Assembly: GCA_965240325.2 (NCBI GenBank)
Contig: OZ251229.1
Span: 1,116,001-1,180,000, forward strand
Length of the DNA stretch: 64,000 nucleotides
Source: Rebecca billardiae RCC1528
Lineage: Eukaryota; Protista; Haptophyta
Direction: 5' to 3'
The notes below the pieces were generated by a model. That model was not told where the DNA came from, made no database searches, and worked only from the letters and a program-made list of their open reading frames with translations. A program made the translations under genes and the position numbers. Of this stretch, positions 1-64,000 are shown piece after piece; the first letter of the stretch is position 1; each line of letters starts with the position of its first letter.

Positions 1-46
<46 letters not shown>
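1..46. repeat. (TA)n microsatellite
   Basis: Pure TA dinucleotide run at the window start. Confidence 0.98.
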
Positions 47-50
<4 letters not shown>

Positions 51-192
51 CATACACATGACGAGGTTGATGATGCATAACAACGGCGTATAGCAGTTTA
101 TCTCACGAGAGTTCTGCTCAGGCTCGTCGTCCGCCGGAATATAATGATCGTGATCGTGGCCCGTGACGTCTCGGCGTGTGCGCTGAGATCAA

Positions 193-1056
193 TCACATGC
201 CCATGATGAGATGGCGCGTGAAGAAAGAGATGGTGTCTTTCCACGCCGCTTCGGCCGTCGCTTCGTCGTAAGGTGGAACGCCAAGCTTTGCCTGCCGTTC
301 CTCGAAAGACTCGAACGGCGCTGGGCTGTCGTTCATGAACGCGTGCCCCACCTTGGGGTGCACCGTGACAATTGCACGCGTGTTGCCTGCTTCCTTCAGC
401 ACTGCCTCCAGCTTGCGCGCAGTCTCCGGGTCGGAGAAGCCGGCCATCGCGTCGGCCTCGCCAAAGTGGCCACGGACGGGCTTGGCAGAGAGCTGTTCTG
501 GCTTGAACAGGTCGAAGTTGACGCCGTAGAAGGCCGCGGCGCACGCAATGTCGGCGCTCGCCGCCGCGCCACCAAGCGAAAGGGCGCCGCCCATGCAGAA
601 GCCGATGATGCCGACCTTTGAGCAGCCCTCTTGCTTGAGGAACGCGGCGGCGTGGCCAATCTCAGCGACGGCCGCGGGGAAGTCCAGCGTGTCCATCAAG
701 TGGCTCGCCTCCTCCGCGTCCACGCCCACCTTGCCCTTGTACAGGTCTGGCACGAGCACGCGAAAGCCTCTCATTGCCAGCCGCCCGGCGTGCTCACACA
801 CCTGCGGCGTGACTCCCCACCACTCTTGCACGACGATGACGGCCGGCGCACCCTTCTGCCCGGCGACGTAGCCCGGGATGTCCCTGCCGGGACCGAAGCT
901 CACCTTGTCCATGTTCTTGCCTGCCGCCTTGGACGCGGCAAACATGAAGCGAGCGTCGCCACGGCGAGTGCCACCACACGCGCTCGGGGGACACCTGGCG
1001 GCGAGGAAGCGCGCGGCGGATGGCGGAGGCGCACACCGGCGTGCAAGGGTAGACAT
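193..1056 (-). CDS. Dienelactone hydrolase family protein (carboxymethylenebutenolidase-like)
   Basis: Motifs VQEWWG, VLVPDLY, nucleophile elbow GFCMGG and GHAF. The start is uncertain (ATG at 1056, 945 or 912); the 1056 start gives an Arg/Ala-rich, transit-peptide-like N-terminus. Confidence 0.9.
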   Translation of the reverse strand: MSTLARRCAPPPSAARFLAARCPPSACGGTRRGDARFMFAASKAAGKNMDKVSFGPGRDIPGYVAGQKGAPAVIVVQEWWGVTPQVCEHAGRLAMRGFRVLVPDLYKGKVGVDAEEASHLMDTLDFPAAVAEIGHAAAFLKQEGCSKVGIIGFCMGGALSLGGAAASADIACAAAFYGVNFDLFKPEQLSAKPVRGHFGEADAMAGFSDPETARKLEAVLKEAGNTRAIVTVHPKVGHAFMNDSPAPFESFEERQAKLGVPPYDEATAEAAWKDTISFFTRHLIMGM

Positions 1057-1756
1057 GCTACGTGGCAGACCAAAGCGCCGGCTGGCTGTCGTCTGGCAAC
1101 GAGCTGGTGCAACTGCAGCGCGTGATTGCTCGCGGCCGTCCCAGGCCGGCGAACAGCCAGGGGTGTTCCCCCCAAGGAGTCTTAAAAACCTTAAAGACTC
1201 CTTGTTCCCCCAACCTCCGCTGTGCAGGAGCTCTGGGGACAATCCCGGACACAGGGATGGTTTTCACTTTTCAGTTTCACCGAGACGTCGTGGCAAGGGC
1301 CGTGCATGATTGTGCTCCCTCTCTCCCCTGGCATCAGGCATGTGGCTCGTTCGGCCTGTCGGACAGTCGGTGTAGGCTGTATGTAGTGGCCGCGCCGAGC
1401 CGTACGACCCGCCACAGGCTGCAATGCCATTGTCAGCGTAAGTCATTCGTGATATAGATTGCGCGCCGCGACTGATGGCGGCATCCGCCAAATGTCGGGG
1501 CCCGGTGCCGGCCCCGGCGGGGCTGGGGGCGATTCCGCGGCCGACTCGTGTCCGTGACTCGTCCGACTCAGACTCACAGACTAGGTCTAGTGCCGCCAGA
1601 TCGGCGCAGCCGACGCGTGGGGCTATCGAGGTTCGAGAGCGGCCTGGGCGCGCACGTGCCCAGCGATGTGCGCCCCTCGCCAGCAGCGCCACTCCGCGCT
1701 CGAGGTGGCGGTTGCGGGCGGTGGCAGCGCGGCTGTGACCGCCGTGACCGCCGCGG

Positions 1757-1811
1757 CCCCCGCCAAGCGCGCGGGGTGGGATCGGCCCCCGCCAAGCGCG
1801 CGGGGTGGGAT
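1757..1811. repeat. Short tandem duplication (CCCCCGCCAAGCGCGCGGGGTGGGAT x2)
   Basis: Two adjacent copies just downstream of the COPB2 stop codon. Confidence 0.8.
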
Positions 1812-1837
1812 TCGGCTGAGCGCGCTCGGCAAGGTCG

Positions 1838-4800
1838 CTACTCGGCAAAATCGTCGGCCAGCTCCTTGTCGAGCTCGGCCTCGAGGGCGGCGGCATCGTC
1901 CGTAGAGAGGTTCGCCTGCGGTGCGCGCGGCGAGCGCGCGCGCGCGCCGTGCCGGTGAGAGCGCGCCGGGCGAGGAGCGCGCAGGGCGCGCGCGCTACGA
2001 GTGGCTCGCTCGGCGCGGCGCCCCGCCTCCGCGCGCGGCGCGCACCGTTGCCGCCGCCAGCTCAGCGTCGAGGTCGACGTCGTCGTCGCCAAGCGGCGCC
2101 GGCGTGTCGGCGACGACGTCGGCGGGCGGCGCCGGCGGCGGTGGTGCGGGCTCGGCGGCTGCGGGCTCGGGCGGCGGCGCCACGTGCTCCTGCGCTGCGG
2201 CCGCGGTGTGAGCGTCAGCCGCCGCCGCGCCTACGGCCGCCGCCTCCGCCGCCGCGCGCTCCTCCTCCGCCTCCTCCTCCGCTACAACCTCGCCGGCGGC
2301 GTCGTCCACCGCCTCGCTCTGCGCGGGCGGCGGGGGCGAGCGCACCGGGCTGCTCACCGCCGGCTCGGCCGGCTCGGCCACGCCGCCGCCATCGGCGAGC
2401 AGCTGGCTGACGTGCTCGAGCACGTCGAGCGCGCCGCTCGCCTCGTGCTGCGGGTACGCGCTCGCCGGCTGCTCCTGCGGCCGGTTGGCGGCGCACCACG
2501 CCTCGGCCTTGAGCGCGAGCTCGAGCTTTTCGAAGAGGTTGGGGAACTCGGCGGGGTCGGCAATCGCGGACGCCGCCTTCTCGTTCTTTAGCGCCAGCTC
2601 GGCGCGCCACAGTCCGACGATGCGGCTCATCTGCGCGGGCGCGTACGTGCGCGCGAAGAAGGCCGCCTCGGGCACGCGCCCCGTGCGGCACAGCAGCTCG
2701 AGGCAGTCGGAGACGCGGCCGCGCAGGAAGAGGCAGAGGAAGGCGATGTTGCCCTTGCCCGCCGCCTGCGCGGCGCGACGGCGCGGCGCGGCGCGATCGC
2801 GATCGCGATCGCGAGTGAGCGCGCGCGACATCGGCGGCGCTTGGCGCGGCGCGCGCGCCCCGCGCTCCCGCGCACCTCGGCGTCGACGGCGAGCTTGTCG
2901 ATCTTGTCCGCATCGGCCGACGAGGAGTACATCATGAGCAGCCCGGCGTAGTCCGCCGCGCGCACCATGCACTCCTCCGCGAGCGCGAGGTTGCACGCCT
3001 TGAGCGCCATGTCGCTCAGCTGGCGCCACTTGGCGTCCGAGTCGGCGCCCGCGCAGATTTCATACGTGACGTCGAGCTTGCCGAGCTGCACGGCGAGCTC
3101 GAAGCGGTGCTCGGTGTCGGTGGCGACCTGGAGCGCCTCCTCGGGGAAGCCCTGCGCCTCGAGGAACCGCGCGATCCGGTTGTGCTGGTCGTGCGGGATC
3201 GACGGCAGCACGCTCGCCGCCGCCTCGAAGTCGCGCCGCACGACTGCCGTCTGGTACTCGAGCACGCTGAGCAGCAGCTGGTACGACACCACCGCGTAGT
3301 GCTTGTCGAGCAGGTAGAGCTTGTTCTCCTTGGGCAGGTAGCCGACGAGGTAGAGCGGCTGGTCGAGGTGCTGCAGCGTCACCACCTGCCCGCCCACCGT
3401 GTAGTTGAGCCGCGACGACGCCGAGTCCTCCGCGCCGTTCGTGTAGATGAAGCAGTCGCCCACCCACACGGCCGTGCGCACCGTGTCAGCCACCTCGTAC
3501 AGCAGCTCGAACGCGATCTCGATGCCCTCCTCGGGGACCTTCTCGCCGGACTCGAAGACGGCGTTCGCGACCTCCTTGTTGTACCGCAGCACGTAGAACG
3601 TCTCCTCGCACGCCAGCGCCACCAGGTCGCCCACCTCGTTCCAGTAGACCTCGCGCGGGCACACGTCGATGCGGCGCACGAGCCGGCACTCCTGCCAGTC
3701 GTACAGCATGATCAGCTCCTGGTTGCGCACGCCGAGGAGGGCGCCGCCGAAGATGGCCTCGACGAGCATGGGCGGGCGGAAGGCGTGCGTCTCCTTGAAC
3801 TGCTTGAACACCTTCACCGAGTTGAGCGACTCGCGCACCGCGTACTCCGCCGTGTCCATCCCCCAGACGAAGTCGAGCGCCTGCCCAAACGACTTTTTAC
3901 GCCACGCGAGCGCCGTGTACACGATGAACTCACCGTCGCCGCAGACGACGGCGAGCTGGCCCTTGCGGTTGTGCTGCAGGGACTGCGGGTAGATCTCGCA
4001 CACGTCCAGCTCCTTCGTCGCGAGCGGCAGCCGCTCGCCCTCCGCCACCTCCTCCGTCACCGCCTTGAGGTTCGCCTGCACGATCTCGTTGTGCTTGGCC
4101 CACGTGATCTTGCCCGTCGGGTCCATCGACGCGATCGGGTCCTCGCGGCCGAGCTTGACGACGATGGTGCCCTCGTCGTAGCCGATGGCGACGCGGTGCG
4201 TGCCGTGTAGCGCGGCGATCGACCAGCACCGCTCGAACGCGTACGACAGCGTCCCCTCCATCCGGTACGTGTTGGCGTGCCACAGCCGCACCGTGCCGTC
4301 CTCGCCGCCCGTGATCACGAGCGGCAGCTCGGGATGGCAGCAGATCGTCGCGACGTTGTGCTGGTGGCCCTCCATCGTCTGCACGCACTGCTTGGTCTGG
4401 TAGTCCCACACCTTCACCATCTTGTCGTCCGCGCCGGACACCAGGTACGGCCGGTCGCCCCCCGCGAAGTAGTCGAGGCAGTTGACGCCCTTCTCGTGTC
4501 CCTCGAGCGTGAAGTGCGGCGTGGCGTTGTGCAGGCCCCACACCTTGATCGTCTTGTCGAGCGAGGCGGAGGCGAAGGTGCTCGCGTCCTTCGGGTTGAA
4601 GGCGACCATCATCACGTAGTGCGAGTGCCCCTCGTACACCATCGTGTTCTGCCACCCCTTCTCCCAGTCCCACAGCTTGATCGACATGTCGTCCGACGAC
4701 GAGACGACGAGCGGCTGCGTCGGGTGCACGGCGACGCACCGGATGTAGTCGGAGTGCGCCTCCCACACCTTCACCTTCTCCATCGTGTTGTAGTTGTACA

Positions 4801-5455
4801 CGCGCAGCTGCATGTCGTCCGAGCCGGCGATCACCCACTGCTTCCGCGCGATGAACTTGGCCGTCCGCACTGCGCGCGCGGCGGCGGCGGCGGTGCGGCG
4901 GCGGCGGCGGCGCGGCGGCAGGTCGCGTGAGCGCCGTGCCGCCGGCCGCGTCGCGACGCGCTGGCCGCGGGCGAGCGCTGCGCGCGGCGTGCGGCGGGGC
5001 GCAGCTGCGCACCAGGCAGGTCGGTCACCTCGAAGGATTTGACGAGCGACTGCGCAGCGCGCGCGCGCGCGAGGCGGGCGGGCGCGCGTGGGCGCCAGGG
5101 CGAGCTCGCGCGCCGCACCGCGCGCACGCGCGCGGTGCGCGCGCGCGCGCGCGCCGCGCCGGATGAGCTGCGGGGTGGCACGGCGCGCACCTGCGTGTTG
5201 TAGTTCCACAGGAAGAGGTGCCCGTTGTACAGCGCCGACAGCACCCATGGCTCGGTCGGGTGGACATCGACTGACTTAACGCGATCTGATCGCGCGGAGA
5301 GCTTGCGCTGCGCGGCGCGTCGCGCCGACGCAGGCGATGGCGCAGCATCCGGCGTGAGCGGGAGGCGCGCGTGGGACGGTCGCGCGGGCTGGATGGTACC
5401 ACGCCGACGCGCTGCGCGCGCGCGCGCGCACCTTGATGTCTAGCCGGAGGGGCAT
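1838..5455 (-). CDS. COPB2: Coatomer subunit beta' (SEC27), about 6 exons
   Basis: The spliced N-terminus reads [55 protein letters not shown]40 repeats ([25 protein letters not shown]), alpha-solenoid ([14 protein letters not shown]) and an acidic tail ending [12 protein letters not shown] introns at about 5431-5308, 5191-5051, 5013-4872, 2875-2767 and 2045-1916. Confidence 0.96.
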
Positions 5456-5879
5456 GGCGTGCGTGCGCGCGGCGTGCGCACCCTCCCTTGGGCGATGGCA
5501 GCGCTCGGCGGCCGACGCTGGCTTTGTAGCGTCGGTCCGGGAGAAGGCCCTCGTCCCCTCGACCCTCGTGCTCCACCGGACCGTGCTCGCTCGGCCCCGA
5601 CCGGGACGGTTTCAAGCGGGTACGGCCACGCGGTGTGGCGCGTGGCAACAGCTCTTCCGCGCGTTGTGATTGGCTCGCTCGTGCGTGCAGCGCCCGTCGC
5701 TGTCGTATTCGCGATTTGTAGATTTGCACGGCAGGGGCTGGGCTGCTTGTTGGCTGGGAGGTGCCGCTCGAGCTCGGCAGGGCTGCTTTGTGCCCCGGCT
5801 TCTCGCTCGCCCATGGCTGGGGCGCGCTAAGCCGCGCACACCGGAGCGAGCGCTGGGCCCGCGGGAGGGGTCGGGCGCG

Positions 5880-6750
5880 ATGGCGCTCATCCTGAACGTG
5901 CAATTGGGCCACGCCACCAACCTGCGCACGCGCAGCGTCGCGCTCGAGCCCGGCGCGATCGAGCCGAGCGCGGGCGCGCTGATCGCATACGCCAACTGCA
6001 CGCTCGGCGGCGGGCACGCGCGGGAGAGCTGCGCGCGCGCGAGCAACGAGCACAGCAGCGTGGTGTGGGCCGAGCGACTCACGCTCGAGCCGCGCAAAGG
6101 CGGCGCGCTCGCCTCGCCGCACGCCACCGGCCCCGGCGAGCTGCCGCCATTCGACACGCCCCTCCGCATCGCCGTGTACGCCGCGCCCCTCTCGTCCGCG
6201 CGCGCCGCGTGGGAGTCGGGGTGCAACGCGAACGTGGCGCGGCTGCTCCGGACGTACGAGCTGGTGGGCGAGGCCTGGCTCGAGCCCGAGCGCGCTGCGC
6301 AGGGCACGGCCACCTGGCTCGCGCTCCGGCTGCCCGCGGTGAGCGGGCGCGCGCGCTCGAGCGCGGATGAGATCAGAGGCGAGCTGCTCGTGCGCGCGTG
6401 GGTGGAGCCCGCGCGGCCGCCGCGCTCGACGATCGCGATCGCGCCGCGCTTCGTCAGCGCCCTCGCCGACGGCCGCGCCAACGGCCGCCGCGCCGGCGGC
6501 AGCAGCTCGGTGCCGGCGGAGTCGGGCGCCGCGGCCGCGGCCGCCGCCACGGTCGCGAGCGATGCCGCGGCGGCGGCGGCGGCGGCGGAGGCGGCGGCGG
6601 CGGCGGCAGGGCACTCGGGCGACGGCAGCCCGATGCTGATCGTGCCGGACGACGAGGCGCACGCCGCCGCCGCCGCCGCCGCCGCCTCCCACGCCGAGGA
6701 CGACCACACGTACGACGTCTACGGCTTCCGCCACCCGGCGGCGTGCGCGC

Positions 6751-6782
<32 letters not shown>

Positions 6783-9554
6783 TCGTTTGGCGGCGCGTAC
6801 GGCGGGTGCCGCGCGTACAGCGGCGGCGCGGGCGGCGCGGGGTCGGGCGAGGACGCGGGCACCGAGCGCTCCTCCGCGCCCACGCTCAAGAGCGGCCACG
6901 GCCCGCTCGTCCTCGGCGCGGTGCGCCGGCGGCACGCGCAGCCGCCCAGCAGCGCCGCGGCCGCGCTGCACGAGGGAGGCTCTGTCGGCCTGCGCGCGGG
7001 CGAGCACCCGGCGCAGATCGCGTCGCAGCAGTACGCGCTGCGCTGGGCGCGGCAGTCGGACGCGTGGTTCGACGCGCTCACCGCGCCCAGCTCCGCCTCG
7101 GGCGCGCGCGCGCCCGTCACCATCGACGGCCTCACGCACAACGCGCAGACGGCGGCGCTCGTCGCGCTCGGCGTGCCGCTCGAGTTGCGGCCGCGCGTGT
7201 GGATGCATTTCTCGGGCGCGGCGGCGATCCGCGCGGAGGTGGAGCAGTGCGCGGCGGCGGCGGGCGTGGGCCCGCCCGCGGCCGCGCCGCGCGCCGCGCG
7301 GCACGCGCCCGCCGCGCCCGCCGCCGCGCCGCCGCTCGGCCGCGCCGAGCTCGGCGGCGGCGGCGGCGCGCGCGCGCGCAACGGCGCGGCGGCGGGTGCG
7401 CCTGCGGTGCCGCCGTCGCCCAGGACGCGCTCGGCGGCGCAGCGCTGCACGTACGCGCAGCTGCTCGAGCGGCTGGACCGCGCGGAGCGCGAGCACCGCG
7501 CGCAGATCGAGATCGACCTGCCCCGCACCTTCCCCGAGCACCGCCTCTTCCGCGACGCGCGCGCGCACGCGCCGCTGCGGCGCGTGCTGTGCGCGTTTGC
7601 GCTGCGCGACGCGGCGCGCGGCTACACGCAGTCGCTCAACTTTGTCGGCGCGTTCGCGCTGCTCTTCCTGGACGAGGAGTCGGCGTTCTGGACGCTGTGC
7701 GCCGTGGTCGAGCTGCTGCTCCCGCAGCACTTCGAGGCGGGCATGCTCGGCGTCCAGGTCGACAACGCCGTCTTTGAGGCGCTCGCGCGCGCGCAGCCGC
7801 GGCTGAGGCGCGTCGTCGCCTCGCTCGACGCGCTCGAGGCCGAGCTGCCGCTCGTGACGACGCCGTGGTTCATGGCGCTGTTCACGACGGCGCTGCCGCC
7901 CGAGCCGGCGCTGCGCGTGTGGGACCTGCTCTTCTACCACGGCCCCGCCACGCTCCACGCCGTCGGCCTCGCCCTGCTCGAGCTCCGAGAGTCGCAGCTC
8001 GGCGCGTGCTCGCAGCTCGAGCACGCGTACGATGCGCTCAAGGACTGGGCGGATGTGGGCGCGCACGCGGACGCGCTCGTGCGGCTGGCGCTGGACTACC
8101 TGCGCACGATCACGGGGGGCGGCGGCGCGCCGCTCGACGCGCTGCGCCGGCGGTGCCACCGCGACCTCTCCATCGAGGCCGGGCGGCACGAGCTCGCGCG
8201 CCGCGCGTACGACCTCGCGCGCGCGCACGGCGTCAGCCCCGCGGCGCTGCTCGGCCCGGACTCGGAGCTGTCGGCGCGCGCCATCGAGCTGGTCGCGGGC
8301 GTGCGCACGTACGTGGGCGGGCTGACGGCGGTGGACCTGGGCGGCGCGGAGCTCGCGGCGCTGCCGCCGCCCTCGGACGACGGCAGCGCCGCCGCCTCCG
8401 CCACCTCCATGTCCGTCGTCACAGCCCTCTCCATCGGCACCTCGCCCGCGACGCTCACGGCGACCGTCGACGACGGCGACGAGGACGCGGAGGCGCTGGC
8501 GAGGGATGCGGAGCTGCAGGACGGCGCCGAGCTCGCGCGGCTGTTCGTGCCGCTCGCGCAGAGGCTGCTCTCGCCGTGCTGGGGCTCGGGCGCGCTCGCC
8601 ACGCGGCTGTGCGTCCAGCTCCTCAGAGATGGCGCCGCAGCCGCCTCCGCCGCCTCCGCCGCCTCCGCCGCCGCCGCCGCACGCGAGGAGGCGCCGCGCG
8701 CGGCGGAGGAGGACGGCGCGCACGCGCCCGCGGCGGCGTCGTCCGCGTTCGGCGCGCCGACGCCGGTGCTCGACATGCTCTGCGCCGCGCTCGCCGTCGA
8801 CCCGAGCGAGCGCCTCCGCCTGCTCTACTGCGCGTACGCCTACGAGCACCCTGCCGAGGCCGCCGCCGCGCCGCCGCCGCCGCAGCCGCCGCAGCAGCAG
8901 CAGCAGCAGCCGGCGGCGGCGGCGGCGGCGCACGCTGCCGCCGCCGCCGAGCACGGCGCGGCGGCGGCCGTGGCGGTCGAGGCGGCGGCGGCGCTGCCGT
9001 CCGTCTTCGCGCCGCCGGCGGCGGCGGCGGAGGCGGAGGCGGCGGCGCCGCGCGCGCACGCGCACACGCCGCGCGCGACCGCCGTGCCGTGGGCCTCGGG
9101 CACCGTGCCGCCGCCCGCGCCCGCCTCGCCCTCGCCCGCGCCGTCGAGCGTCGGCGCGTGCGCTCGGCGCATGGCGCTGTGCGCGCCGCCGTGCAGCGCG
9201 CAGCAGCCGCCGCCGCTCATGCACGAGGACGGCGTGTGGGCCCTGCTGCGCGACGCGCTCGCGCTGGTGAGCGCTCGGCTCGGGCCGCACTCTGCGGTGG
9301 AGATGGGGGTCGGCGCCGACGACGAGCACCTCGCGCGCGCGTTTGCACAGCTCGCCGTGCGCGCCGCGTGGGTGGAGGCGGGCGAGCGCGCGGACGGCAG
9401 CGCCACGCAGCAGGTGCGCGCCATCGACCTCGACGTGTTCCGCCGGTTCGCGAGCCGGCAGCCGCACCTCGTCGAGCTGCTGAGCCCGGCGAGGGTCGCG
9501 AGCGCGGGCGCCGCCACGCCTCGCACGCGGGACGCCTCCCCGTTCCTGCCGTGA
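5880..9554 (+). CDS. Rab-GAP TBC domain protein with N-terminal C2-like domain
   Basis: TBC motifs GVPLELRPRVW, QIEIDLPRTF (Arg finger), GYTQSLNF (Gln finger), EESAFW and LRVWDLLF. The N-terminus (LILNVQLGHATNL...VVWAERLTL...LVGEAWL) is C2-like, with Ala-rich low-complexity linkers. Confidence 0.88.
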
Positions 9555-11233
9555 GGCGTGCGTGCGTGCGCGCGCGCGGCCGCACAGCAGACCGCGCGCC
9601 GCCCGCGCCATCGCGCGCGCGCTCGCCGGTCGGTCGGAGGTGCCAGCTGGCGGCTGCCGGCAGACGAGACGGAGGCTGGGGGAGTGGCGAGACCGGGGAC
9701 GGAATCGTCCGAGCGTCGATGGCAGCATGGGTTGCTCGCGCGCACGTCTGTGGCGTGCCGCGCCGACCGTGCGCCTGACCCCCGCTACTATGGCGATGGC
9801 GGATGCCAATCGTCTCAAGCGTGGGCCGCGTCGCACATTGGACGCGATTATTTGTTGATGATTTTTTAGCGCTCGGACGAGGACTACGACGACCGTATGC
9901 TAGCGATGCGCGATGATTTCAGATTGCTGTAATTGCTGTTCAGGCCGTCTGTCTAGTACGTCTGAGCCGCCCGGTGAGCGGCAGCCGCTGCGCTGTCCGG
10001 GCCGCGCCCGTCGCCGAGTCGCTGCCTCCAGCCTCGCGCATGCCTATCAGATTGACAGCCTATGCCCTATCATTTTCAAATATATTATATTGCTGCCGCA
10101 GGCTATTGCTGCCATCAATTATAGCTACTGACGATGCTGTGACAAGGCAGCCGATCGCCAATAAAGGTTACTACTGACTGACGAGCGATGATGACGAGCG
10201 AGGAATAGCTCAATATTTATTAGAACTAGCTACTGCTAGCATATAGCTACAGCGCGATCAGTGAATAATAAGCCGATTCGCCAAATAAGCCGGTAACTCC
10301 ATTATAAGCCGGGCCCGGGGGGGGCGGCGCACGTGCTCCGACGCAAAAATCAATAATACATAAATAAAAGATGATGCGCGCAGCGCAGGATTTGGGGGAT
10401 CGATTTTGCAGTAGGCGGCGCGGTGGCGGATTTCTAAGGTGTAACTACTGTTAGCTTAGTGAAAAGCTGCCTTTGAGTCTATATCTAGTATATGGGGGTA
10501 TCACTGCCCTTCAACTGCCCGCCTTGATTATTAGATTTGATTGCGTTTGTACTGCCGCGTTCCCCACCCTGTATTAATCCTCATTCTAACAGCATCCCCG
10601 TGATCCTACAGAAATTCGTGACCAAATAGAATAAACGAAAAGTGTGGACCTTTCCCATATCGAGATCCGCCTCTTGATACAGTAGCTATCGGTGTATTGA
10701 TTCAAAGCCGATGCGGATGGCACTATCAAGATCTTCTATTGAAATAACAAGTTACAAGGCCTTGAATCATCGAATAACACTGTACGTCTATAAGAAATGT
10801 GAAGGCGATTACTGCCGCGCGACGCTAGTGTAAGCCTGAAACAGCTCGCCGATCATAGGAATGAAAGGTCGCGGATCGGCTCTTCATATAGCTTTGAAGT
10901 GAGGTCGTATTGGAGCACGCGAACTGTCGCCTCTCCAAGTCTTGGGTGCCTCCGCAACTTACTACTGGCGCAGTGCTTGCGCAGCGTCGCAGAATGCCAC
11001 GGCCCTCGCGGCGTCCGGCGAGCGGCTGAAAAAGTCGTCGGCCATTCAAGGGCCAGCAGACATTCAGTAACCGAGCGGCACTGAGCAGTGGCACCGCGGG
11101 CTCCCATTCCCCAATAACTGCTACGTCGTTGGTTCTATCTACGGGAAAGGAGCCGCGGAAGGCGGTCATCAAGATGGTTTCAGCAGGTGAGATAGCTACT
11201 GATAGTTGCAGTGCTGCCGCCGGCGTGACTCGC

Positions 11234-12349
11234 TCACAGAATGAGCGTCTGCGCTGTCCAGCCGACGAAGGAGGGGTGGCGCTCAATGAGAAGACGGTGG
11301 TCCATGTGATGGAGAACGCGCAGGTAGTTGGGCGGTAGGAAGAACTGGCCAGTGAGCGCAGTGTACGCGCGCTCGAGTGGCCCATGCAGACTGCTCGGAA
11401 TCTCGAGCGCGACGCTCTCGCACAGGCTGGACACAGGGGGCACCACAAGGCGGAGATCATCCGCGCCTGACACCGACTCGAGACCCTGAAGTTCTGTCAG
11501 CACATCCATCGTCCACGTGGCCACCGGAGACATGCCGATCATCTGTTTGCCAGACTTGGAATGCTGCGTGCGCCGCCCCACATTCCACTTGGCCTGCGCG
11601 CGCGCGAGGCTTGGCGGCAGCTGCCGGACGAGCACGTCCACGAGCGGGGGCGTTCGATGGTGCTGCAGCTCATCCACCAGACCCAGAAGCTCGTGCACGT
11701 CGCTTGCCGAGAGCTCACGCCCTGCGCCCCAGCGGGCATGCGCGCTGCGCATGGCTTCAGACCAGTGAGTCGCTGCAGAGGCGGCCACCCACTCCTGAGC
11801 CGAGTAGCCAATGTCCGCGTTGAACGGATCCCTGGCAAACGACTGGAACACCTTGGCTCGCTCCTCGGCAAACTGAAGAACGAACGAGTGGCCGACTTGA
11901 TCCAGGTGAAAGCAGACCATTCCACGGCGCCCTTTGCGCACCTTGGCACCGATGCTGCCGATGTCAATGCGTGTCTTCGGCACATCCTGCTTGCCTGCGG
12001 CGCGCGCGGCGCACGAGAAGACGAGGTTCGCCAGCCCCACGCAGTCCAAGTGCGCCGCACGGGAGGCGAGTACACCGCCACTCCGCAGCTCTTCGGCGAT
12101 GTCAGTGTCGCCGACCCTCCAGTTCACGGCCAGGCTGTCCTTGGTGATCACGTCCACGTTGGCGATCGAGACGGCCTTGTGCGCGCCATCCACGAGGCGT
12201 ACCTTCACGCGACTTCGCTGCTCGAGGTCAGCGCCTTCTTCGGCGCTCTCCGGCTGCACGACGCGCCCCTCCGTGCCATTCAGACTCGTTTGCATCCGTA
12301 GGCCAGTGAGCCGCACAACGTCGCCGACGCGCGGTCGTCGGCTGTCCAT
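11234..12349 (-). CDS. Hypothetical protein with N-terminal SH3-like (GDVVRLTGL..LNG.EG.V) module
   Basis: 371-aa ATG ORF with protein-like composition. The N-terminal motif resembles a beta-barrel module common in algal proteins. Confidence 0.65.
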   Translation of the reverse strand: MDSRRPRVGDVVRLTGLRMQTSLNGTEGRVVQPESAEEGADLEQRSRVKVRLVDGAHKAVSIANVDVITKDSLAVNWRVGDTDIAEELRSGGVLASRAAHLDCVGLANLVFSCAARAAGKQDVPKTRIDIGSIGAKVRKGRRGMVCFHLDQVGHSFVLQFAEERAKVFQSFARDPFNADIGYSAQEWVAASAATHWSEAMRSAHARWGAGRELSASDVHELLGLVDELQHHRTPPLVDVLVRQLPPSLARAQAKWNVGRRTQHSKSGKQMIGMSPVATWTMDVLTELQGLESVSGADDLRLVVPPVSSLCESVALEIPSSLHGPLERAYTALTGQFFLPPNYLRVLHHMDHRLLIERHPSFVGWTAQTLIL

Positions 12350-12613
12350 CGTCGCTGGCGCGCTAAGCGATCGTCGTGGCCCGCGTGGCGTCGTCCGATG
12401 AGGCGATGAAGAGATGCGTGTTCAACACGCCGGTAGGCCGGTTGCCGCTTCCGGGGGGGGGCTAACGGGCTTCGACCGAGCTCGCCCGGCACCGGACTTC
12501 TGACGAAATCGGCGTGTCTTGCTCAGGGCGTGGCCGACGACGCCATTGTCACCCGCCGATCGCCTTCGGCGCGGCGCATGACGTCGTCAAGGCGTCATGG
12601 GCCCGGGGCGGCC

Positions 12614-13858
12614 ATGCCGGCGCAGTGGCGAGTCGCCGTGCTCGTCGCCGGCGCCGCTCTGCTCGCTCCAAGCCCGCTGGGGGCGCAGCCCATCGCACCA
12701 TCCTTCGCTGCGCCGGCCCGCGCGGCAAACGCCAGCGCGCCGGCGTGCCGCGTCGTTGCCTTCCTGCACGTGCCCAAGTGCGCGGGCAGCAGCGTGCGCT
12801 ACATGTTCAAGCGGGGCTCGCCGGGGACGTGGCGCTGCCCGAACATCTGCACGCAGCTGAGCAGCGTGTGCAAGGCGTGGGGCTGCGACAAGACCGAGCC
12901 GCTGCCCGAGTCGCACGTGCAGCGGTGGCGGAAGCGAGGCCTCCCGCCGCTCGACGCGCGCACCGAGCCGCTCTGGTTCTTCGAGCGGCACTGCGGGCCG
13001 AACCTCGAGCGCTTCGCGCGTTGGCTGCCCAAGCTGCGCCGGCACGCCGAGTCGCGCGGCTGCCGCTTCGCCGCGCTCACCCTCCTCCGAGATCCGATCT
13101 CGATGCTTCTCTCGGACTTCTCCTTCTTCGGCGACTACTCGGACCGGGCCAACCTCAGCCTGAGCCAGTGGGCGCGCTCGCACCCGGAGCTGCTGCTGCT
13201 CGACGAGGACCAGCACCTGGACACGCAGCGGGTGGTGCCCGCGCTCGAGCGCGCGCGGCAGGGCAAGTACGCCCCCTCCGTCCCCGAGCCCGCCGTGCGC
13301 CACCTCGAGGCGCTGCGGCGCGCGTACGCGGACGCGCAGCTCGCGTTCGTGCGGCACATGCCGACGCTCACGGCGGAGCTGCGCGCGGAGGGCGGCGCGC
13401 GCAGGGCGGCGTGGATGGCGCGCAGCGCGCGGCTGCAGCAGGCCTCGCTCGCGGCGCGCGCGCGCTGGCTGCAGGCGCTCCGCGCGGCGGGCGTGCTCAG
13501 CTGCGAGCGCCTCCTCGCCGCCGTCGAGCCGCTCCTGTCCCTCTTCGACGTCGTGGGCGTGGTCGATCGGTTCGCAGAGTCGATGCTGCTCACGACCGAG
13601 GCGCTCGGCATGCGCGGGGTGCCCACGCTGCGCTTCAGTAACAGCAGGCGGAGGGCGGGCGACGCGGCGGGGCGCGCGCGGCCGAACGCCGTCGAGCTCG
13701 ACGAGATGCTGCCCGGCCTGCGCGCGCTCAACAACTGCTCGATACAGCTCGTCGATCGCGCGCGTGCGCGGCTGGATGCGCGCGTGGCGCGGCGCGGAGA
13801 CGCCTTCCACGCTCGACTCGCGCGCGCGCGCGAAAAGATGCGCCCACCGGATCGCTGA
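12614..13858 (+). CDS. Secreted/Golgi sulfotransferase-like protein
   Basis: Signal peptide MPAQWRVAVLVAGAALLA, 5'-PSB motif FLHVPKCAGSS, 3'-PB motif LLRDPISMLLS and C-terminal VGVVDRFAES. Confidence 0.82.
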   Translation: MPAQWRVAVLVAGAALLAPSPLGAQPIAPSFAAPARAANASAPACRVVAFLHVPKCAGSSVRYMFKRGSPGTWRCPNICTQLSSVCKAWGCDKTEPLPESHVQRWRKRGLPPLDARTEPLWFFERHCGPNLERFARWLPKLRRHAESRGCRFAALTLLRDPISMLLSDFSFFGDYSDRANLSLSQWARSHPELLLLDEDQHLDTQRVVPALERARQGKYAPSVPEPAVRHLEALRRAYADAQLAFVRHMPTLTAELRAEGGARRAAWMARSARLQQASLAARARWLQALRAAGVLSCERLLAAVEPLLSLFDVVGVVDRFAESMLLTTEALGMRGVPTLRFSNSRRRAGDAAGRARPNAVELDEMLPGLRALNNCSIQLVDRARARLDARVARRGDAFHARLARAREKMRPPDR

Positions 13859-14107
13859 GGCGCGCAGCGACTGATGAGCGGTGCTATAGGGCTGCGCTGG
13901 CTGCCGGATGATGACTAGAGTCTAGACGAGTACGACGAGGACGGCGCCGCTGATCAGCCTGATCACGCGCTGTGCATAGTCAGTGATGAATGTCGATTAG
14001 CAGTAGTGCTGCTGATTGGTAACGATACATCATATATATTGTTTGGTGCCGCGTAGCTCTACGACTATATACTGTCTACTACTTACTAGCTGTCTCTAGG
14101 TACTCAC

Positions 14108-15712
14108 TCAGTCAACGGCCGCGTCGCGCGCGAGCCTGAAGCCGGCGTGCTGGTAGAAGTGCGGCCTGAAGAAGTTGCGCGCGCGCACGCACGCGTACGC
14201 CCCGCTCGACGCGAAGCTGCCCCCGGCGACGACAAAGTGCGCGCCGTCGAACGCGGGCGCCGAGAAGTCCGGGTAGAGGGGATGCGGGCAGAAGCCGTCG
14301 AGCGGCGCGACCGCGTCCGCGCACAGCTCCCACACGTTGCCCATCAGGTCGTGGTGCCCGCTCGGCGAGGGCGGCATGGCGTGCACCGGGCTCTCGGTGC
14401 CCCAGCGCAGGCCGATGTTCGCGCCGTCGGCGGTAGCCGCGGCGGGCGCTGCGTCGACGGCGAGCGTGCGCAGCAGCGTGTGCTCCGCCTCGCGCAGCGG
14501 CCGGTACGGCGCGCGCGCGCACCCCTCCGCCTGCGTGCGCCACGCGCAGTACGCGAGCGCCTCGTGCAGGTTCACCACCGCCGGCCAGTCCCACGGCATG
14601 GGGTGCACGCTGAAGGTCGAGCGGAGGAAGCGCGGCGCGTCGGCGGGCGCGCCCTCCGGCGCGCGCTCCCAGAACCGCGGCTCCGTCGCGCCGCAGCCGC
14701 GCCGCCACGCCCAGCCCTCGTCCGACCACAGCTCCCGCCGGCCGTACCCGCCTGCGGCCACAAACTGACGAAACGCGCCGTTGCTCACGAGCGTCGACGC
14801 GGCCTCGAACGGCGGGACGCGCACGCGGCGCGAGCCGAACTCGAGGTCCCAGCCGTACGCGCGCCCCGCGCCCGCGCCCGTCGCGGGGCCGCGGCCGAGC
14901 TGCACCTCGCCGCCCCCGTGCGGCACGAGGGCAGAGGCGGGGGGGTACTCGCGCCCGGCGGCAGGCGCGCCGACGCCCGTGGCGCGCGCGGCCGACGGGT
15001 GGTCGGCCGGCCAGCGTGCGGGCCTCTGCAGGCTCGCGAGGTCCATCTCGCGGAAGAGGACCGACGAGGTCTCGATGTGCACGCGCTGGTGCTCCACGCC
15101 CATGAGCAACGCCCACAGCGGGTGCTCCGCCGTCACGCGCGCGGGCCCGGCGCCGCCGCCGAGCTCGGGCTGTCGTTCCGCCGCCTCCCACACGCGCGCG
15201 CGCACGCGCTGCCGGAACGCGCGCACGTCGGCGATCGCGGGCCACTCGCGCTCGTTCAGGCTCATGTCATCCGCTGGCATCTCGTCCACGCCGACCTCGA
15301 AGAGCTGCTCAAAGTGCGGCTGCTCGCGCTCGTCCTCGCCCAGCAGGCCTGCTGCCACGAGCTTGTTCACGTAGAACGCGGCGGCGTGGCCGTAGTAGAA
15401 GACCTGGGGGCGGCGCAGGTTGTGCCATGGCGGCTCGAGGAACGCCTCCTCGCCGTTGAGCCCGCTGAACAGGGCGTCGTCCAGCCGCCAGGCGTCGTCG
15501 ATGTACGCGCGCACGCGCTCGCGCGTCAATCCGTGCGCGTCGAGGGCTGCCATGGCGGGCGTCGTGGCCGGCAGCGGCGGGGCCGTGAGCCACGACGCGT
15601 CGTCGCGCTGGCCGGAGAGCCACGCCTCACCGCGCAGGTTGGCTCGCCACGCGGCCCCCGCGCCGGGCGCCGCGCCCGGCATCGTGGCGAGGGCGCGGGC
15701 GAGTCGCGACAT
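14108..15712 (-). CDS. OvoA-clade non-heme iron sulfoxide synthase (DinB-like + FGE-like domains), no C-terminal methyltransferase domain
   Basis: LRRPQVFYYGH..FYVNKL, FEVGVDEM, metal motif MGVEHQRVHIETSSVL, YGWDLEFG, VSNGAF, PWDWPAVVN, GNVWE, HPLYPDFS, GGSF and HFYQHAGFR followed almost immediately by a stop. Intronless, 534 aa. Confidence 0.92.
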   Translation of the reverse strand: MSRLARALATMPGAAPGAGAAWRANLRGEAWLSGQRDDASWLTAPPLPATTPAMAALDAHGLTRERVRAYIDDAWRLDDALFSGLNGEEAFLEPPWHNLRRPQVFYYGHAAAFYVNKLVAAGLLGEDEREQPHFEQLFEVGVDEMPADDMSLNEREWPAIADVRAFRQRVRARVWEAAERQPELGGGAGPARVTAEHPLWALLMGVEHQRVHIETSSVLFREMDLASLQRPARWPADHPSAARATGVGAPAAGREYPPASALVPHGGGEVQLGRGPATGAGAGRAYGWDLEFGSRRVRVPPFEAASTLVSNGAFRQFVAAGGYGRRELWSDEGWAWRRGCGATEPRFWERAPEGAPADAPRFLRSTFSVHPMPWDWPAVVNLHEALAYCAWRTQAEGCARAPYRPLREAEHTLLRTLAVDAAPAAATADGANIGLRWGTESPVHAMPPSPSGHHDLMGNVWELCADAVAPLDGFCPHPLYPDFSAPAFDGAHFVVAGGSFASSGAYACVRARNFFRPHFYQHAGFRLARDAAVD

Positions 15713-15976
15713 GGCCGGGTTCCCGAGGCCTCACCGAGGAGACACCCGTTCGAGGGGAGCCACCGGACTGAGCGGATTTTCGCTGCTGGTTCGGCGGCGA
15801 ATAAACTCGCGATGACGAGTCGTGCCTATTCAGAATCAAGTATTCATCCGTCCGGTACGGTAGTTGCACGGATCTATCCGGCGCGACGTGAATACGGTAC
15901 GTGATGACGAGAATCCTCGACGTTGGCCGTCAGCCGGCGTCGCCCAGGCCGCGTCGACCGGCAGGTGGTAGGCCAA
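15713..15976. promoter_or_regulatory. Probable bidirectional promoter between the sulfoxide synthase and the EgtD-like gene
   Basis: 264-bp lower-GC spacer between two divergent ATGs. Confidence 0.55.
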
Positions 15977-17110
15977 ATGGCGCGAGCACTGTCAGTCCTT
16001 CGGCGAGCCAGAGCCGGCGGGTTCGGCGCACCGCTCGCGCGAGCGCTGCGCACCACTCCGAAGACTCGATCGGAAGCGCTCGCCCCCGAGCCGCTGGGCG
16101 ACGACCCCGAGGCTGACGAGCGCGCCGACATCCTCGCGGCGCTGAGCGCACCGACGCCGTCCATCAGCTGCGTGTACCTGTACGACGCGCACGGCTCCGC
16201 GCTGTTCGAGCAGATCTGCGCGACCGAGGAGTACTACCTCACGCGCACCGAGGACGCGCTGCTCAAGGCCATCACCCCCGAGCTCATCCGCTTTGCCGAC
16301 GAGCCACGCGACGCCACGTCGCTGAGCGGCACATGCATGGTCGAGTGCTCGGCGGGCAACGGGCAGAAGGTGGCGCCGGTGGTGCTCGCGTCCTCCGCGA
16401 TCAGGCCGACGACGTACGTCCCGATGGACGTCTCCGCCTCCGCCCTCGACGCCAACGCCGCGCGCCTCGCGCCCCACATCGGCGCGCGCGCCCTGCAGTT
16501 TGAGCCGCTGGTCGGCACGAACGAGGATGGGCTGCGGACCGCGGCGCAACTGGACGGGCGCAAGTGCTACATGCTGCTCGGCTCGAGCCTGGGCAACGCA
16601 ACCGAGCCGCACGAGGAGCTCCGGATGGTCGCGGAGCACATGCGCCCCGCGGACCGCCTCGTCGTCGGCATCGACACGCCGCCGAGCGCGCCCGGCTCTG
16701 GCGGCAAGACGGAGGCGGCCGTGGTCGCCGCGTACAATGACGCGGCGGGGATCACCTCGGCGTTCACGCTGAACGCGCTGACGCACCTCAACCGGATCGC
16801 CGGCACCGACTTCGACCTCGCCGACTTCCGCCACGTCTCCGAGTGGTGCCCGGAGCGCAGCGCGATCCTAGCCTACGTCGAGGCCGCGCGCGACGTGACG
16901 GTGCACGCGCGGCCGAGCGCAGACGCGGCCGCGACGAGGGTGCTCTCGCTGCGGGCGGGCGAGCGGATCTTCATGGAGCAGTCGGCCAAGTTCGGGCTGG
17001 AGCACATGCGCCAGATCGGTGGGCGCGCGGGCCTGCGCCCCGTGCGCCACTGGCTGAGCGAGCGCGACTACTACCTCATCATCGAGTACGCGCTCGCAGG
17101 CTCCAGCTGA
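15977..17110 (+). CDS. EgtD-family (Methyltransf_33) SAM-dependent amino-acid N-alpha-methyltransferase
   Basis: YLYDAHGSALFEQI...EYYLTRTE, YVPMDVSASAL, LGSSLGN, AYNDAAGITSAF, DFDLADFRHV and GERIFMEQSAKF are colinear with EgtD. Intronless. Confidence 0.92.
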   Translation: MARALSVLRRARAGGFGAPLARALRTTPKTRSEALAPEPLGDDPEADERADILAALSAPTPSISCVYLYDAHGSALFEQICATEEYYLTRTEDALLKAITPELIRFADEPRDATSLSGTCMVECSAGNGQKVAPVVLASSAIRPTTYVPMDVSASALDANAARLAPHIGARALQFEPLVGTNEDGLRTAAQLDGRKCYMLLGSSLGNATEPHEELRMVAEHMRPADRLVVGIDTPPSAPGSGGKTEAAVVAAYNDAAGITSAFTLNALTHLNRIAGTDFDLADFRHVSEWCPERSAILAYVEAARDVTVHARPSADAAATRVLSLRAGERIFMEQSAKFGLEHMRQIGGRAGLRPVRHWLSERDYYLIIEYALAGSS

Positions 17111-17573
17111 GCACTGAAGGCGGACCGCGTCGGGGGGGGCGGGGAGCAGGGCTGCGGCGGGGCTCAGCGCGACCCAGCGACCGGGCCGCCCCGCCGTCCC
17201 CGACCCCTCTCGGGGCGGAGGGTGCGACTCAGGCAGGGTGCTTCCAGCGTCGTGCGGGTTGGGGACTCGCGCGTGTACATGATGCTTGTGAGTGGTCGAG
17301 CGCGCGGATCGATTCCGATCATCGTCTTTTCTCCGGGGCGACTGTTCATCATGCAAGGAGGCCATCACTCACAATGGCCAATGTGAGGCGGCTGACGGGA
17401 CAGCCGGCGTGTGAAGCACGACCCGCCGGCCGCTGTTCACACTGGTACTTCTAGTTCGAGTTCTAAATCTAGTCAGTCAGTCTGTCAGACAAGCCGCCCG
17501 GGCCGGGCCGGGGGGGGGCGCCCGGACCGGGGAGGCCTGGCCCGGACTTTCCCAGGCTGCGCTTTTCATCAGC

Positions 17574-18486
17574 ATGGCTGCCCAGCCTGGCCCTGCGCGC
17601 ATTCCGCCGCTGAACTTTGCGCTGGTCTCGCCCGGTGTGTACCGCTCGGGCTTCCCCACGCAGCGCAACATCGAATTTCTTCGGCATCTTGGCCTGCGCA
17701 CAGTCGTCCGCCTGAGCAAGGAGAAGTACTCCCCGGATGTTCTCGCCTTTTTTGAGGCGTCTGGCACCCTGGTGGTCGATTGCGCGACCAAGGGAAACCT
17801 TGTGCGTGCGCATGCGCATCTATCTGCTCACCGCACGCGCCCTTTGCACGAGCCTCACCGACGCGCGCATACATCCACCGCGTGCCCGTGCGCGGCAGGA
17901 GCCCTTCACGCTCATCAAGCCGAAGGTGCTGAGGCGCGTGCTCACGGCGATGTGCATCCCGGACTTCCACCCGGTGCTGGTGCATTGCATCAACGGGCAG
18001 CAGACGACGGGGTGCGTGGTGGGATGCCTCCGCAAGGCGCAGGGATGGGCGCTCTCTGCCGTCTTCGAGGAGTACAGGCGGCACATCTCCGGCTCCAAGG
18101 TGCGCGCGCTTGACCTGCAGGTGATTGAGCTGTGCGACGAGCAGCCGGACGCGGAGCTGCTGGCGGCGGATGCGCTGGACGGCGGGGGGAAGGAGGCGCG
18201 CAAGAAGGCCAAGGGGGCAGCGGGTGGCGGCAAAACTGGCGCCGGCGGAGACGGAGACCCCGAGGCGCCCGCGGCAGACCGTCCCCGCGAACAGATGAGC
18301 GCGCCAGCAGTAGCCCAAGCTGGCGGCGAAGAGCGCGCTGCGCCTGTCGCCGTGCCTGCGGCTAGCCTGCCGGCCAGTCCGATCAAGACTGGCAGCCCGA
18401 CGCTCGGCCAGCCCTTGCTCTCATCGGCGGCAACGTCGCCGCTCAGCGTGACCAGATCACGGTCGATGCCGGCGCCGGACAATTAA
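17574..18486 (+). CDS. SIW14/OCA-family (Y_phosphatase2) protein, probably a pseudophosphatase; intron 17802-17898
   Basis: PPLNFALVSPGVYRSGFP, HPVLVHC and TGCVVGCLRKAQGWALSAVFEEYRR. The GT..AG intron joins the two ORFs in frame. Confidence 0.9.
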
Positions 18487-20099
18487 GTAATAAGTAGTCG
18501 CGCAGTATGCGCATTATATTATTATATAATAGGAGTCGACCGAAGTCGGACGCCAGTCCGGTGTCCGTGACGACTCACAGTCGGAGTCAGTGACAGTAGT
18601 CACATGCTGGTCGTGCCTTGTGCCCGTGGCCGACCGCTGTGAGGCTGACTTCGCTGCGGCCCGTGAGCCAACCTGAGAGTGACTACACTCGGCGGACTTC
18701 GCCTTCCGCGCCGCTTCTCGGACACAGTCACATAGCACTCCCGCGCCTCAAGTTGAAGAGTGCCGCCGCCGTGGCTCGGCCTCGGTGGCCCGCGGCCTGT
18801 GGGTCCGGATAGTGGAATAGCGACCGAGCGCCCAACACTCAACAGGCAACACCGCAGGCTGCGCAGGTGATTCGGAGTGAGCAAGCGGGCGGGCGGCGCG
18901 GGCGTCGCGTGCGAACTACGTGCAGGTGCGCTCGGCGAGAGCCTTCCCAGCGGCAGGGTGGGGCTGACCGCCACCCACGCTCTCCGTCGGCCCAGGGTCG
19001 CCGGGCCGCCGCGGCGCGTCAAGTCGCCGATGGTCGGGCAGTACGGCGCGGCGCCACTGCTCAAGCCAACACGCGCAGCCCAGCCGGGTAGGGGGGGGGA
19101 GCGTAGCACGCAACGCTTCGCACTCGCAGTGCGGAATGGGGCTGACCGCCAACCACGCTCTCCCTCAGGCTCAGACCCGCGCCTGCGCGGGTGGCGCCGC
19201 CGACTTACTGGCACCTGCCACTCGAAGTCCTGACACGCGCACGGGCCGAGGGCGCAGGCGGCAGGACGCGCCTTGCCCGACGGAGCCCGCGCCACGGCCG
19301 CAGCTGACTGGCTGACTGCGTGAGCAAGCGGGAGGCGGGTCCGGAGGCACGTGCAGGCGTGCTCGGGGAGAGCGTGGGCGGCTCGCGCCCGTCCACCGGT
19401 AGTTGTCGATAACGACTATATATATTGCGGACGTGCCCGCCTTTTCGGCTTTTCGGCACGAATAATAATCAATGATCGATGTCTAAACAAGGAGGTAGCA
19501 GGTTTCAAAAATCGAAACTCGGTCTGCACCAGCCCAGAGCCCTTGAAAATCGTCCCCGACCCCGTGGCCCTGCGCGTTCCGCCCTGCACCGCGGGCCATG
19601 ATTCACCGGCGACACAGACCAGTACGACGATGGATGGGTGGCGGTGGTGATGCGCGCGCGCGCGGTGCATCTTGGCCTGCCTGCGCGATCGAGCGCGTGC
19701 TGGGCCAGATGGGCCTGCCGCGGCCCACCAGCGGTGGAACGCCTCGCGCGAGCGCAAGACGCGCTCGGCGGTACCGTCGCTCGAGCCGCTGCGGCCCTCC
19801 TCCGCCTCCGAGCCCTCGCCGCCCGGCGCGGGGAGCAGCCCGACGCGGCCGAGCGTCGGCAGCGTCGCGGCGGCGCGCACCGGCGTGCGCGCGGGCGGCA
19901 GCGCGTGCGCCGACTCGGGCGTGCCGCGCGCGGCGGGGCGGCGCGGCGGCGGCGAGGCGCCGACAGCGAGCGGCCGGCCGTCCGGCCGCGAGCCGTCGTC
20001 GTACAGCGCGCGCAGCGTGCCGAACGCCGAGCCGTGGTACGAGATCGCCGAGAAGGCCTGCAGCGCCATCTCCTCGGCTCGCGGCGGGCGCACGCCGCT

Positions 20100-20833
20100 T
20101 CGCCCACGCACGCACGCCGCCACCCGTCCGCGGGCTGAGGCGCCGGCCGCTTGCGCGGCGCGCCGTCGCCCGGCTCGACGCTCCGCACCACCGCCGCGCG
20201 CGCGTGCTCGTCGGGGAGCAGCTTGTCCAGCTCGGGCGCCAGAGCGCGCACGTCCACCCCGACCGCGCGCAGCATGCGCTCGACGGCTGCGCGCACGCGC
20301 GTCGGCTCGAGGCGCTCGATCGTCTTGGACGCGCCGAGGGTGGCGTTGAGCCCACCGCAGTGCTCAGACTGCCGCAGCCAGTGCCGGTTGCGCACGCGCC
20401 CTCGCCCGAGCGCTGCCGCCGCCTCGTCGAAGCTGGGGCGCGCGACGCCGAATGCTGCCTCCGAGCAATGGCGTGCGCCGTCCATGTCACGGCCCACGGT
20501 GCACTTGGACGCGTACGCCGAGGCGAAGCGCTCGAGCGGCTCTCTGTAGAAGACGGCGGCGTGCCACGTCGGGTCGGCCAGCCGCGCCGCGGCGTCCTCC
20601 ACGCCCAGCCCGAAGTAGCGCAGCGTGTTGGTGTTCTGCACGAACCCTGCTTGAGCAGCGCCGGGTCGTGCGGCGTGCTGACCGCGCGGAAGAGCTGCAG
20701 GAAGCTCTGGCTCGCGACCTTGTCGACCTTGCAGAAGAGGATGAGCCGGTACTCCGGCACGAGGATGAAGGAGCTGTACGAAACGAACGCGGCTCAGCGC
20801 CACCGCCGCCGTCGCGTTGCTCGCGCCCGCCAT
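20100..20833 (-). pseudogene. Carbohydrate sulfotransferase (Sulfotransfer_2-like) with frameshifts
   Basis: FCKVDKVASQS lies in one frame, while REPLERFASAY and RHWLRQSEHC lie in another. Frame changes occur at about 20790 and 20645. The 3' end is uncertain. Confidence 0.7.
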
Positions 20834-21010
20834 TGTGCGCGCGGCAACATCGCGGCAGGCATACAATTCCGCTCCGACGAAGCTGAGTAGCTGAGCACCC
20901 CTCGAATCTGGATCGCGGTCGGGCGGACGCGTGCACGTGTGCAGTAGCAAGGGTGGTCGCAGTAGCAAGCCCTGTACAGCTCGTCTCCACGCGCGCCCGC
21001 CAGGGTTAGG

Positions 21011-21636
21011 CTGCCGGGCGACGCGCGCGCCAGCCGGTGCGCTGCGCACAAGCTGGTCGGCATGGTCGACCTGAAGAGCCGCAAGTGTGATCACACCGGC
21101 TGCACCAAGCATCCTTGCTTCGGCATGCCGGGCGACGCGCGCGCCAGCCGGTGCGCTGCGCACAAGCTGGCCGGCATGGTCGACGTGAGGAGCCCCAAGT
21201 GTGATCACACCAGCTGCACCACGCGGCCTTCGTTCGGCATGCCGGGCGACGCGCGCGCCAGCCGGTGCGCTACGCACAAGCTGGCCGGCATGGTCGACGT
21301 GAGGAGCCCCGAGTGTGATCACGTGGACTGCACCAAGCAGCCTTTGTTCGGCATGCCGGGCGACGCGCGCGCCAGCCGGTGCGCTGCGCACAAGTTGGCC
21401 GGCATGGTCGACGTGAGGAGCCCCAAGTGTGATCACACCAGCTGCACCACGCGGCCTTCGTTCGGCATGCCGGGCGACGCGCGCGCCAGCCGGTGCGCTA
21501 CGCACAAGCTGGCCGGCATGGTCGACGTGAGGAGCCCCAAGTGTGATCACACCAGCTGCACCACGCGGCCTTCGTTCCGCATGCCGGGCGACGCGCGCGC
21601 CAGCCGGTGCGCTACGCACAAGCTGGTCGGCATGGT
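21011..21636 (+). repeat. 114-bp coding tandem repeat, about 5.5 copies
   Basis: ATGGTCGAC recurs at 21062, 21176, 21290, 21404 and 21518. Confidence 0.95.
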
Positions 21637-21937
21637 TAACAGGCGGCTCGCCCTGCCCAAGCGCAGGCTGGAGCATGGCACCGGCGACCCGGGCACGCTT
21701 GCAGCGAAGCGACAGCACACGCACACCAGCCGCATTGCCACGAACTCGCATGCCGCCATGCAGCTGCCCCAAGCGCCGCCGCTGGTCGGGAGACTCGAGA
21801 GAGGCAACGGGGCGGATTGCCGAATGCCGCCAGACGGTGTCGGTGATGGCACAGACACCGTCACCGACGATGAGGAGTCGTCTGACCATTGGACGGTGAT
21901 GGCATCCGATCTGATGTCATCGTCCTCCGAAGAGTGA
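21062..21937 (+). CDS. EsV-1-7 cysteine-rich repeat protein
   Basis: Five-plus 38-aa repeats of MVDVRSPKCDHTSCTTRPSFGMPGDARASRCAxHKLAG (C-x4-C...C-x2-H). A likely splice acceptor at 21003 suggests an upstream exon. Confidence 0.85.
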   Translation: MVDLKSRKCDHTGCTKHPCFGMPGDARASRCAAHKLAGMVDVRSPKCDHTSCTTRPSFGMPGDARASRCATHKLAGMVDVRSPECDHVDCTKQPLFGMPGDARASRCAAHKLAGMVDVRSPKCDHTSCTTRPSFGMPGDARASRCATHKLAGMVDVRSPKCDHTSCTTRPSFRMPGDARASRCATHKLVGMVNRRLALPKRRLEHGTGDPGTLAAKRQHTHTSRIATNSHAAMQLPQAPPLVGRLERGNGADCRMPPDGVGDGTDTVTDDEESSDHWTVMASDLMSSSSEE

Positions 21938-22611
21938 TTAATTCGATCCGCCGCGCCAGTGGCTGATCGATCAATTCTCGATCCGATCGCTGTCACGTCC
22001 GGATCTCCTCTGCCGTCTGCGGATCCGCTATACTCTCATCATGAATGACTCCATTCATGATGGCACGGACTGGTCATCGACATCATTATAGTCTCGTCCG
22101 CCGCGGCCGGCTCGGACAGCGAGCTACTATAGTAGCTTACGGAGAGTACTGCTACTAGCGCCGGTGGCCCGGCGCGGCTGGGGCGCGCCGCGACAGGGCG
22201 CAGCTGCACACAGACTGGCACGACGAGTCAGGGTCACGAAGCCTACGCGTCCGTGATCAAGATCCGCGGCGGACCTCGGGCCCCTTGCGCCTTGCGGGAC
22301 GCCAATCACGGATCAGCAGCGACCAGCGCGGCATGTCGTCTTAGTTAGCTACACGACGGGTGCTCGGCCTCGGATCCGATTACGACGTTGATTCGGGACT
22401 ACCGGAACTGACTACGGTCGTCACATTATTGATGTAGCTAGCCAGTGCTGAAGGACAGGTGCCCGCGCGCGGCGCGCAGATATGAATTCATTCAATCTGC
22501 AGCTTATTCTGCTTGGGAATGAGGTACGTACACTGGTGCGCACGGTACAGACAGGCCGCGCAGCCGTCGTCAGCCCGACTCCGGGCCGACGGCAGCCGTG
22601 CTGCTGGATGG

Positions 22612-24048
22612 CTACGCCATGCCGACGTGAAGCTTCCCCGCGGTGTCGATCGAGACCAGCCTCCCCCTCTTCGGCCCGCTGGTCCCGTGAACGCCAGAGG
22701 CATCCTGGAGAGCGATGGACGCCGCAAACTCCCAGACGTCACGGAAGTTGGCAAAGAACTCTTCCTCGTTGATGCGGCCGTCCTGGTTCACGTCGCGCTC
22801 GTGCATCACCTCCTCGGCGACGTAAGACGGCAGACCCCATGCAGTGAGCAGCGCGCCGATCTCGCGGATGTCGATCGTGCCGCCATGGTCGACATCGAGC
22901 CTGTGAAAGACGTGGTTGGCGACGTCCCTGTCCGTCAGCTTCATCGTCTTCTCGAGCGTGCGCAGCGTCCCAGTGCGCACCACGCCCTCAGGGCGCACAA
23001 AGTGCTTCTTGACCTTGGCGCTCACGCCCTCGCCCCCTGCCGAGTAGATCTCGCCGTCTGGAATGTGGTGATCCGGGTCCATCGTGAGCACGAACGCGAC
23101 GTTGAAGACCATGATCGCTGCGAAGAGGAAGCACATGCTCGTCGAGCCGAGCGACGCCGGCATGCACACGGCCGAGCCGAGCAGGATGGACACCGAGTAG
23201 CGCGCGCCCGCGAGAATGTTGAGGTTGGCGAGGATGGAGAAGGTGAAGCGGTTGAGCACGTAGATGTGCGTCATGATCCACCACTCGACGAGTCCGCGCC
23301 CGAGCGCCTCATACGGATCGGTCCACAGCTCGCCCAGCACGTAGCAGTACATGGCGACCACGAAGATGAACGCCGGCATCATCATGCGCACCGCGCCGAA
23401 GGGCGTGCGCAGCAGGAAGAGGGCCGTCGGCGTGTGCACGGCGAACCCCCAGATGACGAGGAAGCGCGAGAGCACAGTCACCGTCACGCGAAGCTCGTCG
23501 CCTGCGAAGCGATGCATCAACCACACCGTTGGGCCGAGCACCGTTTGCAGCGCGCCCGAGACGATGTGCGCAGACATCACGCGCTTGCGCAGCTTGGTCA
23601 CGGCATACTTGGGGTGGACGGGATGCGTGATGTGATACGTGATCACGAAGATGTCGAGGAAGAGGCAGATGGTGGAGATGACGAGCTGCTGCGTCAGGTG
23701 GTGACTGTCCGTCTCGATCGCTCTGAGATTCTGCGGGCACTGCGAGAACGGGCACCAGAACGAGCCGAGGAGCACGTTGTGTGCGAAGCACGTGAAGACG
23801 ATGACGCAAAAGATCGCGGTCACGAGCGCGGCGATCCGCGTCTCGCGGTACTCCCAGAGAGCGCGCCCAAGCTCACCCGTCTGGCCCGGGCTTTCGACGT
23901 TGCGGTCTGACGACGCGCTCTTGTTGTTGTCCGTGAGATGGAGCTCCGGGTGAAGATTGCGTGCCTCGTCGTCACCGGCGAACTTGACGCCACGCGCTCG
24001 GCCAGACGCAGACCCGCCGCCCGGCGGCGCGGAGTTGCAGGCGCCCAT
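22612..24048 (-). CDS. Multi-pass membrane protein with two C-terminal EF-hands
   Basis: MGAC N-terminus (acylation-like), about 7-8 hydrophobic segments, and EF loops DVDHGGTIDIRE and DVNQDGRINEEE. Confidence 0.85.
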   Translation of the reverse strand: MGACNSAPPGGGSASGRARGVKFAGDDEARNLHPELHLTDNNKSASSDRNVESPGQTGELGRALWEYRETRIAALVTAIFCVIVFTCFAHNVLLGSFWCPFSQCPQNLRAIETDSHHLTQQLVISTICLFLDIFVITYHITHPVHPKYAVTKLRKRVMSAHIVSGALQTVLGPTVWLMHRFAGDELRVTVTVLSRFLVIWGFAVHTPTALFLLRTPFGAVRMMMPAFIFVVAMYCYVLGELWTDPYEALGRGLVEWWIMTHIYVLNRFTFSILANLNILAGARYSVSILLGSAVCMPASLGSTSMCFLFAAIMVFNVAFVLTMDPDHHIPDGEIYSAGGEGVSAKVKKHFVRPEGVVRTGTLRTLEKTMKLTDRDVANHVFHRLDVDHGGTIDIREIGALLTAWGLPSYVAEEVMHERDVNQDGRINEEEFFANFRDVWEFAASIALQDASGVHGTSGPKRGRLVSIDTAGKLHVGMA

Positions 24049-24253
24049 CTGACTCTGAGCGGCGGAGAGCAGCTCGGCGGAGGGGACCACGCGCCTTGGT
24101 TAAAAGGGGCGCGCGGTTTGTCCCTGTTGGTTCTGGCAAGCTTGGAGTTGGTTTACCGCTATACGTTCCATGATGGCCACGCTTCGCCCCCGAGGGCGCG
24201 AGGCGGCGGCGCCGCGTGCGTAGGCACGACCCCCACAACCTGCGCGGGCGCGC

Positions 24254-27200
24254 ATGACGGAGTGGGGAGGCCCTGCCTACCCATCCGTTCTCCTCCCCGA
24301 GCCGAGCGCTCCACCAGCCTCGCTTGCCACCGCGCAGAGTGCATCACCAATGCGCACGCGGCCGACGCGATTCGACGACCTCGACATTGACAAGATCCCA
24401 CCGCCCACGGACGGCACGGGGCAAGGTCAGCGGCGCCACGGCGTACGGTCTGACCCTCAACATGCTCCCTCCAACGTGCTGCCGCGCTCCAACGTGCAGG
24501 CGGCGCAAGTGACAGCCAGCCGGACATCCTCGGCCAGGCCCATCGCCAGCGCGCTCGCCGAGTCCTCCGGGTGCAGGCTCAGCCTGCTGAGCCTGCGTGC
24601 CCACAACACCGCCCGATGGGGCAAAACCACCTCGGCCCACACAGGCCTAAAACGTGCAGCCCCCACCGGCTTACTAGGTGTGACACCCGACTGCCATGCC
24701 CCTGGGGCTGGGACAGCGCAGCTACTACTGCGACACCCGCACCGTGGATATGGCCTGGATGACCGCTGCTTGCTGCCAGCGAGCAAGCAGACACTGGCTG
24801 ATGAGCTGCCGTGCACAGGCTACGTCGTAGGCGATGCCCGGGGGCAGACAGTGGCGCTGGTTCAGGACGGGCCCTCGGTCCCGCCGTGCCCAGCCTGGCC
24901 GGCTGCCTGCGGAGCCTTTCAGTTTCGCAGCCCTGCTGACACCGGCCGGGCTAGACTCATCCTCGGTGCTGAGAGCTGGCCAGGCGACGAAAATGACGGT
25001 TGGAGGCTGGTGAAAGCCCGACATTCGTCCCGACGGCGAGGGCGACGCCGGCGTGCAACGATACCTAAGGGGGGTAAAGCAGCGCCCCAGGGTGATGACT
25101 ATCACGCCTGGTGGGGAGCCCATAACATTAACGAAGCACCCGTGGCGCCGCCTGGCGCCGCGGGTATGGCCCGGCAAGTAATTGTGATGAATGCGCCTTC
25201 AAGTATGAGTACCGGAGGGAGATACCATTGCCTCGCGACTGATGACAGTGCGGACGATGATGCCACACCTCAGACAGACCCGCCACATACTCCGTTGCTG
25301 GGTAAACGGCGCCGCGGCGCGCGCGCGCAGCGGGCCGGTGCTGGTGCTCGGGCCAAGACGCCTGGCGCGGGGGCGCAGGCATCGGCCGAGCCGGGCTTGC
25401 CGAACGCGCACGTGCGCTGCGCCAAAGGCAACGCCGTCGCTACTCTCCCCGATGACAGGATGCGAAGGGCGGCAGCGGCGATGGCCGAGGACACGGGCCG
25501 CATGCTGCCGCACGACATGGCCTCCACGGCCACCGTGCTCGCTGGCGACCAGGCGGCGGAGAAGGTAAATGCCGAGGTGGGCACTTCGTCTCGCCCCGTC
25601 GCTTTCGACCACGCTGCCCGGATCGTATGGCTGGCCCACGCTGTGGTGGCAGCACTGCTGGTGTTGATGCAGATCACACGGATGCCGGCTGCTGGCTGCT
25701 TGACTGAGCTGGGCCTGGCCTCCCTGCCCCCCCCAGTGTGGCCGACGTTCGTCACCGTCGTCGTGCGAGCACAGCCAGCACTGGCCGTGCTCTCAGCAGG
25801 AATAATGGCTGAGGTGCTTGCCTGGCTACTGCTGTTGGCACTACGCAGTCGCCTCACTCTGCCCCCCGCCACAGCAGCGGTCGTCTGTGATGATGTTTGC
25901 TGTGACATGAAGCAGTCTGCCGTGCCGCGCAGCACTGGCACTGCGTGCGGTCGGGATGAGGCAGCGACAGTGCCAGCCTGCCGCAACTACTGGTCGGAGG
26001 TGGCCCGGCGTGCACGGGGTGAGTCTCCCTGCCCAGGTTGGCGACAGGCACGCAGAGCCCACCCGCGCGAGCTGATGCTGGTGCATGGCACAACATGGGT
26101 CGGCCTGCCCAGGAGCAGAGCATGTAAGCGCACTCGCAGGCGCAGGTGCTTGGCCTTGCCCCAGCCCCAGTGGCAGTGGGGCAGGGCGCCCCAGTGGCAC
26201 CACTGCCGCCAACAGGGGCAGTGCAATGGCAGGACAGCTGCCGGGCAGCGTGCCTGCAGAGGTGCTGCCTCGGCCAAGCGCAGGCGTCAGCAAGCGCCAC
26301 ATAAGCAGGCTGTCTTGTTTCTGATTACCATGCTCATGCATGTCCCCCCCAAGCACAAGTGGCACCTGCGTGTGAAGCACTGCCATGACACAGCAGGGCA
26401 TAGTGGAGGGGCAGCAGGCAGGGCTGGGCCTCAGTGCTGCGAACCTACCCGAGCAGAGGATGCAACGTCCAAGCACAAGTGGCACCTGCGTGTGAAGCAC
26501 TGCCATGACACAGCAGGGCATAGTGGAGGGGCAGCAGGCAGGGCTGGGCCTCAGTGCTGCGAACCTACCCGAGCAGAGGATGCAACGTCCAACCAGCGTG
26601 TCGGCGACCCTGACGATGGCCAGCGCCAAGGCGAGGCCAAGAACCCAGGCCCTGGTGCAGGCAGGCAGCGCCTCTCCATTGCGTCCGTCAACGTGGGGGG
26701 CATTGCCAAGCTATCCAGGAGGGCCATGCTCCAGACCCTGCTGGACGACCACCAGTGGGACATAGTAATGCTACAGGAGACAAACCTGCGGCAGGCCCTG
26801 GCCACACCAGACATTCTACAGGGGTACACCACATACCACGACCCCCTCCCTGCTCACCATAAGAGCTCGGGCAAAGGGGTAGCCATTGCTGTCCGCAGGG
26901 ACCCTGCAAGGCCCATGGCTGAGCTGGACATCAGAGTGCAGGGGGGTGCCATGCACAAGTCAGTGGCAGGCCACCTCCTGATGGGCACCCTGATATTCGC
27001 CACGGCAGCAGGGGATGTCTACCACATCCAACTCACATGCTTCTATATCCCATGCAACCCAGCCATGCGCAGCGCGGTGCTCCCTGCCCTGCACCACACC
27101 CTGGAAATGCATTCGGACATGGTCACTGGGCGCACAGATGCCCTACGGATGGCAGCAGGCGATGCAAACGCCGTCTGGGAGCAGGGGGAGGCTGTGGCCT

Positions 27201-30200
27201 TGGACCCTCGCAGGAGGCATCAGAACAAGTCGCAGTGCGCGTTCCGGAATCTGATGGAGTCATTGACTGGCATGCACAACATGAAGCCGCCAGGCACCTT
27301 TGACCCTGCTACTGAGTACACCCACGTGTGTGGCAATACCGCCTCACGCATCTCGTACATGCTCTCGAACAGAGCTGACCTGGCCTGCCACGTCAGGCAC
27401 AGTGACCCTGCTGCAGCGCTCGGCATCCCTCTCCAGACCACCGGCGAGGGTAGGAGCACCCATTTCTTCATGATCGCCGACATACCTGTCAGCAAGCTAG
27501 GCCACATACGACGGCCGAAAGTGCACGTGCGTTGGCAGCCCCACCGCTTCTACTTCAGCGCATCGGACCCACAGCATAGGGCCAAGGTGGTACAGGCCCT
27601 CCGCGGCCCCGCTGCTCAAACCCTGGCCAGAATAGCGGATGACAGTGGCACCATGCACCCTCTGTACAATGACAACAACCTCATTGACTTCCACGAGCAC
27701 ATGGACGCTGCAGCACGCACAGCGGCAGAGGAGGCCCTCCCTGACACGCTGGCAGAGCTTACCAGCCTCGCTGTGGACGGAGTGGGGGCTGCTGACCCAG
27801 CACAGGCCCCCAAAGAGCCGCTGCGCCCAGTGGGCGGGCCCCAGAACCGGGCAGTGGACCCCCGGGCACAGTCCCACCTGACCATGCACAGAGTGTATAG
27901 GGGAATGGTGGCCACCGTCACTCGCATCCTGCAGCTGCGCAGGGCCCACCGGCGCACGGAGTGCCTCGAAGGCCTCACCACAGCCGCACAGAGGGGGAAG
28001 ATGATCCGCTCGCTGGCCATGCCGAACAGCAGGAGGGCAGTCCGTGCCCATGAGCACATATGGGGAGCGCGCGCCGCTCATCCCATGGCACAGCGAAACA
28101 TGGGGGTGCCCCTGCCGGGTGGGGGCACTGCCCCGCCAGGCCAGGCCAGTGTCCCCACCCTGTACGCGCTGTGGCAGCTGAGCCAGCGCGAGATCGCAGT
28201 GTGGCTCGCCGACCTCAAGCAGATATGTACAACTTGCCTCATGGCCTTTGAGCGTGTCCAGCACAGATTTGAGACCGCTCGAATCAAGGAACGCTATGCC
28301 AAGCTCACCCGTGAGATGCACCGGAAAGGTACCCACCACTTGCGGAAGGAGCTCCTGCCCAGGGATAGGCCATCTGGCTTCGAGCTCACCCTCCTCCGCA
28401 CCACCGACCCCACCACTGGCCAAGCAGGTGTCACTGACGACCCTGCACGGATAAAGGAGCTAGCTGCAGCCTACACTGCCTCGAACATCGGCCAGCCGGC
28501 GGAACGCACCCCAGGGCCCCACCCTTATGAGGACGAAGCCATATGGAGGCCGATCAGGGACAGGTGGACCCCCGAGCTAGTAAGGGCAGTCACTGCGCCC
28601 ATGCGCGCCGAGGACCTCAAGCGTATACTGGGCAGGGCCAAGTCCAACGGGGCCCCAGGGCTCGATAAGGTGCAAATTTGCAGCCTCAAACTGGTCCTGG
28701 AGGCACAGCCTGCGCTGAAGACGGTGCTGATCAACTGCATCAACACAATCCTGCACTCCACCTCTCCTCTCCCTGCGCACATCACCCAGTCAGAGATTGT
28801 GAACTTCTACAAGAAGGGCGACGCCCTCGCCCTCAGCAATTACCGGGGAATCGCGCTGCAGAGCGTGATATACAAGATGGCCGCGGCCCACCGGGCCAGC
28901 CAGATACAGCACGTCTGCGACAGGCTGGGGCTGCTCCGACCAGAGCAGGCCGCGTCGCGCGCGGGCGGGCAAGGCGACTTGCATGTGGCTGCGCTCACTG
29001 CAGCCATCGCACATGCCAAGCGGCACAACCGCGAGCTGCACATCACAGCGTGCGACATCGCCAAGGCATACGACAGCGTGCCCATCTCGTCCCTCAGGCA
29101 GGCCCTGGCCCTCCATGGATTCCCGCCTCAGCTCGTCGCCAGCCTCGATCGGCTGGACGAGGGGTCCACAGCTGTCACTAGAACCCCACATGGTCTTACT
29201 GACCCGGTGCCCATCCGGAGGGGATGCAAGCAGGGCTGCCCGCTGAGCCCCATCAAGTTCTGCCTGTTCATGAACATGTTCATCCAGTGGTTCACGGCCA
29301 CGTCCGCCACCGGGTACACTTTCCAGCTAGATGCCACTGCCCGCCTCCCGCAGAGAGGCCCCCCAACAGCCCGCATCCAAGTGCAGGGGTACATGGATGA
29401 CTTGGCCCTGGTGGCCGCCACTGCGGCGGAGAACACTGCCCAGCTCGAGGCCCTCCATAAGTTCCTCGCTGCGCATGGCATGGTTCTCAATCACGCCAAG
29501 TGTGTGCACGCGTACAGGCCGGCGCGCACCCCGCGCGGCGGGCGAGCGTGCCAGCCGGCCGGCCCAGCCGCCCCGCTGTTCCCCCGGGCCGGCCAGGCGG
29601 TGGCCACCGTCCCCACCCTGGACCCGGCGCACCGCGAGTCGTTTGCGTACCTCGGATACCACCTCAACATGGAGTTGGCCTGGGGCGCGCACTCTCGGAA
29701 AGTGGCTGAGCGCCTCCAGAAAGCTGCGTGGCGCGTGGGGGTGGCGGCCATGGACCCCTGTTGCCATACTGTGATGACAGGGACCCTCCTCCAGCACGAT
29801 GTGGTGTCCACACTGGACTACAAGCTCAGTGCCAGCAAGCTCACCAAAGACGAGCTGCGCGGCATGCGCACCACGATCCTGCGCCCTGTGTGGCAGCGTG
29901 TTGGGCTGCCGCACGCGTCCGCGCGCATCGCCGCGTGCGGCCCCGCCAAGACGTGGGGCATTGGCCCCGAGGATCCCCAGGCCAGAGATGCTGGGCAGAA
30001 GGTGACCACTCTGCTGAAGGCTGCGAACTCGCTGGCGGCAGATGGCCACCTGACCCGGAGCGCCCTCTGCGAGTGGCACGCCTGCCTGCACTCGCCTGGG
30101 TTTGCCCCTGCGGCGTACCCCCCGTTCGTCGAGGGTGGGCTGCGCGCGCTGAACACCTGCCCGGCCGGTGCGGCGCGGTGGGCGCCGGCCACCTACCGTG

Positions 30201-33200
30201 AACTCGCGCTCCTCACTCTCAGGGAGGTGTGCGGCTCGCGTGTCGAGCACATCATGGATACGTACTCCAATAGGCTGTCTCGGCGGAAGCGCAGCAGCCG
30301 GACTGCCAGGCTCAACGCCATCCTCGACATGACTGTGGGTGCCACGATCGAGATGGCAGTGCCCAGGGCTGGCCCCAACCTGCCGGGCCGTGCCCACACG
30401 AGCATGCTGGAGGAGAGCATCCTGCGTGATGGTGGGACCTCCGCCGCGCAGATGATACGCGCCACCAATGGGGGAGCCGCAGCAGCTGTCCTCTCCCTTT
30501 TCACAGCGGACGGCAGGAGGGCCCTCCGTGCATACGACCCCGCGCAGGAGTGGATGTGCGGTCGCCTGGCCCATGCCTTGCTGGATGGGCTCGTTGACAA
30601 CTGGCTCACCGCCCCGGAAAACTTTCTGCTCACCGGGCACCTGGGCCCTGCGGACCGGGCTGCGGCCCACGAACTCGAAATCCCTACTGATGGCAGGCTG
30701 CCGGTGCGCGGCCTGCTGGCTGACACAGACAGGCTGATGGCCGGAGTGGATGGCTCCTACGTCCCAGGCAGGGGCCAGGGGGCAGCTGCTGTGGCATATG
30801 CGCTACCCCTCACACCGGGCGGCGAGCGCCATGCCATCACCATCTTCACAGCCACGTACCCCGGCGAGCAGTCAGCCCAGAACTCTGAGATTGCCGCTGC
30901 CACCCTGGGAGTGAAGGTGCTCTCTACTATTGGAGTGCGGCACGCCCACATAGGGTGGGACTGCGATACTGCCCTGCACCACACCCTCCGCGCCCGGCCG
31001 GACTTGACAGCCCCGGGAGAGTCTGTTCCCCGCCAGGGCACTGGCACCGCAGCCAAACTCCTCTCTGGCAGCCCCCACATGGTGCGCCTCCTCCGGCTCC
31101 TGGACATCTGCGTCCCACCGGCGTCGGGTCACCAGTGGGCGTTTCGCCACCAACAGGCAGGCCATGTGGAACTGGACCGCCTGGTTGGCAACACCCTGGC
31201 CCCACTGTGGTCGGCCCTCGACAACGCCTTCTGCGTGAGCTCGGCCCAATGTGAAGCGCTGCTGCGCATAGTGCTCGGACATGCCCCTGGCACCCCACGC
31301 GAAGCTGCGCTCCGTACGGTCTGCAACCTGTGTGCGGATTGGGCCAGCAAGCAGGTCGCCAGGGGTGACCGGCAGGCATCGTTCGCACTGGGGCCGATGG
31401 TCTGGCTGCCGTACAGAGTGTCACTGATGGAGCACGGCTCTGCCACGTTGCTACCGTCCTGCCCAAACCAGGTCCGCACCCGCGTCATGGACAGGGCGCG
31501 CAGGGCTGCGCTGGAGGCACATGCTGCCACGCCTGCTGCAGCAGCGAAGTACAGGCTCAAACTGGCTGGACCCGACAGTGACCAGGAACCCGACCACCAG
31601 GGCGGTACCCCGCTCCCATGCGATGTCAGCGAGTCCACACACTCGCTTCAGAACCAGTGGTGCCGCGAGCGCATCAGTAAGTTTGTGCTGCGCTGCGCGG
31701 TCGGTGCACTGGTTTACAATGCGGATGCTGTGGCAGCCACACCGGCCCTGGCTGGTGTCCGGCGACGGTGCACCAGCTCGCGGGCGACCTATGCCCTGGG
31801 CACAGAGTGCCTATTCTGCCTGAAGGCGGGGGACCCGAACCCAGGGCCGGATAGCGTGCACCACGTCTTCCATCAGTGCCAGCACGCACACGCGCAGCGG
31901 AACGCTGAGGACAGGGTGGGAGCTGCGATACGTAAGGCCTCGAATGGCGCCATCCCACAGCCCGAAGCCACCCGACTCGCGGTCCAGGCGACGCTTCACC
32001 CCTTCTACTATGCTGGCAAGGTGACCGAGGCCACTGTCACAGCTGTGAAGCAAGCACTGGCTGCCCACCAGCCGCCTGGCGGCCAGCCGGTGCCGTACTC
32101 CGCGGGGATGATCCACAAGCCCTTGGCCCTGGCCGCCAGCAAAATCCACGACGAGCGCAGGGCGCTGAGCCTCAGCTCGGCGTATGCCAAGACGTACGAC
32201 TTGGATAAGTACTGGGCCCTCCTCCATAAGCAAGGCCGGGCGGCTGCCAGCCAGGCGGAGCCCGCCCCTGCTGCTGAGGTGGCAGAGCCAGGCCCACCTG
32301 CTGAAGACTCGCCAGCCCCCGATGAGCTGCTGCAACAGCAGCCGGCCGCAGCTGCCCCACCGGCTGCAGATGCCCCCGCCAGCGATGCGCAGGCGCCCGC
32401 TGCGTTGGGGCCTGGCCTTGCTCCAGCAGCGGCGAGCCACCCCCTGCCTGCACAGCTGCTGGGCCCGGTGCCGGAGGGCGCCGCAGCTGGGCCGCCAGCG
32501 GCAGCGCACGCTGGCCTGGCTGGCGCGGCGATGCACGGCGCACAGCGTGGCAGCAGGCGGCGGCCCCGCTCGCCCGATGCAGACGCCCTGGCACACCAGG
32601 ATGATAGCGGTGCGAGTGGGCCCCCTGCCCAGCAGCGGCGGTTGGCAGCAGCGGCAGGCTCCACCCCTCGCACTGCGGGCCCCCCAATCGACGATGTGGC
32701 TGCAGGCCACTCTCAACACCCTGCACACCGGCGGCCCTCAGTGCGGCTGCCACCTATGCCTGCCTACGTTGCTGTCCAGCCACAGTGGCGCGGGGCGGCC
32801 ACTGAGCTGCTGGCAGCAGTGGGGCATGCTGTGTACCCTACTTGCATGCATGGGGACTGCCTCCTGCTGGCAGCCATGGGCTATGTCGAGGAGCGTGCCG
32901 CCGCAGTGGGCCCCTGCACCGCCGCCTACCAGGCAGTCCGCTTCCTCAGGGCAGCTGCTGTGGACTGGGTGCTCGGCACAGCACACCTCTCACGGACACA
33001 CCGGCTTCAATTGGGGCTCGTGGACGCGGATGGACTGGAGGCCATCAGCATGTCTGACAGCTATAGGGCCACATACCATGGGCAGGGTGCCCAGCCAACC
33101 CTGCACGAGTTCGCCGGGCCGCTCAGGGCTGCAGCGAGCTACGGGGCCGATGGCAGGCTCGCCGCCGGTGGGGCGTCGAGGTACTGGCCCACTGTCATGA

Positions 33201-34339
33201 TACCCGCGGTTGCGGCCGTCATGGGGCGTGACATCGCAGTGTTCCAGCCGCGCGCCAGCCAGACTGCCCCTGCCGGTGGGACAGCAGGCAGGCCCGAGAG
33301 CTCGGATGCAGTCGGGCACCTGGTGGCGTGCACGCTGTATAGGCACGTGCCGCGGTGGTCCAGCATGAACAACCCAGTGTATACGGACCCCCAACGCTGG
33401 CAACACCCGCAAGGGGGGCCTGCAGGTGCTCCCGCGGATCTGCGCCAGCAACAGTCGGTACGCGAACGCCTCCTTGCGCGTGACCCAACTCTTGCAGCAG
33501 TGTACTTTGATGGCACCGGGCACTACGAGCCTGTGCTGCCGCTGCCGAGCCGACCGGGTCTCGAGGACAGGGAGCGCTGCCCCACAAGCAATCGGCGCGG
33601 CAAACAGCCCAGGGACCGGCCAGACGACTGCCCTGAGGACCATGGCACAGGTGCTGGTGATGGGCCGCGGCGGTTGCCGGACAGCTCTGCGCTGCCTCCG
33701 CCAAGCACCGCTGCAGGCACCGGCAAGCGCCCTATGCACAGGGCCTGCACAGGCCGCCCCCAGTCACCGGTGGCACTCGCCCCCCCGCTTGGACACCCCC
33801 CGGGGTGTAGCCAGGGAGGTGCCAGCAGCAGCGCCGGCGCTCAAGCACCACCCGTCGCGCCGCGTGGCGACCCCCCCGTGGTGGGGCGTGGCCCGCCGGC
33901 CAAACGGAGCCGCCCGGATTCCGATACCCTGCAGCAGCCTCTCTGGCCTGGCGCCCCCGCTCCTGACCAGCCCAGACCCCCGACGCCTGCGGTGCCGGAG
34001 GCCCCGCCCCTACGCAAGTCTGCCAGGCTGTGCCAGCGCCGCACGCGCGGCGCGGCCATGACTGCAGCTCCACACCGGCAAAACGACGCTTCGCGCGCAC
34101 CCGGCGCGCCGACACAGCCTGCCCGGGAGAAGCCAGCAGGGGCTGACCTTGGGCAGCAGCCATACATGCAGGCCAGCATGAGCGGCGGGGTGGCATCAGA
34201 GCCGGCCCCGGCCCGCAAACGCAAACAGCCGGACGCCCCGGCCCACACAGCTGATGCGCCAGCAAACCCTGCTCCGGGCCACAGAACCCTGCCGCCGGCT
34301 TTGAGGCCGACACGCCACACTGGGGCACATATCACCTGA
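24254..34339 (+). CDS. Retrotransposon polyprotein: APE endonuclease, reverse transcriptase, RNase H, CCHC finger, OTU-like domain
   Basis: APE (SVNVGG, LQET, GDAN; ~26670-27490), RT (GAPGLD, YRGIAL, DIAKAYDSV, KQGCPLSP, YMDD, YLGY; ~28600-29670), RNase H (VDGS, NSEIAA, WDC, NLCAD; ~30740-31350), CLFC..DSVHHVFHQC (~31808-31880) and GDCLL...GHYEP (~32850-33530). Confidence 0.93.
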   Translation: MTEWGGPAYPSVLLPEPSAPPASLATAQSASPMRTRPTRFDDLDIDKIPPPTDGTGQGQRRHGVRSDPQHAPSNVLPRSNVQAAQVTASRTSSARPIASALAESSGCRLSLLSLRAHNTARWGKTTSAHTGLKRAAPTGLLGVTPDCHAPGAGTAQLLLRHPHRGYGLDDRCLLPASKQTLADELPCTGYVVGDARGQTVALVQDGPSVPPCPAWPAACGAFQFRSPADTGRARLILGAESWPGDENDGWRLVKARHSSRRRGRRRRATIPKGGKAAPQGDDYHAWWGAHNINEAPVAPPGAAGMARQVIVMNAPSSMSTGGRYHCLATDDSADDDATPQTDPPHTPLLGKRRRGARAQRAGAGARAKTPGAGAQASAEPGLPNAHVRCAKGNAVATLPDDRMRRAAAAMAEDTGRMLPHDMASTATVLAGDQAAEKVNAEVGTSSRPVAFDHAARIVWLAHAVVAALLVLMQITRMPAAGCLTELGLASLPPPVWPTFVTVVVRAQPALAVLSAGIMAEVLAWLLLLALRSRLTLPPATAAVVCDDVCCDMKQSAVPRSTGTACGRDEAATVPACRNYWSEVARRARGESPCPGWRQARRAHPRELMLVHGTTWVGLPRSRACKRTRRRRCLALPQPQWQWGRAPQWHHCRQQGQCNGRTAAGQRACRGAASAKRRRQQAPHKQAVLFLITMLMHVPPKHKWHLRVKHCHDTAGHSGGAAGRAGPQCCEPTRAEDATSKHKWHLRVKHCHDTAGHSGGAAGRAGPQCCEPTRAEDATSNQRVGDPDDGQRQGEAKNPGPGAGRQRLSIASVNVGGIAKLSRRAMLQTLLDDHQWDIVMLQETNLRQALATPDILQGYTTYHDPLPAHHKSSGKGVAIAVRRDPARPMAELDIRVQGGAMHKSVAGHLLMGTLIFATAAGDVYHIQLTCFYIPCNPAMRSAVLPALHHTLEMHSDMVTGRTDALRMAAGDANAVWEQGEAVALDPRRRHQNKSQCAFRNLMESLTGMHNMKPPGTFDPATEYTHVCGNTASRISYMLSNRADLACHVRHSDPAAALGIPLQTTGEGRSTHFFMIADIPVSKLGHIRRPKVHVRWQPHRFYFSASDPQHRAKVVQALRGPAAQTLARIADDSGTMHPLYNDNNLIDFHEHMDAAARTAAEEALPDTLAELTSLAVDGVGAADPAQAPKEPLRPVGGPQNRAVDPRAQSHLTMHRVYRGMVATVTRILQLRRAHRRTECLEGLTTAAQRGKMIRSLAMPNSRRAVRAHEHIWGARAAHPMAQRNMGVPLPGGGTAPPGQASVPTLYALWQLSQREIAVWLADLKQICTTCLMAFERVQHRFETARIKERYAKLTREMHRKGTHHLRKELLPRDRPSGFELTLLRTTDPTTGQAGVTDDPARIKELAAAYTASNIGQPAERTPGPHPYEDEAIWRPIRDRWTPELVRAVTAPMRAEDLKRILGRAKSNGAPGLDKVQICSLKLVLEAQPALKTVLINCINTILHSTSPLPAHITQSEIVNFYKKGDALALSNYRGIALQSVIYKMAAAHRASQIQHVCDRLGLLRPEQAASRAGGQGDLHVAALTAAIAHAKRHNRELHITACDIAKAYDSVPISSLRQALALHGFPPQLVASLDRLDEGSTAVTRTPHGLTDPVPIRRGCKQGCPLSPIKFCLFMNMFIQWFTATSATGYTFQLDATARLPQRGPPTARIQVQGYMDDLALVAATAAENTAQLEALHKFLAAHGMVLNHAKCVHAYRPARTPRGGRACQPAGPAAPLFPRAGQAVATVPTLDPAHRESFAYLGYHLNMELAWGAHSRKVAERLQKAAWRVGVAAMDPCCHTVMTGTLLQHDVVSTLDYKLSASKLTKDELRGMRTTILRPVWQRVGLPHASARIAACGPAKTWGIGPEDPQARDAGQKVTTLLKAANSLAADGHLTRSALCEWHACLHSPGFAPAAYPPFVEGGLRALNTCPAGAARWAPATYRELALLTLREVCGSRVEHIMDTYSNRLSRRKRSSRTARLNAILDMTVGATIEMAVPRAGPNLPGRAHTSMLEESILRDGGTSAAQMIRATNGGAAAAVLSLFTADGRRALRAYDPAQEWMCGRLAHALLDGLVDNWLTAPENFLLTGHLGPADRAAAHELEIPTDGRLPVRGLLADTDRLMAGVDGSYVPGRGQGAAAVAYALPLTPGGERHAITIFTATYPGEQSAQNSEIAAATLGVKVLSTIGVRHAHIGWDCDTALHHTLRARPDLTAPGESVPRQGTGTAAKLLSGSPHMVRLLRLLDICVPPASGHQWAFRHQQAGHVELDRLVGNTLAPLWSALDNAFCVSSAQCEALLRIVLGHAPGTPREAALRTVCNLCADWASKQVARGDRQASFALGPMVWLPYRVSLMEHGSATLLPSCPNQVRTRVMDRARRAALEAHAATPAAAAKYRLKLAGPDSDQEPDHQGGTPLPCDVSESTHSLQNQWCRERISKFVLRCAVGALVYNADAVAATPALAGVRRRCTSSRATYALGTECLFCLKAGDPNPGPDSVHHVFHQCQHAHAQRNAEDRVGAAIRKASNGAIPQPEATRLAVQATLHPFYYAGKVTEATVTAVKQALAAHQPPGGQPVPYSAGMIHKPLALAASKIHDERRALSLSSAYAKTYDLDKYWALLHKQGRAAASQAEPAPAAEVAEPGPPAEDSPAPDELLQQQPAAAAPPAADAPASDAQAPAALGPGLAPAAASHPLPAQLLGPVPEGAAAGPPAAAHAGLAGAAMHGAQRGSRRRPRSPDADALAHQDDSGASGPPAQQRRLAAAAGSTPRTAGPPIDDVAAGHSQHPAHRRPSVRLPPMPAYVAVQPQWRGAATELLAAVGHAVYPTCMHGDCLLLAAMGYVEERAAAVGPCTAAYQAVRFLRAAAVDWVLGTAHLSRTHRLQLGLVDADGLEAISMSDSYRATYHGQGAQPTLHEFAGPLRAAASYGADGRLAAGGASRYWPTVMIPAVAAVMGRDIAVFQPRASQTAPAGGTAGRPESSDAVGHLVACTLYRHVPRWSSMNNPVYTDPQRWQHPQGGPAGAPADLRQQQSVRERLLARDPTLAAVYFDGTGHYEPVLPLPSRPGLEDRERCPTSNRRGKQPRDRPDDCPEDHGTGAGDGPRRLPDSSALPPPSTAAGTGKRPMHRACTGRPQSPVALAPPLGHPPGCSQGGASSSAGAQAPPVAPRGDPPVVGRGPPAKRSRPDSDTLQQPLWPGAPAPDQPRPPTPAVPEAPPLRKSARLCQRRTRGAAMTAAPHRQNDASRAPGAPTQPAREKPAGADLGQQPYMQASMSGGVASEPAPARKRKQPDAPAHTADAPANPAPGHRTLPPALRPTRHTGAHIT
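26351..26590 (+). repeat. Perfect 120-bp in-frame tandem duplication in the LINE ORF
   Basis: KHKWHLRVKHCHDTAGHSGGAAGRAGPQCCEPTRAEDATS occurs twice. Confidence 0.97.
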
Positions 34340-35507
34340 GGGCCGGGCCTTCTGTGTGATAAGCTACCCCAGTCATGCCGCTTGATACACACCTTCCCCA
34401 ACTGACAGTGGGGCTCTACATTCCCTACTACATCCTCATCCTGTCGGCGCGCTGTCGCATCGGCGCCCAGTCGGCGAGTTCGGACGACGACGTTTTGTGG
34501 ACGACGGTGGGGCGAGGACGACGGGCGCTGGCGCGCCGCGAGGCGGCCGCAGCCCTCATCCAGGCCTCGCAGGCGGACGGCTGAACGAATTTTTCCGGCG
34601 GCGCTACCATCGGCGACGGCTTCATGGGCGGTGACAGTTGGCGGGCGTCAATCTCGCCTGCCTGAGCTGTGTGCGTCTCTTATTCTTAGTAAACTGTATG
34701 TGCATCGATGAGTAACGAGTTCGTTATCAATCGCCTTCGTCAGTTCCGTCGGTCGACGAACCGATCCAATAACAAGTCATCGTCATGCTCATCAAGTCAT
34801 CAATGGACAACGGATGGGCCGGCCCACCAACCGGTCCAAGACCTCAGGATTTGGGAAACTCGGAAAATGAGAGAAATTCAAAACCCGCCGCGTGCGCCCG
34901 CCACAGCCATCCGCCGCGAGGCGCCGCCCGCTGCCGCGCCGCCGCAGTCGTAGACGTGCACGCGGCGATGGCGCACGCGGTCGGGCAGAGGCATAGGGCC
35001 TTTCTGCGCCGCCCTGCGCCGGGCAACTCGCGTCTGACCATCTTCTCGGCGCCTTGAGCCCGCACTGGCGTGTGCGCCGCCTCTCGGCTTCAGCCGTGCT
35101 GTCGTCCCCGCAAAGTATGCGCGCGCTGAGCGCAACCCGAGGCGCGCATCCCAGGACGGCGTGAGCCATGTGACAGTACGGTCGTGGGCGCGCGCCATGG
35201 TGCCCAGCGGCTTCACGTGCGTGCCTCTTTGCTGCCTCGGCAGGCAAGGCGCGGCATGGCTCTGGCTGAATGTGGCGGCGGCGCACGCTCGCGCTCTCGC
35301 GGGCCTGCAGCTGACCGTCGAGGTGCGAGGGCGCGAAGCGCTGCGCCACGCGCAAGCGACAGTAGTTCACCGCTTCGCTACCGCCCCGCTGCGTCCCATC
35401 GGAAGATCTACTGGACTTCGCGCGGCCTCGCCCTGGCGGCGGAAGGCGAGAGCGAGGTGGCGGCGGGAGCGTCCGCCCCAGCGCGCGCCAACCTGACGAA
35501 ACCCGAA

Positions 35508-35544
35508 ATCTGCACGCCAGTGGGCCGCCCACTGGCGTGCAGAT
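35508..35544. repeat. Perfect 17-bp-stem hairpin
   Basis: ATCTGCACGCCAGTGGG-CCG-CCCACTGGCGTGCAGAT. Confidence 0.92.
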
Positions 35545-36149
35545 CCCGAGGTCTGGACCGGTTGGACTACGACTAGTCAAGGGCCTTGGACTCATTCTAT
35601 GATTTAACGACACAGGTAGGACGGCGCAGGTCTCCTGATTCGTCGTCGGCAGTGCCCGATCGTCGACCCCACGAAGTCGGCGCTGGTGGCAGAGCATAGC
35701 CTGAACCGCGATCGAATGGCTTGAGCGCGGCCTTGAGCTGCTGGAGCGCGATCCACCTGCGCTGCGCGGCTCGCATGGACCTGCTGTGCCCCGAGCGAGG
35801 GCGAGGGTGCAGGTCCGGATGTCAGACGGCCGTCTCAGCCGCTGGGCCCTGGTGGGTGATCCGGCGGTGATGTAGTCGTCCCCGTGTGCCCTGCGCGGCC
35901 GCGTGCGCGCTTGCCGCTCTGCTCAGCTGGCTTGCTGGCGGCGGCTGGCGCTGCTGCGGCGTGCAGGGTACGCTTTGCCCCCGACTGCAGTATTCCGGCG
36001 TGTCGTAAGTTTATGACACCTTCATCATTGATTCCTTTGTTTGTAATGGTGCCCGATCATCACTGTGACTGCATCGAGTTTAACTTTTAAAATTAAAAGC
36101 AGGGTATTATTAACAGTTTAACGATATGCGGTAACTGAACCCTACGACG

Positions 36150-38570
36150 CTACAGCACATGTCCGTCATCGGCGAGGTCCGAGTACGAGGAGAAGCCAGG
36201 CCGAACCAGCGCTGCGAGGTCCTCGTCGTCCAGCCCATCGACGGCACCGGCACCGGGGGCCGACCCTTCGGCCTCGGGCAGCGCCGCGGACGCGGTGTCC
36301 GTGGTACCGGCGCCGGCGCCGGCGCCGGCGCCGGCGCCGCCGTCTGCCGCGCTGAGCGCGGCAGCGGCGGCAGCCGCAGTGGGGGTGGCCGAGGGCCCGT
36401 CATCTGCTTCGTCGAGCTCGTCGCCCGGCGCGGGCGTCTCCGGCCGCAGCCCGAACCGCGGGTCGAACCCCGAGTCGTCCGGGGGCGGCGTGCCCACGTC
36501 TGCGCCCTCATCCTCGCCGTCCGCGCGCACGACGGTCCGCGGCGGCTCGTGTGCCGCCGGCGCGTGCTGCTCGGGCACCGACGGCACCGTGGCGCGCGGG
36601 GCGGCGCCGGCGGCGCCGGCGCGCTCTGGCGGCGCCGAGGTCGGCCGCGCGGCCGCGCCGGCCGCGGGCAAGCCCACCATACCCTCCAGCTGCGCGCGAG
36701 AGGTGCCGGGCGGCACGGCCATCGCCGAGCTCGGTCGCGCGCTCGGGCCGCACACGAGGACCGGCGGCTCGCCGTCGCCGTCTCGCCCGCCGCCCGCCGG
36801 CGGCGCAGCGGCGTCGTGCGTGTGGTACAGCGGGCGGCGGCCGTAGTAGTGCGCCGCCGCCAGGGGCTTTGCCGGCGGGCCGCCGCCGCCCGCCGCGCGC
36901 GCCGCGCGCGCGGCCCGCGCCGCCTTGGCGCCCGTGCCGCCCGCCGCGCCGCCGCCGCCCTTGCCCGCGCCCACGGCGAGGAGCTCCTGCGCGCTGCCCG
37001 CCGCGGAGATCGCGTCGACCGTCTCGACGCCGTGGTGGCGAGCCGGGGGCTGTGGCACGACGGCGCGCGGCAGCCGGTCGGGCTCCGCCGCGTACACCGG
37101 CCGGTCGCACGCGACGCACAGCGCGACCGTCCGCGCCTTGCTGAACACGCCGGTCGAGAGCGCGTCCGTCGGGGGCCCGTCAAGCAGTTTGGAGACGAAC
37201 TTCTCGAGGGAGCGCACCTTCGTGCCGTCGGCCTTGGCGCCGAGCTTGTCCTCCAGGGCGCTGAGCTGGGTGCGCAGCGTGGAGAGCTCCGACGGCTGCG
37301 AGCGCCGCGGCCCGCCGTCGCCGAGCAGCATCGCGCGCATCTCCGCGCGCTCGGGCTTGGAGCCGAGCGCGCGCTTGAGCGACAAGAGCTCAGCGCCTGT
37401 GGACGCGGCGTGCGCGCGCAGCTGCTCCGCGGCCTCGTCGATGCGGCGGGAGAGCTTGGTGACGGCCTCGCCGCCAGAGAGCACGTCGACCACCTCGCGT
37501 AGCCCGCCCAGCTCCTCGTCCCGCGCCTCGCCCGCGTGGCGCACCTCCTCCGCCAGCTCGTCCAGCTGCGCGCGCACGCGCTCGAGCTCGTCGCCCGCGT
37601 CGCGCTGCGCTCCCAGCACCACCGCGAGCTGCGTCTGCATGTCGGAGAGCTTCGAGTCGACGCGCTCATCGCCGAGGTCGAGGGTGGAGACGGCGTCGCG
37701 CACGCGGTCGATCACGATCTCCTCGACCTTGCTCACCGCCTGCGCGTCCAGCCCGGCCGGCGGCGGCGGCGGCGGGGAGGCGCGCGCGGCGGAGGACAGG
37801 CGGCGCGGCACCGCGCCCGCGTCGCCGGGCGAGCCCTGCGCAACCGAGCCGCTCCGGCTGCGCGCCGCGACCGCGTCGAAGCCCGTCGCGCCTGGCTGCT
37901 GGGAGGGGCGCCGCCGCGGCTGCTGCAGCTGCAGCTGCTGCTCCTGCCGCTCGAGCTGCTCGAGCAGCCCGCCGAGCCGCCCCTCGAGCTCGGCGCTCGT
38001 CTCGCGCTGCGCCTCGACCGCGCGCGCGAGCGTGCTCACCGACCGGTCGAGCAGCGCGAGCGCGCCGTCGCTCGGGGTGGGGATGACGGGGGCGGGGTCG
38101 TCGGCGTCGGCGTCGGTCGGGGCATCCACCGCGTCGAGCTTCGCCAGCGTGCCGCCCAGCCGCGTCTCGAGGTCGGCCACCTGCGAGCGGCGCTCGGCCA
38201 TCTCCCGCTGCCGCGTGACGGTGAGGCCGCCGATCGCGTGCTCGAGGGACTCGATCTTGGCGGCCTGCGCCTCGACGAGGGCCTTGAGCTCGTCCTGCCG
38301 CGCGGACGAGGCCGACTTGTGCGCGTCGAGGGCGAGCTGCAGCTCCGCCAGCTCGTACTCGTGCCGCGCCTTGAGGACAAAGTCCGCCTCGAGCTCCTTG
38401 CGCGAGTCGTCCTTCGCCTTCACCGAGTGCTCGTAGATCGCGCGGTGCATCGTGGACTCGACGGTGTGGAGCGAGTGCGCGATGATCTTCGAGAGGTTGC
38501 CGAGGCCATCGAGCCCGAACGGCCGCTCGGCGTTCAGAGCCGCTGCCGGCAGCGGCGCGGCGGTGGTCAT
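36150..38570 (-). CDS. Coiled-coil protein with CxxCDRP motif (QRICH2/DUF4795-like)
   Basis: Long heptad-rich ORF with a KAD-type motif and LCVACDRPV. The start is uncertain and there may be an upstream exon. Confidence 0.65.
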   Translation of the reverse strand: MTTAAPLPAAALNAERPFGLDGLGNLSKIIAHSLHTVESTMHRAIYEHSVKAKDDSRKELEADFVLKARHEYELAELQLALDAHKSASSARQDELKALVEAQAAKIESLEHAIGGLTVTRQREMAERRSQVADLETRLGGTLAKLDAVDAPTDADADDPAPVIPTPSDGALALLDRSVSTLARAVEAQRETSAELEGRLGGLLEQLERQEQQLQLQQPRRRPSQQPGATGFDAVAARSRSGSVAQGSPGDAGAVPRRLSSAARASPPPPPPAGLDAQAVSKVEEIVIDRVRDAVSTLDLGDERVDSKLSDMQTQLAVVLGAQRDAGDELERVRAQLDELAEEVRHAGEARDEELGGLREVVDVLSGGEAVTKLSRRIDEAAEQLRAHAASTGAELLSLKRALGSKPERAEMRAMLLGDGGPRRSQPSELSTLRTQLSALEDKLGAKADGTKVRSLEKFVSKLLDGPPTDALSTGVFSKARTVALCVACDRPVYAAEPDRLPRAVVPQPPARHHGVETVDAISAAGSAQELLAVGAGKGGGGAAGGTGAKAARAARAARAAGGGGPPAKPLAAAHYYGRRPLYHTHDAAAPPAGGGRDGDGEPPVLVCGPSARPSSAMAVPPGTSRAQLEGMVGLPAAGAAARPTSAPPERAGAAGAAPRATVPSVPEQHAPAAHEPPRTVVRADGEDEGADVGTPPPDDSGFDPRFGLRPETPAPGDELDEADDGPSATPTAAAAAAALSAADGGAGAGAGAGAGTTDTASAALPEAEGSAPGAGAVDGLDDEDLAALVRPGFSSYSDLADDGHVL

Positions 38571-38797
38571 GAGGGCGGCCCCCTTGCTTGCCACCTGGAT
38601 GGGCGGCGCGAGATCAGCGGCGATATTATGGCGTTACACCGGGGCATTCCTCACGCCCAGCAACTCAGCAAGTCCCTTGTCGATGGCTGCGTTTGGCGCG
38701 TCCGGCTCTGGAGCTCAGGTCGCCGGACTTGGCAGGGACAGCGGGCGAACGTCGCGCCATCGTTCGGTGCCGAGCTCGAGCGGCGCGACCTGGGCTG

Positions 38798-39370
38798 ATG
38801 TCGGACGAGCAGGCCATCTTGAATCGCCTGCTGGCGCGCGAGGCCCAGCTCAAGGCGTGCGCGAAGAGCTTCGCCGCGCTGAGTGCCAACCTCGACCAGT
38901 GGGATGCTGACGAGACCGAGCGGCAGGTCGAGCTGCTGCAGAAGAACTTGCTGCAGTACGAGTTTGCCGTCACAAAGGCGCAGGCGATGATGCGTACCAG
39001 CGTTCGCCAGATCTCCGAGAATGAAGCGTCCTGCCGTGATGTCGACGAGGAGATGAAGCAGGTCCAGACCGACATCGAGCTGCTCACCACGAAGCTCGTC
39101 GACGCGCGCGCGCAGCGCGACCACAAGGAGCAGTGCGCCGCCCTGGAGCGGGTGATCAACGAGCTGCCCTCGCGCGACGAGATGAACGCAGAGATCAAGA
39201 AGCTCGAGGCGGAGCTCGAGGCGCTGACCGGCGAGGGTGACAGCCTCTCCCGTGACCTCGAGCACAGGCAGCTACAGTTCGCAACGCTCATGCACTCTGT
39301 CGTCGAATTGCAAAGCCAGCTCAAGGCAGAGGCTGCCGAGCAGGATGAGCCCGCGCCGATGGCAGACTGA
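38798..39370 (+). CDS. THOC7: THO complex subunit 7
   Basis: MSDEQAILNRLL...RDHKEQCAALERVINELPSR...RQLQFATLMHSVVELQ, a ~190-aa coiled coil with the THOC7 pattern. Confidence 0.8.
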   Translation: MSDEQAILNRLLAREAQLKACAKSFAALSANLDQWDADETERQVELLQKNLLQYEFAVTKAQAMMRTSVRQISENEASCRDVDEEMKQVQTDIELLTTKLVDARAQRDHKEQCAALERVINELPSRDEMNAEIKKLEAELEALTGEGDSLSRDLEHRQLQFATLMHSVVELQSQLKAEAAEQDEPAPMAD

Positions 39371-39526
39371 CGGTCGTATGATCAATGTGTACATGCATTC
39401 GTCATCACGTATTGTAGTGTGATGCGTGGTGGCGGCGTGGCCTCGAATCACATAGTCTCAGAGTCAGATGACGACGACGGACACACTGTCACTGGCCAGC
39501 ATTGACTGGCCGTTAGACTTGATAGA

Positions 39527-39549
39527 ATATATATATATATATATATATA
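39527..39549. repeat. (TA)n microsatellite
   Basis: TA run directly adjacent to the long inverted-repeat terminus. Confidence 0.9.
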
Positions 39550-41163
39550 ATATTATATCTAATGACCGCGTTCCGCGGTCCTTTTCCGCAGAACCAACGT
39601 AGTTCGGGGCCCGCGGTGGCGGTGCACCCTCCGACGTCGCAGTCGTCCCGTACGTAACTAGACTCCAGCGGCGCGCCGCCCAGCACCGCGCCGCGCCGCC
39701 GGGCCGTCAGGGCGCGTCGGCGGCTGGCGTGCGCCGAGTGAGTGGATGTCGGTCGTCGGCCGCGAGCTGCTCTCATCACAGACGGCCCTTACCTGACCCC
39801 CTGCGCGTGCGCGACGGCCGACAGGCGGATGCGACTCGGCGTGATCGACTGCATGAGCGCGAATAAGCCTCTACGTGCACGCCAGGCCACGCGGAGCTGA
39901 CTGACAGCCCGTGAGGGAGCTGACGGCGCGGGACCGCGGATTCGACTTCGTTCGGGCCTGCCGCTGACCGTCGTCGCCGCGACGCCAGCAGCGCAGGAGT
40001 AGATGATCTGCAGGTCAGTAGGGTTCGACCAGCGCGCCTGCGCGACGGCCGACAGGCGGGCGCGAGGCGTGAGCGACGCATGAGTGCGACTCTACGTGCA
40101 CGCCAGGCCACTCAGGAGCTGACTGACTGACTGACTGACTGACAGCCAGGGAGCACGGTGCGAGGCCGCCGCGGATTCGGGCAGCAGCCATGCAGCACCG
40201 GTGTTTGCGCGCGCCGCGCGTGCACGGGGTGACACACCTCGGTCAGGCTCGGCACGCGTCGCAGAGGCACGGCCAGCTCTGGGCACGCCAGGCCACGCGG
40301 AGCTGACAGCCACGGGGAGCCGACGCCGACGGCGCGGGGCCGCGGAGTTCGACTTGCGCCTGCTCTGAAGAAGAGTTATGGCAGACCCTGGCGGAGAGGC
40401 ATGGCAAGGGGGGCGTGTGGTGAAGTCGGAGACTCAGAGATCGATCAGTCCGGCATCAGGCGCCGCTGCCCCCGAGCTTGCGAGAGCCCGAACACAGGGC
40501 GGCGGCTGCGGCGCCGGCGGCGCGGACGCGCGGGGCCCGCCGCCGCGGGGCCGCGCAGGCATCGACAGGGCGGCAGGGGCGCGCGGAGTGACTAGTGAGC
40601 GGGGCACGCACGCGACGATGTCGACGGCCGTCGGGACCCGCCGCAGACGCGCGCTCCAGGCGCCACTCGGCACTCGCCACGCGCACCTGCCCATCGCCCC
40701 CTTGGACGCCGAGCTAGTCGCGGCTCGCTCGCCAACCCCCGAACGAACGCGCGGGCCTCAAAACCTGCCTCCTTGTGACGACGACGGCGGCCAGTGGCAC
40801 GGCGGCGGCAGGTTTCAGTTGAGCTCGCCAGCTCGGTGAGTCAGTGACTATGAAATGGCTGGCAACGAATAGCTGCGGATATTTTCAATAATGTTTGCGG
40901 GTAGTTTTTAGACTACTCTACCAACCGTCGCGAAGCCAAGTTCGTAGTATTCATCAAGGCGGAGGCAAACTACAGGTGGGTGAGGGCAGAATGAGACAAA
41001 ATCCCGGATCGTGTTTTGCGCTCCACCACGATGGCGCTCACGCCCTTCGCGCACGTCGTCGTGGAGGGCATCAGACGAAGAGTTCAAGCTGCGAGTCTCG
41101 TGGGCTAACTCCATGTCGTTGAGGAGCACGAGCACCATCAAGTTTGTCTCACTTTGGGGGGGG

Positions 41164-41614
41164 GAGGGCACTTTGAGACAAACCGCGTGCGCACGCCCGA
41201 CGAGCTCACCAACTGGGGAGAGCAAGCTTCCCATGGGCTCTTGGCGCGTGTCTGACGTCCCTACTGCCTCCCATTGCATGGCCAGCCGTCAGGTTGGCGT
41301 CCCCTTGCAGTAGTAGACTACCTTGCTCACGTCACTGAAGGGCACCGTGCATCGCGGTTCGCGGCCGTCTCACAGTGGCGGGGCACGTTCGGCGGCTACG
41401 TTTGGTGCGTGCAGGCCAGGCATGGGCAGCGGAGCGGCCGGCAAACGAGCGGAGGTGCCAGGCATGCACCTTGGGCACACATGCGACGCGTCTTGACAGA
41501 CTTGCGTCCACCTCACCGGGCGCTGTAGCGCGTGCGAGGCGGGCGCCATGCACCACGCCCAGTGGGCGCCACTGGGCCGCCACTGGGCCGCCGCCTTTGT
41601 CTCAAAGTGCCCTC
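41164..41614. mobile_element. Candidate MITE with perfect 19-bp TIRs
   Basis: GAGGGCACTTTGAGACAAA (41164-41182) and TTTGTCTCAAAGTGCCCTC (41596-41614). No clear TSD. Confidence 0.5.
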
Positions 41615-41824
41615 TGTCTCATTCTGCCCTCATCGACCTGTATCAAGACGAAACTAGCCTCGAAAGGGGGTGATGTTTGTATCAAACTTGTAACCGTCCA
41701 ACTGCACACCATTAATCAAGCCCGTTAGTGAGCTCTCACGCCCGGCCGTCCACGATTGAATAGGGAAATCTCGTGGGCGCGTCCATTTCTCCGTAATGCG
41801 TGTCTAAAGTCTCTAAAGAGGCGG

Positions 41825-41980
41825 GTCTCAAAAATTGAAACTCGGTCTCCGCCAGCCCCGTAAAAATAAAAAAACTTCGCCCCTCGTCCCCTTTTTCTTG
41901 ATCAAAGATCTTTTTGAAACGTGGTTAGGGCCCGCGGAGCGGGCTCCACGCTGCACGCTCCGCCCTGCACCGCGGGCCAT
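41825..41980 (-). repeat. Dispersed ~150-bp repeat family (other copies at 42821-42966 +, 44652-44797 +, partial 19503-19599 -)
   Basis: Shared ATGGCCCGCGGTGCAGGGCGGA...CACGTTTCAAAAAGATCTTTGATCAA...GGAGACCGAGTTTC; the 19.5-kb copy lacks the middle block. Confidence 0.88.
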
Positions 41981-42258
41981 AAGCCGTGACTGTGCCGCGC
42001 TGACATCTGCGCACTCCGAGCGTCGCGGTCCGCGCGGATTCCCGCGGCCCCCCGCCGGGACGCGGCCGGCGCCGACCCGCCGGGGCGCGGCACTCGCCCC
42101 GCACGGGTTCGCGGGCGGGCCGCTGGGGACCCGTGGGCCGAGTCGTCGGTGGCCGCGGTTCGGCGCCTCGATCGACATAATCATATATTAATCCTGACAG
42201 TCTGACAATGTCCGATTTTACGGGACTCATCTCACATCTGTCACCGTCAGTACGAGTT

Positions 42259-42260
<2 letters not shown>

Positions 42261-42317
<57 letters not shown>

Positions 42318-42320
42318 ACT

Positions 42321-42396
<76 letters not shown>
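42261..42396. repeat. (GT)n microsatellite, interrupted once
   Basis: Long GT run with a short CACTCA interruption. Confidence 0.98.
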
Positions 42397-42398
<2 letters not shown>

Positions 42399-43641
42399 TA
42401 GTAGGCGGAGGAGTCCGCCAACGCGCGGCCAACGGGGCCACTCAGAGTCAGACCGTTATTGAGTCATATATCGTCATTGGCAGCATCATTGCGTAATATA
42501 AGTTATTGACCGATGACAACTCCGATCGATTATGATCGAGTGCGGCGGATTTCAGAGCTATACTAATAGTTGTATAACCGACACCGCGATCGCCGACAGG
42601 CGCAGGCGACAATGCCACACATCTGGCAGGGCACGACCGCCTGTGAGTGTGATTATCCGACGTCGGTAGCGGCAGCTGCTGACAAGCGAAAGCCGCCGCG
42701 CCCGTGGCTTTCCCGCCGAAGCCAGTGTCGTGCCGTCTTCTCGGATGAGATTATGAGTCGATCAGGACTTCCCGGAACGGGAACCGGGCAAATGATGACG
42801 ATGGGCATACCGTCGTCATCATGGCCCGCGGTGCAGGGCGGAGCGCGCAGCGTGGAGCCCGCACCAGCGGGCCCGAACCACGTTTCAAAAAGATCTTTGA
42901 TCAAAGAAAAAAGGGACGGGGGACGATTTTCAGGGCTGGAGGAGACCGAGTTTCGAATTTTTGAGACTCCCTTACAGGTGCATCCTCGTCGAAAAAGGGC
43001 GCGCCCGCCGTCTTGAATAGTGAACAGAGGAATCAACGAAACCCACGCCCAAGTGTGCGAGGGTGAGTAATTACGGGCGGACTCAGTCGTTCATGTGTGA
43101 CCATAGTAAATAAATATGGGCCTCGCCGCCGCAAGAACGACTCTCACCAACTCCAATACTGCGAGACATTGAAAAATACCCGCAGCTATTCGTCGCCAGC
43201 CCATTTCATAGTCACTGATCGACGCACCGAGCTGGCGAGCCTCAAATTTGCCGTCGTCGCAAGGCAGCAGCGGTTTGAGCCCGCGTTTCGGAGTTGGCGA
43301 GGGCGCCGCGCGACTCTCGCCTCCAAGCAAGGGCGGGCGATGGGCAGGTGCGCGCGGCCAGTGGCGCCTGGAGCGCGCGTCTGCGGCGGGTCCCGACGGC
43401 CGTCGACATCGTGTTCGTGCCCCGCTCACTAGTCACTCCGCGCGCCCCTGCCGCCCTGTCGATGCCTGCGCGGCCGCGGGGCCGCGCGTCAGCGCAGCCG
43501 CCGCCCTTTGTTCAGGCTCTCGCAAGCTCGGGGGCAGCGGCGCCTGACTGATGCCGGACTGATCGATCTCTGAGTCTCCGACTTCACCACACGCCCCCCT
43601 TGTCATGCCTCTCCGCCAGGGTCTCCCAGAACTCTTCTTCA

Positions 43642-43903
43642 GAGCAGGCGCGCCAACCCGAATCCATCGATCTGTTCCGTGCCGGCACTCTCGGCCCGCG
43701 CCGGCAAGTCTGTCTGCAGCGCTGGACGGGCGGACCTAGGAGGACGAGCTGCGGCGCGGACGACGGTGGTGCGGAGCAGGCGCGCCAACCCGAATCCATC
43801 GATCTGTTCCGTGCCGGCACTCTCGGCCCGCGCCGGCAAGTCTGTCTGCAGCGCTGGACGGGCGGACCTAGGAGGACGAGCTGCGGCGCGGACGACGGTG
43901 GTG
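43642..43903. repeat. 132-bp tandem duplication
   Basis: GAGCAGGCGCGCCAACCCGAATCC starts at both 43642 and 43774. Confidence 0.95.
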
Positions 43904-46875
43904 CGCGACGTCCCCAGAGCTGGCCGTGCCTCTGCGACGCGTGCCGAGCCTGACCGAGGTGTGTCTGTAACCCCGTGACCCCGTGCAGTGCAACCGCGGC
44001 GTGCGGAGTGAATAACAATCACCGGTGCCCTCGCACCTCGGCACACACAGTGCTCCCTCTGGCTGTCTGCTCCGCGTGGCCTGGCGTGCACGTAGATAGA
44101 GTTGCGCTCATGCGTCGATCACGCCTCGCGCCCGCCTGTCGGCCGTCGCGCAGGCGCTGGTCGAACCCTACTCGGACCAGTGCAAATCATCTACTCCTGG
44201 CGCTGCCCGGCGGCGCGCGGTGACGACAGACAGCGCGGTCAGCAGCAGCGGCCCGAACGAATCCGCGGCCCCGCACCGTGTTCCCTGGCTGTCAGCTCCA
44301 CGTGGCCTGGCGTGCACGTGGAGTCGCGCTCATGCGTCGATCACGCCTCGTCGCATCCGCCTGTACACAACCCGGGCGCCGGCGCCGGCGGCTGCGATGG
44401 GCCCGCGCCCGGCGCCGGCACCGCCGGGGCGCAGCGGCGCGCCGCTGGAGTCTAGTTGTACGGGCATGCAACTGGTCTGTCAATAGACGACTGCGACGGA
44501 GGGTGCACCGCCACCGCGGGCCCCGAACTACGTTCGTTCTACGGAAAAGGACCGCGGAACGCGGTCATATCACGGACGGCATCGCGACTAGTCAAATAGT
44601 AGTACGACTACCCGGCGGCGTATATAATCGCGATTCTGCTATATATAATTTATGGCCCGCGGTGCAGGGCGGAGCAGCGCAGCGTGGAGCCCGCACCAGC
44701 GGGCCGGAACCACGTTTCAAAAAGATCTTTGATCAAGAAAAAGGGACGCGGGGGCCGATTTTTAGGGCTGGCGGAGACCGAGTTTCGAATTTTGAGACCC
44801 TCTCTACAGATGCATCACGGAGAAAAAAACCGCGTCCACGACATTCCCCTAATCAATCGTGGACGGCCGGGCGTGAGAGTTCACTTCTGTGTGAAGTAGG
44901 ACGGTTACAAGTCCAATACAAGCGTCAGCTTCTCCTAAATTCCCCTTTATAACGGGCTCCGGGTGATCAGACTGGCGGCCGAAGCCTCCAGCCCTACCCT
45001 GGCCAGCCCCCAACCAACCACCACTTCTTTGAGGCTATTTTTGCACGTCCTTACGGGATCAGTGAAGTAACCAACCGATATATATTGGCTTCGTCGGGGT
45101 CGTATTCACTACTGGAGTATATTGGGTAATTGTGGGTACTCTCGTTCAGTCTATCATATCAGTACATTGGCTCGCTAACGGTGTTGGGGGCATAAGGTCA
45201 TTTTGGGTAATTGTGGGTATTATCATACCCAGTTGGGGGCCAGGGGGCGCGCGGCACGCGCTCGCTCCAAAACGGGGCGAGCCCTCAGTCGCCCTCGATC
45301 GACCGCCATCGGTGTGGACGACCGCGCGGAGCGCGCGCCGCGCGCGCGCCGCCCGCGCGGCCGCGGGCGCCTCCCGCGCGGGTGGCGCACGCACGCCCGC
45401 GCGCCCGCCCGCGCGCGCGGCCGCGTTTGCGGGCGCGCGCGGATTTTCGAAGGCTTCTGTCTGTCGGGCGTTGCGTCCGACTCGTGCGCCATGTCGTGCC
45501 ATGTCGTGGCGTGCGCATGTGCGCACTCTCGGTGGGGTGGTGCGCGGGCGGCGGCGCTCTCCTGAATTCTACCCCGCGCCCGTTTCGCTGTGCGTGCGCG
45601 CTGCGTCGCGCAGGCACGCGAGAGTACCTGCGGCTCCCGCGCGGCCGACGTGGACGGTTGCCCCGGCGCGCCGCTCCAGCACGCGCTCGCGTGTCTGCGT
45701 GGACTGGGTTATAGCGCGCGTGCCGCGCCTTCTTTTCTCGGTGCAGGCGCGCTGGCTGCAGGCCTTGGCCATCGACTACGCGGCGCGCACCCTAGCACTC
45801 CCTAGCAGCCAGCCGCGACGAGTCCGAGTCTGCGCGCGCAGATGGGCGGCGGCGCGCAGGCCGTGCGCGCGCAGATACACGAGCACGTGCGCGTGAAGGC
45901 GCTGGGCGCCGAGCTGGCAAAGCGCGACGCCGAGCTCGACGCGTGCGCGCAGAGGCGCTGGGCGCCGAGCTGGCGAAGCGAGACGCCGAGCTCGACGCGC
46001 TGCGTCACGCGGCACGGATGCGCTGGGCGCGCGCGCTGCCCTTGTCCACGCCCTGCAGCAGCTCGAGCAGGTGTGGACGGCCCTCGAAGCTACGGTGGGC
46101 GAGCGCGCGCCGCTCAGCCTGCCGCTGGCCGCCGCCATCCTCGAGGCCGACGCGGCGGAGCAGGCGGCGGGCGAGCACGGCGGCGCGGTGCGGAGCAGGG
46201 CACGCGTGCGCCTGGCGGCGGGCGCGACACGCCACTCGCTTCGTCCCACCCCGAGCTCCGCTCGGTCTGCGCGTGGCTGCGCAGCGTGGGCGGGCAGCAG
46301 TGGCGCGCGCTCTCGCTATGCCGGCCCGAGGCGCGCCGGCTGAGCGACCAGCGGCCCTTCGTCGAGCGCATGGCGCAGCGCGAGCACCTCTAGCAGGTGC
46401 GCGCGCGCGCGCGCACGCGCCGGCCCGCGCCGCGCGGCGCCTCTCGCCCTGCACGCGCGCCGCCCCGCTTCCCCGCGCGGCCCGTCCGCGCCTCTCGCCC
46501 TGCGCGCGCGCCGCCCCGCTTCCCCGCGCGGCCCGTCCGCTGGTGTCCCGTGCCACCCTTGGCCGTCGGCGCGCCCATTCACGCGCCGCGAGTCCGACGG
46601 ACGGGTCTGACTCTCACTCACTCTCCGAGACGGTGCGCGGCTCGGCCTGTCTGACTGCCAGGCAGACGCCAGACCGTGCGGATTGACGACGTCACGGTCT
46701 CATTCTCAACCACTGCGCCGCGGGCCCCCAACTGCGTTGGTTCTACGGAAAAGGACCGCGGAACGCGGTCATTTATTAGCAGCAGTATAGTTATATTATC
46801 ATACATCAGTAGAGGTTCAGTCACTGTGATCACACTCGGCTGTCAACTCACTGGTCACTTCAAGCGTCAGTCGCC

Positions 46876-48079
46876 TCAGGCGGGCAACCTGACTTCAGCG
46901 AAGGTGCCATCATCCCTGGGCCTGGTATGCTTCATCGGCGCCGACAGCTCCGCGCGCGTGCTCGCCTGGGGCTTGGCAAACACGAACCGCAGAAACTGGC
47001 CGTTGCCCCTCGGCGGGAACTGAGTAATGGGGAACTCTTTCGTGGGGCAGGGGGTGCCACCCGCCCCCCGCCCGGCGCAGCTCCTGCCCGCGAGCTGCAT
47101 GTCCACCAGCCGGAATCCGGCTGCGCTCATGTACGCCAGCGCGCTCTGCGGCGTGAACAGGTTGACGTGGTAGTTGGCGGTCGTCCGGCGTTGCGTGCCC
47201 TGCCAGCGGACGTACGCGTCAATGTTGTTGGGCACCTCGCTGAACACGTGGCCGCCGGGGCGCATGCGCGCGTACAGCTCGCGCAGGAAGGTGCAGAGGT
47301 CCGCGACATGCTCCAGGACGTGCGAGCTGACGAACAGGTCGATGCCCTCGCGGAGGTGCTCGCTCGAGGCGTTGTACATGCTCCTCACCACGTGCGCGCT
47401 GTGCGGGTGCGTGGCCGCAAGGCGCTTGGCCGCCACGGGCGCGTGCGTGGCGCTTGGCTCGAAGCAGACCAGATTGCGGTCTGGTGCGCTCAGTTGTGCG
47501 AGCAGCTGGCCAAAGCTGCAGCCCGCCTCGGCGACCACCGCGCCGCGCCGCAGGCTTGGCACCAGAGCGCGCACGTACTCGGCCTGCGAGCGCGCGCGCG
47601 TCTCTGCCAAGCGCGCGTCCGCCTGCCCGCTGTAGTGCGCGTAGAGCACGCCCAGCTCCGCGGGCTGCAGCCCAGGGTGCGTGAAGTACGTATCCGCGTG
47701 CGGGCCGGTGCCACACGTAGCGCGGCGCCACGCCCCAGCTGCCGTTGATGTCCCAGTGCCGGGTGACGCGCTGAGAGCGCGGGTCCAGGCATGCGCCCGC
47801 GCCCGGCACAGAGCCGCGCAGGCACCACGGGCAGCGCACGCAGGCGTGAGAGGCGTCCACGCCCCCTCCCATCGCCGCGCCCGCGCGGCGTCTGACCCGC
47901 CCAGTCGACTCGAGCTGCTGCGACTGATCCGCGCCGACGCACAGCACGAGCAGGAGGGGAATAGTCGCGGCGACAGGACGCGTCGTCCGCCGCTGAAGGA
48001 GGCTCGGTCGGCACGGTCTGCCGCCGTCACTGCGCCGTGACCCGCGGGCGGGCGGCGCTGGTCGACTGGGCGACCGCAT
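46876..48079 (-). CDS. Class I SAM-dependent methyltransferase (Methyltransf_23-like), apparent frameshift near 47700
   Basis: VAEAGCSFG, CFEPS, SSHVLEHVAD, RPGGHVFSEVPN and HVNLFT. The ATG and hydrophobic anchor (IPLLLVLCVGA) lie in a different frame. Confidence 0.75.
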
Positions 48080-48795
48080 CGTTCGTCTGAGAGTGAGCAG
48101 CAGATTTTTACTCACTCACTCACTCACTCATTTTTCATCAGCCTCACAATCATCACCGACTTCACCGTCAGGCACAGTGTTGGGCTTGTATGCAGGCAAA
48201 TAAGGACGGACCATCAAATACCCGCAGGTGCATCTAATCTCCCGTAACGGTCGAGCACCTCTCGCTGTGCGAGGGGTGCAGAGCGACCCGCAGGCCGTTA
48301 CAGGGCCATTAGAAGGCGGTGTCTTGTATGCTGTCATTATTGGCATGGCATACCCCCGCCCCCTCTGGAGGCGGGCTGTCCACAGTGGAGTGGTGTCAGG
48401 CACTAGGTGTCTCGGTCAGTGTTTGGAGGTTGGGTGGGACCGTGGTGGTACTACTGGTCGGTTGGGGGCTGGCCGCAGGGTAGGGCTGGAGGCTCCGGCC
48501 GCCAGTTCGATCACTACCCGGAGCCCGTTATGAAGGGACGAAATTAATTATTATTAGGCTGCGTCGTTGTCTGCCTGGAGGGAAGTGCTGCGCGCGCGCG
48601 CCAATATTTGCTTTAATTAACCCGCTTGGTGCGCGCTGCACCGGGTCAGTGGTATGGTTCGGCCCGCGCGCCGAGCCGCGAGCAGAGACCAGGCCAGTCA
48701 CCCTTAATCCTCATATTGAGTTACTAACAGTTTACTAACTATGCTGGGGCCGCTGACCGAGGCTGCTGACTATCGCGGATAAATAATATAATAAT

Positions 48796-48798
<3 letters not shown>

Positions 48799-48833
<35 letters not shown>
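48799..48833. repeat. (TA)n microsatellite
   Basis: TA run. Confidence 0.95.
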
Positions 48834-48835
<2 letters not shown>

Positions 48836-48939
48836 TATATTATCCAGCATGCATCATCATCCGCGTCGGGCGCGGCAGACGGCGGTGGAGGCTACTAACG
48901 CGTAGTACTGGCTAGTAGGACTTCGCCGACGCAGGCGCA

Positions 48940-51027
48940 TCATGCAGTCTCGCTACTATGGCGACTGTCGGCGACAGCAGCCTCCGCCGGCACATCAGCC
49001 GGTGGCGCCGCCGCGCTGGGACCGGGCGGCAGTGTCTGTGTCGGTGAGTCGGGCAGCGCGTTCAGAGGCGGCGGCGCGGGCGCGCACTTGTCGTCCGACG
49101 CGCGCCGCTGCGTGAGCGTCGTGGCTGCCGGCGTGGCGGCGTGGCGTGGCGAGCGGATCGCGCCACCGCCGCACGCGATCGCCACGTGTGCTGGGCCGGG
49201 CGCACCATCCGCCGTGAGCGCGCCGCCCGCTCGCGGCTCGCCATCGCGCGCATCCTCGGCGCCACCGGCGCGGGCGGGGGCGCTCCCCCGCGGCGCGCCG
49301 CCCGCCTGCTCAGACACGCGCTCCAGCTCTGTCACCGCGTACGGCGCATCGCGCGCCTTGGCGCCCGCGCGCGCGCGCGCGCGCCTGCGCGCGTGCTGCC
49401 AGCACAGCGCCATCGGCACGCACGCCATCGGCCCGACGCTCAGCAGCCAGCCGAAGCCGAGGAACCAGCCCGGGAAGCCGCCGTACGGCCGCGCGATCTC
49501 CGAGTAGCACTGCAGCGCGAAGAGCACGGTGAGCAGCGCGGGCAGGAACCAGCACCACGTGAGCTCGAGCCAGCGCGCGCCCGGGAGCTCGCCGTTGGCC
49601 GCGCCCAGCTCGTCGAGCAGCCGGCGCGCGCCGTACACGCGCGAGACGAGCAGGCACTCGCCGAGGGCGGTGACGACCGTGAGGAACATGGGGAGGAAGT
49701 GGTTCGCCAGGTCGATCCAGTACTCGCCGGCGTGGCTGACGTACGGCAGCCCCGTGAGGAAGCCGGCGGCGTGCAGCGCGGCGGGCAGCACGGCGCGCGC
49801 GCGCTCGCTCGCCAGCCACGGCAGCCGGCTGCGCCGCGCCTCCTCCACGAGCGCGACCGTGAGCGGAGACGTCATCGACGCGGCCGAGCTCACGCCGAGG
49901 TTGAGGAGCATCACGAAGAAGGCGGCGGCCCAGAAGCGCGGCGCGGGCATGAGCGAGACGGCGGTGGGGAACACCTCGAACGCGAGCGACGAGCCGCCCT
50001 CCGCCACCTCGCCCACGCGCACGCCGTCCACGCGCGCCATGTGCCCGAGGAAGGCGAACACGACGAGCGCGGCCAGCAGCGAGAAGGCCGAGTTGCCGAG
50101 GCACACGGCCGCCGCGCTCGAGAGCGTGCGCGTGCCGCGCGGCGTGTACGAGGCGTACGTGGTGAGCGTGCCCAGCCCCGCGCTCACGCCGAAGAAGATC
50201 TGCGAGACCGCCATCATCCAGATCTCGGGCCGGGCGCCGAGCACCGCCCAGTCGGGCGTGAGCAGCGCGCGCACGCCGTCGAGCGCGCCGTCGAGCGTGA
50301 GCCCGCGCACGAGGAGCGCGAGCAGCACGAGGAAGGGCGCGGGCATGAGCAGCTGCACCAGCCAGCCGAGCGAGCGCGCGCCGCCCTGCACCCCCGCGTA
50401 CACCAGCGCCCACACGAACGCGTACGCCAGCGCGAGCCGGCCGACCACGCCGTCCGGCCGCTCGACCGAGCCCGACGACTCGAGCACGAGCCGGAAGTAC
50501 TCGGCGGCGCGGCCGTCGCTCCAGGGCTGCGGGGTGCGGAAGGACGCGAGGAGGTAGACGACGCAGTACGCGAGCAGCGCGTTGTACATCTGCGAGACGA
50601 GGAACGTGCCGATCACCGCCGCCCAGCCGAACCCGACCGCCTGCGGCATGATCCGCTTGCACATCTTGACGTGCCCGAGCTGCAGCGTCTGACCGAGCCC
50701 GAACTCGAGCACGACGATCGGGATCGCGGTGAAGAAGAGGGCGAGGACGTACGGCACGAGGAACGCGCCGCCGCCGTACTCGAAGGCGAGCAGCGGGAAC
50801 CGCCAGATGTTGCCGAAGCCGATCGCGCTGCCGATCGAGGCGAGCACAAAGACGAACGGGGACGACCAGCGCTCCCGCTCGGCCTCGGCGGGCGGCGCGG
50901 CGGCCGGGTGCGGCGGCGGGCCGGCGTCCGAGCCGACGGCAGGAGGATCGTCCTGCAGCCGCGCCGGGCGGTGCTGCCGCCGGCCGGACGCGGCGGACGC
51001 CGCGCTGCGCTGGCTGGCGTCCCCCAT
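48940..51027 (-). CDS. SLC6/NSS sodium:neurotransmitter symporter family transporter
   Basis: RERWSS..FVLASIGSAIGFGNIWRFP..GGGAFLVPY, QIFFGVSAGLG..YASY and about 12 TM segments. Intronless. Confidence 0.95.
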   Translation of the reverse strand: MGDASQRSAASAASGRRQHRPARLQDDPPAVGSDAGPPPHPAAAPPAEAERERWSSPFVFVLASIGSAIGFGNIWRFPLLAFEYGGGAFLVPYVLALFFTAIPIVVLEFGLGQTLQLGHVKMCKRIMPQAVGFGWAAVIGTFLVSQMYNALLAYCVVYLLASFRTPQPWSDGRAAEYFRLVLESSGSVERPDGVVGRLALAYAFVWALVYAGVQGGARSLGWLVQLLMPAPFLVLLALLVRGLTLDGALDGVRALLTPDWAVLGARPEIWMMAVSQIFFGVSAGLGTLTTYASYTPRGTRTLSSAAAVCLGNSAFSLLAALVVFAFLGHMARVDGVRVGEVAEGGSSLAFEVFPTAVSLMPAPRFWAAAFFVMLLNLGVSSAASMTSPLTVALVEEARRSRLPWLASERARAVLPAALHAAGFLTGLPYVSHAGEYWIDLANHFLPMFLTVVTALGECLLVSRVYGARRLLDELGAANGELPGARWLELTWCWFLPALLTVLFALQCYSEIARPYGGFPGWFLGFGWLLSVGPMACVPMALCWQHARRRARARAGAKARDAPYAVTELERVSEQAGGAPRGSAPARAGGAEDARDGEPRAGGALTADGAPGPAHVAIACGGGAIRSPRHAATPAATTLTQRRASDDKCAPAPPPLNALPDSPTQTLPPGPSAAAPPADVPAEAAVADSRHSSETA

Positions 51028-51066
51028 CGTTTTGTCTGGCCGTTGAGCTGTGTGCGTCTCTTAAGG

Positions 51067-51719
51067 CATGACTGCAGCTCCACACCAGCAAAATGACGCT
51101 TCGCGCGCACCCGGCGCGCCGACACAGCCTGCCCGGGAGAAGCCCGCCGGGGCTGACCTTGGGCAACAGCCATACATGCAGGCCAGCATGCGCGGCGGGG
51201 TGGCATCAGTGCCGGCCCCGGCCCGCAAACGCATACAGCCGGACGCCCCGGCCCACGCAGCTGATGCGCCAGCAAACCCTGCTCCGGGCAACAGAACCCT
51301 GCCGCCGGCTTTGAGGCCGACACGCCACACTGGGGCACATATCACCTGAGGGCCAGGCCTTCTGAGTGATAAGCTACCCCAGTCATGCCGCTTGATACAC
51401 GCCTTCCCCAACCGACAGTGGGGCTCTACATTCCCTACTACATCCTCATCCTGTCGGCGCGCTGTCGCATCGGCGCCCAGTCGGCGAGTTCGGACGACGA
51501 CGTTTTTGTGGACGACGGTGGGGCGAGGACGACGGGCGCTGGCGCGCCGCGAGGCGGCCGCAGCCCTCGTCCAGGCCTCGCAGGCGGACGGCTGAACGAA
51601 TTTTTCCGGCGGCGCTACCATCGGCGACGGCTTCATGGGCGGTGACAGTTGGCGGGCGTCAATCTCGCCTGTCTGAGCTGTGTGCGTCTCTTATTCTTAG
51701 TAAACTGTAGTAAACTGTA
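51067..51719 (+). mobile_element. 5'-truncated copy of the LINE
   Basis: Near-identical to 34057-34698 with scattered substitutions. It ends with an extra TAGTAAACTG unit. Confidence 0.95.
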
Positions 51720-52251
51720 CGGTCCGGCGCCAACGGCAACGGTGAGTGATTCACAGATTCACTATACTGACGACCGGTAGTTTAGTCTTAGTAACGCGAG
51801 TCGTCCGTAGTAGTAAGTTGTGGTCAACAGCTTAAGCTAGGCCACACAATACAGTCTCCTGTCGCCATACATCTGTGACCATACTTGTTCCTAAGCCACC
51901 AGTCGCCGGGCGTCAATGCCCAGTCGTCGGTCGTGCTGACGCCATCTGCGAGCAAAGGCGCCGCCGCGTCGCGGACGCCCGGCCGTACGGGCGTAGCCCG
52001 CAGGCGCCTAACGCGCGTAGCCGTAGGCGTAGAGGGGTCGTTGCCGCCGTCTGCTGGCACTGGCGACTCTGCGTCGACGCGCCCGCTGGCCATGCACAAC
52101 AGCGTGCGCGCGCCGGACCAGACTCGTGCCTCGCGTGCGCGCGCGGCACGGGCTCGTCACACGGCGCCACACGCCGTGGCAGCGCGGCGCCACCGCCGCC
52201 GCGCGCGGTCAGTCTGGCAGCGTGCGCGTTGTGGTCGCCGCGGCCGCTCGC

Positions 52252-54659
52252 TCACTCGAACATGGCCTCGCGCTCGGGCAGCTTCCAGACGCAGATGGCC
52301 GAGTCCTTGCCTGCGCGCCGTCACGGGCATGCGCGCAGCACAGGGTGAGCCGCCGCACCCCGACCCCCGCGCGCGCGCGCTCGGCGCCCCGCCCCGCGTG
52401 CGTGCGTGCGTGCGCGCGCGCGCACCGATGGAGAGCAGCCGCTTCTCGTCTGGCGAGATCTTCACCTTCTCGACCGCCGAGGAGTGGCCCTCGCCCACGT
52501 ACCAGCACACGCCCTCGTCGTAGTGCCACAGCTTGACCGTTCGGTCGGCGGAGCACGAGACGTAGAACGTGCCGTCGTTGTTGATGTCCAGGCCGTTGAG
52601 CTCCGCCTGCGGCAGCGGCAGCGGCGCGCGCGCGCGCGCCGTCTGGTGAGCGGCGCGGCGCGCGCGCGGGCCGCGGCGCGCGCGCGGGGCGGGGCGCGCG
52701 CGCCGCACCGTCTCCGAGCCCTCGAGGATGCGCACGGCGGCCATGTCGGTGCTGTCCCAGAAGGTGATCTTGTGATCCGTGCCGCACGAGATGAACTGCG
52801 ACTCGTCGGGGTGGTAGCACACGCCCGTGAAGAAGGTCGCGCCGAACACGGCGGCGAGCCGCACGAATGAGTCGAGGCTCCACTTGATGATGGAGCCGTC
52901 TGCGGAGGCGGAGAGGCACTCGGCGTCGTCCGCGCTCACCTTGAGGTCGTACACGGGCCCCCTGTGCTCCTTCATCGAGGCGATCATCACCTGCGCGCCC
53001 GAGTCCAGCTTCCACACGCGCACCTGCCCGTCCGCGCCGCCCGTCACCAGCCGGCTGCCCGAGTTGGCGACGACGAGCGACGTGACGCCGTTGACGGGCA
53101 CGATGCCCCCTGACGGGTTGCCCACGCCGACCAGCTTGTGCGCGTCGTTGATCACGAACATGAGCTTGCCCGACTGCGGGCCGAAGGCGCGCACCTTGCC
53201 GTCGGACCAGCCCGAGAGCAGCAGCGAGCCCTTCGGGTTGAAGTTGAGGCAGTTGCACTCGATGTTGGGCACCTGGATGCGCAGCAGCTCCGAGCCGGTC
53301 GACATGTGCCAGATGCGGATGTCCGCGCCCGAGCACGTCGCAAACAGCTCAGAGTAGCCGCGCGGGAACACGACGTCGTTGATCTTGTCGTTGTGGCACG
53401 TCGACTTGAGCGTGACCGCCGCGCCGCCCTCGGCGCCGAACTGCACCGAGTAGATGTTCGACAGCGTCGTGCCCACCAGCAGCTCGCCCGAGGGCGAGGG
53501 CGCGAGCGAGGTGACCTGGCCGGCAATCTGCTCAGACGAGATGGTGCCCAGCACCTTGAAGTCGCCCGGCGTGATGATGGTGAGCGCGTCGCCCGAGCCG
53601 AGGACGAGGTTGCCCGCGGCGTCGGCGGTCATCGCGGTGATTTGCCGCGGGATCCGCTTCTTCGGCCCCACCCGCTTGAACAGCTTCTCGCGCAGCGACA
53701 CCTCGAACACGTCGCCCGTCTCGGTGCCCGCGTACACGTTCTCGTCGTCGTCCGAGACGTGCAGACAGGTGAAGCACCGCCGGTACTGGCCGAGCTGGCA
53801 GTCGATGGGGCGCACCTTGCGCTCGTGCACGTCGAGCGTCCACACGCGCATGTTGTCCCGCCCCGCCGTGACGATCGTCTCGTCCGACGTTTTGCTCCAC
53901 GCCACCGTGAGCGCGAGGTCCTGCGCCGCCGGGCTGCCGCAGATCGCGACGCCGCGCGAGTTGGGCACGTCCACGTGCCACACGACGAGGTTGTTGTCGT
54001 CCTCGCCGCCGATCGAGGCGAGGAACTCGCCGGAGGGCGAGAACGCGAGCGCCTGCACCTGCACCTTGTGCAGCTGCAGCGTGCACACGATCGACTTGGA
54101 CTCGAGGTCCCACACCATCACGGGCGCGATGAAGCCCATGTGCGTCACCTGGCCGGTCGCCAGGATGCGCGGGTCGTTCGGGTGGATCGCCATGCACGAG
54201 ATGCGGTCCGAGTGGCCTGCGCGCGCGGGCGGGCGGCGGGCGGGGGCGTGGGCGGCTCGGCGCCGCCGGCGCGCGCGCCGCACCCCGCGGCTCGCCGCCG
54301 CATCCGCGCGCGCGCCGGCCGGGCTCTCTCTCTCCCTCTCTCTCTCTCGCAATGCGCGCGCACCCTGCAGGAAGGTGACATCGTTGGGATCGTCGATGTT
54401 CTTCACGACCAGCGTCGAGCCAATCGAGTGCACGAGGTAGTTGCAGTCGTTGAAGCGCGTGCACAGCAGGCCACCCCGGGGCCGGCCTGCGGACGCGCGC
54501 GCGCGGGCCAGAGGCCGCCCCGCATGTTGGCTCGATCGTCGCGCCCGCGCGTTGCTGGCCGAGCCGCCGCGGCTCGAGGGCGCGCGCGCGGGGCGTCGCG
54601 CGGGCACGCCACGCACCTGAGAAGCCGATGACGCTCTCGAGCTCGAGCGGACGATTCAT
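52252..54659 (-). CDS. CFAP52: Cilia- and flagella-associated protein 52 (WDR16), 5 exons
   Basis: MNRPLELESVIGFSG, ATGQVTHMGF, LHKVQVQALAFS, AICGSPA, ELLRIQVPN, SGWSDGKVRAFGPQSG, HPDESQ..CGTD, VKLWHYDEG and last exon GKDSAICVWKL. Confidence 0.93.
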
Positions 54660-55240
54660 CCCACCCCGCGCGCTCAGGCCCGCCGGAGAGCGCGGCTGTG
54701 AGCGAGCAGCTGCTGCAGCACAACGGATGTCGCGAGCTGCGCGATGGTCGCTGTCGGCTGAAACCGAACCGGCTTGTCGAGAGGTCCGGCCGCGGCGCCA
54801 TGCTGAGAAAACGCGCGGCTTTTCGCGCTGCGCTTGCCGATTTCTCACGCGTGCGCAAATAAAAGCAGTGCGAGAACTCTCACTCTACTACCGCCGTACC
54901 GGTGGACGCATCATCCAGCGTCGCCGTCGTCATTGGAGTCGGCGAGTCGCACCGGGCTGGTGCCACCCCTTTCTGTTTCAGGCGGACGCTGCCTCGAACC
55001 AATGCCCTGTAGCACTTGCCGCACTGTGAACTCGGCATCATCAGATGTCCGCCGCCGGACCGTCGTCAGCCGACGGGCCACGCGGGTTGCGCGTCAGCGT
55101 GCGAGAGCGGCCATAGACAGAGTGCCGAGTGCGCATTGGCTCCAGCGGTAGCGCCGAGTCACGCCAAAAACAGAGCGCGATGCGAAAGAGGCGATGGAGT
55201 GGGCGCTCGTCAGGCGGCCACGCCTCCGCCGCGGCCGGCC

Positions 55241-55850
55241 TCATCTGCCCTGCCGCTCGCCGCCACCGGCCTCGAGCGTGTCGCGGTGCGTGATGCCGCG
55301 CGCTGCCTGCTCCATCACGGCCGCGCGCTCCTCGCGCTCCGTGTCGTTGTCCGTCCACGAGCAGCCGACGCCGAAGAGCTGCCGCGCCGGGTCCTCGTCG
55401 TCGCCCACTTTCCTCCGCCGCCGGAAGTTGCGCGGCCGCTCCACCTGGTAGCGCTCCCACGCGACCTGCAGCGCGGCAAAGTCGTCGTGCGCGTCCTGGC
55501 CGCGCGGGGCGGCGCGGCGTGCGGACGCGCGTTGGTCCTCCGCGGCGGCGCCATCGAGGGCGTAGGGCGTGGGCGCGCGGTGGGGCGGCGCCTCGCCGCG
55601 CGCGCTCGCGCATCCCGAGTGGCCGCGCGCGCGCGCGCACCGCCACGCCTTGGCGCCGATCGGGGTGTATCCTCATGGCCTCCTGCAGGTAGGCGCGGCG
55701 CACCTCGGCGTGCGACGCCGAGCTCTCCAGCCCGAGCCAGTCGAGCAGCGAGGCGGCTCTCGCGCGGCTGGCTAAGCTGCGCTGGCGCGCTGGCGCGCGG
55801 GCAGAGCCCGTGTGGGCCCGCGCGCCCGCGCTGATCAACGCGCGCATCAT
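55241..55850 (-). CDS. Small DnaJ (J-domain) protein, 2 exons
   Basis: LGLESSAS..EVRRAY...IHPD, an intron, then DDFAALQVAWERY...FGVGCSWTD. Confidence 0.8.
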
Positions 55851-56110
55851 GAATCCGCTTGCGGTCGCCCTGGCCGTCGGAAAAAGAAAACGCGCGCGAG
55901 AAATCTGAGAAATCGCGGAAGGCTGAGAGCCCGATCAGCGATCGGGCGGTTAGCCAGTTAGCCGCGCCGGCCGGGGCGGGCCCCCGGACTCGCCGCAGAC
56001 GGCAGTTGACGGGCGCCGGATCAACACTCTGGCGTTGGCGTCGCGCCCGCGGCACGCACGGCGAGCGCGCAGCAGGTGCCCGTTAAGAGGGCGTCGTCGC
56101 GCGGGGCACC

Positions 56111-58219
56111 ATGAGCCTCGTGTTCGACGAGTATGGGCGGCCTTTCATCATCATGCGCGAGCAGGGGAGGGAGGACCGCGTGAAGGGTCTCGACGCGCAG
56201 AAGGCCAACATCCAGGTGCGCCCCGCGCACGGCCCCCGCGCGCGCGCGTGCACGCGCGCCACCCCCCCCCCCCCTTCCCACGCCGACCGCTCACGCGCGC
56301 GCGCGCGCGCACGCGTGCCCGCGGATACCAGGCGGCCAAGTCGGTGTGCAACGTGATCCGGACATCGCTCGGTCCGAAGGGCATGGACAAGATGCTCTCG
56401 AGCCCCGACGGCGACGTCACCATCTCGAACGACGGCGCGACGATCCTCGAGCAGATGCACGTCAACCACCAGATCGCCAAGCTGCTCGTCGACCTGTCGC
56501 GCTCGCAGGACAACGAGATCGGCGACGGGACGACGGGCGTGGTAGTGCTCGCCGGCGCGCTCCTCGAGCAGGCCGAGATCCTCCTCGACCGCGGCATCCA
56601 CCCCATCCGCATCGCGGACGGCTTTGAGCGCGCGGCCAAGGTCGCGATCGACCGACTCGCCGACTCGGCGTACAGCCACTCGCACACGCTGGAGGACAAG
56701 GAGGCGCTGGTGCAGACGGCGATGACGACGCTCTCGTCCAAGATCGTCAACCGGTGCCACCGCCCCATGGCCGAGATCGCCGTCGACGCCGTGCTCGCGG
56801 TCGCTGACTTTGAGCGGCACGACGTCAACCTTGACCTCATCAAGGTGCGGGCACGCCCGTGTGTGTGTGCGTGTGTGTGCCTGAGAGAGAGAGAGAGAGG
56901 GCGCAGCAGCGTACCGGGCCCGGTTCTGGGCGCGCGCGCGGCTCGCCTCACCACCGCGCCTCCCCCCGCCGCCGTGCGCCGCGTGCTGTGCCGCAGCTGG
57001 ACGGCAAGGTGGGCGGCAAGCTGGAGGACACGATGCTGGTGCGCGGCATCATCGTGGACAAGGAGATCTCGCACCAGCAGATGGCGAAGGACATCACCGA
57101 CGCGAAGATGTGCATCCTCACCTGCCCGTTCGAGCCGCCCAAGCCGAAGACGAAGCACAAGCTTGAGATCGAGGTGCGCGCTCGCTCGCGCCGCGCGCGC
57201 GGCCGCGCGCGGCCGGCGGCGCCGACTCACGCGCCCGCGTATGTGCCGCACCGCTCCGCCGCGCCCCCGGCTCGCAGGACGTGGAGACGTACAAGGAGCT
57301 GCAGGAGGCGGAGAAGCAGTACTTCTTGCAGATGGTGCAGCAGGTGAAGGACTCGGGGGCGAACCTCGTGATCTGCCAGTGGGGCTTTGACGACGAGGCA
57401 AACCACCTGCTCATGCAGAACAAGCTGCCGGCCGTGCGCTGGGTGGGCGGCGTCGAGATCGAGCTGATCGCGATCGCGACCGGTGCGCGGCCGCGCGCGC
57501 GCGCGCGCCCACCGGCCGCGCCCGCGCGCCCCGCCCCGCCCCCGCGCGCTCCTCGCTCACCCCCGTGCACACCCTACGCACACACACGCGCGCGCGCGCC
57601 CCTGTCAGGCGGGCGCATTGTGCCGCGCTTCTCCGAGCTGACTGCCGAGAAGCTGGGCAAGGCGGGCCGCGTGCGCGAGATCTCGTTCGGCACGACCAAG
57701 GACCGGATGCTCGTGATCGAGGACTGCCCCAACTCGAAGGCGGTGACGGTCTTCGTGCGCGGCGGGAACAAGATGATCGTCGACGAGGCGAAGCGCTCCC
57801 TGCACGACGCGATCTGCGTCGTGCGCAACCTGATCCGCGACAACCGGATCGTGTACGGCGGCGGCTCCGCCGAGATCGCGTGCTCGCTCGCGGTGCAGAA
57901 GGCGGCGGACGCCACCGGCACGATCGAGCAGATCGCGATGCGCGCGTTCGCCGACGCGCTCGAGATGGTGCCGATGGCGCTCGCGGAGAACTCGGGGCTC
58001 AACCCGATCGACGAGATCTCGCAGGCAAAGGCGGCGCAGGTGGCGGAGGGCAAGCCGTTCATCGGCATCGACTGCCTCAACAAGGGCACGCGCGACATGA
58101 AGGAGCAGCACGTCTTCGAGACGCTGATCGGCAAGCAGCAGCAGATCTCGCTCGCCACGCAGGTCGTGCGCATGATCCTCAAGATCGACGACGTCATCCA
58201 GCCGGGGCAGCTGGGCTGA
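56111..58219 (+). CDS. CCT5: T-complex protein 1 subunit epsilon, 5 exons
   Basis: [57 protein letters not shown] and [11 protein letters not shown]. Confidence 0.97.
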
Positions 58220-59116
58220 GCGCGGACGCGCGGAACGGGGGCTGCGCAGCGCGGTGAGCCTCGGGCCTAGCTGCTCGAACGGCCGGTCGGGCGCAGCTTC
58301 TGACCAACTGACTGACCCGACGCTGCTTCCGCTGGCGTGTGCGAGCGGCGAGGATGACGAGTGCCGACTCAGTAGACGATGATGCGTAGTCGTCACCTCG
58401 GATGACCTCGCGAGTCCGAATATACCGCGGGATAATAGTTATAGTTATCATGCTATATAATATCACAGTGATGAACAAAAACGCGGGATATTATTATATT
58501 AATATTATCGTCACCGTAACCTGACACCTGTCCGACACGACTACCCGATTTTCGGGGAAATTCTCGCGCGGGCGGCCGCACGAGCGCACAGAAGACGCTA
58601 CGGTGGTCGCGCAGGCGCCTGGTGAGTGCCCAGCGGGCATGGGACTGCAACATCCCAGCCGGCCTCCCCATCTCTCCGCCCCTCCGTCTGCCTCGCCGGG
58701 TTGCACGCGGCTCGGGCCGGTCCCGTAGCTCGCGAGCAGCCATTCGTGAGCGTGGAGCCCTGCTGCTCAGTGCGGCGATGCGGCGAGGCGAAGCGGCACG
58801 TACGACGGCGCATCTTACTCCAAAGGCAGTCTGCTGCCAGCACAGCCGCCCTCGCCGGAGTGCCTGGTCGTCACCTTCGTCGTGTGCACCTGTTGCGCGC
58901 TGCCGTCCGCTGCGTCCATAACTCAGATCGCGGCCGCGGCGCACGCGGCGGGCAAGCTGGTGGCTGGACTGCTTACTTGCGACTCGCGTCTCGCAGACTG
59001 CCACTGCCACTCGGCCTGGCCCATTATGAATCTTCATACGACATTGAGCAGCCGAGCAGCCGACGGAGGGTGCACCGCGGGCCCCTAACTGCGTTGATGG
59101 TTCTACGGAAGGACCG

Positions 59117-59117
<1 letters not shown>

Positions 59118-59201
<84 letters not shown>
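59118..59201. repeat. (TA)n microsatellite
   Basis: TA run preceded by a degenerate copy of the 44.5-kb terminal motif. Confidence 0.98.
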
Positions 59202-59202
<1 letters not shown>

Positions 59203-59943
59203 CGACTGAAATTATACTCTGCTGACAGGAGCCGACGATAGTAGTACGGTTCGTGCCTAAGGCGGCCCGGTACACGCAGAACAGCAGCAGTCGTCGACGC
59301 CGGTAGTAGGTAGTACTACTGCGCGCTTAGCTATATCGGTTTTAACACGCGTGTAGTAGTATGTAAGCGCAAGTATAGTTACTGAGTGCGCACACTTGCC
59401 TAGTACTCTTAAGGCGTCTGGCGTGATTACCGGTCGCGTCCGTACTGCTGCTGAGTTATTACTAATAATCAACTAGTATTATATATATAAGTACGGTAAA
59501 CGGATGTATTTTCAAAATACCAACGCTACATACATTGCGGGACGGCAGGGCCGGGATGGTGCATGCGCATCGCCTCGCGACGTGGGGCGCCCAGCGGCGG
59601 CCGCGCGATGGCCGAGGCCGTCGCCGCCGAGCGCTCCCGGCGCTCTGCCACTTGGATGAGGATCAGACTGATGAATGAGGTTGTCGTCGATGTCGCTGCG
59701 CGCCGACCTAGCGGCGCGCAGCTGCAGGAGGCGACAGCCGCGGCTGTCACCTCCGCGAGCGCCCGTGTGGGCGTTGGGATGAGGATGAGGTCACTGACTG
59801 TAGTACTCGTCGGCGCGCGCCGTCCTAGCGGCAAGCAGCAGCTGCGCAGTGGAGAGGGGCTCGAAGAGGAAGCGCGCCGCCAAGTGCGCGCTGGGGAATG
59901 AAGCTGGATGAAGGTCATGCTGTGCCATGGTGCGCCGTACGCA

Positions 59944-61641
59944 TCAGCAGGCGATGCAGTGCGGCTTGTGTGCCTTCCAGGCGCGCTTCTGGCACTCCTT
60001 GCTGCAGTAGCACGCTGTCATGCAGCGGCTGCACCGGGCAAGCAGCCGGTTGCCGTCGGCAGGCTTCTTGGTGCGGCCGCATCCGGCGCAGATGGCGCGG
60101 CGACGCTGGGGTCATCGCCCGCTGGCGCCAGCCCTGGGTCGGCTGCGGCAGATGACGGCAAGGCTTCATTCACAGAATGCCCGTGCTGCGCACCACACGT
60201 TGCAGTGGGGCTTGTGCACCTTCCATGAGCTGCGCAGATGCGCACGCGAGCAGAAGGCCGCCACGTGGCACCGCTCGCACTTCTTCAGCCCACGACCCGT
60301 GTGCCCGCAGGCGATGCAGCACTGGGAGACCACCTCAAGCTCTCCAGCTATCTCAGCCAGCGCATTGCACGCATCCTCCTTGAGTTCGGGATTGAGCTCT
60401 TGGCCACGGCGCAGCAGTCGTGCGCCCTCCTCCACATCAAGCTCCACTCCCAGACCCTCCAGCGTCATCGATCCCAGCTTGATGTGAGCACATGCGCTCC
60501 CGCCGTCAACAGCCAGGCGGAGCCAGCGCACCGCCTCGCTGAGATCTTGCGCCACACCCTCGCCTAGCTCGTAGCACGCGCCCAGATGGTGTTGCGCGTC
60601 TGCATGGCCCTGCTCGGCTGCCAGCCGAAGCCAGCGCACCGCCTCGCCCCAATCCTGCGGCACACCCTCGCCTGCAATGAAGCACGTGCCCATCATGTGC
60701 TGCGCGCCTGCAGAGCCCTGCTCGGCCGCCAGCCGAATCCAGCGCACCGCCTCGCCCCGATCCTGCTGCACACCCTCGCCTAGCTTGTAGCACATGCCCA
60801 GATTGTACTGCGCTGCAGCAAAGCCCTGCTCGGCCGCCAGCCGGCCCCAGCGCACCGCCTCACCCCAATCCTGCTGCACACCCACGCCACGCGCGTAGCA
60901 CCCGCCCAGATTTACCTGCGCTTCCGCATCGCCCTGCTCGGCCGCCAGCCGGTACCAGCGCGCCGCCTTGCCCCAATCCTGCTGCGGCACACCCTCGCCT
61001 AGCTCGTAGCACGCGCCCAGATTGTACTGCGCTCTGGCAAGGCCCTGCTTGGCTGCCAGCCGGTACCAGCGCACCGCCTCGCCCCAATCCTGCTGCGGCA
61101 CACCCTCGCCTCGTTCGTAGCGCCAGCCCAGGTGGTGCTGAGCAGCTGCGTACCCCTGCTCGGCCGCCAGCCGGTACCAGCGCACTGCCTCGGCCCAGTC
61201 CTGCGGCACGCCCTCGGCTCGTTCGTAGCGCATGCCAAGGTTGTACTGCGCAACTGCTTGGCCCTGCTCAGCCGCCAGCCGGTACCAGCGCGCCGCCTCG
61301 GCCCAGTCATGCTGCACACCATTGCCCAGTGCGTAGCACGCGCCCAGATTGTGCTGCGCTCGCGCATCGCCCTGCTCGGCCCCCAGCCGGTACCAGCGCG
61401 TGGCTGCCTCGAGGTCCACGGGCTGACCAAGCTCACCTGCCCGGCAGATGTCGCCCATTTTCGCCTGCGCCTCGGCAAAGCCGCGCTCAGCGGCGAGGGT
61501 GTACAGGCGAAAGGCCTCGCGCTCGTCCTGTTCGATGCCGTCGCCCTCCTCAGCCCGCCGCGCCAGAAGGAACGTCGCACGCGCGTCGCCGCGCCCCGAC
61601 TTGCGCCAGAGGAGACCGACCGCCGCGGAAGCGTTCGCCAT
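59944..61641 (-). CDS. Sel1-repeat protein with C-terminal MYND zinc finger(s)
   Basis: About 10 Sel1 repeats (A.AQYNLG.CY..GEGV.QD..EAVRWYRLAAEQG). The first MYND (CIACG..KCERC..FCS..HKPHC) ends at stop 60166. A second in-frame MYND at 59944-60105 could be joined by a 93-nt intron. Confidence 0.88.
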
Positions 61642-62592
61642 GCGCCCGTCGTCCTCCGACGAAGCAGTTCCAAGTCGTTCGCGAGTGGTGCGTAGGGCAC
61701 CGGCGCGGCTTGGCGGGGCCGACGCACGTCCGCGGCGCCCGCCCGCCGCGCGGCGCGTTGCGAAAAAGCAGTTGCCTTCGGCCGATTTTTTTCGCGACTT
61801 GGTGGACAATTTTGCTTCATCGCGCTATTTTCCGCCGATTTCCGCCGTGCAGCCGGCGTCGCGCCCGCTCTCGACGCGCGCGAGCTGCGCGCGCGCGGCG
61901 GCGGTTTTGGCCGCGCGGCACTGGGACGGCTGGGTCTGCACGGCCGAGGAGGCCACTCTTGCGGCGGTGGTCGTGGCGCGGGGACGTCTCCGCCGCTCGC
62001 CAACCTCCCGCGAGCGCCTCGCGCCGCCTTCACGCCGTCTCCGCGCGCCAACTGCACGCTCTGGACGCCTCGGCGGCAAAGACGCGCGCGGCGCGGTTGT
62101 GTGACGTCCAGACTCGGCCCATGCGCGTGCGCTGTCGGTGCGTCCCGGCCACGCGCGCGCGCATCCCAGACCTCTCGCCTCACGCGTCGCCGCCGAGCAC
62201 GGCTGTGCACCTCAGTCTCCCGTGGTGCCGCCCGCGCGGCCGAGCGAGCAGGCGGCGCGTTGTGGAGCTTGTGACGCGCGAGGCGGGAAGGCTTCCGAGC
62301 GCCCGAGCCACCGCCGACCGGCGGCGCGCACGCGATTGGCTCGAGCCATGGGCGCCGACGGCGCGCGCGCGCGCTGAGCCAGCTGAAGGCTTGTGCGCCA
62401 TGGCACGGCAGCCGCCAATCGCGGCCCGCGGCCGTTGTGCGGCAGGCGCGCTCGGTGCGGGCGCTTCGGGGTGTGGCCTCATGAGACCGGAGCCCCTGAA
62501 AGCGCGACGCCTATGAGCTCGCCCCGGCCTGAGTGAGTGAGCGCGCATCTGTCAGTGATCGGCACACGCAGCAGCACGGGGCGGCCGTCGTC

Positions 62593-63480
62593 ATGAGCTG
62601 TCGGACAATGCGGCCGCGCGCCGGTGCGCCGAGGCGCTGGGCGCGTGGCTGCGTGAGCGGCCGGTGCGCCGCGCGCGAGCTCGTGCTCAGGCGCAACCGC
62701 ATCCACGACGCCAGGCCCATCCTCGCCGCGCTCACCGCCACCTGCTCCTCGCGCGTGCGCGCGCTCGACCTCGGCGGCAACGGGCCGGGCACGACGTCGG
62801 TCTCGGCCGCGCTCGCGATGGTGCGCGCCAACGCCTCGCTCTGCAGGCTGGGCGTGAGCGGCGCGGACGAGCGCGTGAGCGAGGGCGCGCTCGAGGCGCT
62901 CGAGGACGCGTGGGAGGGGGAGGGCAACGCCGCGCCCAACATCACCACCGACCTCGAGCACCAGGACTCTTCTGACGAGGGCGCCCCCGACTGGGTGTTC
63001 TGCTGGCTCGACTGGGACCCTCAGCAGTGCCCCACGCGCAGCACGCTCGATGGCAGCGTGGCGTGGGACACGGACAGCGCGGACAGCTCCGACGACGACG
63101 AGGAGGAGGAGGCCTCGGAGGACGGCGGCGGCGGCGCGAGCTCGGAGGAGGCGAGCGGCTCTGACAGCTGCTCCGACGGGGACGGCGCCGGGAGCAGCGC
63201 TGAGGGTTCGGACGACGCCGAGCGCAGCGGCGATGATGCGGATTCGCAGCGCGGTGCCGCCGCAGCTGCTGCGCCGACGGCGGGAGGAGGACCCCGCGTT
63301 GCGGGAGCTCGATGCGACCCCGCCGCCGCGCGCCGGCTCCCGGCGCGCGCACGACAGGCAGAGCCACAACCACTGGCGCCCCAACCAACCACATACTGCT
63401 GCTGCGGGTCGGGCGCACCCGTTCCAACGCTGACCGCGCCAGGTCCAAGCTGCCCGAGCCCGAGCCCGGCGAGCACCTGA
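62593..63480 (+). CDS. Leucine-rich-repeat-like protein with acidic tail; gene model uncertain
   Basis: [18 protein letters not shown] and [11 protein letters not shown]-like cores followed by a D/E/S-rich region. Confidence 0.5.
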
Positions 63481-63640
63481 ATGAAGATGCAGCTGGCGCG
63501 CAGGCAGGACGGTGGCGCGCTCTCCCACGCCGAGCACCGGCTGCCGCCGATCTCCTCCGCCGGCGCGCAGAGGTCTACTGCTGTGGCCGCCGCCGCGCGG
63601 CCGCCGCCCGTGGCGGGCTATGGCGTCGAGGTGGGCCTGG

Positions 63641-64000
63641 CGCGATCTGCGTCGTGCGCAACCTGATCCGCGACAACCGGATCGTGTACGGCGGCGGCTC
63701 CGCCGAGATCGCGTGCTCGCTCGCGGTGCAGAAGGCGGCGGACGCCACCGGCACGATCGAGCAGATCGCGATGCGCGCGTTCGCCGACGCGCTCGAGATG
63801 GTGCCGATGGCGCTCGCGGAGAACTCGGGGCTCAACCCGATCGACGAGATCTCGCAGGCAAAGGCGGCGCAGGTGGCGGAGGGCAAGCCGTTCATCGGCA
63901 TCGACTGCCTCAACAAGGGCACGCGCGACATGAAGGAGCAACACGTCTTCGAGACGCTGATCGGCAAGCAGCAGCAGATCTCGCTCGCCACGCAGGTCGT
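63641..64000 (+). pseudogene. CCT5: Duplicated 3' fragment of CCT5 (runs off the window)
   Basis: Matches 57808-58167. The only difference noticed is GAGCAGCAC vs GAGCAACAC. Confidence 0.92.

What the first reader, a model, noticed from the sequence alone, without database searches (positions are those of the whole stretch)
14108..17110. Head-to-head OvoA-type sulfoxide synthase and EgtD-type methyltransferase: candidate eukaryotic two-gene thiohistidine cassette
Seen: two intronless genes diverge from a 264-bp spacer. One has OvoA-clade signatures (FYYGH, GVDEM, EHQRVHIETSSVL, HPLYxDFS, HFYQHAGFR) but stops right after the FGE domain. The other is colinear with EgtD. Known: canonical OvoA (ovothiol) carries its own C-terminal imidazole N-methyltransferase, EgtD belongs to ergothioneine synthesis, and short OvoA-like enzymes working with EgtD have been reported in cyanobacteria as a convergent ergothioneine route. 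Inference: this is a clustered hybrid pathway in an alga, making either ergothioneine with an OvoA-derived enzyme or an N-alpha-methylated 5-thiohistidine. Caveats: head-to-head pairs are common in this window, so the argument rests on the chemical relatedness of the two enzymes, and no C-S lyase is encoded here.
Basis: partly seen in the sequence, partly recalled or inferred. Interest (0 to 1): 0.92.

Follow-up and report, generated by a model that had tools for sequence, protein, structure and literature searches.

The report
Algal ergothioneine gene pair, OvoA-derived
Two back-to-back genes in a high-GC, haptophyte-like alga most likely make the antioxidant ergothioneine. One is a standard histidine methyltransferase, and the other is an ovothiol-type sulfur-inserting enzyme that has lost its own methyltransferase and changed its substrate pocket. 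No such pathway turned up for eukaryotic algae in the papers I could search.

Summary
Window 14108-15712(-) encodes a complete 534-aa OvoA-type sulfoxide synthase that stops right after the FGE-like domain. It lies head-to-head, across 264 bp, with a 377-aa EgtD-family methyltransferase at 15977-17110(+).

No OvoA-type methyltransferase exon exists anywhere in the 64 kb.

Where OvoA has (Y/F)-A-F in its histidine-binding motif, this synthase has N-F-F. That is the Asn plus bulky aromatic signature of hercynine-using enzymes (EgtB-II NFF, EgtB-IV NWF). The EgtD pocket is canonical apart from M252A.

The pair is also adjacent in a relative only about 50% identical (L011), although both flanks differ. 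In three further lineages the two genes occur in the same genome or sequencing run but are not adjacent. None of 160 canonical OvoA loci has an EgtD neighbour.

Trees place the seven-member MT-less clade inside eukaryote-type OvoA, apart from cyanobacterial EgtB-IV. The AU tests are only borderline (p 0.029 and 0.053), but a shared ~10-aa insertion and a shared N-terminal extension point the same way.

Best reading: a two-gene ergothioneine module with a probably independent, OvoA-derived EgtB-like enzyme. This is a new variant of a known kind. There is no biochemical or RNA evidence, because no sequencing runs were listed. The same scan had already flagged the RNFF motif on this window.

The parts
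14108..15712 (-). Non-haem-iron sulfoxide synthase, 534 aa. It has an OvoA-type scaffold (DinB-like plus FGE-like domains), no C-terminal methyltransferase, and is predicted to use hercynine plus cysteine (EgtB-IV-like).
   Evidence: TIGR04344 454.9 bits, Pfam FGE-sulfatase. Best solved relatives are EgtB-IV 8vig (296 bits), EgtB-IV 8vih (270.0) and OvoA 8khq (269.7). It sits in a seven-member clade without MT with 100/96 support.
14168..14179 (-). Substrate-pocket motif R512-N513-F514-F515, at the position of OvoA R-Y-A-F and EgtB-IV R-N-W-F.
   Evidence: Translation gives RNFF. Composite motifs come from Kayrouz et al. (PMC11030361).
14273..14275 (-). Catalytic tyrosine Y480, equivalent to Y406 of OvoA_Th2.
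   Evidence: PLYPDF. The column is invariant in A1. The role is taken from PMC10696552.
15077..15091 (-). Iron ligands H208 and H212 (HQRVH), equivalent to H162/H166 of OvoA_Th2.
   Evidence: invariant columns; roles.
15386..15400 (-). FYYGH: iron ligand H109 and cysteine-binding Y106. R100 lies just upstream.
   Evidence: invariant columns; roles.
15713..15976 (.). 264-bp divergent spacer (62% GC), presumed to be a shared bidirectional promoter region.
   Evidence: Coordinates, composition. Promoter function is an inference and was not tested.
15977..17110 (+). EgtD-family L-histidine N-alpha-methyltransferase, 377 aa. The open frame begins at TTG 15923.
   Evidence: Methyltransf_33 239.7 bits. 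MsEgtD 4pim 114.8 bits. Y39, F47, Y56, G161, N166, Y206, T213, E282 and S284 are all conserved and M252 is Ala. Residue roles are from PMC8593015.

Best explanation
The two genes form a eukaryotic ergothioneine module. [quoted passage not shown] The divergently transcribed OvoA-derived iron enzyme joins cysteine to C2 of hercynine using O2, giving hercynylcysteine sulfoxide. An unlinked PLP-dependent C-S lyase then releases ergothioneine. The synthase probably arose from a eukaryote-type, methyltransferase-bearing OvoA. It lost the N-pi methyltransferase domain and replaced the small His/Ala pocket residue with Asn plus an aromatic. This parallels cyanobacterial EgtB-IV but is probably independent of it. 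What is shown: the gene structures, motifs, phylogenetic position, synteny and co-occurrence. What is inferred: substrates, regiochemistry, the product, shared regulation and the direction of evolution.
For: (1) The catalytic machinery is intact: R100, Y106, H109, H208, H212 and Y480 are invariant (roles).
(2) The pocket motif is N-F-F, and N-Y-F or T-Y-F in the six clade mates. OvoA has (Y/F)-A-F, EgtB-IV has N-W-F and EgtB-II has N-F-F. In the published work, Ala versus a bulky aromatic separates histidine users from hercynine users, and mutating OvsA to Y-N-F switched it to hercynine and C2 (PMC11030361).
(3) An aromatic at that position goes with absence of the MT domain in 16 of 18 sequences, against 13 of 160 for the rest.
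(4) No MT exon exists in the window.
(5) The EgtD pocket is fully conserved apart from M252A.
(6) The same head-to-head pair occurs in L011, where the proteins are 50% and 52% identical to the window's and both flanks differ.
(7) The two genes occur in the same sequencing runs or genome in three more lineages: SRR30872635, the SRR2934033x runs and Pavlovales sp. CCMP2436. The two gene trees are congruent.
(8) None of 80 metagenomic and none of 80 bacterial canonical OvoA loci has EgtD in its flanks.
(9) The precedent is cyanobacterial OvoA-like EgtB-IV clustered with EgtD (PMC8433421; PMC11030361). Plain OvoA already sulfurises hercynine at C2 (PMC10696552).
(10) On origin: the clade lies inside the OvoA crown (87/98), with the xHF eukaryote-type OvoAs of dinoflagellates, oomycetes and ochrophytes. 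It shares their ~10-aa insertion (median spacing 63 and 62, against 51-53 elsewhere) and their long N-terminus. An AU test rejects union with canonical EgtB-IV (p 0.029).
Against: There is no enzymology, no metabolite data and no RNA data; no sequencing runs were listed. Position 15 is Phe or Tyr rather than the Trp of EgtB-IV, and one clade member has Thr instead of Asn. AshA shows that an OvoA-branch enzyme can act at C2 of plain histidine, so motifs do not fully predict the substrate (PMC13674229). Adjacency is broken in the Diacronema/CCMP2436 group. B scores below the TIGR03438 equivalog cut-off (208.9 against 290.9). Independent origin is not secure. Placing the clade outside the OvoA crown costs 43 lnL units but gives p-AU of only 0.053. 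The groups tested were named after the tree had been seen. The clade's amino-acid composition is skewed by high GC. A language-model search ranks a cyanobacterial short cluster first. No lyase was found nearby, and the rest of the genome could not be searched.
Confidence: 0.55

Rival explanations
1. The function is the same (EgtD plus a hercynine-using synthase making ergothioneine), but the synthase is simply a eukaryotic orthologue of the known EgtB-IV family. It would have been inherited or transferred from cyanobacteria or other bacteria, not newly derived from eukaryote-type OvoA.
For: The best solved-structure match is EgtB-IV 8vig (296 bits against 270 for OvoA). It shares N at position 14, Pro after the motif and FYQHAGFR. 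It is short and paired with EgtD. The Atlas feature search ranks a cyanobacterial 467-aa cluster first. The AU test for a position outside the OvoA crown is not significant (p 0.053). In the careful tree the clade groups weakly with short bacterial N-type proteins (P0253, P0227, P0244, P0245).
Against: FastTree, quick and careful IQ-TREE runs all put canonical EgtB-IV (P0258, P0277) outside a 98*/87-98 OvoA clade that contains the window clade. AU p is 0.029 against union with them. Bit scores to eukaryote-type full-length OvoA are much higher (up to 455). The clade shares the insertion and N-terminal extension of xHF OvoA, both absent from EgtB-IV. It also lacks the EgtB-IV 'GVDP...EEL' form.
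Confidence: 0.18
2. The pair makes a different thiohistidine. In one version the synthase acts on free histidine at C5 and the EgtD homologue then N-alpha-methylates 5-thiohistidine, giving an ovothiol B/C-like compound without the ring methyl. In another it acts at C2 of histidine, as AshA does, and methylation follows sulfurisation.
For: The scaffold is OvoA and passes the ovoA_Nterm equivalog cut-off. No enzyme for N-alpha-methylation of ovothiols is known (PMC12631010 abstract). M252A enlarges the side-chain pocket of the methyltransferase, which could admit a thio-substituted imidazole. AshA shows C2 chemistry on histidine within the OvoA branch.
Against: The Ala that marks histidine users is replaced by a bulky aromatic, and Asn is present as in all hercynine users. 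M252 is Ala or Thr in 30 of 120 ordinary EgtD homologues, so the change is not diagnostic. Loss of the N-pi methyltransferase fits ergothioneine. OvoA enzymes given methylated histidines switch to C2.
Confidence: 0.12
3. The adjacency is a historical accident with no shared pathway, and each enzyme works alone. For example, B might make hercynine or another betaine while A makes a thiohistidine for some other product.
For: Head-to-head pairs are common in this compact genome. The pair is separated in the Diacronema/CCMP2436 group, where EgtD instead sits beside a conserved coiled-coil gene and the synthase sits between RPL22e and an S3_C gene. No expression data exist.
Against: Adjacency persists across about 50% protein divergence while both flanks changed. 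The two genes co-occur in every lineage where the synthase was found, and their trees are congruent. None of 160 canonical OvoA loci has an EgtD neighbour. The pocket change matches the product of the neighbouring enzyme.
Confidence: 0.08

Closest known systems
EgtB-IV (cyanobacterial OvoA-like ergothioneine sulfoxide synthase; Liao & Seebeck 2017; structures 8VIG/8VIH)
   Same: OvoA-type scaffold without the C-terminal methyltransferase. Conserved R-x-Y-H, D, H-x-H and Y core. Asn at motif position 14, an aromatic at 15 and Phe at 16. Encoded next to EgtD. Predicted to use cysteine, not gamma-glutamylcysteine.
   Different: Position 15 is Phe or Tyr, not Trp. The protein is eukaryotic, with a long N-terminal extension and a ~10-aa insertion typical of eukaryote-type OvoA. 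Trees place it apart from EgtB-IV (AU p 0.029). The genes are divergent and monocistronic rather than in an operon.
OvoA (5-histidylcysteine sulfoxide synthase, ovothiol A pathway)
   Same: It passes the ovoA_Nterm equivalog threshold and is 42-48% identical to eukaryotic OvoA. It has the same iron ligands, catalytic Tyr and cysteine-binding residues, and it nests within the OvoA crown in all trees.
   Different: It has no N-pi methyltransferase domain. The histidine-pocket residue (Ala in bacterial OvoA, His in eukaryote-type OvoA) is replaced by Phe, preceded by Asn. It is paired with EgtD, which was not seen for any of 160 canonical OvoA loci.
EgtD (mycobacterial histidine N-alpha-trimethyltransferase) and EgtD-EgtB clusters or fusions such as fungal Egt1
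   Same: Methyltransf_33 fold with all histidine-contacting residues conserved. Genetically linked to its sulfoxide synthase, as in 69.9% of bacterial NHISS neighbourhoods.
   Different: It scores below the bacterial equivalog cut-off. M252 is Ala. It has an Arg-rich N-terminal extension of about 45 residues, possibly a targeting peptide. Its partner is an OvoA-branch enzyme, not an EgtB-branch one.
AshA/TgiA (OvoA-branch enzymes making 2-thiohistidine for dipeptides; PMC13674229)
   Same: OvoA-branch enzymes whose pocket has been remodelled towards EgtB-like C2 chemistry.
   Different: AshA uses histidine, keeps a vestigial MT domain, has an H-F-Y pocket and is paired with ATP-grasp ligases rather than EgtD.

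Membership tests
OvoA (ovothiol synthase) | N-terminal sulfoxide-synthase domain above the curated TIGR04344 threshold | tested here: met
   454.9 bits against a cut-off of 400.
OvoA (ovothiol synthase) | Three-His iron site, catalytic Tyr, and Arg/Tyr cysteine-binding residues | tested here: met
   H109, H208, H212, Y480, R100 and Y106 are invariant in A1. Roles are from PMC10696552.
OvoA (ovothiol synthase) | C-terminal SAM-dependent N-pi methyltransferase domain | tested here: not met
   The ORF stops 6 residues after HAGFRLA. The MT HMM finds nothing in the 64 kb. All seven clade members lack the domain.
OvoA (ovothiol synthase) | Histidine-binding composite motif ...Y-F-(Y/F)-A-F | tested here: not met
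   The window has N-F-F at these positions. Motif definitions are from PMC11030361.
EgtB-IV | OvoA-like NHISS without an MT domain and with the R-x-Y-H / D / H-x-H / Y core | tested here: met
EgtB-IV | Hercynine-binding motif x-N-W-F | tested here: inconclusive
   N and the final F match. W is replaced by F, or by Y in relatives, and N-F-F is the EgtB-II form.
EgtB-IV | Encoded next to egtD | tested here: met
   Head-to-head with an EgtD homologue in the window and in L011.
EgtB-IV | Phylogenetic membership of the cyanobacterial EgtB-IV clade | tested here: not met
   It separates in three tree methods. AU p 0.029 against a joint clade. A more general position outside the OvoA crown is not rejected (p 0.053).
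EgtB-IV | Catalyses C2 sulfoxidation of hercynine with cysteine | not testable with these tools
   Needs an enzyme assay with NMR or MS.
EgtD | Methyltransf_33 fold over the full length | tested here: met
   PF10017 239.7 bits, profile positions 2-299 of 304. Matches PDB 4pim, 4uy5 and 7scf.
EgtD | Curated equivalog score (TIGR03438) | tested here: not met
   208.9 bits against a cut-off of 290.9. The model is built for prokaryotic annotation.
EgtD | Histidine-contacting residues Y39, F47, Y56, N166, Y206, T213, E282, S284 | tested here: met
   All are conserved in the window protein and in its 9 closest relatives. M252 is Ala.
EgtD | Trimethylates L-histidine to hercynine | not testable with these tools
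   Needs an enzyme assay.

The most novel reading that the evidence does not exclude
The pair does not make ergothioneine. Instead it makes a thiohistidine not yet described from any organism, such as an N-alpha-methylated 5-thiohistidine betaine (an ovothiol-like thiol without the ring methyl). In that case the EgtD homologue would be the first known N-alpha-methyltransferase acting on a thiohistidine.
Probability: 0.1. Interest if true: 0.85.

Novelty: new variant of a known kind. Interest (0 to 1): 0.62.

Why it matters
Reviews describe ergothioneine as a product of fungi, actinobacteria, cyanobacteria and a few other prokaryotes, which animals obtain through diet. A dedicated pathway in pavlovophyte-like haptophytes would add a eukaryotic phytoplankton source. 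These algae include strains used as aquaculture feed. It would also suggest where marine food webs get ergothioneine, and it would give a simple two-gene module for expression.

There is an evolutionary point as well. This would be a further case of the sulfoxide-synthase scaffold being retuned from ovothiol to ergothioneine chemistry. The route would again be loss of the methyltransferase domain plus an Asn/aromatic pocket change, as seen in cyanobacterial EgtB-IV. That makes the published composite-motif rule directly testable on a natural eukaryotic enzyme.

I found no report of an EgtB-IV-like enzyme in eukaryotes in the searchable library. That library is incomplete.

Tried and rejected
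- **RNA evidence.** Two searches for sequencing runs, one with the whole pair and one with gene A alone, listed none. Read laying was therefore not used, and co-expression and splicing could not be checked.
- **Early synteny look-ups.** The first look-ups (Diacronema, CCMP2436, a metagenome relative, P0002/P0003) showed other neighbours and briefly suggested a chance pair. L011 and the co-occurrence data reversed that view.
- **Wider locus scans.** A metagenome scan with the clade alignment and a bacterial genome scan with short N-type proteins returned only canonical MT-bearing OvoA loci. They served only as a negative baseline for EgtD adjacency.
- **Short bacterial relatives.** The loci of P0253/P0348 and of P0244 have no EgtD neighbour. 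This says nothing about a bacterial donor.
- **A flawed AU test.** I tested whether all 46 MT-bearing OvoAs form one clade (p 3.7e-5). I discount the result because it also forces other nested short or truncated sequences out of the clade. The targeted test gave p 0.053.
- **A failed regex.** A strict pattern for the N-terminal 'NLRGE..WL' motif performed poorly, so I cite only the extension length and the insertion.
- **The 'remodelled EgtD pocket' note.** The earlier scan note s1-360826 is not supported. Only M252A differs, and that position varies in ordinary EgtDs.
- **Not attempted.** I did not run a structure prediction, because the tool returns no coordinates for pocket geometry. The Ireland et al. 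2024 EgtB-IV structure paper was not held.
Full report
**Observation**

The window is 56-79% GC. At the stated place it carries two uninterrupted ORFs on opposite strands.
- A is 14108-15712(-), 534 aa.
- B is 15977-17110(+), 377 aa from the first ATG. The open frame starts at a TTG at 15923.
- The spacer between them is 264 bp.

A hits Pfam FGE-sulfatase. It also hits DinB_2, at 21.9 bits, below that family's 24.8-bit cut-off. It passes the NCBIfam equivalog-domain model for the OvoA N-terminal domain (454.9 bits, cut-off 400), while EgtB and SenA models score only 122-128 bits.

B is a full-length Methyltransf_33 protein (239.7 bits). It scores 208.9 bits on the EgtD equivalog model, below that model's cut-off of 290.9.

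**No hidden methyltransferase**

A stops six residues after HAGFRLA. The DNA downstream of it is occupied by a convergent 442-aa ORF with no family match.

I built an HMM from the C-terminal methyltransferase domains of eight full-length OvoAs. It finds nothing in any frame of the 64 kb, down to 25-aa ORFs (best E 0.2). The six closest relatives come from independent assemblies and end at the same point.

**What kind of sulfoxide synthase is A**

The best matches among solved structures are EgtB-IV 8vig (296 bits), EgtB-IV 8vih (270.0) and OvoA from Hydrogenimonas 8khq (269.7). The EgtB-I/II, SenA and OvsA hits all score 60 bits or less.

The iron ligands (H109, H208, H212), the catalytic Tyr (Y480) and the cysteine-binding Arg/Tyr (R100, Y106) are invariant. 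Their roles are taken from PMC10696552.

Kayrouz et al. (PMC11030361) compress this enzyme family into composite motifs:
- OvoA ends ...Y-F-(Y/F)-A-F.
- EgtB-IV ends ...Y-x-N-W-F.
- EgtB-II ends ...Y-N-F-F.

They show that the small Ala marks histidine users and that Asn plus a bulky aromatic marks hercynine users. Mutating OvsA to Y-N-F switched it to hercynine and to C2.

| Group | Residues at these positions |
|---|---|
| Window protein A | R-N-F-F (14168-14179) |
| Its six relatives | R-N-Y-F, or R-T-Y-F in one |
| Bacterial OvoA | R-Y-A-F |
| Eukaryote-type full-length OvoA | R-(F/Y)-H-F |
| Short EgtB-IV-like proteins | R-N-W-F or R-L-W-F |

Across 178 domains, an aromatic at this position goes with absence of the methyltransferase tail in 16 of 18 cases, against 13 of 160 otherwise. 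The earlier scan note s1-360765 had pointed at this motif, and I confirm it.

**The methyltransferase B**

I aligned B to M. smegmatis EgtD and to 119 homologues. Every residue that contacts histidine or its amino and carboxylate groups is conserved in B and in its nine nearest relatives. These residues are Y39, F47, Y56, G161, N166, Y206, T213, E282 and S284; their roles are from PMC8593015.

Only M252 differs. It is Ala here, and it is Ala or Thr in 30 of 120 homologues. The scan note s1-360826 ('remodelled pocket') is therefore not supported.

**Is the pairing meaningful**

The first look-ups argued against it:
- In Diacronema lutheri and a metagenomic relative, EgtD sits head-to-head with an unrelated protein that has no family match, and in Pavlovales sp. 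CCMP2436 no OvoA-like gene is called within 10 kb of it. A later comparison showed that this neighbour is conserved (54% identity) between the Diacronema contig and a further EgtD locus, L020.
- The closest relatives of A (P0002 and P0003, about 50% identical) sit between RPL22e and a Ribosomal_S3_C gene.

Three further results changed the picture:
- **A second adjacent pair.** Contig L011 (5.3 kb, 69% GC) carries P0083, which is 52% identical to B. It lies head-to-head with P0194, which is 50% identical to A. The called starts are 33 bp apart.
- **Different flanks.** L011 shares the downstream S3_C gene with L012 (54% identity) but shares nothing with the window except the pair. P0194 and P0083 are the deepest branches of their respective clades. 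The simplest history is an ancestral adjacent pair that was separated once, in the Diacronema/CCMP2436 group.
- **Co-occurrence.** P0082 and P0002 come from the same run (SRR30872635). P0079 and P0341 come from the same runs (SRR29340330 and SRR29340316). CCMP2436 has P0075 plus a fragment (KAJ1616530.1) belonging to the P0004 cluster.

As a baseline, none of 80 metagenomic OvoA loci and none of 80 bacterial species-representative OvoA loci has an EgtD gene in its flanks. All of these are canonical motif types, and nearly all carry the methyltransferase domain.

**Origin**

FastTree on 178 domains, quick IQ-TREE and careful IQ-TREE (LG+C20 PMSF, 71 rows) agree:
- The seven MT-less proteins form a clade with 100/96 support.
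- That clade lies inside the OvoA crown (87/98).
- Its neighbours there are the xHF OvoAs of dinoflagellates, dictyochophytes, oomycetes and a Chrysophaeum relative, plus a few bacteria.
- The canonical EgtB-IV representative (P0258, with P0277) lies outside.

| AU test | Lower lnL by | p-AU |
|---|---|---|
| Window clade forced together with P0258 and P0277 | 59.9 | 0.029 |
| Window clade forced outside the whole OvoA crown | 43.2 | 0.053 |

The groups were named after the tree was seen, the bootstrap had not converged, and these high-GC sequences are compositional outliers.

Rare characters give independent support:
- The clade shares a ~10-residue insertion between the H-x3-H-x-ETS and GWD-x-E motifs with xHF OvoA. 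Median spacing is 63 and 62, against 51-53 in bacterial OvoA, EgtB-IV and short bacterial N-type proteins.
- It also shares the long N-terminus, with about 115 and 136 residues before FYYGH, against about 60 elsewhere.

I put independent derivation from a methyltransferase-bearing eukaryote-type OvoA at roughly 0.7. A protein-language-model search nevertheless ranks a cyanobacterial short cluster first. That could reflect convergence or true kinship.

**Organism**

The source is not named. The named nearest relatives of both proteins are Pavlovales (Diacronema lutheri and Pavlovales sp. CCMP2436). Related contigs are 64-74% GC and carry RPL22e, ELMO, proteasome and BTB genes. The window also holds a LINE-like giant ORF, according to scan notes. 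A pavlovophyte-like haptophyte is the likely source.

**Mechanism proposed**

The steps are inferred, not shown:
1. B converts histidine to hercynine.
2. A couples cysteine to C2 of hercynine, giving the sulfoxide.
3. A lyase encoded elsewhere completes ergothioneine.

Cysteine, not gamma-glutamylcysteine, is predicted as the donor because the OvoA-type R/Y contacts are kept. An unlinked lyase is the norm: egtE is co-encoded in 6.2% and ovoB in 4.4% of neighbourhoods, and AshA also borrows a lyase (PMC13674229). Both proteins have N-terminal extensions, and B's is Arg-rich. This could mean organellar targeting, but I did not test that.

**Literature**

Cyanobacterial OvoA-like enzymes clustered with EgtD are known (PMC8433421; PMC11030361). 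MT-less OvoA-like proteins are noted in Bacteroidetes. OvoA homologues are reported in haptophytes in general (bioRxiv 2026.02.12.702910). I found no report of an EgtB-IV-like enzyme or an ergothioneine pathway in haptophytes or other eukaryotic algae.

**Verdict**

This is a real, conserved gene pair. It is most likely an ergothioneine module built on an OvoA-derived enzyme, and so a new variant of a known kind. Function and independent origin are well-supported predictions and have not been demonstrated.

Noticed in passing
window 21005-21636: A 114-bp tandem repeat, 5.6 copies at 92% identity. It lies inside the long ORF 19505-21889(-), where it encodes a repeated 38-aa unit.
   Followed up: no
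window 17574-18486: A Y_phosphatase2 (tyrosine phosphatase) gene downstream of the EgtD gene is split across two overlapping frames. 17574-18113 covers profile positions 2-60 and 17737-18486 covers positions 66-149. This suggests a short intron or a frameshift.
   Followed up: partly
window 12530-13858(+) and 19603-20760(-): Two ORFs without significant Pfam hits show faint sulfotransferase similarity (Gal-3-O_sulfotr E 0.11; Sulfotransfer_2 E 0.27). The first is the convergent neighbour of the synthase gene.
   Followed up: partly
L003:1349-3592(-) and L020:1-1350(-); the same position in L001 and L005 also holds a protein with no family match: In Diacronema-type genomes the EgtD gene is head-to-head with a conserved coiled-coil-like protein that has no Pfam family. 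It is 54% identical between the two lineages compared.
   Followed up: partly
L011:3928-4974(-) and L012:4008-4940(-): A gene with a Ribosomal_S3_C domain lies convergent and downstream of the MT-less synthase in two lineages (54% identity). This is a second conserved neighbour that the window lacks.
   Followed up: partly
P0005-P0030 and P0195-P0256 (eukaryote-type OvoA): Full-length OvoAs of dinoflagellates, oomycetes, ochrophytes and some Planctomycetota/Obscuribacterales carry His (R-F/Y-H-F) where bacterial OvoA has the 'diagnostic' Ala. In this set 69 of 75 proteins with His at that position have an MT tail. The published bacterial composite motif does not describe them.
   Followed up: partly
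Atlas structure search, row 8: A mostly chlorophyte cluster of about 932-aa proteins fuses an FGE-sulfatase/NHISS-like domain to glycosyltransferase domains. This recalls the SenA/SenB selenoneine genes.
   Followed up: no
window 24254-34339(+): A 3361-aa single ORF, flagged by the scan as a LINE-like retrotransposon, lies 7 kb from the pair.
   Followed up: no

What the first reader, a model, noticed from the sequence alone, without database searches (positions are those of the whole stretch)
14130..14290. EgtB-like RNFF substrate motif on an OvoA scaffold
Seen: the C-terminus reads RARNFFRPHFYQHAGFR, the catalytic-type Tyr of HPLY is kept, and GVDEMPADD replaces the usual GVDEMSWDD. Known (from recall): OvoA typically has RYAFRRHF here, while EgtB has RN[FW], with the Asn and aromatic residue contacting the trimethylammonium of hercynine. 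Inference: the enzyme has switched toward an N-alpha-methylated histidine substrate, possibly independently of the cyanobacterial case.
Basis: partly seen in the sequence, partly recalled or inferred. Interest (0 to 1): 0.78.

Follow-up and report, generated by a model that had tools for sequence, protein, structure and literature searches.

The report
Algal OvoA-derived ergothioneine-type sulfoxide synthase
A haptophyte-like alga carries an ovothiol-synthase relative that has lost its methyltransferase domain, has gained the Asn-aromatic pocket typical of ergothioneine enzymes and sits head-to-head with a histidine trimethylase gene, so it probably makes ergothioneine by a route that arose separately from the cyanobacterial one.

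Summary
The 534-aa single-exon ORF (14108-15712, minus strand) ends in RARNFFRPHFYQHAGFR, keeps HPLY and reads GVDEMPADD in the lid loop.

The protein scores as an OvoA N-terminal sulfoxide synthase (TIGR04344, 455 bits) but has no C-terminal methyltransferase domain. Its closest solved relatives are the cyanobacterial EgtB-IV enzymes, which read RNWF, followed by OvoA, which reads RYAF.

A gene 264 bp away on the other strand encodes an EgtD-type histidine N-alpha-methyltransferase. It keeps every polar histidine-binding residue.

Among about 100 OvoA-like representatives that have a C-terminal extension, none with a class-I methyltransferase domain has Asn plus an aromatic residue at this site.

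A careful ML tree puts the window protein in a small clade of methyltransferase-less RN[FY]F proteins from eukaryotes. That clade is nested inside methyltransferase-bearing R[FY]HF OvoAs and lies far from cyanobacterial EgtB-IV. AU tests reject both alternatives (p=0.037 and p=0.008).

The EgtD gene is 61-67% identical to those of Pavlovales sp. CCMP2436 and Diacronema lutheri, but the two genes are not adjacent in those genomes.

The scan had also noted the gene pair on this same window (s1-360703).

The parts
14108..15712 (-). Single-exon CDS (534 aa plus stop) of an OvoA-scaffold non-heme-iron sulfoxide synthase with DinB_2 and FGE-sulfatase domains and no methyltransferase domain
   Evidence: ORF. 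Pfam PF03781 and PF12867. TIGR04344 ovoA_Nterm 454.9 bits against a cutoff of 400, covering residues 63-527. AF2 model pLDDT 89.4, pTM 0.92. Foldseek top matches 8VIG/8VIH EgtB-IV (TM 0.91 by target), then 8KHQ OvoA.
14168..14176 (-). N513-F514-F515, the Asn-aromatic triad at the histidine/hercynine-binding positions. OvoA has (Y/F)(A/H)F here and EgtB-IV has NWF.
   Evidence: Composite motifs from PMC11030361.
14135..14185 (-). C-terminal signature RARNFFRPHFYQHAGFR (residues 510-526). The ORF ends 8 residues later.
14273..14284 (-). HPLY with the catalytic-type Tyr480. F483 (Y+3, 14264-14266) keeps the OvoA state.
   Evidence: Y480 is invariant in alignment A1. It is equivalent to Y406 of OvoA_Th2.
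15077..15091 (-). EHQRVH with iron ligands H208 and H212. Q209 replaces the Glu conserved in OvoA, as in EgtB-IV.
15386..15415 (-). LRRPQVFYYGH with R100 and Y106 (cysteine-binding positions) and H109 (first iron ligand). R101 replaces the conserved OvoA His.
   Evidence: OvoA_Th2 R62, Y68 and H71.
15266..15292 (-). Lid-loop motif GVDEMPADD (OvoA: GVDEMSWDD), with the conserved Trp lost
   Evidence: Lid role from PMC10696552.
15713..15976 (.). 264-bp divergent intergenic spacer between the two start codons, with lower GC (putative shared promoter region, inferred)
15977..17110 (+). Single-exon CDS (377 aa from the first ATG) of an EgtD-type SAM-dependent histidine N-alpha-methyltransferase
   Evidence: PF10017 239 bits. 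TIGR03438 208.7 bits, below the 290.9 cutoff. PDB EgtD 4PIM E=7e-32. Equivalents of Y39, F47, Y56, N166, Y206, T213, E282 and S284 all conserved. 61-67% identical to the Pavlovales sp. CCMP2436 and Diacronema lutheri proteins.

Best explanation
The ORF encodes a mononuclear non-heme-iron sulfoxide synthase that descends from a bifunctional eukaryote-type OvoA. It has lost the C-terminal N-pi methyltransferase domain and has a remodelled histidine pocket. The changes are Y/F to Asn513, His to Phe514, Glu to Gln209, Asn to Leu290 and Glu to Tyr506.

I infer that it now prefers hercynine (N-alpha-trimethylhistidine) over histidine and joins cysteine to imidazole C2, as EgtB-IV does. The divergently transcribed neighbour is an EgtD-type methyltransferase that would supply hercynine. 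A C-S lyase encoded elsewhere would complete ergothioneine synthesis.

Shown here: the domain architecture, the motif states, an intact 3-His/Tyr catalytic set, the gene adjacency, and the phylogenetic nesting inside OvoAs and apart from cyanobacterial EgtB-IV.

Inferred: substrate preference, C2 regiochemistry, co-regulation of the two genes, the final product, and the host being a haptophyte near the Pavlovophyceae.
For: - Family and fold: TIGR04344 at 455 bits; the EgtB and SenA models score far below their cutoffs. The best PDB sequence and fold matches are EgtB-IV 8VIG and 8VIH, solved with hercynine.
- Motif: the composite motif fits EgtB-IV RxYH--DxHxHYxNWFx except for W to F. NFF is the EgtB-II state, and SenA has N(F/Y)(F/Y). 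In OvsA, the M401Y/Q430N/A431F swap alone moved preference from histidine to hercynine and from C5 to C2.
- Architecture: there is no methyltransferase domain in the ORF, downstream of it, or anywhere in the 64 kb.
- Neighbour: EgtD lies 264 bp away with all its histidine-binding residues kept. The cyanobacterial RNWF homologue P0099 likewise sits in an egtD-egtB operon.
- Distribution: in the 150 best representatives of 1.8 billion proteins, Asn plus an aromatic occurs in 4 of 27 methyltransferase-less proteins and in 0 of 98 with a class-I methyltransferase.
- Phylogeny: RN[FY]F clade 100/100; with methyltransferase-bearing RFHF P0076 99/93; inside the R[FY]HF OvoAs 100/99; inside OvoA 100/100; EgtB-IV outside. 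AU p = 0.037 against one clade of all RN-aromatic proteins. AU p = 0.008 against OvoAs excluding the clade.
- Co-occurrence: run SRR30872635 holds both an RNYF synthase (P0002) and an EgtD homologue (P0121).
Against: - No enzyme assay, metabolite data or expression data exist for this locus.
- OvoAs already accept hercynine to some extent, so the motif may tune preference rather than create it.
- The aromatic residue is Phe or Tyr, not the Trp of EgtB-IV. F483 and the cysteine-binding residues keep the OvoA state.
- The closest relative, P0233, has Thr instead of Asn.
- The pairing with EgtD is not conserved. In Diacronema lutheri, Pavlovales sp. CCMP2436 and three other contigs, no synthase lies within 8 kb of EgtD. 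Relatives P0002 and P0003 have RPL22e upstream instead.
- EgtD scores below the NCBIfam equivalog cutoff.
- No C-S lyase was found among the large ORFs of the window.
- The sequences have a skewed composition, which can affect trees.
Confidence: 0.7

Rival explanations
1. It is still an ovothiol-type synthase: histidine plus cysteine, with the C-S bond at C5. N-pi methylation would be supplied in trans or omitted, and the EgtD-like neighbour would be unrelated or would N-alpha-methylate later, as in ovothiol B or C.
For: The scaffold passes the OvoA N-terminal equivalog model. R100, Y106, D143 and F483 keep the OvoA state. The adjacency is not conserved in relatives. Ovothiol B occurs in diatoms.
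Against: None of the 98 representatives bearing a class-I methyltransferase has Asn plus an aromatic at this site. E209, N290 and E506, conserved in OvoAs, are all replaced. No methyltransferase domain exists in the window. The equivalent Asn/Phe swap in OvsA abolished the histidine preference.
Confidence: 0.1
2. It makes a different N-alpha-methylated thiohistidine. It could use mono- or dimethylhistidine, or place sulfur at C5 of hercynine, giving a betaine that is not ergothioneine.
For: The pocket is a hybrid: Asn and Phe as in EgtB-II, but F483 and the lid base as in OvoA, and no Trp. The degree of methylation by this EgtD was not tested. Its position 252 is Ala rather than Met.
Against: OvoA gives ergothioneine-type C2 chemistry with both dimethylhistidine and hercynine. 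EgtD position 252 varies among annotated bacterial EgtDs, and all polar contacts are kept.
Confidence: 0.12
3. The switch is not independent. The protein shares the Asn state with cyanobacterial EgtB-IV by common descent, by retention of an ancestral state, or by transfer of an egtD-egtB operon.
For: With EgtB as outgroup, the deepest OvoA-like lineages (RNWF, RLWF) lack the methyltransferase domain, and EgtB itself has Asn-aromatic, so Asn could be ancestral. EHQR[VI]H is shared with EgtB-IV. The first AU test is only marginal, p = 0.037.
Against: The clade is nested three well-supported nodes deep among methyltransferase-bearing OvoAs. AU p = 0.008 against placing it outside them. It shares GVDEM..DD and FRPHF with eukaryote-type OvoAs, not the GVDP lid of EgtB-IV. 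The window EgtD is only 31% identical to the EgtD of the cyanobacterial operon. The genes are head-to-head, not co-directional.
Confidence: 0.05
4. It is a selenoxide synthase of the SenA type that uses a selenosugar donor.
For: The N(F/Y)(F/Y) triad equals the SenA composite motif.
Against: The SenA model scores 128 bits against a cutoff of 420. The donor-binding positions (R100, Y106, D143) are OvoA/EgtB-IV-like. No senB or senC homologue was seen among the large ORFs.
Confidence: 0.03

Closest known systems
EgtB-IV (type IV ergothioneine sulfoxide synthase of cyanobacteria; PDB 8VIG, 8VIH; Liao & Seebeck 2017; Ireland et al. 2024)
   Same: OvoA-like scaffold without the methyltransferase domain. 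Asn followed by an aromatic residue and Phe at the hercynine site. Gln after the second iron His. Loss of the OvoA residues W147, N290 and E506. Encoded beside egtD. Best sequence and fold match.
   Different: About 34-38% identity. Phe or Tyr instead of Trp. The lid is GVDEM..DD, not GVDP. Eukaryotic, single-exon and head-to-head rather than an operon. Phylogenetically it does not belong to the EgtB-IV clade; it is nested in methyltransferase-bearing OvoAs.
OvoA (5-histidylcysteine sulfoxide synthase / N-pi methyltransferase; PDB 8KHQ), eukaryote-type R[FY]HF subgroup
   Same: Passes TIGR04344. Same 3-His/Tyr site and cysteine-binding R and Y. 42-52% identity to algal and oomycete OvoAs. The sister, P0076, is a methyltransferase-bearing OvoA with the same Pro-containing lid.
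   Different: No methyltransferase domain. (F/Y)H replaced by N(F/Y). Conserved H101, W147, E209, N290, W463 and E506 all replaced. Paired with EgtD.
EgtB-II / SenA hercynine pocket (PDB 6QKJ, 8K5J) and the engineered OvsA-YNF (8UX5)
   Same: Identical Asn-Phe-Phe / N(F/Y)(F/Y) triad. Published contacts are Asn dipolar and Phe cation-pi to the trimethylammonium.
   Different: These belong to the other deep branch of the family, with about 22% identity in the fold alignment.

Membership tests
OvoA (bifunctional ovothiol synthase) | N-terminal DinB plus FGE-type sulfoxide synthase domain matching TIGR04344 above its cutoff | tested here: met
   454.9 bits against a cutoff of 400
OvoA (bifunctional ovothiol synthase) | C-terminal SAM-dependent N-pi methyltransferase domain | tested here: not met
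   The ORF stops 8 residues after GFR. No methyltransferase Pfam hit. tblastn with six OvoA methyltransferase domains finds nothing in 64 kb.
OvoA (bifunctional ovothiol synthase) | Histidine-site composite F-(Y/F)-A-F, or (F/Y)HF in eukaryote-type members | tested here: not met
   The window protein has F-N-F-F
OvoA (bifunctional ovothiol synthase) | 3-His iron site and catalytic Tyr | tested here: met
   H109, H208, H212 and Y480 are conserved
EgtB-IV | OvoA-like scaffold that lacks the methyltransferase domain | tested here: met
EgtB-IV | Composite motif RxYH--DxHxHYxNWFx (Kayrouz et al.) | tested here: inconclusive
   All specified positions match except W, which is F here. The strict published rule would file it under 'other'.
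EgtB-IV | Co-encoded with egtD | tested here: met
   A PF10017 gene lies 264 bp away on the other strand. This is not conserved in relatives.
EgtB-IV | Common descent with the cyanobacterial EgtB-IV clade | tested here: not met
   Careful tree. AU p = 0.037 and p = 0.008.
EgtB-IV | Hercynine plus cysteine plus O2 gives the C2 sulfoxide | not testable with these tools
   Needs an enzyme assay
EgtD (histidine N-alpha-trimethylase), neighbouring gene | Methyltransf_33 fold with the histidine-binding residues Y39, F47, Y56, N166, Y206, T213, E282 and S284 | tested here: met
   PF10017 at 239 bits. All eight residues conserved. The TIGR03438 equivalog cutoff is not reached: 208.7 against 290.9.

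The most novel reading that the evidence does not exclude
The pair does not make ergothioneine but an undescribed thiohistidine betaine. The hybrid pocket (Asn-Phe from the EgtB type; F483, the cysteine site and the lid base from the OvoA type) could place sulfur at C5 of hercynine or act on a partly methylated histidine. That would give pavlovophyte algae a thiol chemotype of their own.
Probability: 0.12. Interest if true: 0.8.

Novelty: new variant of a known kind. Interest (0 to 1): 0.62.

Why it matters
Ergothioneine is regarded as a product of fungi and certain bacteria, which plants and animals acquire from them (abstract of PMC7653990). In the literature I could search, the only algal thiohistidine enzymes reported are ovothiol-type OvoA homologues.

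If this pair is active, a lineage of eukaryotic phytoplankton makes ergothioneine. That would be a new marine source of it.

It would also be a second, independent natural conversion of OvoA into an EgtB-like enzyme. The changes are the same few as in the cyanobacterial case: methyltransferase loss, Asn plus an aromatic, and replacement of E209, N290 and E506. This gives a natural replicate for asking which residues set substrate choice and regiochemistry in this enzyme family.

The wider search hints that methyltransferase loss together with Asn gain has recurred several times across the OvoA tree.

Tried and rejected
- **Reads and expression:** No run ids were available, so read laying could not be used either.
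- **Hidden methyltransferase exon:** I looked for one downstream and across the window and found none.
- **Conserved synteny:** the two genes are not adjacent in Diacronema lutheri, Pavlovales sp. CCMP2436 or contigs L012-L015. A tblastx comparison of the neighbourhoods was uninformative because GC-rich frames gave noise.
- **Literature:** Ireland et al. 2024 on the EgtB-IV structure (PMC11560578) is not held. The supplements of Kayrouz et al. are not held. I found no paper on a type V EgtB or on ergothioneine in pavlovophytes or haptophytes.
- **Pocket geometry:** distances to hercynine could not be measured because the tools do not expose model coordinates.
- **Bacterial signals:** the promoter and terminator scan was empty, as expected for a eukaryote.
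- **Lid motif as a hercynine contact:** rejected. The loop covers the cysteine pocket, and the change predates the Asn switch (P0076).
- **Organism:** it was not named directly. Only the nearest EgtD homologues point to the Pavlovophyceae.

Full report
**Observation.** The region lies in a 534-aa ORF on the minus strand (14108-15712). Coding GC is about 75% and the flanks are AT-richer. Its C-terminus reads RARNFFRPHFYQHAGFR (residues 510-526, 14135-14185).

**What the protein is.** Pfam finds FGE-sulfatase and a weak DinB_2 domain. NCBIfam places it above the cutoff of the OvoA N-terminal model TIGR04344 (454.9 against 400, residues 63-527). The EgtB model (122 against 360) and the SenA model (128 against 420) fall far short. 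No methyltransferase domain is present. The ORF stops eight residues after GFR. The downstream minus-strand ORFs have no Pfam hit. tblastn with six OvoA methyltransferase domains finds nothing in the 64 kb.

The best solved relatives by sequence are the cyanobacterial EgtB-IV enzymes 8VIG and 8VIH (E = 5e-87 and 4e-79), which read RNWFRP. Next is OvoA_Th2, 8KHQ, which reads RYAFRR and GVDEMSWDD. An AlphaFold2 model built on a 43-sequence alignment is confident (pLDDT 89.4, pTM 0.92). Its best fold matches are the same EgtB-IV entries, solved with hercynine, and then OvoA.

**Meaning of the motif.** Kayrouz et al. compress this enzyme family into composite active-site motifs (PMC11030361):

| Family | Composite motif |
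|---|---|
| EgtB-IV | RxYH--DxHxHYxNWFx |
| EgtB-II | ...YNFFx |
| SenA | ...YN(F/Y)(F/Y)R |

The paper reports dipolar contacts of the Asn and cation-pi contacts of the following Phe with the trimethylammonium of hercynine. It also reports that OvsA M401Y/Q430N/A431F switches from histidine and C5 to hercynine and C2.

The window protein reads R100, Y106, H109, D143, H208, H212, Y480, F483, N513, F514, F515. It therefore meets the EgtB-IV composite except that Phe replaces Trp, and NFF is the EgtB-II triad. The iron ligands and the catalytic Tyr are intact.

The lid motif is a different matter. Residues 98-117 of OvoA_Th2, which hold GVDEMSWDD, are described as the lid over the cysteine sub-pocket (PMC10696552). 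The methyltransferase-bearing RFHF sister protein P0076 already reads GVDEMPGDD. So that change is not evidence for hercynine binding.

**Other remodelled positions.** I compared five clade members with 27 OvoA-type sequences. The clade lacks the residue that is at least 85% conserved in OvoA at H101 (R/K), W147 (A/S/H), E209 (Q), I211 (V), N290 (L/V), W463 (L/H) and E506 (Y/F). Three further such positions (71, 79, 260) and three conservative replacements (274, 495 and I211 itself) are also listed. EgtB-IV also lacks W147, N290 and E506, and mostly has Gln at 209. I infer, without coordinates, that replacing two conserved Glu residues by Gln and by an aromatic residue fits a pocket for a quaternary ammonium.

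**Is RN-aromatic found in real ovothiol synthases?** In the word searches, every methyltransferase-bearing homologue had R[YF][AH]F, and RN[FYW]F occurred only in methyltransferase-less proteins. A profile search of 1.84 billion representatives gave 150 best hits, of which 126 had a readable motif. Asn is present in 8 of 27 methyltransferase-less proteins against 2 of 99 with a C-terminal extension (Fisher p = 6e-5). Asn plus an aromatic is present in 4 of 27 against 0 of 98 with a class-I methyltransferase. The two exceptions are P0338 (RNTF with a methyltransferase) and P0365 (RNFF fused to a SET domain, on a very long branch).

**Neighbour.** The ATG at 15977 lies 264 bp from the synthase ATG, on the other strand. 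It opens a 377-aa ORF. It matches Methyltransf_33 at 239 bits and TIGR03438 egtD at 208.7 bits, below the 290.9 cutoff. It matches solved EgtD at E = 7e-32.

The histidine-binding residues named for mycobacterial EgtD are Y39, F47, Y56, N166, Y206, T213, E282 and S284 (PMC8593015). All are conserved here and in nine close homologues. T163 is Ser, as it also is in the EgtD of a cyanobacterial egtD-egtB-IV operon. Position 252 is Ala, at a site that varies (M/T/I) among annotated bacterial EgtDs. I see no sign of a changed substrate. The RNWF homologue P0099 lies in an overlapping egtD-egtB operon, which shows what this pairing means in bacteria.

**Origin.** The closest EgtD homologues (61-67% identity) are from Pavlovales sp. 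CCMP2436, Diacronema lutheri and unnamed GC-rich contigs. The window is therefore probably from a haptophyte near the Pavlovophyceae.

A careful IQ-TREE analysis (59 rows, LG+C20 PMSF, EgtB outgroup) gives the following nesting:

| Grouping | Support (UFBoot/SH-aLRT) |
|---|---|
| Window protein with P0002, P0003, P0004, P0032 (all methyltransferase-less, RN[FY]F) | 100/100 |
| That clade plus methyltransferase-bearing RFHF P0076 | 99/93 |
| Both inside the R[FY]HF OvoA group | 100/99 |
| That group inside OvoA | 100/100 |

The RNWF EgtB-IV sequences and a methyltransferase-less RLWF group branch outside. Forcing all RN-aromatic proteins into one clade costs 59 lnL units (AU p = 0.037). Forcing the OvoAs into a clade that excludes the window's clade costs 43 lnL units (AU p = 0.008). 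With more sampling, methyltransferase-less P0233 (RTYF) becomes the clade's sister (99), and the nesting holds.

The simplest history is duplication of a bifunctional OvoA, loss of the methyltransferase domain, and replacement of F/Y-H by N-F/Y. This happened separately from the cyanobacterial event. Two caveats apply. Many rows, including the window's, have a skewed composition. The second AU group was defined after I had seen a tree.

**Conservation of the pairing.** The pairing is not conserved. No synthase lies within 8 kb of EgtD in D. lutheri, CCMP2436 or contigs L012-L015. The RNYF genes of P0002 and P0003 have RPL22e upstream. The two genes do co-occur in one run, SRR30872635 (P0002 and P0121). 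The head-to-head arrangement therefore looks like a lineage-specific rearrangement, not an inherited operon.

**Not done.** No C-S lyase was seen among the ten large ORFs scanned. The EgtB-IV structure paper and the Kayrouz supplements were not available. Searches of the held literature found no report of an OvoA-derived EgtB or of ergothioneine synthesis in haptophytes.

**Verdict.** It is a new, independently evolved eukaryotic variant of the known EgtB-IV solution. Its activity still has to be shown.

Noticed in passing
L006:4001-6680 (Saprospirales MAG, P0090): The large methyltransferase-less RLWF group of OvoA-like proteins is not next to egtD. Here it is followed by an ATP-grasp gene, which fits the thiohistidine-dipeptide clusters of PMC13674229.
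   Followed up: partly
P0365 (745 aa): An OvoA-like sulfoxide synthase with RNFF is fused to a C-terminal SET domain (PF00856) instead of the class-I methyltransferase. It sits on a very long branch.
   Followed up: partly
P0233, P0268, P0287, P0289, P0304, P0308, P0311: Methyltransferase-less OvoA-like proteins with Asn or Thr at the same site (RTYF, RNNF, RNAF, RNYF, RNWY) are scattered over the OvoA tree. This suggests recurrent methyltransferase loss together with a pocket change.
   Followed up: partly
window 15533-15712 (-) and 15977-16150 (+): Both proteins carry Arg/Ala-rich N-terminal extensions ahead of the conserved domains. Part of the synthase extension (LRGEAWLSG.RD) is conserved in P0002 and P0003. 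These may be organelle presequences; diatom OvoA is reported to be mitochondrial (PMC9890322).
   Followed up: no
L009:4985-7820, L012:5093-7810: In Diacronema lutheri and a related contig, EgtD is head-to-head with an 877-905 aa protein with no Pfam hit, not with the synthase.
   Followed up: no
window 12530-13858 (+) and 19505-21889 (-): The ORFs flanking the pair look sulfotransferase-like. One has an FLHVPKCAGSS motif, and the other has a weak PF03567 hit at 22.6 bits. Any link to sulfur metabolism is unknown.
   Followed up: no
window 48940-51027 (-): A sodium:neurotransmitter symporter family (PF00209, 365 bits) transporter gene.
   Followed up: no
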